Made by a program: the position numbers and the translations under genes. DNA of 58,706 nucleotides, counting the filler, from Dugesia japonica (taxonomy: Eukaryota): the NCBI GenBank assembly GCA_001938525.1. It is 5 parts of 5 records of this genome, joined end to end, with 100 filler letters (N's around TTAATTAATTAA, not from the genome) between each part and the next. Parts side by side here need not be neighbours in the genome. Positions count along the whole stretch, not along the records: positions 30,342 to 47,931 come from MQRL01629462.1; positions 48,032 to 58,706 come from MQRL01499040.1; 3 more parts are not named here. One strand, given 5' to 3'. Each line of letters opens with the position of its first letter. Positions within the stretch are counted from its first letter, which is position 1. The notes under the pieces are model-generated. The model ran no database searches. It had not been told where the DNA came from and saw only the letters and a list, made by a program, of their open reading frames with translations. This document shows positions 1 through 58,706 of the stretch, piece by piece.

Positions 1-45
1 AGAAACATTGAAATATAATAATAATTTAAAATCAATCAATTATAC

Positions 46-431
46 CTAAACGTTTTAAATTTCTCGCCACATTAGGCAAACCTTGATCCGCATCCATATT
101 TCCACCAGAAGACATAACTTGATTAATGGGTATATTTTGAACATCAGACATATTTGGGATAACCATGTTTTGATTAAGCATAGATTGATTAACTGGTATT
201 TTGGATAATAAAACATATTTTGATAATGTATATTTGCAACAGCCATAATTTGATAAGGCATACCTTGATTAACTGGTAAATTTTGGTAATATAGTATATT
301 TTGATAATACATGGCTTGAGCAATATTCATATTATGATAATACATTTTTGGAATGGCATATTTTAAGCAGCATTCATAATTGGAATGGTAATGCTATTTT
401 CATAAGTCATATTTTGATTATTATTTTGCAT
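46..431 (-). pseudogene. Q/N/Y/M-rich low-complexity repeat protein, probably an accessory gene of the Polinton-like element
   Basis: ATG at 431 gives MQNNNQNMTYENS..*NMPFQKMYYHNMNIAQAMYYQNILYYQNLPVNQGMPYQ..., then after one frameshift IPVNQSMLNQNMVIPNMSDVQNIPINQVMSSGGNMDADQGLPNVARNLKRL, ending at a G|GTATAA donor. Upstream TATATAAA (529-522) and a 46-nt GTAAGA..TTTAG 5'UTR intron (489-444). Confidence 0.55.
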
Positions 432-1481
432 TTTAATATAAATCTAAATTAAAAAATAAAAATTAATAATAAATTTAAAAATGTCTTACTGTTCAAAGTT
501 TTTCTAGGATTATGTGCTTCGTTTATATACCAAATGGTTACATAATTGAAACAGATAGTTTAAATTAAAATTGAAACGATAAAACAAAAACATTTTTGGT
601 ATCGTTTTCTTAATAATAATAATTTAATTAACATTTAAATAATTTATACTTACTAGGTTCATATATTATTTACATTTTTTTTCTTCACCAAAGATATTTA
701 TTTCTAAATAATTTTACTAAATGAAAATTAAATTAATTTAAATAAATTAAAAATAAAACAAAATTCAATAGACTAAAACTTTACAATAAAAAACTTATAT
801 TTACATTAAAAATTTGATTTACCATAAAAATTACAATAAAACTTAACAATAAAAAATATTCATATTAAAACATTTACACAGTAAAAATTACAAATTAAAT
901 AAGTAACACGTTTTTTATTCAATACATTTATTCAATACAAAATTTCATCAACCATGTTTATTAGTTAAATTTAAAGTCTCACATGTCTCCATAAATTGTT
1001 TATCGATTATTACAAGTCTTTTCTTAAAAAATAAAAATATGAAATAACAATTTACAAATTTCAAACAAATAATCTGAGAAATCTTAATAAAATATTTTTC
1101 AAAAATATTGGTTTTTTAAATTCCAAAATANNNNNNNNNNNNNNNNNNNNNNNNNNNNNNNNNNNNNNNNNNNNNNNNNNNNNNNNNNNNNNNNNNNNNN
1201 NNNNNNNNNNNNNNNNNNNNNNNNNNNNNNNNNNNNNNNNNNNNNNNNNNNNNNNNNNNNNNNNNNNNNNNNNNNNNNNNNNNNNNNNNNNNNNNNNNNN
1301 NNNNNTTTTACATATATATTTATTTATTTTTCAACCTTATAATTTTTAAAATTTTATATTTTAAAAATTTTTAAAAAACGAATCTTAATATTAAATATAA
1401 AAATTAAAAAATCTCAGACATCCGAAATTAATGAATCGATACTCACAATGTTGATTTTTTTTCAGCATATTTGATACTTTT

Positions 1482-1727
1482 TCAGAATATTTCTTCATCC
1501 GCTATATTGTTTTGCAACCATAATAAGCAAAGCGGACCGCAATTCATAGAGAGTAATTTCTGGTACTGGGTTCTATTGTAAATGATAGGTTTGGATAAAC
1601 TCGATAGTTGCGATACTAGTATTGATGGGTAGTAAAATCCGAATGGATCAAATACTATGATATGTTCAGGTTTATGATAAACAGATAACCAATGTTCACC
1701 TCCGAGATTTGAGCTCTGTGTGTTTAC
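1482..1727 (-). pseudogene. Adenain-like (C5) cysteine protease of Polinton/Maverick type, 5'-truncated
   Basis: Manual translation VNTQSSNLGGEHWLSVYHKPEHIIVFDPFGFYYPSIL...YNRTQYQKLLSMNCGPLCLLWL shows the His (GEHW), Asp (FDPFG), Gln and Cys (CG) catalytic motifs. Not in the ORF track. Confidence 0.85.
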
Positions 1728-2099
1728 TCTTTAATCTTTAATCTCTCTTTAATCTCCATAAACGGTATTTAGTATTACAAGTGTATTTGATTAAAATAAA
1801 AATATTAAGAATAATTCATAGTATTCAAACAAATAATCTGAGAAATTTTTCAATAAAATAATAAATAATAAGTATTTTACTTTACATAAAAACTTATAAA
1901 ATATTTAAAAAATATTAACTTCCATTAAATAAATTTTATGTAATATAAGAATTTCATAAATATTTTACCTAATAATTTCAATAAATAAATTGTTTGAAAT
2001 ATTTCATTTTACTTATGTTTTAAAAATAAATTTTAATATTATATATATATTTAAAAATTAAAGAAAGATTTCTCAGATATTTAAATCTATGAATAATTC

Positions 2100-2510
2100 T
2101 TACAAATATAACCAAATATTGAACATTTAAATTACGTGTTCTATGATCACCATCTTGATGGAATAGATTTTGTTTAATGAATATTACAGTAACACCACAA
2201 TGTCTTGATATTTTTGTGAATAAATTATTAAAATCCTTTTCTTTATTAGCTTCTTGATACAGATCATCAACAACAATCANATCACCTGTTTTCGATTTCT
2301 TACTCCAATTGTCATCAAATTCATTATTAATTGTAATTTTTATATCGTAAAATGCTGATTGAGTCATTCCATGCTCCTCATCTGCACTTCTATGCCAATA
2401 TATTTTATTGAATTTCGATTTGAATAAGTTTGATTTCAACAATTTACATACAAACAACGTTTTTCCATTACCACTAGATCCCACAATTTTAAACGTATCA
2501 ATTGAATTAA
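2100..2510 (-). pseudogene. A32/FtsK-like DNA packaging ATPase of Polinton/Maverick type, N-terminal two thirds
   Basis: Walker A GSSGNGKT, Walker B IVVDDL, LFTKISRH, and QNLF..RTRNLNVQYLVIF motifs; similarity ends near 2100, where the sequence becomes AT-rich. Confidence 0.85.
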
Positions 2511-2559
2511 TATTGTTTAAATGGGTATAAATACCACTTTGAAAAAGAATTATTCATAA

Positions 2560-3022
2560 ATGATGATTGCAAATAATAATTAGAGGAAGAGTTGATCAAG
2601 AAGAGACCAGGAAAATGAGATTTCCGTGTGGAAAACCTGTTCAGGTAGTAGAGAAAACAGACAAGTATACCCTTGTTTTCTTTCAATCAGGAAGTTGTAG
2701 AATCATAGTTTGTAAGAAACCAATAAGACCAAAGGATTTAAAGTATAATATCCAGAATATTCAATTACAATCACTTATAGTTGTCCATGATTTGAGAACT
2801 ATGATTAATTTATCTGAATTATCCAAAGTAATCAAATGCATCTATGAACCAGAAATATTTCCAGGATTGAGAATTTCCAAATATTTTCCAATATGTGTTA
2901 ATTTATTTTCAAGTGGACAGATAGTAAAAGGTGGAATAAAATTATTTTATTGTCAATCAATTGTTAATGAAATATTAAACGAATTAATTAATTTAATTAA
3001 TAATTTAAAAACCGTTGTTTAA
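2560..3022 (+). CDS. Compact TATA-binding protein (TBP/TRF)-like protein inside the Polinton-like element; possibly frameshifted near its start
   Basis: Two TBP-like repeats: YTLVFFQSGSCRIIVCK (cf. TTALIFSSGKMVCTGAK) and IQLQSLIVVHDL..INLSEL..YEPEIFPGLR..CVNLFSSGQIVKGGIK (cf. IQNMVGSCDV..IRLEGL..YEPELFPGL..LLIFVSGKVVLTGAK). Intronless; ATG at 2560 is out of frame with the 2567-3022 ORF. Confidence 0.8.
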
Positions 3023-3072
3023 ATTAAGTCATTGTAAGCATTATACACTTTTCAAAATTGTATGATGTATTT

Positions 3073-3803
3073 ATGTCAGAAAAACTGAAGGAAATGTTGA
3101 ATGAAAAAGAACTATTTAATCAAGATGTTGTTATCGATGATGATGATGAATACATGATATCTTTCATGGCATGGAAGAACTATATTTCCAAAAATTATTT
3201 CAGAGACTCAAGGTTGTTTATCTTTGAATTATGAAGATTATCTCAACAAATGTAAAGTTGATCTTGCCAATAATCTGGCAAATTTATTCCTTATTGATCC
3301 ATTTATCGATGCAATGGTGGAAATATCAAACAATGAAATTATACTTTACCATCATGAATAAGAAGAAATATTACAAAGCGGTCTACAAGCTCTTATTCAA
3401 ATTCAATTTCTCGATAGCCTTGTAATACTCAGAAGAATAGAGTTAATAGATAAACTGAAATATAATCCAGATTCATTGAAAAACATGAAATTTCTCATGA
3501 ATAATTTAGTTAAATTTCATAATCTCGAATTGTCAACGGTTGCAAATAAGTTTTATGAGAACTCAAAAGAATCATTAATTAAAGAATACAATGATGATTT
3601 AAGTTATTCAAGTCCAGAATCAATAAATCAAGCTCAAATGAATATAAAACAGAAGGCATTATAGCAGCAGGGATGCAAAATAGAAAGAGATCCAAATACT
3701 TTAAGTAATATTTGTCTTTTTAATAATCTATTTTAATATTATAATTTCAGTGGCCAATTGTCATACTGAACAATCAATGGAATATCGAGTAATATGGGAT
3801 TGA
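3073..3803 (+). pseudogene. ORF-X: orphan gene of the Polinton-like element with a 46-nt intron (3705-3750)
   Basis: MSEKLKEMLNEKELFNQDVVIDDDDEYMISFMAWK...LQALIQIQFLDSL...CKIERDPNTL|MANCHTEQSMEYRVIWD*; stops and a frameshift; homologous to 46120-46845. Confidence 0.6.
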
Positions 3804-4699
3804 ATTAAATAAAATTTACTGTTTTAAACCTGTTTTTATTTATAAAAGTAATAAAATTAACAAAGTAGAAATAAATAAGATAAGACGTTTATTTATACTA
3901 ATATTTATTCAATAAATTTTCATTCAATGTTTTGAGTTGATTTAACTTTCCATATTGGCTTTACTGTTTCTTCCAATTTCTTGTATCCAATTATTTCCAC
4001 TGTAATCTTTGATTTACTTTCTTGAACATTATTTTCTTTAGATTTATAAAGTTTGTTGATTTTAGGTTAATATATTTGTATTTAGTGAAAAATTACCAGC
4101 CGAATAGTATAAATTTCGATAAATTTTGATGTACTTTTGATATTTTCGAAAAATGTCACCGAATTCCGGGAGGGTGGCTGTAAATATTCGTTAGGAAGCA
4201 TTTTTTCCGAGTCAATATTTTAACTTCGCGCAGTCACGTTTTCCTTCTGAGTAAAATAATACCAAATTTGAGTCAATAGCTGTAATCTGGACACAGAGTT
4301 CTGAGCACTAAACTCTGAATTTTGAAATTTTTTCACTACCAAACCTCATTTATTTCATCAAGTATTAGTTTTGGTGATTTTAGGTTAACATATTTAAAAT
4401 CAGTGAAAAGTTCTCTATCGAATAGACAGGTTCTTGACCTATTTTGAGAAGAAAATATTTTTTCGAAAAAATCCTGTGCAAAATACTGGGAAAACCAAAA
4501 ATTATCGCCGTAAAATTCTGAGTCGATATATCTAAAAATAACTATATGTTATAAAAAATTGAAAAATTATTTTTAAAATTTTTGATTCTCCGGATTCCCA
4601 TAAAAAATTGATTTAAAACTTTTTTTAAATTTTCATATTATTTAAGCAACATGAACGGTTTGTCGGATTCCTATAAAAAATTCCCATAAAAATGTTTTT

Positions 4700-4890
4700 C
4701 CCTTATAAAAAGCCTAAAAAATATTACCGCTTAAAAAGCCTAAAAAATATTTCCCAATTAAATACACAGGAAAAAAGTAACACCAGTTAATCCTATTACG
4801 CTAAATTTCACCGATGAAATTAATCTTATGACATAATTTGTGTGCAAAATATTTTCCCAANTAAATACACAGGGAAAAAGTAACACCAAA
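4700..4890. repeat. Short local direct repeats
   Basis: TAAAAAGCCTAAAAAATATT twice (about 4706 and 4732); TTTCCCAAnTAAATACACAGG(A/G)AAAAAGTAACACCA twice (about 4750 and 4853). Confidence 0.7.
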
Positions 4891-5097
4891 TTATGTAATA
4901 ATCTTGAAATTAATTACATTATGTAATGCATACAAATGTGTGCCACCGCCTATTTACATAAGAAAAATACTATGTCACTTATGAAATAATCTTATTACGT
5001 AAACGGGGCGGGGGCTTACTGAATGTGTGTGATGTTGTCCGCCACTATCCATCTACTTCCAACCAAAAAGGGGCGTGAAACGAGCGAAGACCAAAAG

Positions 5098-5388
5098 ATG
5101 ACCCAGGATTTATACCGTCTCGCCAAACGTCGCTGGGAGACCAATACCACTATCGCAGAGCGCAAAGTTAAGCGGTACAAATTTATATGCAGTGCCTTCC
5201 GTAAGGAAGCTGAGGCCTCTCACGCTCAGGAGCGGCTTTGGAAAAGCCAAATTGATTCATTAGCTGAGATCATATGTTCCCTCCATGACCGTGAAAATAA
5301 ACTGGTTACCGACATTTTGGCATTAAGAAAGGCCATGCCACTCAAGCCACTGATGATAGATAAGGCGATACAAATCTCGCGATTATGA
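5098..5388 (+). CDS. Hypothetical basic/coiled-coil protein in a GC-enriched island
   Basis: Open frame of about 97 codons (121 aa from the upstream ATG at 5023) at noticeably higher GC than the flanks; basic N-half followed by a heptad-like hydrophobic repeat. Confidence 0.35.
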   Translation: MTQDLYRLAKRRWETNTTIAERKVKRYKFICSAFRKEAEASHAQERLWKSQIDSLAEIICSLHDRENKLVTDILALRKAMPLKPLMIDKAIQISRL

Positions 5389-5519
5389 CTTTCAGCATCT
5401 CCCCTTGTAAATTTGTAAATAAAAATTGATCAAATCAAACGACATAGCTTTTGTGGCTCCCTTTATTTACATTATACTTAATTTTATTAATTAATTGTTC
5501 CAACTTTCTTCTAATAGAA

Positions 5520-5900
5520 TTGATGTTAATTGTTTCAGTGCCACGAATCCAGCTTCCGACTAGCTTGCGCCGTTGCCATCGTCTGATACAGAAACTGTTG
5601 CTCGAGAGACATAATAAACGCCATAATGAGTGCGCAATTTTAAGACATCTCACCCAAAGAAACCGATTAATTAAGAAATTAGACATCATAGTCAAAAAAC
5701 AAGGCGATTTAGCCGAACAAACAAAAAAAGTTCTCCAGCACAAAATCGCATTCCTAGAGCAATAAATTGCTGACCTTGCCAGTCGTCTTGAGCCACAGAC
5801 ATGGACTCGCTGGAATAGCGGGGACGATCAAGCCGCTTTTGGTTTCATCCCTGAAGAGCCAACCCAGTGGTTATACCCGGGTGCTCTGGATTTTATGTAG
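5520..5900 (+). pseudogene. Hypothetical coiled-coil/leucine-zipper protein with one internal stop
   Basis: ...KKVLQHKIAFLEQ*IADLASRLEPQTWTRWNSGDDQAAFGFIPEEPTQWLYPGALDFM*; Leu heptad continues across the stop at 5763-5765. Confidence 0.35.
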
Positions 5901-6129
5901 TTAATTAGAAATAAATTTTTAATTCTAGTACATTATTAATTCGGTTTTGATAAATTAAATTATAGGGAAAATAAGGAACCCGAAAATAAAGGTATATGAG
6001 TGTGTACTTCAAATAAATGATGGAAGTCAACCGCTCTATACTGAAGACATAATAAGGAGCATTAGGTAAATTCTTGAAAGGGTTTCCTTAGTGCCTTTTT
6101 TCCCAGCCAACTTTTTTCTATCACAAACT

Positions 6130-7393
6130 CAGGTAGGACCCAAACAATATATAATAGCTCCAATCTCTTTCTCTTCAAAATTTCTGCTTTCATCCTGTTT
6201 CATATCGACATAACCATATGCTAGATTGTCTAATTTATTTTCTTCATGAATACACTGAACCTTTCTTGTGTTATGTCGTAATAAGCTGCAATTATTAAAA
6301 AAAATGATTGTCCATACCACATATCAAATAACACTTATTCAAAGGACAGTTTTTTCTGGTATGACTGGACTCACCACAACAATAACATTCTCCTGGTTGA
6401 AGTCGTCATAATTCGGGTTCGGGTAACCCTTTCGCTCTATTATATACTCTTTTTGCTATATGCTTCATGGAAACCATAGGTCTTTGGGGCTTATCGTATT
6501 CATTCGACCTCTTCATAGGTTGTCTTCTCTCTGAATCTTGCAGTTCTCTATTTAAGTTGGAATACTACCTCCCTTGATTATTTACCGATTGTTTGATTAC
6601 CTGTGGTACATTGTGTCTAATTGACCTTATAATACCTGTTACTGCTGCGTATTTTGGCTTAAATTCTCTTTTGCTATCTTCAATTACAATAATTTCTGAC
6701 TTTTCTTCAATACTTATTGAATTTTCAAAATTTGTCGTCAATTTCTCAACTTCTTCCAAGGACATATCTGGGTTCATTGCTATTGACTCCTTTACTTTCT
6801 TGGAGGACATTCGTTTTGAAATTATATCCTTCACGATCATGTCTTTTGTTTACTTCACCGACAAATCTTTTCTTACCAACTTCCTCACTCTTATAGCAAA
6901 ATTTTCAAACCTTTCATTTGATCGTTGATTAACTTGGCTAAAATCGTTGATCTTTTGCAAAAATGTTTTCGACTTGATGTAATTTGAACTGCACCAATTT
7001 TTTGTATCTTCAACTGACAGAATTTTTATTTTTTCTTTGAAGGCTATCCATAATTTCTTCGCGTCACCGAGCACCAATAGATCAAATTCTGCACATAAAT
7101 TTAAAGAACTTGTGGTTACAAAATCTTCAATTGATTGTAGCCACTCTTTCCCATCTTCTTCCTTGTAGCCAAAAAACTTTTTTATTATTGGATAAATTGA
7201 TTCTTGAATATTTTTTGGCAACAATTCTAAAATTTCCATCCGCTGCTGCTCTTTGTGAGAACTGTGATTTCGGCGTATTCGCAAGTTACAATACCAGCTT
7301 AACTCATTAAACTAAAATACAAATACGCTTTTCAAAATTTATTACAAAACACTTTTTTGAATATTTAAACAACAATATTATCTTATTGTTACT
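6130..7393 (-). mobile_element. Ty3/gypsy LTR retrotransposon remnant: short 5' LTR (about 7283-7393) and decayed gag
   Basis: Gag ORFs 6850-7284 and 6565-6840 are similar to the gag at 41.3-42.4 kb (FDLLV/L..ERFENFAIRVR vs ERFATFEIRLR); frameshifted double CCHC knuckle at about 6280-6390; AGTTAC..GTTACT ends. Confidence 0.75.
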
Positions 7394-7904
7394 ATGTATG
7401 CTTTTCAGATAATTTAACTGCAGAAATTTGAGTTTAAATTACTTTAAATATGATTTTCTTGTTTCATCTTCGAATAATTTTCCGGCTTTTACTTAATGTT
7501 GAATTAAATTTATGATGATTAATATAATAAGTATCATTAATTTATTACAAATGTAATGTAATGAATTTAAATTTCAAATAATTTCTTAAAATTTTATGTG
7601 TTGACATTGAACTTTAATGTTCTCAGGGAGCAACTAATATAAAGTACTTGTTTTTCAATTTATTTCATCGAGGATACAGATTGACAATTGTTAACCATGT
7701 TTTTGTTACCCGTCGTAAAATTGTCAATTTAATAGATACTTTGATGGTAAAAACTGAAGGATAAAAATTTTTTCGAATATTCAGTGTTCTTAAATAAACC
7801 TATGTAAAAATACCACTGTAAAATTCAGATATAAAAAATTTAATACCATCAAGGAAAAATTCTAAAATAAATCTATTAAAAATATTATATAGTAACTTAA
7901 ATTA

Positions 7905-8270
7905 AATTAGACGCAATATCTTTTCTCATATACGACGGAAAACCTTGGTCCATATGCTATAACAACTTCCATACCCTCATGTTATTAGTTCAATACAGCA
8001 CCAATTCCATTAAAAAACGGACCTTAGTATCCAGAATGAATTGACTTTCTGAGTTAGGATACTCTAATATTGAAGAGTTACAAAGGGCTTCTTTGATTTT
8101 AGCAAAACTCATCTCGCATTTAGTTGTCTGCACTATCTTGTGCTTTGATCTTCGATAACAGTATATATAGGTGTAGAAAGTTGCGAATTTTTTTTTATGA
8201 ATTTCCTGTGATAGTTTGCTATTCTAAGAAAAGATCGCGACTGTTTAGTAAATTTCCAACTCATATAGTC
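7905..8270 (-). mobile_element. Ty3/gypsy pol remnant (RT thumb/connection-RNase H)
   Basis: RSFLRIANYHRKFI...FAKIKEALCNSSILEYPNSESQFILDT..GIGAVL..EVVIAYG..EKRYCV, with frameshifts. Confidence 0.75.
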
Positions 8271-9294
8271 AAAGGGGTTGATTCAGTGCGTCGTTATCTA
8301 CATATTTAATTTAAATTATTTTGCCTGGAGAACGAAATATTTTTCTATAGTAGCCTTTTAGGCAATATATAGTCAGTTTTAATTCACCATCGTAGGAAAC
8401 TAATTTCGAAATGAAAAATAAAATTTTAAAATGTTTTGACGAAGAAAAGAAATAATAAATAAATACAATAAAATTAGCTTCCAGCGTCCTCTTTTGAGGA
8501 CACGCTTTATAATTTTTCTAGTACTCTACTTAAACCCTATTCCATTCTAATTTTAGAATAAGAATAATAAACAATAATAGTCAGGAGTATAAAATGTCCT
8601 CATCCTAAAAACCCATGGTTCTGCAGGAAGCTCTTCTCTAAGAGCTTCTTTATATTTTGCTTTTGTTTTATTGTTGTCTGCTCTTTCTTTTCTATATTTT
8701 TCTAATGTTAAGGCTCGTTGTTTTCTGATTCCTTACTTTTTTCATAATAACAATATGCAGCTACTCTTAAAAATTTTTAAAAAATAATTCATCCCTTGTG
8801 TGTTGACACATAAATTTTCAAATAATATTTTATGTATATTCCTTATTTGGAGATTATTTGAGAAAGTGCTCGATAAATTACAATTTTTTATTCTTCTACT
8901 ATCTCAAGTATTTAACTCATTTTAAAATATAAATTAAGTTCTTCTATATCAAATATTAGATATTTTTTATACATTGTTTCAATATCTAATATTTACTTTC
9001 TAGGATTATCTATTTGTTCATTTATTAATTTACTTAATTTTTCATTCTCTTCCGCAATACTTGGTTTAATTTGATTTTTTTAAATCAAATTTTCACTGGA
9101 TATTTTGCTCCTTCTATTTGGTTTTTCTTATAGATAATTAGAAAATGTTTACTGTATTGCACTGTACTTTTCGCTTTTACTGTAATATTTACTGTTTGTT
9201 GTAATTATTAATTTTCGCCATTTTGGAAAATTTTCATTATTGTTGAAAATATGATAAAAAAAATTTAAATTCCGAGATAACAAAACTTCGCAAT

Positions 9295-10404
9295 TTAGCA
9301 ATTTTAATGAAAAATGACTCTTATAGGAGTATTTTATTAAAAATCACAAAGACAGAATGTTATGTAAGAGTTTAGTCACTGTTCCCTTATCCTTGAAAGA
9401 AACAAGATTATTTCCTGTAGACAGATTATTAAAAATTTGAAGGCCGATTTTGAACTCATTGCGCTAAAATCTTACATGAAAACCAAATTTCTTCTTTAGA
9501 TAAGTTATTGATATCTAAACTTTTGACCAACAGCTTTTCGAAATTGTGCGGGTGACATGCGTCTAAAGCCAGTTGAGCGCCTCATCAATTGAGCATAGCT
9601 TTGGATGATTAAGCTGTTTGGATGCAGCATGAATTAGATCATTTTTAGCTATATCCCTAACTATTACATCTCGACAAACAAGCATTTTGAATTCCTGAAT
9701 GATTGATTGTATAATATACTCATCTCTAGCTTCATTTAACCCAACTGCTTCATGTTTTTTGGAGCTGTATAGGTATTCAAAAGCAGCGTTCAGTAGGATA
9801 GATAGAATTTATCTAACCTGTTCCCTGGTATATCTATCAATCCCTTTAGGTCTAAGCACCACTCCATTTGCAGTGTAGGCCGAAGCATCAAACTTACTGA
9901 CTGGAATGTTGAAGTTCCTAAAGGCAAAAGTAAACCTCGAATGAATGAAGCCTTTATATGCATGGATTTTCTGCCAAGGATAGAGAATAGATTTAGTGAT
10001 CTTCTCCACATATCTGACATATTTTTCAAGCATGTCTGATGGAGTCTGAAACTGACCCCGTCCGAAATCAACCCCAAGATAACGATAAAAATCCTTATTT
10101 AAGAGTTGAGGAATGCTTTCATCTCTGATTTCAATCTGCACAAGTGAACTATTTTCCGGACAAGGAAGATAAACACACTTATTCGGACGAAACTCTAAGG
10201 AATACCAGTCAGCCAAGCGAACGGCAACGTTAATCATGTCCTGAAATGAGGCTTTTGAAGAAGCGACCAACGCAAGATCATCCACATAAGCTAAGGCAGA
10301 GATGGGATGACGAGCACAATTAACTCGCCTTCCACGAGTCGTTGAGATTTCCTTAATGACTGGGTCAATGCCAATGTTAAAAAAAACACTGACAATGAGC
10401 AACC
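9295..10404 (-). mobile_element. Non-LTR retrotransposon reverse transcriptase fragment (R2/NeSL-like RLE group)
   Basis: FNIGIDPVI..ALAYVDDLAL..FRPNKC..YRYLGV..LYPWQKI motifs in ORF 9809-10411. Confidence 0.85.
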
Positions 10405-11054
10405 TTAGCAATTTTAATGAAAAATGACTCTTATAGGAGTATTTTATTAAAAATCACAAAGACAGAATGTTATGTAAGAGTTTAGTCACTGTTCCCTTAT
10501 CCTTGAAAGAAACAAGATTATTTCCTGTAGACAGATTATTAAAAATTTGAAGGCCGATTTTGAACTCATTGCGCTAAAATCTTACATGAAAACCAAATTT
10601 CTTCTTTAGATAAGTTATTGATATCTAAACTTTTGACCAACAGCTTTTCGAAATTGTGCGGGTGACATGCGTCTAAAGCCAGTTGAGCGCCTCATCAATT
10701 GAGCATAGCTTTGGATGATTAAGCTGTTTGGATGCAGCATGAATTAGATCATTTTTAGCTATATCCCTAACTATTACATCTCGACAAACAAGCATTTTGA
10801 ATTCCTGAATGATTGATTGTATAATATACTCATCTCTAGCTTCATTTAACCCAACTGCTTCATGTTTTTTGGAGCTGTATAGGTATTCAAAAGCAGCGTT
10901 CAGTAGGATAGATAGAATTTATCTAACCTGTTCCCTGGTATATCTATCAATCCCTTTAGGTCTAAGCACCACTCCATTTGCAGTGTAGGCCGAAGCATCA
11001 AACTTACTGACTGGAATGTTGAAGTTCCTAAAGGCAAAAGTAAACCTCGAATGA
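10405..11054. repeat. Apparently identical direct duplicate of 9295-9944, ending at a scaffold gap
   Basis: Same sequence at an offset of 1110 bp. Confidence 0.9.
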
Positions 11055-11519
11055 NNNNNNNNNNNNNNNNNNNNNNNNNNNNNNNNNNNNNNNNNNNNTT
11101 AATTAATTAANNNNNNNNNNNNNNNNNNNNNNNNNNNNNNNNNNNNNNNNNNNNATTAATACGAATTTAAAAGAAACTTTTAAAAATTTTTAGTTCCAAA
11201 AAAATTAATTTTATAATTTTGTGTAAAATTAGTTAATTTTGAATGAATTTTAAAAAAGAAATTTATAAAAAATAATATTTATTGAAAAGAACATAAATTA
11301 TATGTATAAAAAACACAAAACAAAATAAAGTTTTTCAAAATTTTAAAAAAAAATAGAAAAATTTAAAATTAAAAAATTCTAAGTATAATATATCTAAAAT
11401 ATCTAAAAGACTTTTCTGTATTAATCAAAAAAATATTTTTGAAATTTTTTGAGTTGATTTAAAAATAAAAATTAAAATCATTAAAATTAAAAGTAAAAAA
11501 CATAAACCAATAAAATTTC

Positions 11520-13560
11520 CGATGAAATTTAAAGAATTGAGTAACAAAGATCTATTGTATTGAATATCTCAAGAAGCCAACATGTTCCTGAAGAAGACTA
11601 TTGTCGAAAATTTGAACTTTTTTACAAATAAATGTTATTTTGATCGAAGCTGTTTCTTATTTTAACGAAATCCTATTCTATTAGTTTTATTTCATATAGT
11701 TACATTTATAAAAGAATATCCAATTACCTTTATCGCTGAGCCATTTGCACATGTTAATGTCTTGTTTGATCGAAGCATCTTGACGTTTTCTTTTTCTCGG
11801 ATCATTTGAAATAGTTTGAAATTCATGATGCTGGACTCTGCTCCAGAATCTATAAAAAGTTTCTCTTCTTCTTTTTCTACTTTGCCTTTGATTATTGGTT
11901 TGTTTGCATCGGGTTTGCTTCTTGTATCTGATATCTTTGTCCTTTGTGAATTGGAAATTTGTGTCTTGAACCTCGAATATATTCATCCAACTGAATAATA
12001 TCGTCTGGGTAGTTGATATTTCTTTTTTTGCCTTTTGTCTTTTAGTTTTCCTTTCTTTCGAAACATTTTTGAAAAATTCATTATTATCTTCAAATTCCTT
12101 TTCATAATCACAACTGGCTTCATCATATTTAGTAATAGAATTGTCATTTGTTTTTGCTAGTCTTCAANNNNNNNNNNNNNNNNNNNNNNNNNNNNNNNNN
12201 NNNNNNNNNNNNNNNNNTAATAATATCGTCTGGGTAGTTGATATTTCTTTTTGTTTCCTTTTGTCTTTTAGTTTTCCTTTCTTTCGAAACATTTTTGAAA
12301 AATTCATTATTATCTTCAGATTCCTTTTCATAATCACAACTGGCTTCATCATATTTAGTAATAGAATTGTCATTTGTTTTTGCTAGTCTTCAAAAAGCTN
12401 TTTTCTGAATATTAGATCTTTTTGCTGCTTGACAAAATCGAGATATATGTCCGGATTTGTTACAGTTCCTGCATAGCAATGGTTTGTTACAATTTCGACC
12501 AATATGACCTTTCCTGTTACAATTCTAACATTTTAATTCTTGTTAGAATATTTGAACTGCATACTTTGGAGAAGTTCTTCTAAGATGCTGCATCGTAATT
12601 TTTCTGGTCAGCAACTCGTTGAGTCCAGTTGAAACCAACAGTGTGNNNNNNNNNNNNNNNNNNNNNNNNNNNNNNNNNNNNNNNNNNNNNNNNNNTTTCA
12701 TAATCACAACTGGCTTCATCATATTTAGTAATAGAATTGTCATTTGTTTTTGCTAGTCTTCAAAAAGCTATTTTCTGAATATTAGATCTTTTTGCTGCTT
12801 GACAAAATCGAGATATATGTCCGGATTTGTTACAGTTCCTGNATAGCAATAGTTTGTTACAATTTCGACCAATATGACCTTTCCCGTTACAATTCTAACA
12901 TTTTAATTCTTGTTAGAATATTTGAACTGCATACTTTGGAGAATCTGTTTCATGGTTTCTTTCCAAATACTTTATACGATTTTCAAGCTAAATAATTTTT
13001 CGTTTTAATTTTTCAATTTCTTGCCATTTTTTGTATTAACATGATTGCTAATAATTCGCAATTTATCAATATGTCGAGTTTTATCTTCCTTTTTCATAAA
13101 ATTGAAAGCTTCTTCCAGAGTGTTTGGTTTCATAATTTCCATGGCTCTGGCTGCAAAACGATGATTAATCCCTTTCAAAAATATTGATAAGAGAGTCTTT
13201 TCTCTATCAAATTCATAATAATCTTACATTTCGCGAATACCAGCAACTCTGATAGCAGTTACATACTGTCTAAGAGTAATATCTTCCTGCTTCAAGGATA
13301 AAATATTAACTATTGAAGTTACCTTGGTTGACTTGATTTGATATAATTCAAATAACTTTGTCTTCACCCATTTATAATTCGATTTATTAGATTAAAACTC
13401 TGGAATTGATTGGAGTTCAAAAAATGCTTCTTCTTCTAAACTTTTCAATAACTTCTCATGAAAAGTTCTTCTAAGATGCTGCATCGTAATTTTTCTGGTC
13501 AGCAACTCGTTGAGTCCAGTTGAAACCAACAGTGTGTTTGCCGAAAAAACTTTGAATTAA
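11520..13560 (-). mobile_element. Ty3/gypsy gag-protease remnant, locally duplicated around gaps
   Basis: C*NCNRKGHIGRNCNKPLLCRNCNKSGHISRFC double zinc knuckle (two copies, about 12430-12530 and 12800-12900); aspartic protease FIDSGAESSIM at about 11825-11855. Confidence 0.8.
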
Positions 13561-14390
13561 CTTACAAAATTATCAATGATATTGCAATATTGTTTTGTAT
13601 TCAATACACCACTAAAGTATATTGGTCCCATAATTCCACGATGTGAAATAGCTAGCAAAAAAATCAAATTTTCATAGTATGAAGTGGTGATTCAATAAAC
13701 ATATGAGGATAAACAGTGCTCCAGTGGTCATTGTTTTGAACATTGACGTATTCGGACCAATAAATTCATGACTCATCTTAAGAAAGGTCATATTTGATTG
13801 TTCATTTGTCATATTCTTTTAAATTCAATTGCAATAATCGTCTATTAAAATCAGGTCCACACAACTCTGGCAGTTTATAGAAATACATATTTAATTTTCT
13901 GTACACAGCCATGTGGCATGTTCCAAAAGATAACTTGATTTCATTCGAGAGACGTCTTAACGATTTGGTAGAACTATATGTCAATCGGTTCGAATATTTT
14001 TAAGCACTTTTCCAATTAGTCATTTTACACCACTTAGATGCTTTTTTATCAGCGAATAAGCCAGTTTGTCGAAAACGTGTCATTAAAAAGTTCACAGTTG
14101 ATTTTGAATGAAAACCATGTTTAGGAAATCTGTGTATAAATTATGGAATACATTCGTCATATGAATGCAACCATGTTCCAGCTGCAGTTAGTTTTCCATT
14201 ACAAAAAAATCTTTGTTCTATAGTAAGCGGCATTTCTAAAATAAAGGAATGTAACATTTTTTAAACTTAAACGTATAGGTAATTTAGCATAGTATTAAAA
14301 CAAGAATAACTCATAGTATAGGTTATCTAAATTTAACATATTAATTTCTAGAAATTATACAATCAATTCACTTTTCAATTGAACACCCTG
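13560..14390 (-). mobile_element. Tc1/mariner-superfamily transposon remnant (DUF4817-type N-terminal HTH)
   Basis: TA-CAGGGTGTTCAATTG terminus at 14392-14376; MPLTIEQRFF..SKSTV..RFRQTG..KSLRRLS..DES..VNVQN, with stops. Confidence 0.7.
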
Positions 14391-14470
14391 TATTAAAATT
14401 GTTTCTTTGTAAATCATTTTAAATTCATGAAAAATTAAAAATAGGTTTATTATTTACAAAATAATTTTAG

Positions 14471-17400
14471 AATTACATCAAATCAAGTACAAAAGGCGAA
14501 ATTGGATGAAACTGAATTTAAACCTAGAAGACCTTTATCTCTTTTCTTAGCAACTTTGGATAAAGGATTAACCGATTTATCTACTGGTAAGCCTGATAAA
14601 ATAATCGCCGGATATGAAGGCAAAGTCTTACAAAATGTATTTTAAATTTCTTTAGACTAATATTTAACAGTTTTTAGTACTTACTATTGCACACTGTTCC
14701 TCTTTATCTCTGGGGAGGAGATATTGGATATTTTAAATCAAATACTATTCACAGATTTATGTCTAGATCAGGAATTGAATTAATATTTTGGATGGATAAA
14801 AATCAAGTCATGCGTATTGGATACGATGGGCTCGCAAAAGACAAATGGGTAATATTTCAGTAAAATAATTTATTATTTTGAAAATTTTTAAAAAATAGAA
14901 TCATTAAAAAAATTCAAATCATTGTTAAAAACCTGTTCTTTTAATTAATTTTTTTATAAATACAAAGAAATTTTTAATGTTTAAGTTCAAGTTTAATTAA
15001 CAACATAAAATACTGCAACTAGATTAAATTCTAAAATTGAAAAGAATTATTTGTAGAAATTAAAAGATGAAGTTCTTTGAAAATCATTCTTTGATATATC
15101 TAATTAGTAAAGTCATTTTACGTTGTCTTAAATTTTCAAGTGCGCTTTAAACTTTCATTTTATGATTTTTATTAAACTACACAAATCAACTTCGCAATGA
15201 TAGACAAACCCATCTTTCAGACTGGAAAATCCTCAACAGACTAAATCATGTACTGGTTTGACCAGATTTAAGTTATTTAACAAAACAAAAAGAGATGAAA
15301 TAAGACGAATGCGCAAGAAAATAACGAGATAATTTTGGAACCCTATGTTTCTTCCTCCATCAAACACGCTGATGTTGGAATCATCGCCTCAAAGCTCTTT
15401 GCTTTTCAATGTGCTAGTCTGCTTGTTATGGAAAAACCCTTGCCTGCTCAACAAGGCTTCAGATTTCTTGATCGAGACCAAAACAAATTTTTTGATAAAA
15501 TTAGAGTGAAACCCAATCTGTTTGAGCAGTATCTAGTTTTCTATATATCACGATCCCAGACACTCTACTGAGATCGTGGCAAGGAGGACCTTCCAATTTG
15601 TTAGATTTTTCTGAATGTCCTCCTTAACTAAAGTATACTTATTTATGTTCATGCCTCTTGCAAAGTTTAAATTACTAGATGTGTTCTATCTTTTTTCACA
15701 CCCGGTAGCATTTTACGCTTCCCCGCGTAATTGATAAGCTGCAAATCATCGCGATCAGACCTTTTAACAAGTTTGAAGGTATGATCGACAATGACTTTAA
15801 AATTTTTGTTAGCTCTAACAAACCTGGCAACTAATTCAAGTACATTATTGTGTCGTCCTTTATGGATAATTGAAGAGAACGTACAGTGATAAAGAAGGTG
15901 TACTTGAGTTTCTATGTGGTAAGAACACTTCCTGTNAAAATGTGAAAGTCATATCATGATCATTTTTACAGGAAAGTTGCTTGCTCTGGCTTTGTGAATG
16001 AATCGCAAGTGTTCAAATTTGATAGAGCCGTCATATAACTGTTTTGTAGAGAGTTAAGACGCTTCAATCGAAGTGGAAAGTGCTCCAATCTTTAATAAAG
16101 CATTCTATTTTTATGTGTGAGCCCAATCTAGAAGACTATGGAGTGATTTGGTCATGGTTTTGGTCCATGACGGAAATCAGAAAATTTCTTCTAGAGTTGC
16201 AATTGATGACCTGTAAGCAAACCCCATGCTCGTTGCGTTTCAATACCAATTGTAAGTTAAGCATGTTATAAAGGTATGCGATTCCATCAGGGACCTTAGA
16301 CTACCGGTACGTGAGATGGGATTGGATGATATCGACTGAGTGCCAGTCCAATGCTTTTTTGATTGAGTAAAGTTTTAAACGCTTCATGTGTTTAGATGCC
16401 CCATGAATCATTGTTTAGCTATTAAGTATTTTAATAAATCTTATCTATTTTTTGAAAAGTTTGTGGCTTATTTGCAACTTCATATTTACGTAGAACTAAA
16501 ATATTTATTTTGTAGAACTTTAATTAATAATAGGTGCTGATATATTGGGTGCTGATTTCTTTGTATATCACGATGTTAGTATTAACTGCAACAGTAAAAA
16601 CATAACATTTTCTACTTTCGGCTGCACTATATATGTACATTCTAGACAATATGATATGATGATTGCAAATCAAGTGCTACAAAACGATATACAGATGAAT
16701 AATAACACAAAAGGTAATCCAGCAGCACAGAAGTCTCGACGATTATTTGGAGAAATTTTGGATGCAGTAAAAAGAGAATTTGATTGTCTACTGAGAATTG
16801 AAATAATTTGCCCCAACAACAACGAGTGGAACTCACCACTTGTTGTCGTTAAAAAACAAGATTGATCGTGGAGACCTACATACAATTAAATGAACTAACG
16901 TTTCCAGAAAAATACTCTTTACCTAAAATCCAAGATCTATTGTATGAACTAAGGTGCTCTACCAATTTCAGGAAATTAGACTTTAAAAAAGCATTTTGCT
17001 AGATACCAATAGCAGAAAAGGATAATCACAAAACTGCGGTTATCACACCATTTGGCTTATATCAATATTGCAAAATATCATTTGGATTGAAGAATTGCTC
17101 AGCTATTTTTCAAAGATTCATAGATACAATTCTGAAAGAGCATCAAGACTTAGCAATATCATAGATATCTAATAGATACTGTGTTTATGGCCAACAAACA
17201 AGTAGGAGCCTACAAAAAAATTAAATTAAATTTTTTGTATCATTTTAGTTATTGGGTTATTAAAAATATAGAAACAAAGACAAAAACGTCACATAAAATT
17301 CTAAATCAATCATTTGTACAATTAGTATTTGTTTTAATTAAGTTTTTTTAAACTATCTAAACTTTTCGGCTCTTTGCATGAACAAAGTCATAAATAGCAT

Positions 17401-19373
17401 CTTCGAATGACATTTCCGGTATTAAATTTTTTTTGATTGAAAGAATTGCTAGAGAAGACAATCTATCTTCGCTACACTTGACCTTGAATAACATTTGACA
17501 AGTTTAAATTTTGAAAATGATCGTTCAATCTCACAAGTTACCAAATTGTTCCAAAAATTGAAAGATATTCGAAAAGCAATAACTAACTTGTTGCGATTTA
17601 GGTGCTCGTCATTAGCAGTTTTGTTTGGTAAGATTTGGGTTATTGAGAAATTGGTTGCTATAGTTGAGCAATTGTTGAGCTGGAGCAGAATATTATCTAG
17701 AGTAGAGTAGAAATATTATGTAAATTGATAAATTGTTTTGATTGACTGTTGATTATTTTGAGTGATTTATGTATTTTTTAAAATATTTTTAATTATTGTT
17801 TGTTTTTCCAAATTTTGTCTAATTAAAATAAAATTGCCTTATAATGATATTTGTTAGAAAATGGGTTGGTTTGTGGTTTCCATACTTATTTGGCCTACCG
17901 GCCCCTTTTTAGAAAAAAATTACTCTTCACTCCCTTTCTTAAATGAACAAAAAATAAATATGCATCTTTATTTCTACCTATGTCCTAGAATTTAGTTTTA
18001 AGTGGTTTTTCTTTATATCTTAAATCTTCTTAAATTGCACATAATACATGAAAGATTACAAATAAAAAAGCTTGTTGCAAAATTGGTGATGCGTTCATTA
18101 ATCATTGATTAAAAGAAACAACGTGTTAATGATTGGGAGAAAAATTAGGCACTGTTTCAAAAGAATCCAAACTAGACTAATCGATACATCACTTTCAATA
18201 GAGAATGGATCCATTTTTGCACTCTACAGTCGGCTCAAATATCGATGCAGTGTATTTTGCCTGGAGAAAGTGTAACGAAGCGATAAAAACACAAAAACAG
18301 CTGGGAAGGTTATGGCTACCATTTTCTGAGATGCCAAACGTTTAGACTACCTTGAAAAATAGAAGACTATAACAGAATCTCACTAGGCAGCGTTGCTTGA
18401 TCGTTTGAAGGATAAAATCAAGAGAAATGGATTACATTTAGCGAAGAAAGAAGTGCTGTTTCATCATGAGAACGCACCTTCTCACAGATCACATGTTGCT
18501 CAAGCAAAATTACACGAATTAAGCTTCAAATTTCTTTTTCATCCTCCATATTCTCCGAATTTAACACTTTGTGACTTCTTTTTAATCTTTAATTTTAAAA
18601 GATTGCTTTTTGGGAAGATATACTATTCAAATGAGTAACTGAAACAGGAAACGTGAGCATATTTTAGAAGATTACAGTTAACGTATTTTTTAGAAGGTAT
18701 CAAAAACTTGAGAATCGGTGGAATCATTGTATTGAGCTACAAGGGTCTTATTTTGAATAAAATTAATTATTTTGTTAATGCTATTCTTTCTTAGAGAGGC
18801 CAGTTACTTTTCGGACAGCCTAGTATATATTGAGTTTACACATATAAATATTTTTTATTTGACAAAGACTCGAATGAAATGATAAATATTAGTATTCATT
18901 TTAGCTTAATAGCGACTAATTTGTGAAGTAATCTAAAGTAAAGTAATTTGTAGCTATATGAAATTCTCAGATATCAAAATTTCAATGTTATTTTTTTATA
19001 AAAAAAATTGAATCAAGTATTAAAATCATTTTTTGATATTTCCTAATTTTGAAACTGATTATATTAATTTATTATGCAGGCTGAAGTTGTTAAATTTAAT
19101 CTTCATGCTAAAGATGGAATAGTTTGGTTGCTAAAGAGATCGATACCATGCCCACAAAACCTGTGTCCCCATAAAGTAGTTATTATGGATTATGATTTAT
19201 TCGATGTATATGTTAGCGCATGTCAAATTATGGAACTTCCAGGTATAACCAATGCAAAAGAGGCAAAAAAACAATTTAATGATAGGCCGATAAAAATTGC
19301 TTTGGATAATCCTAAGAAGTGTTCAATATATAAACAACCTACTCATAAAGTAACCAAGAAAATAAATGCGTAA
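14471..19373 (+). CDS. FAS1/fasciclin-domain protein, 3' exons 14471-14636, 14678-14848, 19080-19373 (5' exons not identified)
   Basis: Phase-compatible GT-AG introns (41 nt and about 4.2 kb) give an uninterrupted frame with LQNYLLLHTVP (FAS1 YH-like motif) and AEVVKFNLHAKDGIVWLLKRSIP (H2-like motif). Confidence 0.65.
15200..16420 (+). mobile_element. Highly decayed probable non-LTR retrotransposon
   Basis: GC-enriched stop-ridden segment with RLPVREMGL (LP..GGLG-like) near 16300. Confidence 0.3.
16500..17170 (+). mobile_element. Ty3/gypsy protease end and RT remnant
   Basis: ILGADF..WNSPLVVVKK..LNELT..YSLPKIQDLL..KLDFKKAF..KTAVITPFGLYQY..FGLKN..FQRFID. Confidence 0.85.
17350..17600 (-). 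mobile_element. hAT transposase C-terminal dimerisation fragment
   Basis: VTCEIERSFSKFKLVK..RS..EDRLSSLAILSI. Confidence 0.7.
18040..18824 (+). mobile_element. mariner transposon remnant
   Basis: AGKVMATIF..HHENAPSH..HPPYSPNLTLCDFFL; right TIR-like TACTTTTCGGACAGCCTAG-TA. Confidence 0.85.
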
Positions 19374-19599
19374 AAAAGAAAAATATTGATTTGGACAACT
19401 TATTTAACATTTAACAGTTTAATTTTGTTTAAATTTTTAATTTAATTGAAATATACAAAACATAATGTTCATTTTTGAAATAGGGCTTGTAAAATAATTT
19501 TAATATAAAGGGTGTAACTGAAATTGCGCACTATGGGAAGTTTTAAGAAAAATATAAATTTTATGTTTTTTGATTTCATGATTTCATATTTTTTTGATT

Positions 19600-19760
19600 A
19601 AATTAAAATGCTTCGATCAAAATAATCTTTTACTTTTTATATTAATTTTTAGTTCTTGATAGTATTTCGAATTTTTGACTTTATCTTCTTCAGGAATTGA
19701 CTTTTTGATTTATTCAATATTTATTACTAAAAAAAATTTTTTGGAATTAATTTATTTTGT
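19600..19760 (+). repeat. Unclassified dispersed repeat, second copy at about 50600-50730
   Basis: Shared GCTTCGATCAAA..TTGATAGTATTTCGAATTTT(T/C)GACTTT(A/G)TCTTCTTCAGGA. Confidence 0.6.
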
Positions 19761-21029
19761 TGAATTTCAATTGGTTAGTTACCGTCTTTTTACTAGATTT
19801 GCTTTACTGGTCCTCAGACAGCGCTATGTATGTTTTATAGCTTTATTTTACAAATTGTACTGAACTTTTATAATAATATAATTAGGGGCAGTAAAAATTA
19901 ACAATATTAATATTTTAAAGATTATCTAACTTCCTGCTGAAAGCCAATCACATTGCAAGACAATTTATTTTTATATGCGTCTGCTTATAAGAATTTGTGG
20001 GCTTATATTCCCAGGTATTTGTGTGTAACTTTAATTATTTATTTTATTTTAATGAATTAAATTTATTTGTTTAAATTAATAAGTGCAGCTCATTTGCGTG
20101 CTCAAATTTTGTACCACATCATGAGCCGCTTAAAAGAAAAAATCTGTAAAAAATAGTTTTTCTTATAGCTTGAATAATTCAGAATATACTAAAGTACTTT
20201 ATTACAAATCTACCGCCTTCTTCGTAAGATTTAAAAAAATGAAAAAATATTTAGCTCTACTATGTGCGGTTCAAAATTTTAAAGTTGAAACCACCATCAT
20301 CGGGATGACAATCAAAAACCATCTATACATTACCTAAATGAAAAATGACGAAAAATGAAGTCACCACCTAAATTCAGCACTTTTAAAATAATATTTAAAA
20401 TAACTATTCACATGTTATGATGAAAAACCTGTTATCGTCGGACTCTTAAAAGCTTGTGAAACATATCTGTTATCTTAGAATTTTAATTTGATGTGTTAGT
20501 CACGAGTTATTAGAGATTTAAAATTTGAAAGTTTTAAAACCGCGCCTAGATTCCAATTTCTATTAACTTATCTTGAATTTGATACTATCAGGTGGGCTAT
20601 TAAACTTTATCTATTTAATGTATAAAGTATTGATATCGAAAAATAAATACTTGTACAGAAAATCACATAAAAACAAAGAACTTTTAAAAATGTTTTAAAA
20701 ATAGATTTTTGATATTATATTTTAATCAAAATGCATCAAACTTAATATCATTAGAATGTTAATAATATGACAAATACAACTGTCATATTTTCAAAGAAGT
20801 CTAATGAATAAGTAGCGAGATATTCGCCATTTAAAATTTTAACCTTAATAAAAAGTGAATAAGTTATATACTTAAAATTCTAAATGGAAGATAAATTTTA
20901 AAATGCATTTATGTTGCGTTTATGCTGTAATATTTAAATATTTAATATTTAATATTTAGATGTAATATTTAACTTGTGAAAGTGGACGCACATACATACA
21001 TATACATACAATTACGTTGTTATATATTC

Positions 21030-21145
21030 AATGATTTCTGTAATTTCTATAAAATTTAATCGACTTCTATGTCATTTTTATAAACTTTCACCGACTTCTA
21101 TCTAATTTTTGAAATTTTTTGTTGACTTCTATGTACTTTTTGGAA
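21030..21145. repeat. About 31-bp degenerate minisatellite running into a gap
   Basis: GACTTCTAT(G/C)T recurs at 21062, 21093 and 21124. Confidence 0.7.
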
Positions 21146-22929
21146 ANNNNNNNNNNNNNNNNNNNNNNNNNNNNNNNNNNNNNNNNNNNNTTAATTAATT
21201 AANNNNNNNNNNNNNNNNNNNNNNNNNNNNNNNNNNNNNNNNNNNNAATGAAATCTCAAATCCGATCAATGGTTAAGTCCAACAATTATTCTCACAATAA
21301 TTGTAATTATAAAACAATACATAATACTCAGGTTTTTAGCGATCTTACATTGACTCATTGGATGCAGTTGTTGTCTGCATATTGAAATGCAACTAACCAT
21401 ATACAAATTTAGTTCTTTCTATTTTCTCATCTATTTCTTCTTTTCAAGATTCCCAATATTTCTCATCTTTCCCAACATAAGTTAAAAGGTTTTCTATATT
21501 TTATGAGAGCTCTTTATCGCTGAAATTCTATAGTCATGTGAAATTTTGTCTACTTCGTTAATCTTAAATAGTATTAATTGTAATAATTTCATATTTTCTA
21601 TTTACCAAGATCCATAGCTTCCAATTATTAAGGCGTGTAGCAAGCATTGTTACGTTGGACATAGTAATTGTTATGTTTCTCCCACAATTTCATAATATTT
21701 CTCTTTTTTCTTGTTTTATGTATCTTCATAGCTTAAATTTAAATTTGAATGGACTCTTCACATTAACAATATATTTCTTCTTAAATGGATCTATTATATG
21801 AATGGTCGGATACAGATTATGATTACAGAAAACTGATATACCTTATCTTCAAATCTTGTTATTTCTTGCAATATCAAATTTTATAATCTTTTGATAGCAG
21901 CACAGAGCATGTAGTGCCATTTCTTTAGCTTCACCGCAGCACGACATTTTCGGTACTTCCAGAAACATTTCACTCTTATTGGAAAATCATTTGTTTTCAA
22001 ATTGTGTGTTAAATGGATCTTTTATTTGAATGTGAACTACTTATTTCGAAATCAACTTAATCTTCAGTAATGATAAGCAAATATTTTATTTCAAAAATTT
22101 ATGAAATAAAATCTTCTCCAATAAAGATTCTTCAGATAGAATTCACTTCTTCAATTATACAATTTAGTACTTCAAATAACAATTCAATTCTTCTGTTACA
22201 AGAAATATCTTACAATATTTCAACCAAATAAAACGAACAATTTGATTAATAATAATTGAATAGAAATTTATGTTACATAAAATATTTAAAAAAATAGATT
22301 ATTACCAAAAAAATCTACTTTACTAAATTTACTAATAATTTTACAATTTAATAAAAAATCACTTTGCACAAACAATTTTTCTTTAGAAAAATTACAAATG
22401 GAAAAGATTTATAATACAAACAATAATATATACTTACAAACGATTCACTATTCTTCCTAATATTATTGCTACTAAAATTGTACCCTTGTTCTGTTTAAAT
22501 TATAACTTTTTAATTTCTTCCGTTTAAAAAAAATCAAAATATTTGAACAAACAAAATTTCCCTAACAATTCTAAAGTTTAAAAATGAAAAGAAAAAATTA
22601 TTATTTTGAAGTTTACTATGTAATAAAAATGACAATTGAATCACTTTTAGCAGACCTTCTTTTCGAAAAACGTTTACTACAGTGCTGAGTATAATAACAC
22701 TTGATAATATTTTGTTCGATATCAATAATCAATTATTATAAATCAATAAATTATCCGCTATTTCACTTGAATAAAATTATTTTTATTTATTATAACAGTT
22801 TTTCTTAATAAATACTGACGAAAATTTTCTGAGCAAAAAAATCGATCAGATATCTAGTCACTTTGCCGTGTTCTTAGGTAAAATAAAGTAAATTTAAGTT
22901 ATCAATTAAATGACGAAATTTAATTACTG

Positions 22930-23250
22930 AATGAACTCATTATATTGGAAAATTCTCAACTGCCTTCAACTTTGCATGAAACGCTTGTTTATTTTGACGA
23001 GGATATTTATCCAATAATATTTTCATTGTTANCCATCAATTTTACATTATCTGTTAATGTGGCTTTGCCGGAAAGAAGTTTCTCATGCTTGAAAAGATTA
23101 GACTTACTTAAGAAATAAAATAGGCCAAGATAGATTGTTAGGTTTAGCGTTATTAAATATTCATACAGATATAGATGTTAAAATTGATGATATAATATAT
23201 TTATTTGCCAATGGTGGAAAAAGAAGGCTAGATTTTGTAAAAAAATTAAA
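22930..23250 (+). mobile_element. hAT transposase C-terminal fragment
   Basis: TLSVNVALPERSFSCLKRL..YLRNKIGQDRLLGLALLNIH..KRRLDF. Confidence 0.8.
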
Positions 23251-23687
23251 TTTAATTATTTATCCTTAATGATCTATTCTTAATAAAAGATTTATTAATT
23301 ATTTTTATTTATTATAACAAATTTAACTTTACCTATTTCAAGAAAATAAATCTTATTAAATGATTTTCTAACAAATAGTTTTGCTAAAAATAATTTTTAC
23401 TAAACAAATAATATCAATTGATTTATCAAAATGCATGCTGGAGAAGTCAAATTAACATCACAAACCTATTTATTTCCGATTGGCTAGATTTGTTGTTTGT
23501 TATCAATCAAATTTATGAATTAGGTTTCAGTATTACATTGTAAGTTAAACAGTTTTTTAATAATTAACAATTTTTTATTTTTAATATTTTTTATATGTAA
23601 ATTAATTTTTAATGGATATTAATAATTATTAAGCAAAAATTTTTGTAATAAATTATCATTATATAAAATTTAGGAAATATTCAAACA

Positions 23688-24617
23688 ATGAGTGGGTTTT
23701 TATGTACAACTGCGTGTGCTCCTACTTTTCTCCCTGTAAATGATAATGACGAATTGGATCTTAATGTAATTCCTTGTTATTTTGAATATTTATACAAAAG
23801 TGGAATTCGATCTCTATTTATTAACGGTGGATGTGGAGAGTTTAGTAGCATAACAATAATTGAAAGAAAAAAAATTTTAGAAAAATGGATTGAAATCGTC
23901 ACTGGTGATATCGAGATTATTGTTAATATTGGAACAACAAACCTCGCTGATACAATTGAATTAGGAAATCATGCATTATCATTAAATAAAATATATGGTT
24001 TAGGAATTGTACCTCCATTTTACATGTCTATCAATGACGAAAATATGTTAATTAACTACCTAATGACCGTTGCACATTCTTTACATAAAAGAGTTCCAAT
24101 ATTATATTATCATATTCCATCAAATTCAAAAGTTGAAATAAATTTTGAAAAGTTTTTAGATTTAATAAAAATTTATGATTTTAGTCAATTATCGGCAATT
24201 AAATTCACGGACTCTAATTCTGAAATGTTCCATCAACTTTCTAATGGAATTCAATCAAAATCGATTGGGATGAACATTTATTGTGGTTATGAACCTTTAT
24301 TAGAAGAAATGATTAAATCTGGTGCCAAAGGTGCAATTTTAGGATTTGTAAATATCAATCCAAAACTTATTAATTCTGTAATAAATGGAATAAAGGATGA
24401 AATCACAAAATCTAATTTAGATAACTTAATAAAATTATTTCATGCCATTCAGGATTATTCACGAATCAATCGTGTAAATCTAATAGGACTTCTAAAAATT
24501 ACTACTGAATTTTATTCACAAATAAAATTGGGACCGATGAAAAAACCTTATAATATTAACAACGACCAAGTAAAAGAATTCAAAAAATTATTAAAAACAT
24601 ACAATCTTTTCAAATGA
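23688..24617 (+). CDS. N-acetylneuraminate lyase-like / DHDPS-family class I aldolase, single coding exon
   Basis: Intact 309-aa ORF with GxxGE (NGGCGEF), PPFY, YYHIP (as in animal NPL) and Schiff-base Lys in IKFTD. Confidence 0.85.
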   Translation: MSGFLCTTACAPTFLPVNDNDELDLNVIPCYFEYLYKSGIRSLFINGGCGEFSSITIIERKKILEKWIEIVTGDIEIIVNIGTTNLADTIELGNHALSLNKIYGLGIVPPFYMSINDENMLINYLMTVAHSLHKRVPILYYHIPSNSKVEINFEKFLDLIKIYDFSQLSAIKFTDSNSEMFHQLSNGIQSKSIGMNIYCGYEPLLEEMIKSGAKGAILGFVNINPKLINSVINGIKDEITKSNLDNLIKLFHAIQDYSRINRVNLIGLLKITTEFYSQIKLGPMKKPYNINNDQVKEFKKLLKTYNLFK

Positions 24618-25984
24618 TGTGTTTGACGCATTAATTTTACTTTCATTAATCGATTTAGGATTATTATCATTTAGATAGAAATAAAATTTTAATTCCTTAT
24701 TCATAATTAGTNTTAATATTTTTATTATTATTATTAGGGATATAATTAATTAACTAATTAATTTAAATAATATGTATTTATATTTGTGTCACATAATTCG
24801 CATCATAAACTCTTAGAAAGATAATTAATATTTCATCTTGTGTAATAATAAGAAATGGAAATTATTATATCATAATTTAATCTATGATAAAGGAAATCAT
24901 AGGTTGAGATTTGATATATATTTCGATGAATCAGAAGTGATTCATAATATATTTTGATATCTAATAAATATTTATAATAGATTGGTGTTGTATCTTAACC
25001 TAACAATTATTATTCCTACTATCACTATTGCTAATAATAATAACAATAATAAAGTTGAGGTAGAATACTTACGTTAAACCCTACTAAGAAGTTCAGGATG
25101 AATCCAAATAATTTAAAAATAAGATCCATAGTACTAAACCACAGAAAAAATAACAATACCATAAATTCTGAGATATAAGTCGTGGATTATATGTTGAAAT
25201 AGTTTTAAAAATGGTATGCAGCTTATACTCTGATTTTATATTACGTTGTGTGAGCCACGGCTTATACGTTGAATAAATAAAAATAAATACGGCTTATACG
25301 CTGGTGTGACTAATACCCCGAAAAATATGTTAATTTGAAATAATTCATTAGTTAAATTCAACATAAATGTGAGGAAATAATTATTATTTAATAATTTCAT
25401 CTAATAGAAATCAAGTTAACTGAACATTAATGTTGAAATTATTGTAATAATTTATATTTATTTTATCAAACATGTGTTGTAGTAGTAAAATAAATGTCTA
25501 AAAATATTAGTTGTGATTTGGAAAATAAATTACCAATTGACAATAAAGAAAGTCGTTAAATAATGAAAACATAATTTTCCTAAAAAATAGATAATTAGTA
25601 GTCCATCAAAATAGTTATCTCACCGAAAACAACAGGGGAACAATCAAAATCCGCTTATCAATAATTTTCAAGATAGCAACTGCAATTATTACTTCAATAA
25701 GACATGTAGAATGGCCTTTTAAAATAATAATCACCGATTGTTTATTGGTAAAATGAAGTGATTACCAAAAGCAGATCGAACATCGCAAGTGGGAAGATAC
25801 TCAAATAATAATTATAACCATTATCCCAGAAGGACAAAAATTTCTAGTGAACAAGTGACGACGCAGTATGTAATAATCAATTTAAAACCGAGTAATTAAA
25901 ATAATCAGTAGCCAAATAAATAATTGGAAAATCGAGCCTGTAGTCGAGAATCAAACAGGTAGAGGAAGAAAATACGTAGTAGGG

Positions 25985-26120
25985 CCATTAACCAATAGCA
26001 AACAACAGCCAATGAGTATATGACAAATTAAATTACGGAGAATCAACCAATGAGAAGAAGTCTAAAAGCAGGGAAGAAAAAACGCAGCAGCTATATAAGC
26101 AGTTGTAATTCAGTTGAAAA
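25985..26120 (+). promoter_or_regulatory. Clustered CCAAT boxes plus TATA box and Inr-like motif (probably the promoter of a mobile element)
   Basis: CCAAT at 25992, 26009 and 26047; TATATAA at 26092; TCAGTT at 26110. Confidence 0.45.
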
Positions 26121-26599
26121 TGAGACTTAATTCTCTAAAATTTCACGACAACTTTTATACCTATCGATTAAGAAGTATTTTACAACCAGAAGTGAATCAA
26201 TTCAATTCAATTCTACTCAGTTAAGCAACCAAGTACGGGCTCATCATTTATATATTATGTAACGATGGTGGATTATGCCCCACCGGCGCGGTAAATTTAT
26301 TATGTGCTGTTTATTATTATCTATGTTTTACTAATAATATAATTTTATAATTGTCATTTATTTAATTCCATAATTTACAATTGTAATTGTTGCGAAAATA
26401 ATTGTTGGACATAACCATTGATCGTTTTAAATGAATTCTTTAATTTAGGTTATTTAAATTTCTTTTTGCTGTTTTTGTGGTTGGGTTAATTGTAATTGAT
26501 AATTAGAGTCATTGTTAAATTATTTATCAGGCGTTATTCTCATTCAAGTCATAGCGTATAAGAAGGATTAGTATAGGGTTCTATGTTGTTGGTTTTATT

Positions 26600-27400
26600 A
26601 TCCTTAAAGTAGTAATTATCTATTTTTAGTTGTTAAACTGCTGATGTCATATGGTATAAGCTGTTCGTTCAGTGCGACAATTAGTGAAAATAGCAGCAGT
26701 TTATTCGTAAATTACACTAAGTTTTCTATTGGCAGGATAATCATACTATCATAATGAATGTAAATGCTATTATATATACCTATTATTATCATTATAATAT
26801 CATAGTAATGCCGTAACCTCTTTTGAGTCACTCAAAATATGAAAGATACAAAAACTATTAGTCATCCAAAAATATTCAAAATTATTTTTTAAAGAAAATG
26901 TTGTGGTGAGTTCAAATAATAGAAATACAATTACTTAATATACAACTTGAAGAATAGTAGTAATTACCTCAACAACTGACTCCCATAAATATTATTAATA
27001 CCACTTTGAAATATCCCTAGAATATTATTGGCAACTTAAGATTATACCCTGTTGAATTTTTTGTTGGGTTTGTATATCTATTGTGATGTTTATTTTCTAC
27101 CTATCTCGAAGAAACCTCTTCGGATAGGTAATGGATACGCAAATAGATTTTAATCCCAAGATATTTAGATTACTTAGAATAAACAACATTTACTTGATTA
27201 GAAAATGTATAATTAGTAAATCCAAATAACACAATTTAATAATTCCAGTACAACAAATTAACAGCTGTTATAAAAAAGTATTGATTCCTCTTTAGAAATC
27301 TCAATAAAATAAAAATAGAATAGTGTGATTTCCCATTTCCACAATCAAATGTATATGATCAAAATACCATAATATAAAATATAAGATTCTTTTACAAAAC
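26600..27400 (-). mobile_element. Decayed LINE-like RT C-terminal remnant
   Basis: KYLGIKI motif at about 27145-27165; otherwise stop-ridden. Confidence 0.35.
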
Positions 27401-27558
27401 AAAATTTTATGTGCTATAATTAAATTTATCTTCTCTCGCACAAAATATATAATGAATATAGAAAAAAAATTTTAAAAGTAAATTTAAAAAATCAAATATT
27501 AATGCATCCGGTATAATTTTCCCAACCCAAAATCCCGGCATTCTGGGACTAATACAAA

Positions 27559-29890
27559 CAGTGGCGGATTTCCGCACAGGCGCAGGAGACTAGCGCCTTG
27601 GGACACGCAAGTCATGGGGCCCCTAAACTACAGTAAAAAATTCATTAATTTGGAAATTATATAGGACTTAATAAATATTACCACAATTAGAATTTGAACA
27701 TGTCTTAAGGATTTTTGAGGGCCCAAGAATTAATTAATTAATTATCTTGCAGTGTCAAGTACGCTATTAAATTGGTTTGGTTATAATTATATAGATTTGA
27801 TCCCCAAAAAGTGCAAAATTAAATCAATTATTACATTATTAATTTTATATTAAAATAAACGTTCGTTTTTCGATGGAATTATTTTTATTTGAATATTTCT
27901 TCACTCGGGAGGATTGTNTTGTTTCTGAAAATAAGATCTAATAATTTTTGTAATGAGAGACAAAAGTTTAATTTTGTTTTTATATATAATTTTCATAAGT
28001 ATCAATATATAAAAATAAGAATATAAGTGAAACGTGTCTCTCCAGGTATTATCTTTATTTATTTAAGAAATCAATAAAAATAATTTACAAACCGTTTTGA
28101 CTGTGTTTCAGAATGTGTCGTTAAAATTTAGATATTAAATATTTAATGCAAAATATTTTATTTGTCATTTTTCATTTGAGTTGAGTTTCTTGAACGTACA
28201 ACATCGGTGAAAATAATTATATGTGCTTATAAAATACAACATACATACATAATTTATTATAAATTAATTCAAGGTAAGTACTACTGCTATNNNNNNNNNN
28301 NNNNNNNNNNNAAAAAAATTATCAAAAGAAAAGCACAAGAATTAATATTACGCAATCAAAAAATGCAATTAAAGCATTTCTAACAACAGACAGTAAAACA
28401 AATATTGATTTGGCAACAAAAGAAAATGAAGAGCCTGGAAAGAAAGTCCTTACCAGGATGGAATAGAAACAGGAGAAAATGTAAACAAGAAAGAAAAAGG
28501 ACCAAACCATAGTTAGAAAATAGAGAGCGGAAATGATTTCCCCAAAGATATTGCTCTATAGCCATTAATAATATTAGAAAAAAGGATCAGCTATTATTAT
28601 TAATAATTATTATTTCCTATTAATATTTACTTAACAAATAGTGTAATATCGGGGATATAACGAATTTAAAAATTGAATATCATCAAAATGATAGAAGCTA
28701 TTTGAGAAATATTTGACAAATAATAAGTTTTATTGTCCTAAAGCAAGCGGCAGGAAAGAATTTTGCGTGTGGGTAATTTTTCGCAAACAAGTAAATGTGT
28801 TTACTGTTATGTTTGTAAACTTTGTATTCGTTCTAATAATAAATTAATAACTGGCTATAATGACTGGGAAAATATTTAATCGTACATTAAAAGAACATGA
28901 ATGTTCTAAAGACCATTTTCTTCAATGTAAACGTTTCCAAAAAGATTATCAATAACTGGACGCATTGATTCCTTATTAGTTCAACAAATTGAAACCGAAC
29001 AAAAATATTAGTGAGAAGTTTTAAATAGAATTGTGGCAACAATGAAATTATTAGCTAGTTTGGGTATGGCATTTCGAGGACGCATAGAAGGTGTTGACTC
29101 ACATAGAACAGGAAATTTTATAGCATGTATAGAATATTTGGCTCAGTTTGACGATTTTCTTAAAAACCACTTAGAGAGATATTGCAATATTAGAAGTGGC
29201 AGAGTTAACTATTTATCTCACACGACATGTTGTGAATTTATTAATTTAATGGGAACTTATGTAAAAGAAAAATTAATTTCCGAGATTCAGAAAGCTTTAT
29301 ACTATTCGATAGTTGTTGATTCTACGACAGAGGTAAGCAATATCGATCAATTAACATTTATATTAAGATACGTTAGCAAAGAAGAATATGCAAAGGAACG
29401 ATTTTTGGCTTTTTGGAAATTAAAAGTCACGAATCCAAATATTTGGAAGAAATTACCAAAATGTTAAATAACTTGTCTTTAGATCTAAACAATTGCCGTG
29501 AGCAAAGTTACGACAATGCAGCTAAGATGGCTGGCAAGTATGATGGTTTATAAGCTAGAATAAAGAATTTAAATCAATCTGCCACGTTTTTTCCATATTC
29601 AAATCACTCTCTAAATTTAATTGGAAATTGTGCTGCGGAGGCTTGTTCGGCAGCTGCTTATTATTTCGATTTAATTCAAAACATTTATGTATTTTTGTCT
29701 TCGTCTACGTATATATTTACCTTTAGATAGTTTAGCGATAATAATTCAAAACTTATAAGAAGACTTAATGACACTAGATTGTCAGCAAGAGCTTATGCAA
29801 TTTATGCTTTACGCTTTATTTTTAAAGATATTAAAACAGTTCTTTATAGTATTAGCGAAAATATTAACGAAAAACCGATCACTAAGTAGG
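27559..29890 (+). mobile_element. hAT transposon (ZMYM/DUF4371-type transposase), decayed and 3'-truncated
   Basis: CAGTGGCGGATTT left TIR; LAFRG-like MAFRG, GNF, YSIVVDSTTEVSNIDQLTFILRYV..ERFL, QSYDNAA, HSLNL motifs. Confidence 0.9.
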
Positions 29891-29896
29891 TAGATA

Positions 29897-30240
29897 GTAG
29901 CATACCCGATCACCCCGGGAAAAGGGGGGGTAGATGATCTATGAAATTTCAGCGCGGTTTGAGTAATCTATAATTTTTTTTGCTCGGATTTTGGGTGATT
30001 ATTTTTTTGTGATTTTTTTGTGATTTTTTGGGGATTTTTTGTGATTTTTGGTGATTTTTTGGTAATTTCTTTTGGGGATCCATGAAATTTTTCGAGTAAA
30101 TCGGGTGAATTTTGAGTGATCTATGATTTTTGTTTAGTAGATCACTCGACTTTAGAGTGATTTAGAATTTTTTTAGTAGATCACTCAGATTTTGAGTGAT
30201 TTATGAATTTAGAGTGATCTATGCATTTTTTACTGGTTGT
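29897..30240. repeat. Transposon-end-like sequence with subterminal (TTTTGTGA / GAGTGAT) tandem repeats
   Basis: TAGCATACCCGATCACCCCGG followed by repeated GTGATTTTTT and GAGTGAT(C/T)TA units up to the gap. Confidence 0.5.
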
Positions 30241-32689
30241 CNNNNNNNNNNNNNNNNNNNNNNNNNNNNNNNNNNNNNNNNNNNNTTAATTAATTAANNN
30301 NNNNNNNNNNNNNNNNNNNNNNNNNNNNNNNNNNNNNNNNNAAATTTGGATAAAACTTACGATTTATAAAGTTAAAATCAAAATATATTAATTTACTAGA
30401 AATAGTTTGACGTAGAGATCGCTACCGGACGCAAAAATGAATACTGGTATTTCAGTATTGAACTTTATTAATACCAGGATACCAGAATTAATATGGGTAT
30501 TTAAAAAAAGTAACAACATAAAAAGNATAAGTTCGACTTTTAAAAACAACANCAATATTTAATTCATAAAATCAAATACCTTAGAAAAATGAAATAAACC
30601 TAGGAGGTATCAACACATACCTTTTTTAAATATTTTCCCTTGATGTTCTTAACTCCGAAATATGATAATTCTTGTATGATAGCTTTATTTAGGTCTTTCG
30701 ATTGTTTTCGTTTTACAATTGAAACTTCGTTTTCTCTTACGTTTTTGTAAAATTGTCATTTCTAGCTTCTCTTTCATTGAAATTGGAAGTATATCTTCTT
30801 ACTCTAAATCTGAAGAAGATAATATTTCACTATCGTCATTTTCATTGATTGAAATTGTTGTTATTTCAGGGTATTTTGTATTAAGCCGTTCTAATAAGTT
30901 AACAATATATTTTATGATTACAGTTTCAGTTATTTTATAATGATTATTTCATAATTTTCTTGGTGTTCTACTGTTGTACTGTAATTAGGTAAGTATTTCA
31001 TAACACTAGTCAACTCAGTCTGCATTTCAGGTATATAAATTACCGTTATGTAACGTAAAATCGCTGTATAGTATATACCATATAATGAATGAATTCTCAT
31101 TAAAAAATATGATTGTTTCAAATTATTTTTGAATAGGTTAGATATTTAATTACAAAAACCAAAACAGAATTTTCGTGGTCTCAAATGCATTTATGATGGT
31201 AGAAATATATGCAATAAGAAAAATGTCACTTTTAAAATAACATGGACTATTTGTAAAGAAACATATANNNNNNNNNNNNNNNNNNNNNNNNNNNNNNNNN
31301 NNNNNNNNNNNNNNNNNNNNNNNNNNNNNNNNNNNNNNNNNNNNNNNNNNNNNNNNNNNNNNNNNNCAGAACAACACCATAACATCGAAAACACTAGGAA
31401 CAGACTACATTTCTCACTACATAGAAAAAAACATGAAGAATTACTAATTAAAGAAAATAATCCTAGAATCAATGTAATTTATAATAATTAAATAATTAAA
31501 TTTAATATTAACCAATTAAAATTTAGTAAAAATAAAATAAATTAAAAAAAATTAGTATTGTAAAAAAATATATTAAATGAATAAAAAAGTCAATTCAAAA
31601 AAACAAATTTTGATAGAAACTTTTATTTTAAATGAAGGTTAGATATTATTGTAATTATTAACCCATTACATTAATGATGAAATTTACAGGTATATGAACT
31701 CTAATTATATCGCATAGTAATAACTTTTATGTTTTAATTAAAGATATTTCAAAAAAATTTGATTTGATACTACTTTTATCCAAAAATTTTATATATTTAA
31801 AATAAATTAAAAAATAAAAGTATTTATAATATGACTTTTTTTTGATGAATTTTTTTCGAATCATCTAACTCCTTTTAAAAGTTTTAGGACACGTACTTTT
31901 ACACTGAAAATAAACTACCATAAGAATACTTTATGACTACATATATTTTTGCCCAATGTATTCTACTATTGGGTCGTTCATTAATTATATTAACAAAACC
32001 TGGGGGAGAGGTTTTGAAGACGTTTGAGATTTATTGACAAAGTGGGCGGAGGATGTTCAAGATAAACTGACATCAACAATTTTTTTAGCGATAAATTTAA
32101 AAAATTTTAAAAATTTATTAAAATATTGTTATTTTGTATGGAAGTGGTAAGCATTTGTTGGCATAATCATATTAGTGGGAACACTGAAGGTTTGACAGTT
32201 GTTGGCAAGGAGGAAATTGAAAGGCAGTTAAATATTGCCTGAAAATTGTTGACATAATTAATGAACAGCCACTATGTACTTTATTATATTACTTTTTTCT
32301 ACATTTTTGCGCGACATACGAGTAACTCAGTTAATAAGACCCATTATTAACGTTCATAATCTAAAACAAAATGCATATGACAAAAAATCAATCGCAACCC
32401 AGTTTTAAGATAAAAAATAGATCTTAACTATAATAAAAATTGGCTATCCCTGATCTAGAATATATATGCATATATTTATATAACTCTATATATAAATTAG
32501 TCTATTAATAAGAGATTAGTTCATATTTTCGTGCGTATTGTATTACATGTTTGATTCTTCACTTATTATAATATAAAACACAATAAACTGTACTTGTTTT
32601 AATAAATTCAATCATATTTGTAATCTAAAATCACATTGTAAGATTATTACTAAAATTTATAAACATTATACGCAAATAAAGATTTTTTA

Positions 32690-33398
32690 GGATGGAAATC
32701 TACATTGACTACAAACGTCATGTTCTCTATTTTTGATTTTTGGATTACAAAAAGGCAACTTCTGCTGCAAAATTAATTCATACCATTCATGCCAGAAATG
32801 TTGTCAGTAATTGTTCAAAAAGTTTAAAGACAGACAAAATAATATCGCTGATGAACCAGGTTCAGAACACCCTGTTTAGTTTGACAATGACGCTCTCGAT
32901 TCTCTTATAGATTTTGAGCGGAACTTAAGGCAGATGTGATTATTGACAGACTTAATTAATCTTATGACATCATATCACACTACATAAAAGAAATAGGCAA
33001 AGTTTCCAAGTTTCAAAGACGGATGCAACACAAGTTATAGGATTATGCTCGATCGCGCTAAGAAGAGACAACTTTACAGAAAATTACTGAATATAATTGG
33101 AAAATTCTTCTGCATCCACTTTATTCTCCAGACAAAGTCTCAAGTGATTTTCGTTTATGACACTTAAAAATTTCTTGTCAGGAAAAAAACATTCATAAAA
33201 AAGACGAAGTCAAAACAAAGGGTTTCGAGTTTTTTGATTCAAAGTCTGTGTCTTTTCACACTGATGTTATTAAAGACTTCCTTTAAGATGATAAAAGATT
33301 GTAGAAAACGATGGAAATTATATCATTATAATGTTTGACATTTAAATTTTTTTATATAAATTCATCAATACTGGCGAATTTATGGACTGATCTAATAA
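32690..33398 (+). mobile_element. mariner transposon remnant (internally deleted)
   Basis: HTH-like N-terminus, LLHPLYSPDKVSSDFRL (YSPDLAPSD-like), terminus TTATGGACTGATCTAA-TA. Confidence 0.7.
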
Positions 33399-34026
33399 AT
33401 TTATCAAACAAGACATTTTACATCAAGAGATAAGACAGATCTTTGTTATTCACTTAGTTACTTAAGATTAAATAGTAACCAAATTATTAAAAAATAGTTT
33501 TATTAGGTAATTATTTTTTCAATATTTCAAACTTGTAAATTTGGTGCCATTGTCTAATGTACATATCGGCAATCTAGAATTCACCGAATAATTTGATTGC
33601 ACATCATATTCGCACTGAATTAATTTAGGATGACATCTCGTAGAAAAGCTTTTAGTTTATTACTGGTAAAAAAGACTGGCACATTAACATTACAACCACA
33701 ATGATAACATAAAAGTAGACTGACAGATATACTCAAGATCAGTTTCAGTGCGTACTATGACGTTTATTTATTAAAAAATTGTTTTATGCTAGTATATAAC
33801 TAAATAATCTAAATCCAAAAGTTGACCATCAATATATTAAAGTATGACCCACGATAAAAATCTGGTCAACTCCTGATCAGATACGTTTTCAAAAATAATA
33901 ATAATATCTATTTTCTAGATAAGTAATGAAACATGATTTTACATGATTTTTTAAATAAATATTTATTTATAATTTTTTTTAAAAAAAAACGTTTATAAAT
34001 ATCAATTTGTTCGTTTCAGTTGCGAA

Positions 34027-37000
34027 ATGTCAACACAGAAATCTCCATCATCAATTAATGGACATCAAGTATTGTCTCCAACTGTAGACAATCCAAAATC
34101 TCCTACTCCATGTCATGGAACAGGTATTCTACCAATAAATACTACCATTGGTAAACAAATCAGCAAATTAAAAAGATTCCTATCAACTCTTTTATCATTT
34201 GGAAGTGACATTGATATTACCACTGGTGAAATTGTGAAAAATCTTGTTTTTTCATTGCTTGTAAGTTATTTTTATAACTGATTCAATAACACGAGATCGA
34301 AATCGTTAACATGCTTTAATTCGACATTACTTTCACTATGGTAGATTTCAAAGAATCTATAGTGTTGTGAGAATGCTTATTAACTTCTTTCTCAACAGCT
34401 CTTTCTATGTAGTAATCCATTGGATTAAGATCGGGGGAGTTGCTTTTCAAAATTAAATATTTTTAATTTTAGTTAATTATTCTTGATAAACATAAACATC
34501 AAACGATCAATGTTACAATACCGATTGCACAAAAAGGATTTTCAGTGTGTGATTTTCCATTTTCTAATAAAATTAGCTAATTGTTACTCATTTTCATAAA
34601 ATTTAATGCAATTTCTACAGATAAAACAGTTAAAGATAGTTTTTTTAAATATTAAAATATTTATTTTAAGATAATTTCATAAGGACGATTAATCATTTAT
34701 TATAAACAGTGGCGTAGCAAGAGTATATGCTGTCAGGGGCAGAACCTAAAATTTGACGTCCCTCTCACAACATCAGGAAGAATTATCTAATTTGGTGCAT
34801 TTTTTTATTGCTTGGAAAAAATTGAGAGGAGTATTTTTAAATAATTATGAAAACGGTATCGGAATAAAATTATTTGGGTAATTTATCCCGCTTTTTTGAT
34901 TAATAGAAACAAAAGTTCTGCGCCAAAAGTTGCGGTCCGCTTTCCCTACCTTTCCTACGATACTGATTATAAACACTTATGATTTCATATTTTATTACAA
35001 TATTTTTGACCAATTTTAATTATTTTATTTTATTTAAAAATATATTTAGTGTAATAAAATATCAATTGATCAATTTCAATCAAAGTTACAACATGCTACT
35101 CATTTTCCTTTAAAAGCATTTGTAACACCATTTCTTAAAGCAACATTACCATTACTTCAACAAGAAATAATTCTTTGTTCTCAATTGGTTCATCAAACTC
35201 CAGAAAACTTTTTGTTGCACAACAAAGAATATTTAGCACCTGCTGATTCAAATAAATCGGAAAACATTTTAGAAAATGCAAAAAATTTTTGTCTTGAAAT
35301 GATGATAAACAAAGAAATAAAAGATTCAGAACTACCCAAATCTCCAGATAACGATCATGCTATCAATACTACCGCAAAATCATTTTTCAATAATAAAAAT
35401 TCATTGAAAAGAACTCTTTCGATAAAATTAGAGTAAATTTTTCATTTTTACAATTAATATTATTACAGTCGAACCTCTTTAATGTCACCATTTGTATAAT
35501 ACCGCCCTTCTTATAAACAAAAAAATATATAATTACAAACTTTTACAATTATAATTCATCTCTGTGATGTCTCATTCTTAGCAGTCACATTTTCTATATA
35601 TAATATATGAATATTTGGTTAATATAACTCTAGATAGTCGCATTAGCTTGTGATATAAGACTAAAATTTAAAGAAAATTTGAGAATAAGTTGAAATGTGA
35701 TAAATATATCTCTCTGTTAAAATATGATTTCTTTTAATTTCCAAAACATTAGGTGTAACAAATTTAATGAGTTGTGGATCAATATATATATATAAATTAA
35801 AACCATGAAAAGTAGTTTGTTTGGTGAAATCATTTTCACTCCTAAGATGAATCATTTTCTCTCATGAATTAGCTGCGGTGTTAGTTTTTTCTGCAACTTT
35901 TTAAACTCTTTTTCTTGTCAATCCCAATTTTTTGATCGTTCTACATGCTGTAGATCTGCTGAACATCTTTCTTTGTTACACTTGTTCGAATCTTCCTTGT
36001 TCTTATTTTTGCATTAGGCACGTTTTCACATCATAAAGAGATTTAAAATAAATTAATCTTTATAAATTAATATTATAGTTACTGTTAGATGAGTTTGTAG
36101 TATTCATCAGATCATTAATGTCAAAACACATTTCCATAAAAGATTTATTCACAAAACAAAAACTATGCATAAGAATTTACTTTTTTCAAACAAATATAAA
36201 AATATCAAATATCAGTATTTTGTAAAATATTTAATTTAAAATTTTATATATTTTCTTTTATTTTATTTTAATTAAATTTTTATTGAGGTCAAATTTAAAA
36301 ATACAGTAAAAAAACACATTTCCTTGACAATATTTTATACTCTATTTTATTCAAAATTTTAATAATGTGAAATATTAAAAATACATTTAAAAATATATAT
36401 TTTATTGACAAACAGAAATTTAAACATTTTAAGAAATTATAACAAAATTACAAAAATTTAAATACACATTTATTTATTTTATAAATAATGAAAATGATAA
36501 TTTATTTATTTTATAAATTATTTTGATGATACAAATTTAAATATTTAACAAATCTGATTTCAATAAATTCCACTTTAAAATACAAATAATTCAAATCTAC
36601 TTTTAAAAACTATCTTAAAGTTACAATTATCCATTTGATTTTTAAAAAATCTTTAAATGTATAGTAAAATCTTTTTTTAGCTACACTTGGTATATATTCT
36701 TAATTTATATGTTTTAACATTTCATATATAAATATTATTGAAATTTGTATATATATTTTTGAAATTTTTATTTAGATTAATGCGCAACTATATATAAATC
36801 GTAAGAATAAACCAAAATAAATATAATTTAATTTTATTTCAACAAAATGTCTCCGGTTCCACAAACGTGTAAAAAGCTATAATTTTATGACACATTGGAA
36901 ATTATTAAAAACTGCACTAATGAGAAGAAATCTCAACCATCTGTTTATTAAACGTTTTGAAATTGAAAGAAAGATCCTGAAAAACAATGCTATTTACTGG

Positions 37001-38095
37001 TTGGTAAAAGCTTGGCATCTTACTCAGGAATTGTGTATTTCCAATTGTTTTCAATTTTGATCCTGTTATTACAGACATTGAAGATGAATATGTACAAATT
37101 TTTGACAAACTTCAAGAAATGGGGTAGATTACAGATGAAATGACTTTTACATAATTCATTTCTTTGGAAGATGATACGACTAAACGAGCTTCATTTGCAG
37201 ATGATCAAATTGTTGAAGCAGTAAGATACAAAAATGTTTAAAAAAATGTAAAATAAGCTCAGATGACTTTCATCATGAACCGTTCGATGAGATTGATACG
37301 TTGATAGGAAAAGCAGTTGGTAAGAGTAACATGTAACCATTGATCACCAACTTTTTTCACATAATTTAGCAGTGATTATGACAGTAACATTTCCTATTTT
37401 TATTTTGAAAAGCAATTACCAAAATATTTCCATTTAATTTATAGCAATTTGTATGTAATCATAACAGTGACATAAAATAATAAGTTTTTATTAATAATAT
37501 GAGCATAAAATAGAAAGTTTACGTTTTCTGCTGTCAATCTTAAAAAAAGCTCAAAAAGAGATCGCAAGTTGTGATCCAAATAAATGTTACAAAATATTAT
37601 GCACTACATTAAACTACAGAATTTAATAGGAATGGAATCTTTTAAAAGATTTCTCTAACTGAAGTCACACTTTACTTACAGTCACATTATTTGTATAGCC
37701 CGGTTAATGTGATTATATGTAGGTTCGACTGTATAATTATTTTCAATTTTTGGATTTTTTCATGTAATTTTGTATATCTATAAATGACTTGGATTTATTA
37801 TATAGGTCTGATGTGATTGATTTAAAAACAAAAGAAATGGTAACCAGTCCAAAGAATTCAACATCCTTGCCTTCATGGAGACCATCTTTGGTTACAGTAT
37901 CAAATATATCAGATCGACTTGATCGCCTTGAATCTCTTCCACAAATCTCTTCAAATCAGTCTTCATCATCGACTACATCTTGGGTGAATTCACATCAAAA
38001 TATTTCCTTAATTGATTCTATATCAGTTTCCAAACAAAAATCTTTTACGGATAAACTACATCATCACTGGGACCAATTATTATCACATATAAGTA
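34027..38095 (+). CDS. nvy: nervy / CBFA2T (ETO/MTG8) family corepressor, exons 34027-34260, 35050-35432, 37806-38095; 3' exons not found
   Basis: Spliced TAFH/NHR1 domain KQISKLKRFLSTLLSFGSDI..VKNLVFSLL|CNKISIDQFQSKLQHATHFPLKAFVTPFLKATLPLLQQEI matches ETO ([39 protein letters not shown]); HHWDQLLSHI resembles NHR2; splice phases 0 and 2 are consistent. Confidence 0.88.
34707..34965. mobile_element. Non-autonomous hAT MITE in a nervy intron
   Basis: TIRs CAGTGGCGTAG..CTACGATACTG; perfect 8-bp TSD ATTATAAA (34699-34706 and 34966-34973). Confidence 0.85.
35466..37731. mobile_element. pogo/Tigger-like DNA transposon filling almost all of the second nervy intron
   Basis: TA-CAGTCGAACCT..AGGTTCGACTG-TA TIRs; NAIYWLVKAWHLTQELCISNCF pogo-like motif at about 36990-37050 (+). 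Confidence 0.8.
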
Positions 38096-38309
38096 GTAAG
38101 AATAATTTGTAAACCTATCGAAAAATACAAATAATTTAATATTTTAAAGTTCCAAATCAATTACAGATGTCAAATTTAAACTATTTTCATACTCAGAGCA
38201 GAAATTAAAAGTTAATTTTTAATTTTAAATCTCCAATTTTTAGTTAAGATTTACTTCTCAGAATTTTTATCTGTATTTTTCGTTTGATTCTTGATGTTAT
38301 TCAGTTCTT

Positions 38310-39644
38310 TTAAAGTCATATCACTGGCACTTTACTCACAAAACATGCTTTATATTTACCATGATAATCTTCTTGAAAATTTTCTATTATTTTAGCATCA
38401 TTTACTTTTAAATTATAGGGCTACGTTTCATTTTAATTCCAAAATTTTCATAAAAAAACTTCTTACACATATGTACGTGGGAAGCCATAGAATACGAGGA
38501 TGTTGGCTTGAGATTTAATGTATATTTCAAATTTCCCTGTTAGGGTAATTGACTCTGATTAATATCAAACTATGGAGCAAGCATAAAGGTGGAAAATGGA
38601 TATTTGGTCTTAAACTCATCAAGTGTTATTCCACAAATCATATTCTTGTTTCAATATCCTATATATTTAACTATTAATTGCATATATTATGTACTTTAAT
38701 CATCATTTCTAAAGTCTTGGATATAGATCTTTATGTATACTCCGTTTTTTGATAGAGTTATTGATTTAACATTGAAATTATCGAAAAGTGAGCTTTGCAT
38801 TAACAGTTTTCTTTATATCGTTCTCTATCTTGAAATTCAACTAAAATAAAGCTTGGTTATCTTCGATTTCCAAAGATTTGCCCCTTATAAAATGGTGAAC
38901 TGTCTTTATTAATTGCATATAAACAATTTCTTTGGTTCATATAAGATAAATAGGATTAATTAATAAGATTAATTGGTTAATCTAATTTGGTGAGTTGTTA
39001 GTACTGATAAATCTACTAAAACTCTTATAATCATTAATTTTGCATCCAATAATGTATATTTTGATTCATAAATTTTTATTCCATACACAGTCTGGAGTTC
39101 GCTCTTTTCAATCGAATGTAAGCATTGACATCTAGAATAAGATATTTCGGTTGGTCCATGAAGTCTAGTTGAAGAGGACCACATAGAGACGATGATTTTG
39201 ATGATTTAGTGGTTGTTTCTCTAAATTCATCATTTCCATAACTCATTGCATTAAGACATACATNTATTGTATCTCTATTATAATTCAAAATAGTTTCAAT
39301 TAGTGCTTTAGGTATATATTTTCATTTCCACCTTCAACTTTAATATTATGTAATTGAAGAATCACATCTTTAAATAGAGTATGCAACATGAAATTTGCAG
39401 GCACAACATCAGACCTTTATTCCAAATGCTTTCCATTTTTATCAACTACCTTTACATGAACATACAAGAGAGTATCATTCAAATCCAAATATTTAGTTTG
39501 CGATCTATTTATTTAAAATTCTACATCATTTGAACTTTCAGAAATATTATTCTTTGGAAACACATATTTAAATACTCTATTTTTAATAACACCTTTAGGT
39601 TATAGACTTCCGAAAATACAAAATTCATTTTTTCCGCAAGTCAT
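38310..39644 (-). pseudogene. Polinton/Maverick major capsid protein (double jelly-roll), decayed
   Basis: MTCGKNEFCIFG..DVEF..KYLDLNDTLLYVHVKVV..ANFMLHTLFKDVIL..GPLQLDFMDQPKYLILDVNAYIRLKR matches Maverick MCP consensus blocks. Confidence 0.8.
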
Positions 39645-40016
39645 TAGTCAAATATGGTTTTGCATCTTTTCAATAGTTTGTTTATACCCTGCTAAACAGA
39701 ATTCTTACATTTTATTCCACTAACTTTAAGGTTGACTTCGTCCTTTGATTTTGACATCATTTTTGAAAGTTCACCCAATACATAAAGTTGTTGAATTGAT
39801 GTATTGCATTTGTTTTGAGTGATGGTAAATTTTTGCTTTATAATTTATTACACCCTGTACTGTTTTCATTCTAATTGCTCAAATTTGTCTAAGAATTGGC
39901 AAAGCAAATTAACCCAATGTTTGCAACCTTCCTGATCAATCCTGTTTTCCTATAAAGAATGATTATTCTCCAGCTTGTCCGATGCCATATAATGCTATTA
40001 TATCGGGATTAGACAT
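39644..40016 (-). pseudogene. Small Gly-rich core-like ORF between the minor and major capsid genes
   Basis: MSNPDIIALYGIGQAG..GRLQTLG*FALPILR; start abuts the penton stop and its stop overlaps the MCP ATG. Confidence 0.5.
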
Positions 40017-40082
40017 TTATTTTTCTAAAATTTAATGTTAAATAAGTTTTATCGTCTTGAGCAAAGTTGATTAAATCTCGAC

Positions 40083-42499
40083 AGTTAAGTTACTTTCCAA
40101 ATCAGACTTTATTTAAATATTTATTATAAATCAAAATTACACAATTTCTGATAATATTAAAACGAAGTGTTAATCATTGTAACTCTCCCTTTCTTCAAAA
40201 TGCTTTCCACTTCTTTAGCCATTCTATTCTTCTGTACTTTGAACGATGAGCAAATTTGATTTCTACTTGCCGATTGGATATGAACTTCATTATCTGATAT
40301 GGTCCTTAATATTGGAAATCATTCTTCTTTCTTTTGTGTGGTTCTACACGAACTAATATCCATTCCCCCACTTTGAAAATTCTCTGTCCACGCTTTTCAT
40401 TTTCAAAAATTGCCATTTTATTAGCTGCTTCATTTAAATTTTGTCTAACTGTCTCTAGACTATCTGTTTTGTTTTCAAAAATGGCATCCGTATTTGCATA
40501 CAACTTTACTCGCCTTCTTTTTTTCAGTGATCATATTCAGTTGTCGATAATCAACACACATTCTTATCAAACCATCTTTTTATCCAACAATTACGAAAGG
40601 TGAATTCCACGGACTTTTACATTTGCTAACTATCTCAATACTTATTAAGTTCCATATAATTTCGTCAATTTTCTTTTCCAAGTGCATTGGTTGTCTCCGG
40701 GGATATTGAACCATTGGATCTCCAAATCCTTTATTTCGTGTTTTGTTTGTTCTTGTTTTGTATGTTCTATATCAAACTTAGACTCCATGAATATTTCACC
40801 AAACTTCGAAATTAGATCATTTGGATCTTTGTTATTGGTTTCTTTAAGACATTTATGCGTAAGTCTTTCTATCATCGTTTGAGTGGTTTCTTCCCAAACA
40901 TTTAGTTTAAATGATATTAATTTCTGTCAGTTTTATTCTAAAACTTTTCATTGCATCTATCCCACCAATAAATTTTGGTCGTTTCTCTTTAACTATTATG
41001 ATTTTAATAACTCTCATTTTTTTATTCCATTTAACGCTCAGTTCTACACATCCTAACGGCTTCTCTCCACTGCTCGAAAATACCCAATTTAAAATGACAT
41101 TGCAACATAACAAAGATGGTTTTCCTACCTTTAACCAGTACTCTTTGCTCATATCTGTAATCGATGCTCCCGAATCCCACAACATTTCCAATTTTATTCC
41201 ATTCACGGCTCCTCTGCTCCACTTCCGTCTTCTTTTTCATACATCTCTCGTCTGTCTTCATTATTTCGATTTGAGTTATCCCTTCTTAAACTAACTCCAC
41301 TGACTAAATGTATACAACGGAGTTGTTGTGGCTTTTTTTGACATTATATTATGCATTTCAAAGCTTTCATCTTCGTCAGTTTGTACCTCTTGTTCCTCTT
41401 GGATGCATAGAATTTTAGTATTTCCGCTATTAAATCGACCTTGCACAAGAAAGCATTTCCGGAAATTGTGTCCTGCTTTCCCGCATATCAAACATTTATC
41501 TTTTAATTGACATTGATAACGCATATGTCCATGTTCTCCGCAACAATAATATTGTTCTTTTCGTAATCTTTCTTCTTGTGGTTCAGGTAATCCTCTGCAT
41601 CTGTTAAAATGACATCTTGAAATCTGTTTCATCGAAACTATTGGTTTTCTACTTAAATTCTGTGTTCTGTTCTCTGTAATCACCGGTTGTGACATCCTCT
41701 CATTGTATTTTCTCTGATACGTTGACATTTTTGTGCTTGGATTTTTATATCTTAAATTACGATTGGTTATAAAATTAATTGACGGCTGGTTTTGAACTCG
41801 TCTCTCATGACTACTTCGGTCTCCTTTTTACCCATTTGAATAACTCTTTCTCTGTATTGCGTAAATATCCTCATTTCCAGAGATCTCATCTCAGCAACTT
41901 TCATTTCTGGTCTTGTTGTAAGCGTCTCTCGCAAATTTTAATTCTGACTTTCTTTGTCAGAAAATTATTTACAATTTCGTCATTACATAACCCTGAATTC
42001 AATACACAGTTAACTTAATTTCTTAATCGTATCTCGAACGTTGCAAATCTCTCTTCTGATTCTTGTTTAAGGGTTGCAAGCTCCCTTATAATTTCCGTGA
42101 TAGATTTCTTTATTGTAAAAGTGTCTACAAACCACTTTTTTGCATCTTCTTTCGTAATTCTGTCCCATAAAACTCCGGCTTCCTCTGATAACAAGAGATC
42201 GAAAATTCCCACCAAACTTAAATCATTCACAATGCGCTATTCGTCTATTTTTTCAGCCATGATGTAGCTTTTTAAGTATCCTTGCCATCATATTTTTTTA
42301 TATTAAAATTGATCAGCTTCTGAGTCTTATTAGGCAAGGCTTCTAAAATTAATTTTCGTTGTTGGCGTGTAAATACATTAACATTTTTGGCGTGGTTGCC
42401 AGTTAAGTTACTTTCCAAATCAGACTTCCTTTAAATATTTATTAATCAAAATTACACAATTTCTGATAATATTAAAACAAAGTGTTAATCATTGTAACT
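40083..42499 (-). mobile_element. Internally deleted Ty3/gypsy LTR retrotransposon with about 100-bp LTRs (40083-40184, 42401-42499)
   Basis: LTRs end AGTTA..TAACT; PBS TGGCAACCACG overlaps the 5' LTR by 1 nt; PPT GAAGAAAGGGAG; gag with two CCHC knuckles, protease LWDSGAS, RT start fused to the integrase C-terminal GPY region. Confidence 0.9.
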
Positions 42500-43369
42500 T
42501 CCCTAAAGTCTCTTATATTGATTTCTATATTGTTTATACAATTAGTTGATGCATGAAATTTTTGACTATTTGTTAATTATCTTCATAACTCTCCAACCAT
42601 ACTGATTTCAACAAAGAAACATTTGCATCACTAACAATTATAGGTTCAACAATATTACTATAGATGAACATTTGATGAGAGTTGGTGATTATTTTCGGGT
42701 TCCTAACACCTTGGTCGGGATAAGGTATATTTATATTACTTTGAATATATTTGTTTATCTAATCCCAATGTTTTTATCAGGATTCTGTCAAAGGTGAATA
42801 TTTTAACATGTGTTTGCAGAAAAAAACTAAATACTTTATTTTTCTTTAAATTAAATGATTTAAATATATTTCTAAAACCATGTTTTATGTATTCATATAA
42901 TTCTTGCAAATTTGTAATGTATAAATCATCAGAAAACTATACTTTATTTTAATATGTACTGTTTCTCTTGTAAAGTAATCTTTAAAGTCTAGAAAAGGAA
43001 TAATACCCCCACTTTTCATACCGTTGTGTAAACTAATGAATCAAATTCTATTTACATCTTCTAAAGCTTTAAATTCGATATCATAATCATGATATTTTCC
43101 TATTACTAAAAAGGTCACCCCATTAATTACATCAATATCATAGTTTTCAATGCAAATCACATGATTTATTAGCTAAAACATTTATTAAAAGCAATTCTAG
43201 GCAGTAAGAACTAGAATATATATCAGATTTCATTTCAGTCAATAGTAATATTGCCTTTGAAGGATTTTTGTCTAAACTGGCTGCTAAGAATGGTATACTA
43301 ATGTTTTCAATATTTAAACTTGAATTCACGCGCAATAGTTTGAAGTTTCATAATCTTCAATTACCTAAG

Positions 43370-43720
43370 CAGCCATCAGACGTTATGAAATCGATTCATA
43401 AAATATAATGAAATCATTGAACAACAAAATTTATCAAAAATTGTCTGTATGATATCTGAGAAAAAAATTTAGTTTATCCATAGATGAATGGTATAGTTTT
43501 AAAAATCGGCGATATGTGAACATTTAAATTTATTTTTGTAATGTAACCTCGAGTTAATTAAGATGAAAGTTTTTATCCACAGAGAGTGAATACGAATTAG
43601 TAAATATAAAACTTCTATCATTCGAAATTAGTTTTAAAAAAGATATTGTCTCCGTAATAAGCGATGGGCCCTGCATATCACCAACTTTGCTACAATCATA
43701 CTATTCATTACATATGTAAC
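43370..43720 (+). mobile_element. hAT transposase fragment inside the penton gene
   Basis: KFSLSIDEWYSFKNRRYVNI..DIVSVISDG. Confidence 0.65.
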
Positions 43721-44477
43721 ATGTTAAAATACTGTTAAATATTTTTAAGATTTTTATATTTTTTTCATGTCCCCTTTTACAATTTAATTTTATACTACTT
43801 TTCATATTTTTATTTTATATTCTATAGTATTTCTACATATATATTTTTTATGTCTTTCAAAAGTTATTAGCCCATAATATATTATAGTAGTTTTGTTTCT
43901 TTTGATTTTTATTCTTTCGTTTTATGTTGTAAAGAAATCAATTCAATATATTGAAAAATATATCTATACTCGAGATTATCGAAAATTCTAGAGAATTACA
44001 TACATTGTTTCAATTACAGATTTGTTTGAATTCTATACCATTACATTACCTTCTCCGACATTTACAGTCACACGGAGCAAATCCATCGAGGTCCATTAGC
44101 ATCCAATTGAATCCGTTCATAATTGAACTTATCGATCAGCTTGTGTAATTTTAACTAAACTAAGCTCGAGAAATCACAACCTCTAATCAACAGCAATATC
44201 AGTACCAAAACATCTTCTATTTTTATTTTCAACAAAAACAATAATATCCCTCGTTTCTGTTTTTCAAGTTTTAATTTGAATCGTTGCATCTCTATAGATT
44301 GGAAATGTATTATTTATAAAAGCAAAGTCCATCAAAGCTACTTTCCAACTACCATTCAAGTAAATGGGGTTATCAAGTTCAACTATAAATTTACTGGCTT
44401 TATTATCCGGATGAATACGTGTACAAATACTACTAAGTAAAATTGTATAGCAATTATTCGTATTGATCATTTGTTAA

Positions 44478-45210
44478 CTAATTAGGACGCAGATATCCAA
44501 GTAGATTTTTCGTAACCATGACATTTTACATATATTTATATTAACCAGCTCCCTTTGACTTTATAATCTTTTCTATTCTAAATAATGATGCTTGCGGAAT
44601 AACTTGTAATTCTTGTTCAAAAAACCTTCCAACAATAATATTTTCTTCAGGATCTTTAATCACATACAGAACTTGGTTCTTCTTGGTATTGATTTTCGAT
44701 ATTTGAAACACTTCATTATTCCAATGATTATTTAAATTTTTGATGAATGGAGATTCTTACATGATCGCCAACGTTTTATTTAGGTTTTGTAATTGCTTTA
44801 GGTTTTTGTTTCAATAACCATAACTTCATTGAATTTTTAGATGATGCATCAACTGGTCTTGCTCCATTTAATATTTTGTATGATTATAACTGTCGATTAT
44901 TTTCGGTAATACATGAATCCAGATTTAGTTACCAGTTTGTACAAAGTACGTTTTCATAGCAACTCTCAATGTTCGATTAAATCTTTCAACATATGCTGCG
45001 TTGTATTGTGAAAATACAGAATAGTGGTTAATTTTAAGATAAATAATAATATACTTGACTTTTGAATTATAAAATTCTTTTCCTAAATCAGTTTGTAAAT
45101 TATCTGGATGATCATCTTTAAACATTGTTTTGATTGCAGCTTCCATTTCATTAGACGACATGTACTAAATACGTCGATAAATGTTAAAATATACTTGTAA
45201 CTTTTTTTGG
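44478..45210 (-). pseudogene. Retroviral-like (rve) integrase with C-terminal chromodomain, Polinton/Maverick type
   Basis: YKYILTFIDVFS, LQTDLGKEFYN, AAYVERFNRTL (DDE), then WNNEVFQI..GRFFEQELQ..FRIEKII. Confidence 0.88.
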
Positions 45211-45214
45211 TTCT

Positions 45215-45814
45215 TGAATATGGGAGTATTTCCACCAAATCCATCATCAATCCCATATGTTTTTTACGGTCTTTTTGAGAATCTTTTCAATATTGGTTTG
45301 TTCAGACTGTATTCTAACTGGTTCGATAACCACTTTATCTTGGTTAAGATTTACAATTCCTTGAATAACATTTACAACATTCTCTAATAAATCATTAGTA
45401 ACAAACTTTGGAAATTACTGTAGCATCTTTATTGTACACTCTTGTGGAGCCTTAAATAATAATTTTTAATGAAAAGACTTTGTTGAAGTGCCATAATATT
45501 TATTAATTAACACATGCTTAGATTGTTTATAGCTTAAACCATTTACCAGTTGGTGGAATCTTTTAATTCTTCTTTGGTTTTTTCTTGCTAATATTCTTTG
45601 TTTGCTCCTTCCTTTTTTCTTGTTTGCAAACTTTTATTGCTTCCTTGATTGCCTCTTTATCGATTTATTTATTTATTGTTCTCTTTATCAACTTCTTTAT
45701 CAAATTGATATCATTGGTGAGAGTATAATCCTTATAATCAGTTTGATCAGTCATGTGCTTGTTAATCTGTTTAATTGTATGAGGATCTACTAAAACTTTA
45801 GAAAATTTAGACAT
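45215..45814 (-). pseudogene. Two small Maverick-type ORFs between ATPase and integrase (45527-45814; 45215-45494)
   Basis: MSKFSKVLVDP..KIPPTGKWFKL* and ..LFKAPQECTIKML..DLLENVVNVIQGIVNL; tandem, closely packed, with stops. Confidence 0.45.
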
Positions 45815-45837
45815 ATGTAAAAAATATCAACTTTTTT

Positions 45838-46080
45838 TTATAGTATATAAACTGTAACACCATTTGGATTGAAAATATTAGTTCGAGTTCTAAGATCATC
45901 GAGACATTGTTATGTAAAATCCAGAAAAGTATCCATTAGAAATTGCTGTTGCATCTTTAAATGAATCCAATAGAAATTGTCGATTAATTAAACACGATTG
46001 TCTTGCTAGAAAATCAACAACAGTTTGATCTATTGGATTTTTAAATATCATCGAATATTGAACATTTAAATTAAGTGAAA
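45838..46080 (-). pseudogene. Packaging ATPase C-terminal part
   Basis: LNLNVQYSMIFKNPIDQTVVDFLARQ..FLLDSFKDAT..NGY..DDLRTRTNIF; overlaps and continues the copy-1 ATPase motif NLNVQYLVIF. Confidence 0.85.
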
Positions 46081-46119
46081 CCAAGCATTGTAAAATTTTC
46101 AAAAATAAGATTATGTTAT

Positions 46120-46845
46120 CTTTTTAGAAAAAAAGAAGGAATTATTGAAAGAAATAGAACTTAATTAAACAAGATGTTGGAATTAAAGACGATGATGAAT
46201 TCATAATATCTTTTTAATATGGCATGGAAGATTTATTATTCCAAAAATTATTTCAGAGACGTAAAGTCAAAAAATGTAAAATTGATGTTGCTGATAATTT
46301 AACTAATTTATTCAACCTCGAACCATATATTGGTCAATGGAGAAAATATCAAACACTGAATGTTCCTTTATCGACGTAAATTAAAATAAACATTACAATT
46401 TGGTCTACAAGCTCTTATTCAGATCAAATTTCTAGATAGTCTTGAGATTATCAGAAGATTAGAATATTTATATTAACTGAAATTTAATCCAGATTCGTTG
46501 GAAAAAATGACATTTTTAATGGATAATTTAGTTAAATTTCATAAATCTGATATTTTAACAGTTGAAAATGAGTTTCGTGTGAATGAAAAAGAACCATTAA
46601 TCAAAGATTACAATAATGTTTTAGGTTACTCAAACCCTGAATAGATAAATCAAGTTCAAATGAGTATTAAGCTAAAAGCATAAGCATTTGCATTAAGACC
46701 ACAACATGAATGCAAAATGGAAAGAGATCCAAACACTTTAAGTAATTTTGTTGCTTTAATAATCTGTTTTAATATTATAATTTTTAGTTACCAAATGTTA
46801 TACAGAACAATCATGGGAACAAAGAATAATATAAGATGGAATTTA
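46120..46845 (+). pseudogene. ORF-X second copy with a 46-nt intron (46742-46787)
   Basis: Nucleotide and peptide homology to 3073-3803. Confidence 0.6.
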
Positions 46846-46939
46846 ATGAACTTTACTGTTTTTTACATTTTTTGATTTATAAAATGTAATATAACAAAGA
46901 AAAAATTAATAAGATAAGTCGTTTTATTATACTAATATT

Positions 46940-47377
46940 TAATAAATAAATTTGTATTCATTCTTTTGAATTGATTTGATTTTCGATATTGTTTTTTAAT
47001 ATCTTCTAATTTCTTGTAACCAATAATTTAGGGTGTAAGCATTTATTTAGTTTCTTGAACATTATCTTCCTTTGATTTAATAAATGTTGCATCTTCAATT
47101 ATCATGGGCTCATTGGTTATAAGGAATAGCTTATTAAGAGTATTTTGGTCATGATCGCTGACTTCAGGTACGAATAAATCTTAAAGACAAGGCTTCACTG
47201 TTACAAGGTTCTTAAAAGTATTAATTAAGTAATTAGCAAATCAAATAGTACTTGAAAAGCATAATGAATTGATCTCCTAAAGAAAACCATCTCATATTTG
47301 TAGTGATTTGTTGGTTTTTCGCACTTAAATACTAGGGTAGATGCATTTTCCTTGGTAAGAGTTTCTATCATACTCAT
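46940..47377 (-). pseudogene. ORF-Y: orphan gene of the element
   Basis: MSMIETLTKENASTLVFKCEKPT..; 3' part homologous to 3910-4050; TATATAAA about 35 nt upstream of the ATG. Confidence 0.45.
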
Positions 47378-47547
47378 TTGAAATAATGATTAATGAATTA
47401 AAATATTTGTTTATATAGGTTTTTAAAATAGGTGTGTATAATTAAATGTTATNGAAACAGTAAATCAATTGATTCTAGAACATTCTAATTGAAATTAAAA
47501 TAATTAATTTAATTTAAATAAATTAATCTATTTATAATTAATATTTC

Positions 47548-47931
47548 ATGGACTTACCATTGTTAAAGTTATTTAAATTTTATGATTGTAATCGTTGTTC
47601 ACTTTTCAAATGTTACCCATAAAAGAATAATTTACTATTAAAAAAATGAATTATTATGGGAATTTTTGAAAGAACATCATTGGAATATTTTAGGTAAAGT
47701 ATTTTTAAATTATTATTAACAATGTTATTTTTAGATATTGTAAAGGAAATACTAGAAGATAAAATTCAAGAATTTAAAGAAAAATCAAAATTTTGGACAG
47801 AAGAAGAATATTGGAAGAATGTGAGTAATCTAACCAATTTGGATATAGAAGAAAATCTATTAAAGTTTTATAGTGAGATAAATAATAGATATGATTGTTA
47901 CTTTTGTTGTTATGATGTACTTAAAAGCATA
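47548..47931 (+). pseudogene. ORF-Z: Cys-cluster orphan gene with a 41-nt intron (47694-47734), runs into a gap
   Basis: MDLPLLKLFKFYDCNRCSLFKC..WEFLKEHHWNIL|DIVKEILEDK..YDCYFCCYD. Confidence 0.45.
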
Positions 47932-48119
47932 NNNNNNNNNNNNNNNNNNNNNNNNNNNNNNNNNNNNNNNNNNNNTTAATTAATTAANNNNNNNNNNNNN
48001 NNNNNNNNNNNNNNNNNNNNNNNNNNNNNNNTTTTTAAGAAAAGACTTGTAATAATCAATAAACAATTTATGGAGACTTTTGAGACTTTAAATTTAACTA
48101 ATACAGATCATAAATCTTT

Positions 48120-48600
48120 ATGAAGTATAAAAACGACTTATTAAGGCTGATTAGATGGATACTCAAATTGCAACCATATGATATCGAAATAATATACTGT
48201 AAGGTTAAAGAAAACTCTAATGGAGATGCATTATCTCGTATGGAACAAATGATGAACCTGAGGATACAAAAGAAGAAAGACTAGAAGGGAAAATATTTAC
48301 GGTTTCTAAACAGGCTAACAATCAGTCGGTAGTAACTAATGCTCAAGTAGAAGATGAGGAAATAAACAACAAATAAGATCAACAATAATTTGAGACTGGA
48401 ATCATACCAACGGAATTCAATAAATTTTGTGACAAAAAAATCAAGGAAAATTCATATTAGAAGATGGATTTGTAAAATATCAAGAATCAGNAGATAATGT
48501 AATAATGGTAACTGCTCAGAGAAACATTAATGTTACCATATCATGACGGTCAACTAGAAGGACACTTATCGGCCAAGAAAACAATGTCAGTTTAGGCAAG
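48120..48600 (+). mobile_element. Ty3/gypsy RNase H-integrase junction remnant
   Basis: RLIRWILKLQPYDIEIIY..NSNGDALSR..YHDGQLEGHLSAKKT. Confidence 0.8.
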
Positions 48601-49036
48601 TCCTACACTTGTATCCAGCAAATTGGCGATAAATTTCCTTTGCGCACTTTTTTGAGTCTTACTAAATATTGATAAACGTGGTAACATTTTTTATTTTTAC
48701 CGAGGTATTCGTACAAACAATAAACATTTTCCCATGTTATAATCGATAATTTTCATGTTATTATCCAAATTGTCTGTTTCTTTTTTATGAGATTACTAAA
48801 TAATATTGAATATTACCTCAGTCACTTACATGTTTAAATTTAAATGTTTAATCCGTATTCATTTCTTTTTTATTATAAACTATTTTCGTAAATAATGGCA
48901 CTTTAGTTGCAAAATCATTAATAATTGATATTTTAATTAAATTTCTAAAATCAACACTAGATAATTCTCATTCATTAAATCATTCCAAAACATTGTTAAT
49001 CGAATATGAAAATATATCATAAGATTCAAATCAATT

Positions 49037-49287
49037 CAGTAGTGTAGCAAGGGGAAGAAGGTTTGTCATGATCCGGGGACCACTCACAGAAGGATGTCAA
49101 ATGGTACCCAAGACAAACAAGATTTTATTAGTTGAAAAAAAAATTTAATAATTTTTTTTCGCAAGGAGTTTGTGACCGATAAAATTTTGAAACCACTGCT
49201 ACATATTATATAACCATGTTTTTTGGGGGGTGAGATCACCAAAAATGTATTGTGCTCTGGGAGCGGGTTATTCTTGCTACGCCACTT
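49037..49287. mobile_element. Non-autonomous hAT MITE
   Basis: TIRs CAGTAGTGTAGCAAG..CTTGCTACGCCACTT; 8-bp TSD AATCAATT/AACCAATT (one mismatch). Confidence 0.75.
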
Positions 49288-49399
49288 AACCAATTTTCAT
49301 TTAAATCCATATAAAGTTCAAAAACATAATCAATTCATTCTTTTTTATTAATTTAAAACACAAAACCTTTCTTTTAACAACAATCATATTTGGATTTCA

Positions 49400-50098
49400 C
49401 TTAAATTGATGAAAATTAATTTAATGCAAAGAATCAATGTCTGCAATATGCTTTTAAGATGTAATCAGACCAATCCGTTTTTGAAGAAACTTAAAACTGG
49501 TGATAAAAAAATGAATTGTATACAATAATGTTAAACACGGTGGTCCAAGCCTGGTGAGCCACCTGAAGCAACACCAAAAATTGAAACTCATCAGAAAATG
49601 ATCACTTTGTCAATATAGTGGGAATATAAAGAAATTGTATATTTTGAACTTTACCAGTTAATACTGCAATCGACTCGAATGTGTACTGTCAACAATTAAA
49701 CAAATCAATGGATTCCTTGAATCAGAAACGTCCAAAATTAGTTAATCTTGGTGTTGTTTTCCATCATGACATATATTTGTAGACTCAACAAAAATTACTA
49801 GAACTTGAATGGGATATGGCACCATCAGATTACTATCTGTTTGGATCTCTACAAAACTCTTTGGCTTGAAAAACCTTAATCTAAAATGACAATATCAAAA
49901 TATATATGGAAGCATTTGTTGCTGAACAAAATCAGAAATTTTAAGAAAAAAGAATCATGATATTGATAGAGAGATGGCAATCAATCGTCGATAATAATAG
50001 CCAATATGTTTTAGAATAAAGATTTTCTCACTGTTTAAAAATTGTTTATTTTTATTATATAGTACAAAAACCAATATAACTTTTCTGACAACCTAATA
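49400..50098 (+). mobile_element. mariner transposon remnant
   Basis: PFLKKLKTGDKK*IVYNN..WSKPGE..VFHHD..MAPSDYYLF; terminus AACTTTTCTGACAACCTAA-TA. Confidence 0.85.

Positions 50099-58706: not shown

What the first reader, a model, noticed from the sequence alone, without database searches (positions are those of the whole stretch)
1482..3803. Polinton/Maverick-like endogenous virus carrying its own TBP homologue
Seen: an intronless 151-aa ORF with both TBP repeats sits head-to-head with a Polinton packaging ATPase, near an adenain protease, and directly upstream of ORF-X, which is also in the second viral copy. Known: the canonical Polinton/Maverick gene set is pPolB, integrase, ATPase, protease and two capsid proteins; TBP homologues are described in large Nucleocytoviricota, and I do not know them as a standard gene of animal Mavericks. 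Inference: this lineage captured a basal transcription factor and may use it to drive viral promoters or act as a decoy for host TFIID/TFIIB.
Basis: partly seen in the sequence, partly recalled or inferred. Interest (0 to 1): 0.92.

Follow-up and report, generated by a model that had tools for sequence, protein, structure and literature searches.

The report
Decayed Maverick fragment with minimal viral TBP
The window holds a broken, internally deleted remnant of an adintovirus/Maverick-type DNA virus whose lineage regularly carries its own stripped-down TATA-binding protein, a gene noted once in the literature but never characterised.

Summary
Window 2567-3022(+) encodes a genuine TBP homologue (Pfam TBP E=5e-8). 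It lies head-to-head with a Pox_A32-type packaging ATPase remnant, near an adenain-like fragment, and upstream of a conserved ORF-X.

The copy is a relic of about 2.5 kb (1482-4045). The integrase-to-capsid block is deleted, and the ATPase, TBP gene and ORF-X are all broken. An intact relative (L001, 83% nt identity) has the same ATPase<>TBP>ORF-X order.

The gene is not a chance retrocopy. Short TBPs of about 150 aa occur in at least 13 independent Polinton-like contigs carrying PolB, rve integrase, ATPase and capsid genes. They form over 100 clusters at 50% identity and are under purifying selection (dN/dS 0.13-0.16).

The AlphaFold model (pLDDT 96) is a two-lobed TBP saddle. The N-lobe has lost almost all of helix H1 and all of H2. 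Three DNA-kinking Phe residues and the TFIIB-contact motif are near-invariant; the fourth Phe (position 21) is F in 29/37 and its assignment is uncertain.

In close relatives, TATAAACA boxes sit about 35-50 nt before the ATPase, capsid and core-protein genes, only on that strand. The TBP genes themselves have canonical TATA boxes.

Best reading, inferred and not shown: a virus-encoded initiation factor for the structural-gene promoters. Starrett et al. 2021 already label a "TBP" gene in such viruses, so this is a new variant of a known kind.

The parts
1482..1727 (-). C-terminal fragment of the adenain-like protease gene (broken: N-terminal part missing)
   Evidence: Pfam Peptidase_C5 E=0.002, 18.2 bits, below the cut-off. 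tblastn gives 52-56% identity to the ORF that follows the capsid gene in L004, L005-7 and L008.
2104..2496 (-). Remnant of the Pox_A32/FtsK-type packaging ATPase gene. It is broken: no in-frame ATG start, the C-terminal third is missing, and there is one ambiguous base. The open frame spans 2023-2553.
   Evidence: Walker A and Walker B motifs. Pox_A32 E=4e-4. 87% aa identity to residues 9-138 of the 206-aa ATPase of L001. dN/dS 0.165 against L001.
2497..2559 (.). Divergent intergenic promoter region, with a canonical TATAAATA box at 2526-2533(+) and a TCA-type initiator-like site just before the TBP start
   Evidence: Sequence. The same layout lies upstream of the TBP genes of L001, L002, L008 and L022, and TATATAAG is found in L017, L018 and L010.
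2560..3022 (+). Viral short-TBP gene (broken: one frameshift).
   Evidence: Pfam TBP E=4.9e-8. PDB TBPs E=1e-8. 84% aa identity to the intact 153-aa P0001 of L001. Family profile against PDB TBPs E=1.5e-19. AF2 model of P0001 pLDDT 96.4. Foldseek top 44 hits are all TBPs.
3064..3712 (+). ORF-X, an accessory gene of unknown function (broken: one frameshift, two premature stops)
   Evidence: 68-77% aa identity to the intact 229-aa ORF of L001. Only six homologues in 5.8 billion proteins. No Pfam or PDB hit. AF2 pLDDT 40, all-helical, uninformative.
3908..4045 (-). Remnant of the 83-aa ORF that follows ORF-X in L001 (N-terminal half missing). It marks the right end of detectable element homology.
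   Evidence: tblastn 59% identity to residues 43-83. The blastn alignment of window 2104-4007 to L001 4262-6211 is 83% identical.

Best explanation
Window 1482-4045 is a decayed, internally deleted endogenous copy of an adintovirus/Maverick-type (Polinton-like) dsDNA virus. Its lineage encodes a minimal TATA-binding protein ('vTBP', about 150 aa).

Shown: vTBP is a true TBP homologue that folds into a two-lobed saddle. The C-lobe is a complete TBP repeat. It keeps both DNA-kinking phenylalanines and the acidic YEPE[LI]F stirrup motif, which in cellular TBP contacts TFIIB. The N-lobe keeps the beta-sheet and at least one kinking Phe, but has lost almost all of helix H1 and all of helix H2. In cellular TBP these helices form part of the convex surface used by TBP regulators.

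Inferred: in an active virus, host TBP and Pol II transcribe the vTBP gene from its canonical TATA + initiator promoter. vTBP then binds the virus-specific TATAAACA boxes about 35-50 nt before the ATPase, core-protein and capsid genes, and recruits host TFIIB and Pol II there. It would do so independently of TFIID and out of reach of the regulators that use the N-lobe helices. This would make it a functional analogue of the herpesvirus late-gene TBP mimic.

The copy in this window can no longer do any of this.
For: Homology and fold:
- Pfam TBP above the cut-off for the window ORF, P0001, L035 and L043.
- Profile against PDB TBPs E=1.5e-19.
- hhalign against a cellular TBP alignment: probability 99.3%, 155 columns across both repeats.
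- AF2 pLDDT 96.4, pTM 0.86, with no long helix in the N-lobe.
- Foldseek top 44 PDB hits are all TBPs, TM 0.62-0.75.

Conserved residues in 37 diverse members:
- F41, F100, F116 and E98 in 37/37; E96 in 34/37; [LI]99 in 36/37.
- Median pI is 9.5.

Viral ownership:
- The gene lies beside the ATPase in L001, L004, L005-7, L008, L017, L032, L033 and L035.
- It lies beside the protease in L023, L027/28, L043 and L088.
- PolB and rve integrase are on the same contigs.
- 113 of the best 150 clusters at 50% identity carry the family motifs.
- dN/dS is 0.13-0.16 between intact copies.

Promoters:
- TATAAACA occurs 8 times in L001 (expected 1.0; 0 of 200 shuffles reach 8) and 10 times in L005 (expected 1.9).
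- All 18 occurrences are on the strand of the structural gene block.
- TATAAAC lies at -33 to -49 of the start codon for the ATPase in 6/7 contigs and the capsid gene in 5/5 contigs of the close clade.
- TATAAA is followed by CA 55 times out of 231, against about 13 expected from base composition.
- No TBP gene of the adintovirus-like contigs (L001-L035) has TATAAAC in that position; the one hit, L049, has no element core gene. Canonical TATA boxes occur upstream of 7 TBP genes of the short-TBP set L001-L035 (one search counts 16/57 over all fetched loci, many of them giant-virus or unplaced contigs).
Against: - There is no binding, transcript or structural data. The link between vTBP and TATAAACA is a correlation within one clade.
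- More diverged vTBP-bearing elements (L035, L043, L088) show no TATAAAC before their ATPase or capsid genes.
- ATAAACA also fits the forkhead-type RYAAAYA site, so a host factor could read the motif.
- By alignment, only 1 of the 4 central minor-groove contact residues of cellular TBP (yeast N69, T124, N159, T215; from memory of the TBP-DNA structures) is kept. The vTBP equivalents are N4, M49, S71 and V/L124. DNA recognition may therefore differ strongly or be weak.
- The equivalent of the first N-lobe Phe is uncertain: it could be F21 or P26, in a low-confidence alignment region.
- With the box about 35 nt from the ATG, the leaders would be only a few nucleotides long.
Confidence: 0.45

Rival explanations
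1. vTBP is a decoy or competitor rather than an activator. It occupies host TATA boxes or titrates TFIIB (or the Pol III factor Brf) without supporting full pre-initiation complex assembly, which would damp host transcription or host defence genes.
For: The TFIIB-contact motif is kept, while the N-lobe helices that form part of TBP's regulator- and cofactor-binding convex surface are gone. Accessory genes in related elements target host pathways: Bcl-2 in L005-7 and a TRAF/MATH protein in L004.
Against: A decoy does not explain the strand-specific, positionally fixed TATAAACA boxes before the structural genes. The invariant kinking Phe residues suggest productive DNA bending.
Confidence: 0.2
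2. vTBP is a general transcription booster that binds ordinary TATA boxes like host TBP. The TATAAACA motif would be read by something else, for example a host forkhead-type factor, or simply by host TBP.
For: ATAAACA fits the RYAAAYA forkhead-type site (from memory). Diverged vTBP-bearing elements lack the motif. Giant-virus TBP homologues are usually regarded as general factors (one search lists them as the nearest viral folds).
Against: The central DNA-contact residues differ from cellular TBP at 3 of 4 aligned positions. The diverged lobe is the one that in cellular TBP contacts the 3' half of the box, which is exactly where TATAAACA departs from the canonical box (inference from the known TBP-DNA orientation).
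Confidence: 0.2
3. The protein uses a TBP fold for a non-transcriptional DNA task, for example binding genome termini or assisting packaging. This would explain why it sits next to the packaging ATPase.
For: Divergent gene pair with the ATPase in 8 independent contigs. The central base contacts have been altered.
Against: In other lineages the gene sits next to the protease instead (L023, L027, L043, L088), so linkage to the ATPase is not fixed. The TFIIB-contact motif is near-invariant. All strong structural matches are transcription-factor TBPs.
Confidence: 0.08
4. The ORF is a chance host TBP retrocopy or a spurious ORF inside a dead transposon.
For: The window copy is frameshifted and lies in a TE-rich, 24% GC region.
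Against: Orthologues lie at conserved positions in at least 13 element contigs, and 19 ORFs of 136-187 aa read open in relatives (17 of them from an ATG). dN/dS is well below 1. The family-specific N-lobe architecture is absent from cellular TBPs.
Confidence: 0.02

Closest known systems
Cellular TATA-binding protein (TBP; eukaryotic and archaeal, PF00352)
   Same: Two-lobed saddle fold. The C-terminal repeat aligns end to end. The kinking Phe residues, the YEPE[LI]FPGL-type stirrup and the SGK-x-V-x-x-G-x-K strand motifs are shared, and the protein is basic.
   Different: About 150 aa instead of a 180-aa core. The N-lobe lacks almost all of H1 and all of H2. Three of the four central minor-groove contact positions are replaced. 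Identity to cellular TBPs is 20-26%. There is no N-terminal low-complexity domain. The gene is encoded in virus-like elements.
'TBP' gene labelled on maps of MELD viruses with adintovirus-like PolB (Starrett et al. 2021, Virus Evol 7:veaa055; PMC8502044)
   Same: A TBP-like gene in Polinton/adintovirus-type genomes, listed together with TRAF-like and other host-derived accessory genes. L004 here also carries a TRAF/MATH gene beside the TBP remnant.
   Different: That paper only names the gene in a figure legend, in the section on non-animal datasets. It gives no description of its architecture, distribution, position, selection or promoters. I could not see the figure, so I cannot say whether it is the same lineage.
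TBP homologues of Nucleocytoviricota (e.g. Heterosigma akashiwo virus, mimivirids, asfarvirus B263R-like)
   Same: Virus-encoded two-lobed TBP folds. They are the nearest hits in the viral structure library.
   Different: Only 10-18% identity. They are mostly larger (190-500 aa). Their viruses carry their own RNA polymerase and replicate in cytoplasmic factories. The elements here have no RNA polymerase gene on the contigs examined and would have to use the host Pol II.
Beta/gamma-herpesvirus late-gene TBP mimic (KSHV ORF24, EBV BcRF1, HCMV UL87; e.g. PMC12529657)
   Same: The proposed logic is the same: a virus-encoded TBP-like factor that reads a non-canonical TATA variant in front of late or structural genes and brings in host Pol II.
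   Different: The herpesvirus proteins are large, lack clear sequence similarity to TBP, and contact Pol II directly. Structural matches here are weak (TM 0.37-0.52). vTBP is a bona fide sequence homologue of TBP with the TFIIB-contact motif.
Poxvirus VITF-3 TBP/TFIIB-like heterodimer (PMC12917281)
   Same: A virus-encoded atypical TBP-like promoter recognition factor.
   Different: It works with the viral RNA polymerase and a TFIIB-like partner. ORF-X, the gene next to vTBP here, gave no detectable TFIIB/cyclin similarity.

Membership tests
TBP family (PF00352) | Sequence match above the curated Pfam threshold | tested here: met
   Window ORF 33.1 bits against a cut-off of 22.9. P0001 45.7 bits, L035 56.8 bits, L043 50.9 bits.
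TBP family (PF00352) | Two tandem repeats forming a pseudo-symmetric saddle | tested here: met
   The AF2 model (pLDDT 96) has two beta-sheet lobes. Foldseek aligns both lobes to solved TBPs (153-174 columns, TM 0.62-0.75). hhalign covers both repeats. Pfam and HMMER on their own detect only the C-terminal repeat.
TBP family (PF00352) | Each repeat has the S1-H1-S2-S3-S4-S5-H2 topology with two helices on the convex face | tested here: not met
   The N-lobe has only a 5-residue helix (13-17) in place of H1, and no H2. The C-lobe is complete.
TBP family (PF00352) | Two pairs of DNA-kinking phenylalanines (yeast F99/F116 and F190/F207; numbering from memory) | tested here: inconclusive
   The equivalents of F116, F190 and F207 are invariant (F41, F100, F116; 37/37). 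The F99 equivalent is ambiguous: F21 in 29/37 members, or P26 according to hhalign.
TBP family (PF00352) | Central minor-groove Asn/Thr quartet (yeast N69, T124, N159, T215; from memory) | tested here: not met
   By alignment the equivalents are N4 (34/37), M49 (37/37), S71 (33/37) and V/L at position 124. One of four is kept.
TBP family (PF00352) | C-terminal stirrup acidic residues that contact TFIIB (yeast E186, E188, L189; from memory) | tested here: met
   E96 in 34/37, E98 in 37/37, L/I99 in 36/37. The motif aligns to YEPELFPGL of a eukaryotic TBP. Actual TFIIB binding is not testable here.
Polinton/Maverick - adintovirus-like elements | Protein-primed family B DNA polymerase | tested here: not met
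   Absent from the window. Present in relatives that carry vTBP: L004, L005-7 and L008 (precomputed DNA_pol_B_2) and L035 (E=2e-21).
Polinton/Maverick - adintovirus-like elements | Retrovirus-type (rve) integrase | tested here: not met
   Deleted from the window copy. Present, with a weak chromodomain hit, in L001 (rve E=4e-11), L004, L005-7, L008 and L032.
Polinton/Maverick - adintovirus-like elements | FtsK/A32-type packaging ATPase | tested here: met
   The window remnant at 2104-2496 is 87% identical to the L001 ATPase. Pox_A32 E=4e-4 in the window and 9e-6 in L001.
Polinton/Maverick - adintovirus-like elements | Adenain-type cysteine protease | tested here: inconclusive
   The window fragment has His and Cys motifs but falls below the Pfam cut-off (18.2 vs 21.3 bits). 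It is conserved after the capsid gene in relatives.
Polinton/Maverick - adintovirus-like elements | Double jelly-roll major and minor capsid proteins | not tested
These genes are absent from the window.
Polinton/Maverick - adintovirus-like elements | Terminal inverted repeats | tested here: not met
   No long inverted repeats in window 1-11054. The fragment is truncated on both sides. Relatives were not tested because the contig ends were not held.

The most novel reading that the evidence does not exclude
vTBP is the smallest natural two-lobed TBP and a dedicated late-gene initiation factor of a large, mostly unsampled clade of adintovirus/Maverick-type viruses. Its remodelled N-lobe would read the non-canonical 3' half of a TATAAACA box. 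The conserved C-lobe would recruit host TFIIB and Pol II. The loss of the N-lobe helices would make it invisible to TFIID and to the negative regulators of TBP. This would be a second, independent invention of the herpesvirus 'viral TBP for late genes' strategy, built from a real TBP.
Probability: 0.3. Interest if true: 0.8.

Novelty: new variant of a known kind. Interest (0 to 1): 0.58.

Why it matters
How mid-sized nuclear dsDNA viruses and Maverick elements without their own RNA polymerase time their gene expression is largely unknown. A conserved, minimal TBP paired with a virus-specific TATA variant would give a simple two-tier transcription programme. It would also be a natural experiment showing which parts of TBP are dispensable for promoter recognition and TFIIB recruitment. 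In addition, the family gives a compact marker gene for finding this clade in genomes and metagenomes. For this particular locus the finding is only a fossil.

Tried and rejected
- **Alternative genetic codes:** the ciliate code and other codes were tried on the AT-rich window and told nothing. The standard code fits the homologues.
- **Public-collection scans with the 3-sequence alignment:** IMG/VR and the metagenome collection found nothing. With the 37-sequence alignment, IMG/VR gave only giant-virus TBPs, and the metagenome scan gave 80 loci.
- **Origin of the gene:** domain scores of the C-lobe are equal for archaeal and eukaryotic TBPs (43-44 bits). No tree was built because about 85 alignable residues would not resolve it. 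Host capture versus ancient viral gene stays open.
- **ORF-X as a TFIIB-like partner:** no Pfam or PDB hit and an unusable AF2 model. ORF-X homologues also occur without an adjacent TBP gene.
- **Host identity:** not obtainable. All family members checked come from metagenomes. The only clues are Bcl-2 and TRAF/MATH accessory genes in relatives, and an LTR-retroelement gag shared at 56% aa identity between the window and the flank of L004.
- **Wasted or empty literature searches:** one search was too broad to be useful. The supplementary files of Starrett et al. are not held.
- **dN/dS of the window against L001:** the value for TBP (0.44) mixes viral and post-integration neutral change, so the pairs of intact copies were used instead.
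Full report
**What is in the window**

The piece (1-11054) has about 24% GC and is rich in transposable elements.

- The frame 2567-3022(+) reads open for 151 codons. It matches Pfam TBP above the curated cut-off (E=4.9e-8) and solved TBP structures (E=1e-8).
- On the opposite strand, about 60-70 nt away, lies the N-terminal two-thirds of a Pox_A32/FtsK-type ATPase with Walker A and B motifs.
- At 1482-1727(-) there is an adenain-like fragment. Its Peptidase_C5 hit (E=0.002) is below the cut-off.
- ORF-X follows the TBP frame, split over more than one frame.

**An intact relative shows that the window copy is a relic**

The word-based protein search found only three relatives.

- The best, P0001 (153 aa, 84% identical), lies on a 6.6-kb metagenome contig, L001. 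All ten ORFs on that contig are intact. They include a partial capsid-like gene, an rve integrase with a weak chromodomain hit, two small basic proteins, a 206-aa ATPase, the TBP gene in divergent orientation, a 229-aa ORF-X and an 83-aa ORF.
- Window 2104-4007 aligns to L001 at 83% nucleotide identity.

Measured against L001 and the 16-kb contigs L005-7, the window copy shows the following damage:

- The TBP gene has one frameshift.
- ORF-X has one frameshift and two premature stops.
- The ATPase has no in-frame start and lacks its C-terminal third.
- The protease lacks its N-terminal part.
- The whole integrase-to-capsid block (about 6.5 kb in L005) is missing between the protease and the ATPase.
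- PolB is missing, and no terminal inverted repeats were found.

A third copy, L002, is also decayed: its TBP gene has one premature stop. The element remnant spans about 1482-4045.

**The TBP gene belongs to the virus and is widespread**

- The ATPase of L001 has 357 relatives in metagenomes.
- Every long contig of the close clade (ATPase at least 70% identical) that has enough upstream sequence carries a 144-153-aa TBP gene, or its remnant in L004, upstream of the ATPase. These are L004, L005-7, L008, L017 and L032. PolB is on L004, L005-7 and L008, integrase on all five, and Bcl-2 (L005-7) or TRAF/MATH (L004) accessory genes on two.
- More distant elements (ATPase 38-44% identical) also have the gene. 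It lies beside the ATPase in L033 and L035, the latter with a 1469-aa PolB. It lies beside the protease in L023, L027/28, L043 and L088.
- An exhaustive profile search found 112 clusters (at 50% identity) with E at or below 1e-10. Of the best 150 clusters, 113 carry the family-specific motifs.
- All clusters checked are known only from metagenomes. IMG auto-annotates some as TBP.
- Nineteen TBP ORFs of 136-187 aa read open in the fetched loci (17 from an ATG; the L027/L028 pair was not traced to its start).
- Pairs with dS of 1.2-1.5 give dN/dS of 0.13-0.16 (dS is close to saturation, so these are rough values).

A host retrocopy or a chance ORF is therefore excluded.

**Architecture**

With a 37-member alignment, AlphaFold2 gives a confident model of P0001 (pLDDT 96.4, pTM 0.86).

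- The C-lobe (residues about 62-152) is a complete TBP repeat with both helices.
- The N-lobe (residues 1-61) is a four-stranded sheet. It has only a 5-residue helix where H1 should be, and it has no H2.
- Foldseek returns only TBPs as its 44 significant PDB hits. Both lobes are aligned, with TM 0.62-0.75.
- hhalign against a cellular and archaeal TBP alignment gives 99.3% probability over 155 columns. The gaps fall exactly at H1 and H2 of repeat 1.

Column shares in the family:

- F41, F100, F116, E98, M49 and N114 are each 37/37.
- E96 is 34/37, L/I99 is 36/37, P26 is 36/37 and F21 is 29/37.
- Median pI is 9.5.

By alignment, F41, F100 and F116 correspond to three of the four DNA-kinking Phe residues of cellular TBP. 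E96-x-E98-[LI]99 corresponds to the stirrup residues that contact TFIIB. These assignments rest on my knowledge of the yeast and human TBP literature together with the alignments. Of the four central minor-groove contact residues, only the first Asn is kept.

In short, the protein looks like a DNA-bending, TFIIB-competent TBP. Its N-lobe has been stripped of its share of the convex surface that TBP regulators and cofactors bind (that partner assignment rests on general knowledge of TBP and was not checked here), and its base contacts have changed.

**Promoters**

In the close clade, TATAAA shows a sharp positional peak 31-40 nt before start codons. The box is usually extended to TATAAACA.

- TATAAA is followed by CA in 55 of 231 occurrences, against about 13 expected from base composition.
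- TATAAACA occurs 8 times in L001 (expected 1.0; no shuffle out of 200 reaches 8) and 10 times in L005 (expected 1.9). All 18 occurrences are on the strand of the ATPase-to-capsid block.
- TATAAAC lies at -33 to -49 of the ATG for the ATPase in 6/7 contigs, the capsid gene in 5/5 and a core-like protein in 3/7. It is not found before the integrase, the about 330-aa paralogues, the 114-aa gene or the protease.
- Several TBP genes instead have canonical boxes (TATAAATA, TATATAAG) at about -36 to -46 (seven of the short-TBP loci L001-L035 in the -65..-15 scan; the window and L002 boxes are seen), plus a TCA-type initiator-like site 8-20 nt before the ATG. The window keeps such a box at 2526-2533.

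This two-class layout is what suggests a cascade: host TBP transcribes vTBP, and vTBP then acts on the structural genes. The diverged N-lobe is the lobe that, in cellular TBP-DNA complexes, sits on the 3' half of the box, which is where TATAAACA departs from the canonical sequence. This last step is inference.

Caveats:

- L035, L043 and L088 have vTBP but no TATAAAC before their ATPase or capsid genes.
- The motif also fits a forkhead-type site.
- The contigs compared are related to one another, so the counts are not independent.

**Comparison with what is known**

- The only mention found of a TBP gene in Polinton/adintovirus-type genomes is the Fig. 5 legend of Starrett et al. [quoted passage not shown] There is no further description.
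- The nearest viral folds are giant-virus TBPs at 10-18% identity. Herpesvirus UL87/BcRF1-type mimics match only weakly.
- Functionally, the closest analogue of the proposed mechanism is the herpesvirus late-gene TBP mimic (PMC12529657, abstract seen).
- The origin of vTBP is unresolved. C-lobe domain scores are the same for archaeal and eukaryotic TBPs.

**ORF-X**

ORF-X remains of unknown function and is not always linked to vTBP.

**Verdict**

What appears to be new is:

- the breadth of the family;
- the minimal N-lobe architecture;
- the evidence of purifying selection;
- the contrast between the two promoter classes.

- No repaired, joined or consensus sequence was built or saved. Consensus lines printed by the alignment tools were not used.
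- I did not use these to mend anything, and this report gives counts only.
- Nothing in the window looked human.

Noticed in passing
window 9295-11054: An exact 1110-bp tandem duplication: 9295-9944 is identical to 10405-11054, and the second copy runs to the end of the piece. It includes a 59-aa ORF present twice and lies next to a non-LTR-type reverse transcriptase ORF (9809-10411, minus strand, YVDD motif). It could be a very recent duplication or an assembly artefact.
   Followed up: partly
window 6153-7254(-) and 7910-8255(-); L004 1-2988: An LTR-retroelement gag-like ORF and a pol fragment in the window are 48-57% aa identical to the retroelement that flanks the endogenous adintovirus-like copy in metagenome contig L004. 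This suggests that the two host genomes are related.
   Followed up: partly
window 1001-1085 and 1766-1849: Two short direct repeats (74-81% identical, spacing about 765 nt) bracket the protease fragment and the N-gap at 1131-1305. They may be traces of the rearrangement that removed the middle of the element.
   Followed up: no
L005 6353-9377; L001 1231-2271: Related elements carry three tandem paralogues of an about 330-345-aa gene (29-34% identical to each other and to the single 346-aa gene of L001) between the integrase and the capsid gene. There is no Pfam match, so these may be a vertex or fibre-type protein family that has expanded.
   Followed up: no
L010 36-971: In one short soil-metagenome contig, a diverged short-TBP gene lies directly after an ORF with a parvovirus-type phospholipase A2 domain (PF08398).
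   Followed up: no
L016, L020, L023, L026, L027, L031, L034 (about 55-75 nt upstream of the TBP start): A TGTTT[AT]A-type element (the reverse complement of a TAAACA core) recurs upstream of many TBP genes. This includes loci where no gene is read from the opposite strand. It may be a second regulatory site related to the TATAAACA box.
   Followed up: no
L035 7145-8005: A distant vTBP-bearing element encodes a KilA-N domain protein (E=7e-16), and its PolB carries N-terminal C2H2 zinc fingers and an Endonuclease VII-like segment.
   Followed up: no

Follow-up and report, generated by a model that had tools for sequence, protein, structure and literature searches.

The likeliest function of the intact Maverick TBP-like protein is that of a late-promoter factor acting via host TFIIB and Pol II, a reading that we regard as probable given the sequences of the family and a predicted structure. 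For a wider proposal the chances seem about even to us: a large lineage of animal Mavericks would encode an altered-specificity, regulator-proof TBP of ~150 residues, which needs nothing else than TFIIB and Pol II of the host to drive YATAAAC promoters in an early-to-late cascade, i.e., an orthogonal one-protein switch that would have evolved independently of the herpesvirus late system. The copy that we describe from Dugesia japonica is dead, and the relevant biology lies in its family.

The window, i.e., the whole stretch of 58,706 nucleotides that was analysed (filler included), is eukaryotic and AT-rich, and contains remains of retroelements as well as host genes that are split by introns. 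Among its other contents are a frame of 316 codons without introns that belongs to the DHDPS/N-acetylneuraminate lyase family (23667-24614, + strand, E 3.8e-29) and host-gene exons with a TAFH/NHR1 domain (33973-35433, + strand). The TBP-like gene shows the following features:

2560..3022 (+): decayed TBP-like gene; its start region is not in phase with the open frame 2567-3019
2563..2710 (+): repeat 1 (N-lobe) with S1, short H1, reduced stirrup without Phe99-equivalent, S3-S5
2681-2683 (+): Phe116-equivalent of repeat 1, position by alignment
2711..2767 (+): link replacing helix H2, 19 codons, proline-containing
2768..3019 (+): repeat 2 (C-lobe), including the C-terminal helix H2'
2843-2863 (+): acidic TFIIB-type stirrup of repeat 2
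2906-2908 (+): Phe207-equivalent of repeat 2

The open frame of 151 codons matches Pfam TBP (PF00352) in repeat 2 only, with E 4.9e-8 and above the cut-off. Together with the presence of the motifs quoted in the preliminary description, this bears out its claim of a minimal TBP-like protein at 2560..3022. The lack of an N-terminal tail, also claimed there, is true as well, but it is nothing unusual: P0003 and other archaeal-type TBPs have no tail either. With regard to decay, which the preliminary description did not point out for this copy, the first codons and the main frame are in different reading frames, several near-invariant sites of the family are changed (including the end of S5, from which one of the quoted motifs was taken), and the neighbouring genes are truncated or broken. 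The stirrup Glu for TFIIB is present in the window copy. RNA reads over the region are few (1,310 in X22, 116 in X23, 0 in X21), mostly less than 95% alike, and come from other copies; the same strand bias is seen over the oppositely oriented ATPase, and the reads give no support for expression.

Genes for an A32-type ATPase and an adenain protease are Maverick/Polinton genes, and fragments of both are found beside the TBP-like frame, which lies back to back with the ATPase and near the protease:

1446..1727 (-): adenain-type protease fragment (Peptidase_C5, E 0.0018)
2104..2496 (-): A32-type packaging ATPase, N-terminal two-thirds only (Pox_A32, E 4e-5)
3060..3700 (+): broken gene of the same element; its intact relative P0162 (229 aa) has no family match
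38498..46832 (-): second remnant of the same element family, with ATPase C-terminus, core-like gene, integrase and capsid-like genes, without a TBP-like gene

A retroviral-type integrase, protein-primed PolB and double jelly-roll capsid are absent from the TBP-bearing remnant, and no long terminal inverted repeats are found in window positions 1-8000; the copy is a fragment. Over 800 bases, the second remnant shares 74% identity with the first; it also lacks the ATPase start, and gag-protease retroelement sequence interrupts it near 40.9-41.8 kb. About 10,000 contigs per DNA run fall on 1400-3760, such that the element family is highly repeated in the organism. P0162 was considered as a TFIIB-like partner and dropped, given neither a family nor a structure match.

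Relatives were collected in two ways. A sequence search over 1.84 billion representatives gives 269 matches with E values of 0.001 or lower; the best 150 of them are a mix of family members and ordinary TBPs. Motifs served to anchor 128 of 178 sequences (91 family sequences and 37 ordinary TBPs), while 50 partial or unanchored ones were dropped. In a metagenome scan, for which 80 of 457 confirmed loci are listed, at least 25 of these 80 carry family members (L006-L029, L031), and the inspected others among the 80 encode ordinary TBPs. A Pfam match to ATPase, adenain, integrase or PolB is present in 7/25 family loci, most other family loci being shorter than 3.5 kb; the ATPase of L028 is recognised by alignment. 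L027 combines PolB, ATPase, integrase (rve) and capsid-like genes, and rve is also found in L017. The capsid and core labels used throughout rest on weak matches (for the capsid, DJR E 0.039) and gene position. The TBP-like gene often adjoins the packaging ATPase (window, L008, L027, L028). None of 76 neighbouring frames, which include those of an 18-kb nearly whole element and otherwise come mostly from short loci, matches the TFIIB family. Scans of viral contigs, in which P0001 as well as ATPase, capsid and integrase sequences served as queries, yielded no Maverick loci, and no match was found in phage records; the five matches obtained with alignment A2 turned out to be ordinary or giant-virus TBPs.

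Beside these genes, several further ones recur. A conserved gene of 115-130 aa without Pfam match often neighbours the TBP-like gene (L008, L010, L012, L014 at 576-923, L015, L016), with two copies in L016 and longer look-alikes in L022, L024 and L026. Another conserved gene of ~155-180 aa, also without Pfam match, lies between protease and TBP-like gene (L009:3360-3857, L018, L019, L020, L027:6492-6953); its start presumably resembles a DEDD exonuclease motif. The elements further carry accessory domains, i.e., leucine-rich-repeat, RING-finger, KilA-N and parvovirus-type phospholipase A2, in the following genes (by domain matches):

L018:1609-1971
L021:1304-1843
L017:1665-2168
L027:8990-9391

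In L017, a 40-nt GT..AG segment (376-415) that looks like a short spliceosomal intron splits the TBP-like gene, which is in keeping with nuclear Pol II transcription.

We compared the residues on the DNA face and the partner surfaces, using yeast TBP numbering and equivalents assigned by alignment, not by atomic superposition. Positions outside the published lists follow what we take to be the yeast numbering. The published ones are those of Table 1 in PMC12529657 and of the accessible part of PMC1636458. The equivalents of the two stirrup residues Glu186 and Glu188 are kept in 85/91 and 89/91 family sequences, respectively. Concerning the four intercalating Phe of canonical TBP, which the preliminary description had singled out for checking, three are retained (Phe116 in 90, Phe190 in 90 and Phe207 in 91 of 91), while Phe99 of repeat 1 is lost: an aromatic residue is found in none of the 85 family sequences with a residue there, compared to 37/37 ordinary TBPs. 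The Asn69- and Pro191-equivalents are mostly kept.

Other DNA-facing positions are replaced. In repeat 1, the Val71-equivalent is Asn in 72/91 sequences, the Val122-equivalent Arg in 85/88 and the Thr124-equivalent Met in 96/98, the latter two counted in alignment A1 since counts in the 91-sequence set would be circular for a motif that defined the group. In repeat 2, we observe Ser/Thr for Asn159 (91/91), Thr/Ser for Val161 (90/91), Arg for Ile194 (78/91) and Asn for Leu205 (91/91). The DNA face is rewritten in both repeats, with polar residues, and family-wide. The earlier statement that repeat 2 is well conserved hence holds for its TFIIB stirrup and Phe residues, but not for its DNA-facing positions.

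To relate this to promoters, we counted words within 100 nt before gene starts in 22 family loci, with the near-duplicates L011 and L019 dropped. YATAAAC, the top 7-mer without prior choice, precedes 36/70 non-TBP gene starts, while shuffled sequences reach 2.15 on average and 7 at maximum (0/500 reach the observed count). On the other hand, it precedes only 1/21 TBP-like starts, and in the control set of ordinary-TBP loci it is found before 3/239 starts (mean 4.1 in 50 shuffles). The word is strongly oriented: 63 occurrences share the strand of the genes, compared to 5 on the opposite strand. For ATPase, capsid-like, integrase, protease, core-like and PLA2-like genes, a list made by hand after an earlier look at the word data, 20/23 starts are preceded by it, and the three misses show one-base variants. 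The sites in the window are:

2514..2521 (-): YATAAAC-word site before the divergent ATPase, imperfect in the window copy, complete in related copies
45531, 42538 and 39686: YATAAAC in the second remnant, surviving before three genes
2526-2533 (+): ordinary TATA box (TATAAATA) before the TBP-like gene, a putative promoter element
2554-2559 (+): TCATAA word before the TBP-like gene, likewise a putative promoter element

TBP-like genes differ in their upstream words: TCATWW is found within 45 nt of 16/18 starts and an ordinary TATA box before 6/18; the small number with such a box counts against our preferred explanation. TGTTTWA is also enriched there (14/21 in L006-L028, shuffle mean 2.8; window 2514-2520), but was not adopted as a TATA substitute because its spacing varies from 27 to more than 55 nt. 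The link between YATAAAC and the TBP-like protein is a co-occurrence in one lineage, as seen from sequence alone. It nevertheless fits the suggestion of the preliminary description that the protein may bind a non-TATA sequence, which would then hold jointly with retained TFIIB contacts. The H2-keeping loci L027 and L028 use the same word, so the loss of H2 is not what sets specificity.

In an alternative that we consider unlikely, host TBP/TFIID or another host factor reads YATAAAC, and the element's TBP acts as a decoy or repressor, either by sequestering TFIIB or by occupying promoters of the host or of the element. YATAAAC is only one base away from a standard TATA box, and the retained stirrup Glu would serve a decoy equally well. 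Furthermore, ATAAACA fits the forkhead consensus. A forkhead reader is at odds with the strand statistics, since the commoner forkhead word GTAAACA shows no bias (11 vs 7) while both ATAAACA (51 vs 10) and ATAAACG (17 vs 1) do. With regard to host TBP itself, some TATA variants are tolerated: by its title, 1qn3 is a crystal structure with a C(-25) variant, in which the matching position is C. Ordinary TBP disfavours C at position 7 according to the accessible part of PMC1636458. A decoy, finally, would leave the near-invariant polar residues across the DNA face unexplained.

It is improbable that the protein is not a Pol II promoter factor but bends DNA for replication, integration or packaging, or acts as a Pol III partner. 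The acidic stirrup is also used by Brf1/Brf2, but these need in addition the N-lobe basic surface that is missing here (both from the accessible part of PMC7221094). The frequent position of the gene beside the packaging ATPase could point to DNA bending, while YATAAAC lies before protein-coding genes at promoter distance, and nothing in a structural role would explain why the TFIIB Glu are kept.

The recognised variants of the poly(A) hexamer include TATAAA and CATAAA. We consider it very improbable that YATAAAC serves the upstream gene as a signal for polyadenylation or termination and is unrelated to the TBP-like protein, which would then have some other target. Among 30 sites with both a stop codon and an ATG nearby, eight overlap the upstream stop, and the word is near 22/44 gene ends that are followed by another gene, compared with 8/37 where no listed gene follows. 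However, 12 of these same 30 are located over 25 nt deep in the coding sequence of the upstream gene, and another 13 sites precede an ATG without a stop codon nearby, nine of them at 32-43 nt from the ATG. Related copies even carry the word before the divergent ATPase, where there is no upstream gene on that strand.

The preferred reading, i.e., a late-promoter factor that works with host TFIIB, also draws on the architecture of repeat 1. From the Gly125- to the Gln158-equivalent (end of S5 to the next strand), P0001 and the window copy have 19 residues, compared to 32-35 in 36/37 ordinary TBPs; the median is 21 for the 91 family sequences and 33 for the 37 ordinary TBPs, with a few values mis-anchored. 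Ahead of S4, repeat 1 is shorter by another ~10 residues, which shortens H1 and reduces the stirrup (Asn69- to Phe116-equivalent: 37 residues vs 45-56 in 31/32 ordinary TBPs). The idea that this is a decay deletion in the window copy only, suggested by its out-of-frame start, changed near-invariant sites and truncated neighbours, is refuted and retains practically no probability, since the intact relative P0001 (153 aa) aligns with the window frame without gaps (123/146 identical, 84%), 72/91 family sequences have a short link without H2 (sorted by eye), and link-spanning contig pieces of DNA run X1 show 0-2 gap letters at ~83% identity. P0002 (63% identity) has the same short link as the window copy; a full H2 in intact copies, named beforehand as the observation that would overturn the claim, is thus not seen in either relative. 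Among 1,660 contigs of X1 on 2480-3060, listed indels occur only at 2534-2583 and none in the link; from 2724 onwards, three contigs of X1 and two of X8 continue with a different sequence.

Structure prediction and superposition, proposed in the preliminary description, agree with this. The AlphaFold model of P0001, based on a 100-sequence alignment, reaches pLDDT 96.1 and pTM 0.85, while folding of the single sequence yields pLDDT 34. Its predicted order is S1, a five-residue H1, S3-S5, a turn, S1' and a complete second repeat, with a shrunken first stirrup. Between S5 (45-51) and S1' (64-77) there is no long helix but a three-residue turn. Over its whole length the model superposes on TBPs with Z 13.6 (rmsd 2.5, 147 aligned), while the next unrelated fold has Z 6.9. 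The best Foldseek matches are TBPs too (E 8e-9, covering residues 1-150), and Pfam TBP matches two stretches of P0001, i.e., the two-repeat saddle fold of the TBP family is recovered. The shortened repeat 1 is, as far as sequences and model tell, a family trait and not decay, and the earlier picture of a degenerate repeat 1 with a short link lacking H2 (19 vs 32-35 residues) stands.

The remaining 19/91 family sequences have a helix-like acidic link, mostly of 25-32 residues. In the 13 of them that were counted, the first 22 link residues hold 1-4 Lys/Arg and 2-6 Asp/Glu, compared to 4-6 Lys/Arg in the same stretch of seven eukaryote-type TBPs. Taken together with the short link elsewhere, both grades have thus lost the basic regulator patch, and one of them the helix as well. 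In two trees, a strong branch (support 100 and 99) splits the family from ordinary TBPs, while the order of H2 loss events differs: using all columns, the no-H2 group forms one side of a branch (91, quick tree), whereas with the trait columns dropped the H2-keeping group does (94) and the no-H2 group needs two changes.

In the accessible part of PMC7221094 (Ravarani et al.), TFIIB binding is placed on the two stirrup Glu, while TFIIA, TAF1, Brf1/2 and Mot1 bind a basic cluster with three residues in the N-lobe H2, identified as R137, R141 and K145 in that of PMC10491584. Given these assignments, the loss of the regulator surface follows, and the earlier proposal that TFIIB contacts are kept while the TFIIA/TAF1/Mot1 surface is lost finds support in the conserved Glu (85 and 89 of 91) and in the predicted absence of H2.

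For the late-promoter factor, we propose the following course. The TBP-like gene would be transcribed early, from the other promoter type and by host factors. The intact protein would then bind YATAAAC in preference to TATAAAAG. Its remodelled N-lobe would face the 3' half of the box, which includes position 7 with its unusual C; this is the half read by the N-lobe of TBP, and ordinary TBP disfavours C there (PMC1636458, accessible part), such that the most altered lobe may fit the altered half of the word. Via the retained acidic stirrup, host TFIIB would dock on the C-lobe, followed by recruitment of host Pol II; the host protein is proposed as partner since the elements show no TFIIB-like gene among the 76 neighbouring frames. 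Lacking the basic H2 surface, the complex would not be evicted or masked by the host regulators TFIIA/TAF1/Mot1.

If true, the wider proposal would offer a first handle on the timing of capsid genes in Mavericks, and a named protein, DNA word and residues are now available for the question of how these elements switch on their virion genes. A TBP that folds without the N-lobe H2 would reveal the least that the saddle requires, and would uncouple the recruitment of TFIIB from control by TFIIA/TAF1/Mot1. In addition, a natural pair of TBP and promoter that works orthogonally to the host's would be useful as a transcription tool.

Compared to cellular and archaeal TBPs (PF00352; PDB 5fur_A, 7o4i_O, 1mp9_B), the Maverick protein shares the two-lobed saddle, the acidic C-lobe stirrup and three of four intercalating Phe, but its core is ~25-30 residues shorter. 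Relative to cellular TBP, most of the family has no N-lobe H2 and the rest an acidic one, the first stirrup is reduced with the Phe99-equivalent lost, and the Val71, Val122, Asn159, Val161, Ile194 and Leu205 positions are polar. The C-lobe stirrup Glu for TFIIB is present in the family, while the canonical basic cluster of the N-lobe H2 is not.

TBPL1/TRF2 and yeast TBPm3 are alike in their changed DNA specificity and keep a full-length N-lobe. TBPm3 is altered at 194, 203 and 205, changes reported to alter TBP specificity in the accessible part of PMC1636458, and the Maverick family is changed at the same three positions. TBPL1 has Trp at the Phe116 position (PMC7221094, accessible part), where the Maverick family keeps Phe.

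Viral TBP mimics are an already known kind. Those of giant viruses and poxviruses are likewise virus-borne folds that have lost N-lobe signature residues, with a proposed evasion of Mot1/BTAF1, and their TBP homologues are among the structural matches of the P0001 model in the viral library. According to the accessible text of PMC7221094, which contains neither 'Polinton' nor 'transposon', they mostly travel with their own TFIIB and have a stirrup conserved to ~40%. The Maverick stirrup is conserved to 93-98%, and none of the 76 neighbouring frames, from mostly short loci, gives a TFIIB match that would complete such a TBP-TFIIB pair. The MELD virus maps of Starrett et al. (PMC8502044, bioRxiv 10.1101/697771) label a TBP-like gene in midsize integrating dsDNA viruses; in the accessible text these are legend labels alone, which may or may not denote the Maverick family, without mention of structure, helix loss or promoter word. 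Within the openly available text, these labels are all we found that connects TBP with Polintons, Mavericks or adintoviruses. A supplement file of PMC8502044 gives no match, and a word search finds no mention of TBP in PMC11131425, PMC11161782, PMC12220804 and 10.64898/2026.10.13.758929.

A parallel in function is offered by KSHV ORF24 and EBV BcRF1, described in the accessible part of PMC12529657 as viral TBP folds with polar swaps on the DNA face that use a TATA variant before late genes and host Pol II; the P0001 model matches BcRF1 weakly in structure (E 4e-3). ORF24 reads TATT late promoters and has Asn or Ser at positions 114, 122, 124, 161 and 205, several of which are also polar in the Maverick family. 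In contrast to P0001, a bare 153-aa core without large multi-domain architecture, ORF24 is 752 aa long and carries its N-terminal Pol II-binding function and additional DNA binding in domains of their own. It keeps all four Phe, and a section heading of the same source calls the ORF24 model incompatible with TFIIB binding, while the Maverick stirrup is intact.

Follow-up and report, generated by a model that had tools for sequence, protein, structure and literature searches.

Two regions of the window (the whole stretch of Dugesia japonica DNA analysed here, 58,706 nucleotides including filler) are almost certainly dead copies of a single repeated Polinton/Maverick family, each with its own deletions. 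Joined to the proposal that the family's short TBP acts as a late-gene switch via a box, TATAAACA, this forms our main reading, to which we give a probability of about 0.6. Decayed copies of Polintons are common, and assembling a gene order from two of them is routine; what is distinctive here is a TBP-like gene together with a matching box. The first region, copy 1, carries the following parts:

1446..1727, minus strand: protease remnant, adenovirus-type cysteine (tblastn to residues 38-131 of the L016 protease, E 2e-12)
2104..2499, minus strand: packaging ATPase N-terminal part, broken at 2104 (Pox_A32 above the Pfam cut-off)
2567..3022, plus strand: stop-free short TBP-like ORF in a head-to-head layout with the ATPase (Pfam TBP)
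3064..3712, plus strand: ORF-X, decayed (68-77% identity to the intact 229-aa P0162, two frames)
3754..4055, minus strand: 3' part of the ORF-Y region (DNA and tblastx match to copy 2)

This order had been proposed from the sequence alone and is borne out by profile, Pfam, P0162 and copy 2 matches. A profile built from intact relatives places the protease at 1509-1727 (minus); its Peptidase_C5 match (E 0.0018) is under the Pfam cut-off, that of the L016 protease is above it, and the adenovirus-type cysteine protease is found in copy 1 only. The ATPase N-terminal part covers profile positions 10-137 (E 4e-39), with loose ends of sequencing reads and contigs at the break, and is recognised as an FtsK/A32-like packaging ATPase by its Pox_A32 match and by the complementary halves in the two copies. 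The TBP-like ORF (2567-3019, plus) matches PF00352 at E 4.9e-8, with 33.1 bits against a cut-off of 22.9, and is 84% identical to the intact P0001; a Pfam search with copy 1 ORF-Y gave no match. Copy 2 is longer and more interrupted:

38498..39644, minus strand: major capsid protein gene (MCP), decayed, three frames (profile and L021 match)
39834..40010, minus strand: matched part of a small gene in the penton-MCP interval (47.5% to an L021 ORF, E 5e-11)
40012..40077, minus strand: last codons of the penton gene (P0163 residues 325-346)
40082..42504, minus strand: nested Ty3/gypsy-type LTR element in the penton gene, about 2.4 kb (LTR pair, gag and protease remnants)
42508..43166, minus strand: penton gene middle part (P0163 residues 85-321, two frames)
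43141..44189, no strand: 1.06-kb penton insert, kind unassigned (gap in the P0163 mapping)
44189..44470, minus strand: penton gene N-terminal part (P0163 residues 1-96, 61%; profile E 5e-15)
44544..45335, minus strand: retrovirus-like integrase, decayed (39% to the L021 integrase, E 2e-54)
45340..45826, minus strand: small ORFs in the ATPase-integrase interval (45340-45627 matches an L021/L006 ORF)
45847..46078, minus strand: packaging ATPase C-terminal part (profile match at 45847-46075, and L021 tblastn)
46065..46073, no strand: deletion junction (9-bp shared word)
46161..46758, plus strand: ORF-X, decayed (P0162 match, E 4e-53)
46790..47415, minus strand: ORF-Y region (ORF call, match to copy 1)
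47698..47931, plus strand: ORF-Z, putative member of the element (ORF call; ends at an assembly gap)

From the ATPase C-terminal part through the small ORFs, integrase, penton and core to the MCP, copy 2 has a gene order identical to that of the intact relative L021, and profile matches from intact relatives, all on the minus strand, uphold the order first read from the sequence. These profiles place the MCP at 38507-39644 in three frames (E 9e-21 to 4e-29), the penton pieces at 42508-42957 and 44243-44452 (minus) and, at 39876-40010 (minus), the small penton-MCP gene, whose name we take to be 'core'. The MCP pieces are 33-53% identical to the L021 MCP, for which a double jelly-roll fold is predicted (best Foldseek E 6e-15) and whose model matches the MCPs of iridovirus, PBCV-1, Sputnik and mavirus. 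By sequence, the penton appears homologous to an ORF that the relatives carry one gene before MCP, where PX (penton) usually lies in Polintons (PMC4028283). Profiles from intact relatives match the capsid and penton pieces, and in Pfam MCP, penton and core have no match even for intact relatives; PDB sequence searches gave nothing real for MCP and no match for penton. The rve domain is above the Pfam cut-off in the L021 integrase, through which the copy 2 piece is identified, the piece alone reaching only E 0.04. Of the two small ORFs called beforehand, one holds (placed at 45343-45567, minus, by an intact-relative profile) and the other (45668-45826) has no match among related loci. In the tail, ORF-X and ORF-Y are matched to copy 1 as claimed, whilst ORF-Z has no match in Pfam or among related loci. 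No family was found for ORF-X (Atlas matches under 0.9, model pLDDT 0.39), and it is absent from the related loci examined. The two penton insertions had not featured in the sequence-only reading. The Ty3/gypsy element has LTRs (40082-40190 and 42400-42504) of 93.6% identity and weak gag-asp protease and zf-CCHC matches below the Pfam cut-off, with no target duplication seen at its ends; the 1.06-kb insert is flanked by 12-nt direct repeats (11/12 alike, spacing 1061) and gave no notable match in a Pfam search.

Matches of MCP, penton, integrase, ATPase and protease to relatives bear out the Polinton/adintovirus identity. The more ambitious idea, that two copies allow a viral genome map to be reconstructed, stands for the virion/integrase part only, as neither PolB nor terminal repeats were found: profiles detect no PolB in the window, where both copies are truncated, and no convincing terminal repeats surround copy 2 (an inverted-repeat score of 77 was reached by 1/100 shuffles). 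For both copies, the ends are either missing or on the far side of gaps. In the related locus L024, one contig carries both DNA_pol_B_2 (E 2e-21) and a short TBP. The protease follows MCP in L016, L012, L082 and L034; the two window copies leave its place unfixed, and a candidate start of the protease immediately behind MCP in copy 2 was not significant. A 72-bp inverted match (959-1030/48032-48103) was rejected as an unproven terminal repeat, because this sequence is also similar to DNA immediately upstream of the protease match. Another inverted match, 1721-2107 against 47376-47789, is marginal (score 122, shuffle maximum 116; its left part was equalled in 3/500 shuffles). The head-to-head ATPase/TBP layout is family-specific, occurring in 0/11 related loci with Polinton genes.

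The TBP-like gene itself belongs to a family of TBPs of about 150 aa, with 55 representatives at E up to 1e-10, and short TBP and Polinton genes occur together in 6/6 loci of at least 4.5 kb among the 25 best metagenome matches. Its assignment comes from the PF00352 profile and a predicted two-repeat saddle fold (model pLDDT 96.8; the 44 best PDB matches to the model are all TBPs). Canonical TBP has both stirrups and a DNA face that bears four Phe and two Asn. The short TBP departs from this: in the family alignment, 38-39 of the 39 rows keep the Glu pair of the second stirrup and three of the four Phe positions, with the first-stirrup Phe a gap and the second Asn a Ser in 38/39, so that its DNA binding may be altered or absent. 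With a net charge of +12, P0001 is basic, and three Phe positions on the DNA face are retained. Scans of viral contigs with TBP and ATPase from the window and with an ATPase alignment yielded no confirmed relative, and a scan with the TBP alignment yielded 4 weak loci, all without Polinton genes. Nor can a donor be named from the TBP tree, which is unconverged, has 33 hand-picked outgroup rows (search matches chosen for two matched stretches) and includes no named eukaryotic TBP. In RNA run X22 the TBP is covered, and the strand bias there is sense if the library is a standard stranded one; reads of this run over the ATPase lean towards antisense, and only 14/1,543 reads are 99% alike. In run X21 (59 reads aligned) depth over the TBP is zero.

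The box was found upstream of four genes of copy 2:

39679..39686, minus strand: TATAAACA box, 42 nt before the MCP start, at the same offset in L021
42531-42538, minus strand: TATAAACA box inside the penton middle part (motif scan)
45524-45531, minus strand: TATAAACA box within the small ORFs of the ATPase-integrase interval (motif scan)
47408-47415, minus strand: TATAAACA box at the ORF-Y region, about 38 nt before the first ATG

A fifth copy 2 match (38918, plus) falls within MCP and points the other way; copy 1 holds no box, and over the whole window there is no enrichment (11 against 9.9 expected). Across 9 TBP-carrying loci there are 33 matches against 8.0 expected, roughly fourfold, in counts that overstate independence because loci are related (L006/L021, L022/L024); 17 of the 33 fall 10-100 nt before an ORF start, where only 6.4% of positions lie. 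Twenty-five control loci gave 28 matches (28.7 expected), 1 of them near a start. TATAAAC occurs in 11/36 non-TBP upstream regions versus 1/14 TBP ones, with 25/36 of the former lacking it within 80 nt. In 5/5 chosen cases the box is inside the upstream ORF, which makes it a poor fit to a poly(A) signal.

On this evidence the chances are about even that the short TBP serves as a late-gene switch for capsid, protease and packaging genes. It would bind TATAAACA before these genes and would then recruit host TFIIB and RNA polymerase II; the box would be a promoter, read by the viral TBP and not by a host factor, with an early and a late phase of expression. No viral RNA polymerase gene was seen among the proteins scanned from related loci. 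Stated more broadly and more tentatively, a widespread clade of animal Polintons, small integrating viruses with no RNA polymerase of their own, may make an early-to-late switch via a minimal, stirrup-lacking TBP of 153 residues reading a virus-specific YATAAACA box, and so have arrived at the late-transcription device of the herpesviruses independently of them. One must consider, as an unlikely rival, that host TBP or a host forkhead-type factor reads TATAAACA and that the short TBP is a decoy, biasing or shutting down host transcription by tying up TFIIB or TBP regulators (NC2, Mot1, TAF1). TATAAACA is a good ordinary TATA box and presumably contains a forkhead-type site; the CATAAACA form is no TATA box, and its frequent occurrence in L022 and L024 also favours this rival. 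The best-conserved residues of the short TBP are those of what we take to be the TFIIB-side stirrup, and one position each of a presumed DNA-kinking Phe and of Asn is lost. Moreover, whereas KSHV ORF24 has an N-terminus that binds Pol II, the short TBP has no additional domain of this sort, going by the portion of that account considered (PMC7498053). Against a decoy, TATAAACA stands before starts in 7/7 short-TBP loci and 0/2 loci with longer TBPs, and is nearly absent there in three Polinton-like loci without the short TBP (1/8 matches near a start, on incomplete contigs); the retained Phe positions and the basic charge of P0001 likewise count against it.

How the two copies arose is a separate question. 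They share DNA at 3018-4055 and 46065-47089, alike at 75.0% over 1064 columns including gaps or 79.9% of aligned columns (score 1039, shuffle maximum 98). The ATPase halves do overlap, as had been noticed (2104-2138 against 46043-46077, 88.6% of 35 positions, score 55, shuffle maximum 31), and the intact L021 ATPase is split between them, residues 9-140 matching copy 1 and 129-178 copy 2. A 9-bp word occurs at 2126-2134 and 3018-3026 in copy 1 and at the copy 2 junction, so that 892 bp are missing from copy 2, close to the deletion of about 1 kb suggested earlier; microhomology-mediated joining could have produced it. From DNA run X1, 13,118 contig records align to 1400-4200 (30/30 bins), 1,484 of them at least 99% alike, and 86 contigs and 116 RNA reads continue past 2104 into copy-2-like sequence, agreeing with 46013-46042 by eye at 29/30 (contigs) and 28/30 (RNA reads) places. 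Given the many other copies in the sequencing runs, separate insertions are the simpler reading; the earlier claim keeps its point that this is no assembly duplicate and loses its argument from divergence, which alone is no proof, as much of it may be decay. That both copies descend from one old insertion, duplicated locally and then decayed, is improbable: they lie in the same orientation 43 kb apart in the window, and their mismatches spread over all codon positions (18/17/28) as neutral decay predicts, but there is a mild third-position excess (p 0.04), similarity stops at 4055/47089 (score 49 beyond, shuffle mean 49.5) and many other copies exist.

Divergent contigs spanning the ATPase-TBP gap and TBP-ORF-X support the TBP as a gene of the family, and intact relatives of TBP (P0001), ORF-X (P0162) and penton (P0163) are each on a 6631-bp ENA contig, probably a single one. 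That the gene was captured as a passenger and plays no part in the element's cycle today, with the box a strong promoter of the ordinary kind, is very improbable. The position and orientation of the gene differ among related loci, many Polintons lack it (as L085-L087 lack the short TBP) and it is not among the eight core genes in the part of PMC8097293 considered; against this reading, the family is coherent (32-46% identity, near-invariant motifs over 39 sequences, one tree branch of 15 rows with support 95/91), which implies long selection.

With Polintons/Mavericks and animal adintoviruses (PMC4028283, PMC8502044, PMC8097293) the window element has in common the rve integrase, FtsK/A32-like ATPase, adenovirus-type protease, double jelly-roll MCP and a penton-position gene one gene before MCP, as well as degraded copies with stops, frameshifts and secondary insertions. 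As differences from described Polintons, no PolB, no terminal inverted repeats (AG/AGT ends) and no 6-bp target duplication were found with the truncated copies of the window, and the element carries a short TBP-like gene from outside the described core genes. The Alpha or Beta class of adintoviruses is set by the OTU-PolB class, alongside accessory genes (PLA2X, GasderminX, Cupiennin). Among the openly readable papers searched, the only description of a Polinton TBP was a label, 'TBP', in the Fig. 5 legend of Starrett et al. 2021, for MELD viruses with adintovirus-like PolB; subscription papers or Repbase may hold a prior annotation. The label marks a TBP-like gene in an element with adintovirus-like PolB, in a section on non-animal datasets and, in the portion considered, without specifying the bearing element; the text examined holds no TBP family, structure or promoter analysis, and the supplement text examined no TBP or TATA match. 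The papers found give no description of the timing of Polinton capsid genes; a one-protein, one-box switch, if true, would make it a testable question. Cellular TBP (PF00352) and giant-virus TBP homologues have the two-repeat saddle fold predicted for the short TBP, and the conserved second stirrup and three Phe positions that it keeps; it is 20-26% identical to solved TBPs, about 27 residues shorter and without the first stirrup. As a minimal TBP made by nature, it shows what the saddle can do without. A close functional precedent is the KSHV ORF24 type, in which, per the portion of the account considered, a viral TBP-like protein and a virus-specific TATA-like box steer host Pol II to late genes (PMC7498053). 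The beta- and gammaherpesvirus TBP mimics (KSHV ORF24, EBV BcRF1, HCMV UL87) follow the logic proposed for the short TBP but, as far as the sources considered go, are large proteins that belong to a six-protein complex, contact Pol II directly and recognise TATT, whereas the Polinton short TBP is a 153-aa stand-alone protein, its model weakly like the EBV BcRF1 structure (E 5e-3).

The claim that two complementary decayed copies of one Polinton family lie in the window, copy 1 at 1400-4060 and copy 2 at 38500-48100, is borne out by their shared DNA: positions 3018-4055 of copy 1 are 75% identical to 46065-47089 of copy 2, and the ATPase overlap (2104-2138 against 46043-46077) is 88.6% identical (blastn), both far above shuffles. 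Copy 1 holds the protease, the N-part of the ATPase and a TBP-like ORF without stops (Pfam scan). The deletion proposed for copy 2, put at about 1 kb, measures 892 bp, and its junction lies in a 9-bp word that borders the missing stretch on either side; microhomology-mediated joining may have produced the loss. The gene order read from copy 2 recurs in the related locus L021 (ATPase, small ORF, integrase, penton, core, MCP). What had been offered as a viral genome map survives as a partial gene map from two dead copies, PolB being absent from the window in a search with profiles from related loci; L024 carries PolB (Pfam E 2e-21) besides other Polinton genes, and the protease lies downstream of MCP in L016, L012, L082 and L034. 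The two dead copies of one family are real and mostly match the earlier description; Polinton remnants themselves are ordinary. One further sequence occurs in three places (955-1128, 1721-1890 and, inverted and 96% like the first, 48032-48103) and resembles DNA directly upstream of the protease match; it may be made up of more pieces of the protease region, or else be a small repeat.

Pfam has no name for MCP or penton, intact relatives included, and both were therefore tested via relatives. Profiles built from these locate all copy-2 genes (best piece per gene E 4e-6 to 2e-47), MCP and penton included. The L021 MCP model (pLDDT 76.8) matches double jelly-roll capsids; the putative penton is identified by homology and position rather than by a fold. 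The sequence-only reading missed that this penton is interrupted: its intact relative P0163 (346 aa) aligns in three separated pieces, with two insertions inside the gene, one a nested LTR element of 2.4 kb (LTRs 93.6% alike, gag and protease traces) and the other as follows.

43141-44189, no strand assigned: insert of 1.06 kb, of unknown kind, flanked by 12-nt direct repeats resembling a target duplication, without Pfam match

Because these two interrupt the penton, about one third of the flagged interval is not Polinton. Positions 6298-7393 and 9812-10453 hold a second Ty3/gypsy-type remnant, which is related to the nested element (tblastx; 66% at the DNA level), and a reverse transcriptase piece (Pfam scan).

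Reads and contigs were matched to 1400-4200 with a likeness threshold of 80%. The 13,118 contig records from DNA run X1 fill all 30 bins, and most are less than 95% alike; the number indicates a repeated family and is not a copy number. In the read-joint results (15 of 105 joints listed), 86 contigs continue past 2104, as do 116 reads from RNA run X22; by eye they agree with 46013-46042 at 29/30 and 28/30 letters, so other copies have the two halves of the ATPase joined. The stretches 2495-2859, 2749-3112 and 2843-3168 are each spanned by divergent contigs, which connect TBP with ORF-X and with the region where the ATPase starts. If its library is standard, X22 (1,543 reads) has an excess of plus-strand RNA, sense for TBP and ORF-X and antisense for the ATPase; on the same assumption its bias over 2058-2527 opposes the ATPase strand, which may mean that family copies are transcribed in antisense or by read-through. 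RNA run X21 (59 reads) has none on TBP.

The window's TBP-like ORF is 84% identical to its intact relative P0001; P0001, P0162 (ORF-X) and P0163 each come from a 6631-bp ENA contig, probably one intact copy. The family counts 269 representatives at E <=0.001 and 55 at 1e-10. A 39-member alignment, run against metagenome contigs, gave at least 421 confirmed stretches, the best 80 of which were retained. Polinton genes matching window pieces occur in 11 of the 84 loci collected and, among the 25 best matches, in nine, including 6/6 loci of at least 4.5 kb. Of those 11 loci, five have a co-oriented TBP ahead of the ATPase, four have TBP behind the protease and two have it opposed; none has the head-to-head TBP/ATPase of copy 1. 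Small ORFs starting with a 'DFE/DME' motif lie near TBP (L012:1134-1658, L016:3360-3857, L024:6588-7049, L026:2078-3034, L027:1337-2353) and to the eye may resemble DEDD nucleases; the two scanned have no Pfam match, and a profile search finds none in the window. The accessory genes of related elements include RING-finger and KilA-N genes, at L021:1710-2168 and L024:7145-8002 (Pfam scan).

The short-TBP model (pLDDT 96.8) has 44 PDB matches under E 0.001, all TBPs; among viral structures it matches the TBPs of giant viruses, and those of herpesviruses weakly. Compared with two-repeat TBP, the first Asn is kept in 33/39 members and the three Phe and both second-stirrup Glu in 38-39/39, positions whose roles we take to be those of TBP generally; the first stirrup is missing and Ser replaces the second Asn. 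In an unconverged tree, short TBPs form one branch of 15 rows, with one long-branch row and one match without context.

Counted over related loci and small control sets, the TATA-like box TATAAACA occurs 33 times in nine Polinton loci against 8.0 expected, with 17/33 falling 10-100 nt upstream of the start of an ORF. These 17 all come from the seven short-TBP loci and none from L082 or L034, whose TBPs are longer; 25 control loci hold 28 against 28.7 expected, one near a start, and three Polinton-like loci whose available stretch lacks a short TBP have 1/8 near a start. Four boxes precede copy-2 genes:

42 nt upstream of MCP, minus strand: TATAAACA, at the same offset in L021
about 100 nt upstream of core, LTR element discounted, minus strand: TATAAACA
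about 40 nt before the alignment-expected integrase start, minus strand: TATAAACA
about 38 nt upstream of ORF-Y, minus strand: TATAAACA

The box is not enriched over the whole window, copy 1 has none, and a contrary match lies at 38918. Most likely, the short TBP would be made early, would bind this box and, once bound, would pass host TFIIB and Pol II to virion genes; the main rival makes the short TBP a decoy, with host factors reading the box.

The window is AT-rich (GC about 18-41% per kb) with numerous assembly gaps, features which, taken with exon-like pieces of a TAFH-domain gene, make an animal host likely. Duplicates 98-100% alike adjoin gaps (9295-9944 / 10405-11054 and 11994-12943), probably as assembly artefacts. 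Host-type sequence includes:

33973-35433, plus strand: TAFH (NHR1) domain in two exon-like pieces (Pfam), of a TAF4- or MTG-type host gene, roughly 3 kb from where copy 2 ends

An unbroken ORF of 316 aa (23667-24614, plus strand) falls in the DHDPS/N-acetylneuraminate lyase family (Pfam E 4e-29) and may be either a host gene lacking introns or one acquired by transfer. A stop-free 405-aa frame (55798-57012, minus strand) has no Pfam match, and TATAAACA occurs at 55796 on the opposite strand. Repeats include a DUF4371 (transposase-associated) remnant at 29015-29464 and an inverted pair, 71% alike, at 36083-36619 / 51947-52454.

Beyond a figure-legend label, no published study of Polinton TBPs was found; the comparison drew on parts of PMC8502044, preprint 10.1101/697771, PMC4028283, PMC8097293 and PMC7498053, while PMC10675990 and PMC12220804 had no bearing on it. 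The short TBP and the box that matches it make up a variant little described so far, and one that merits testing.
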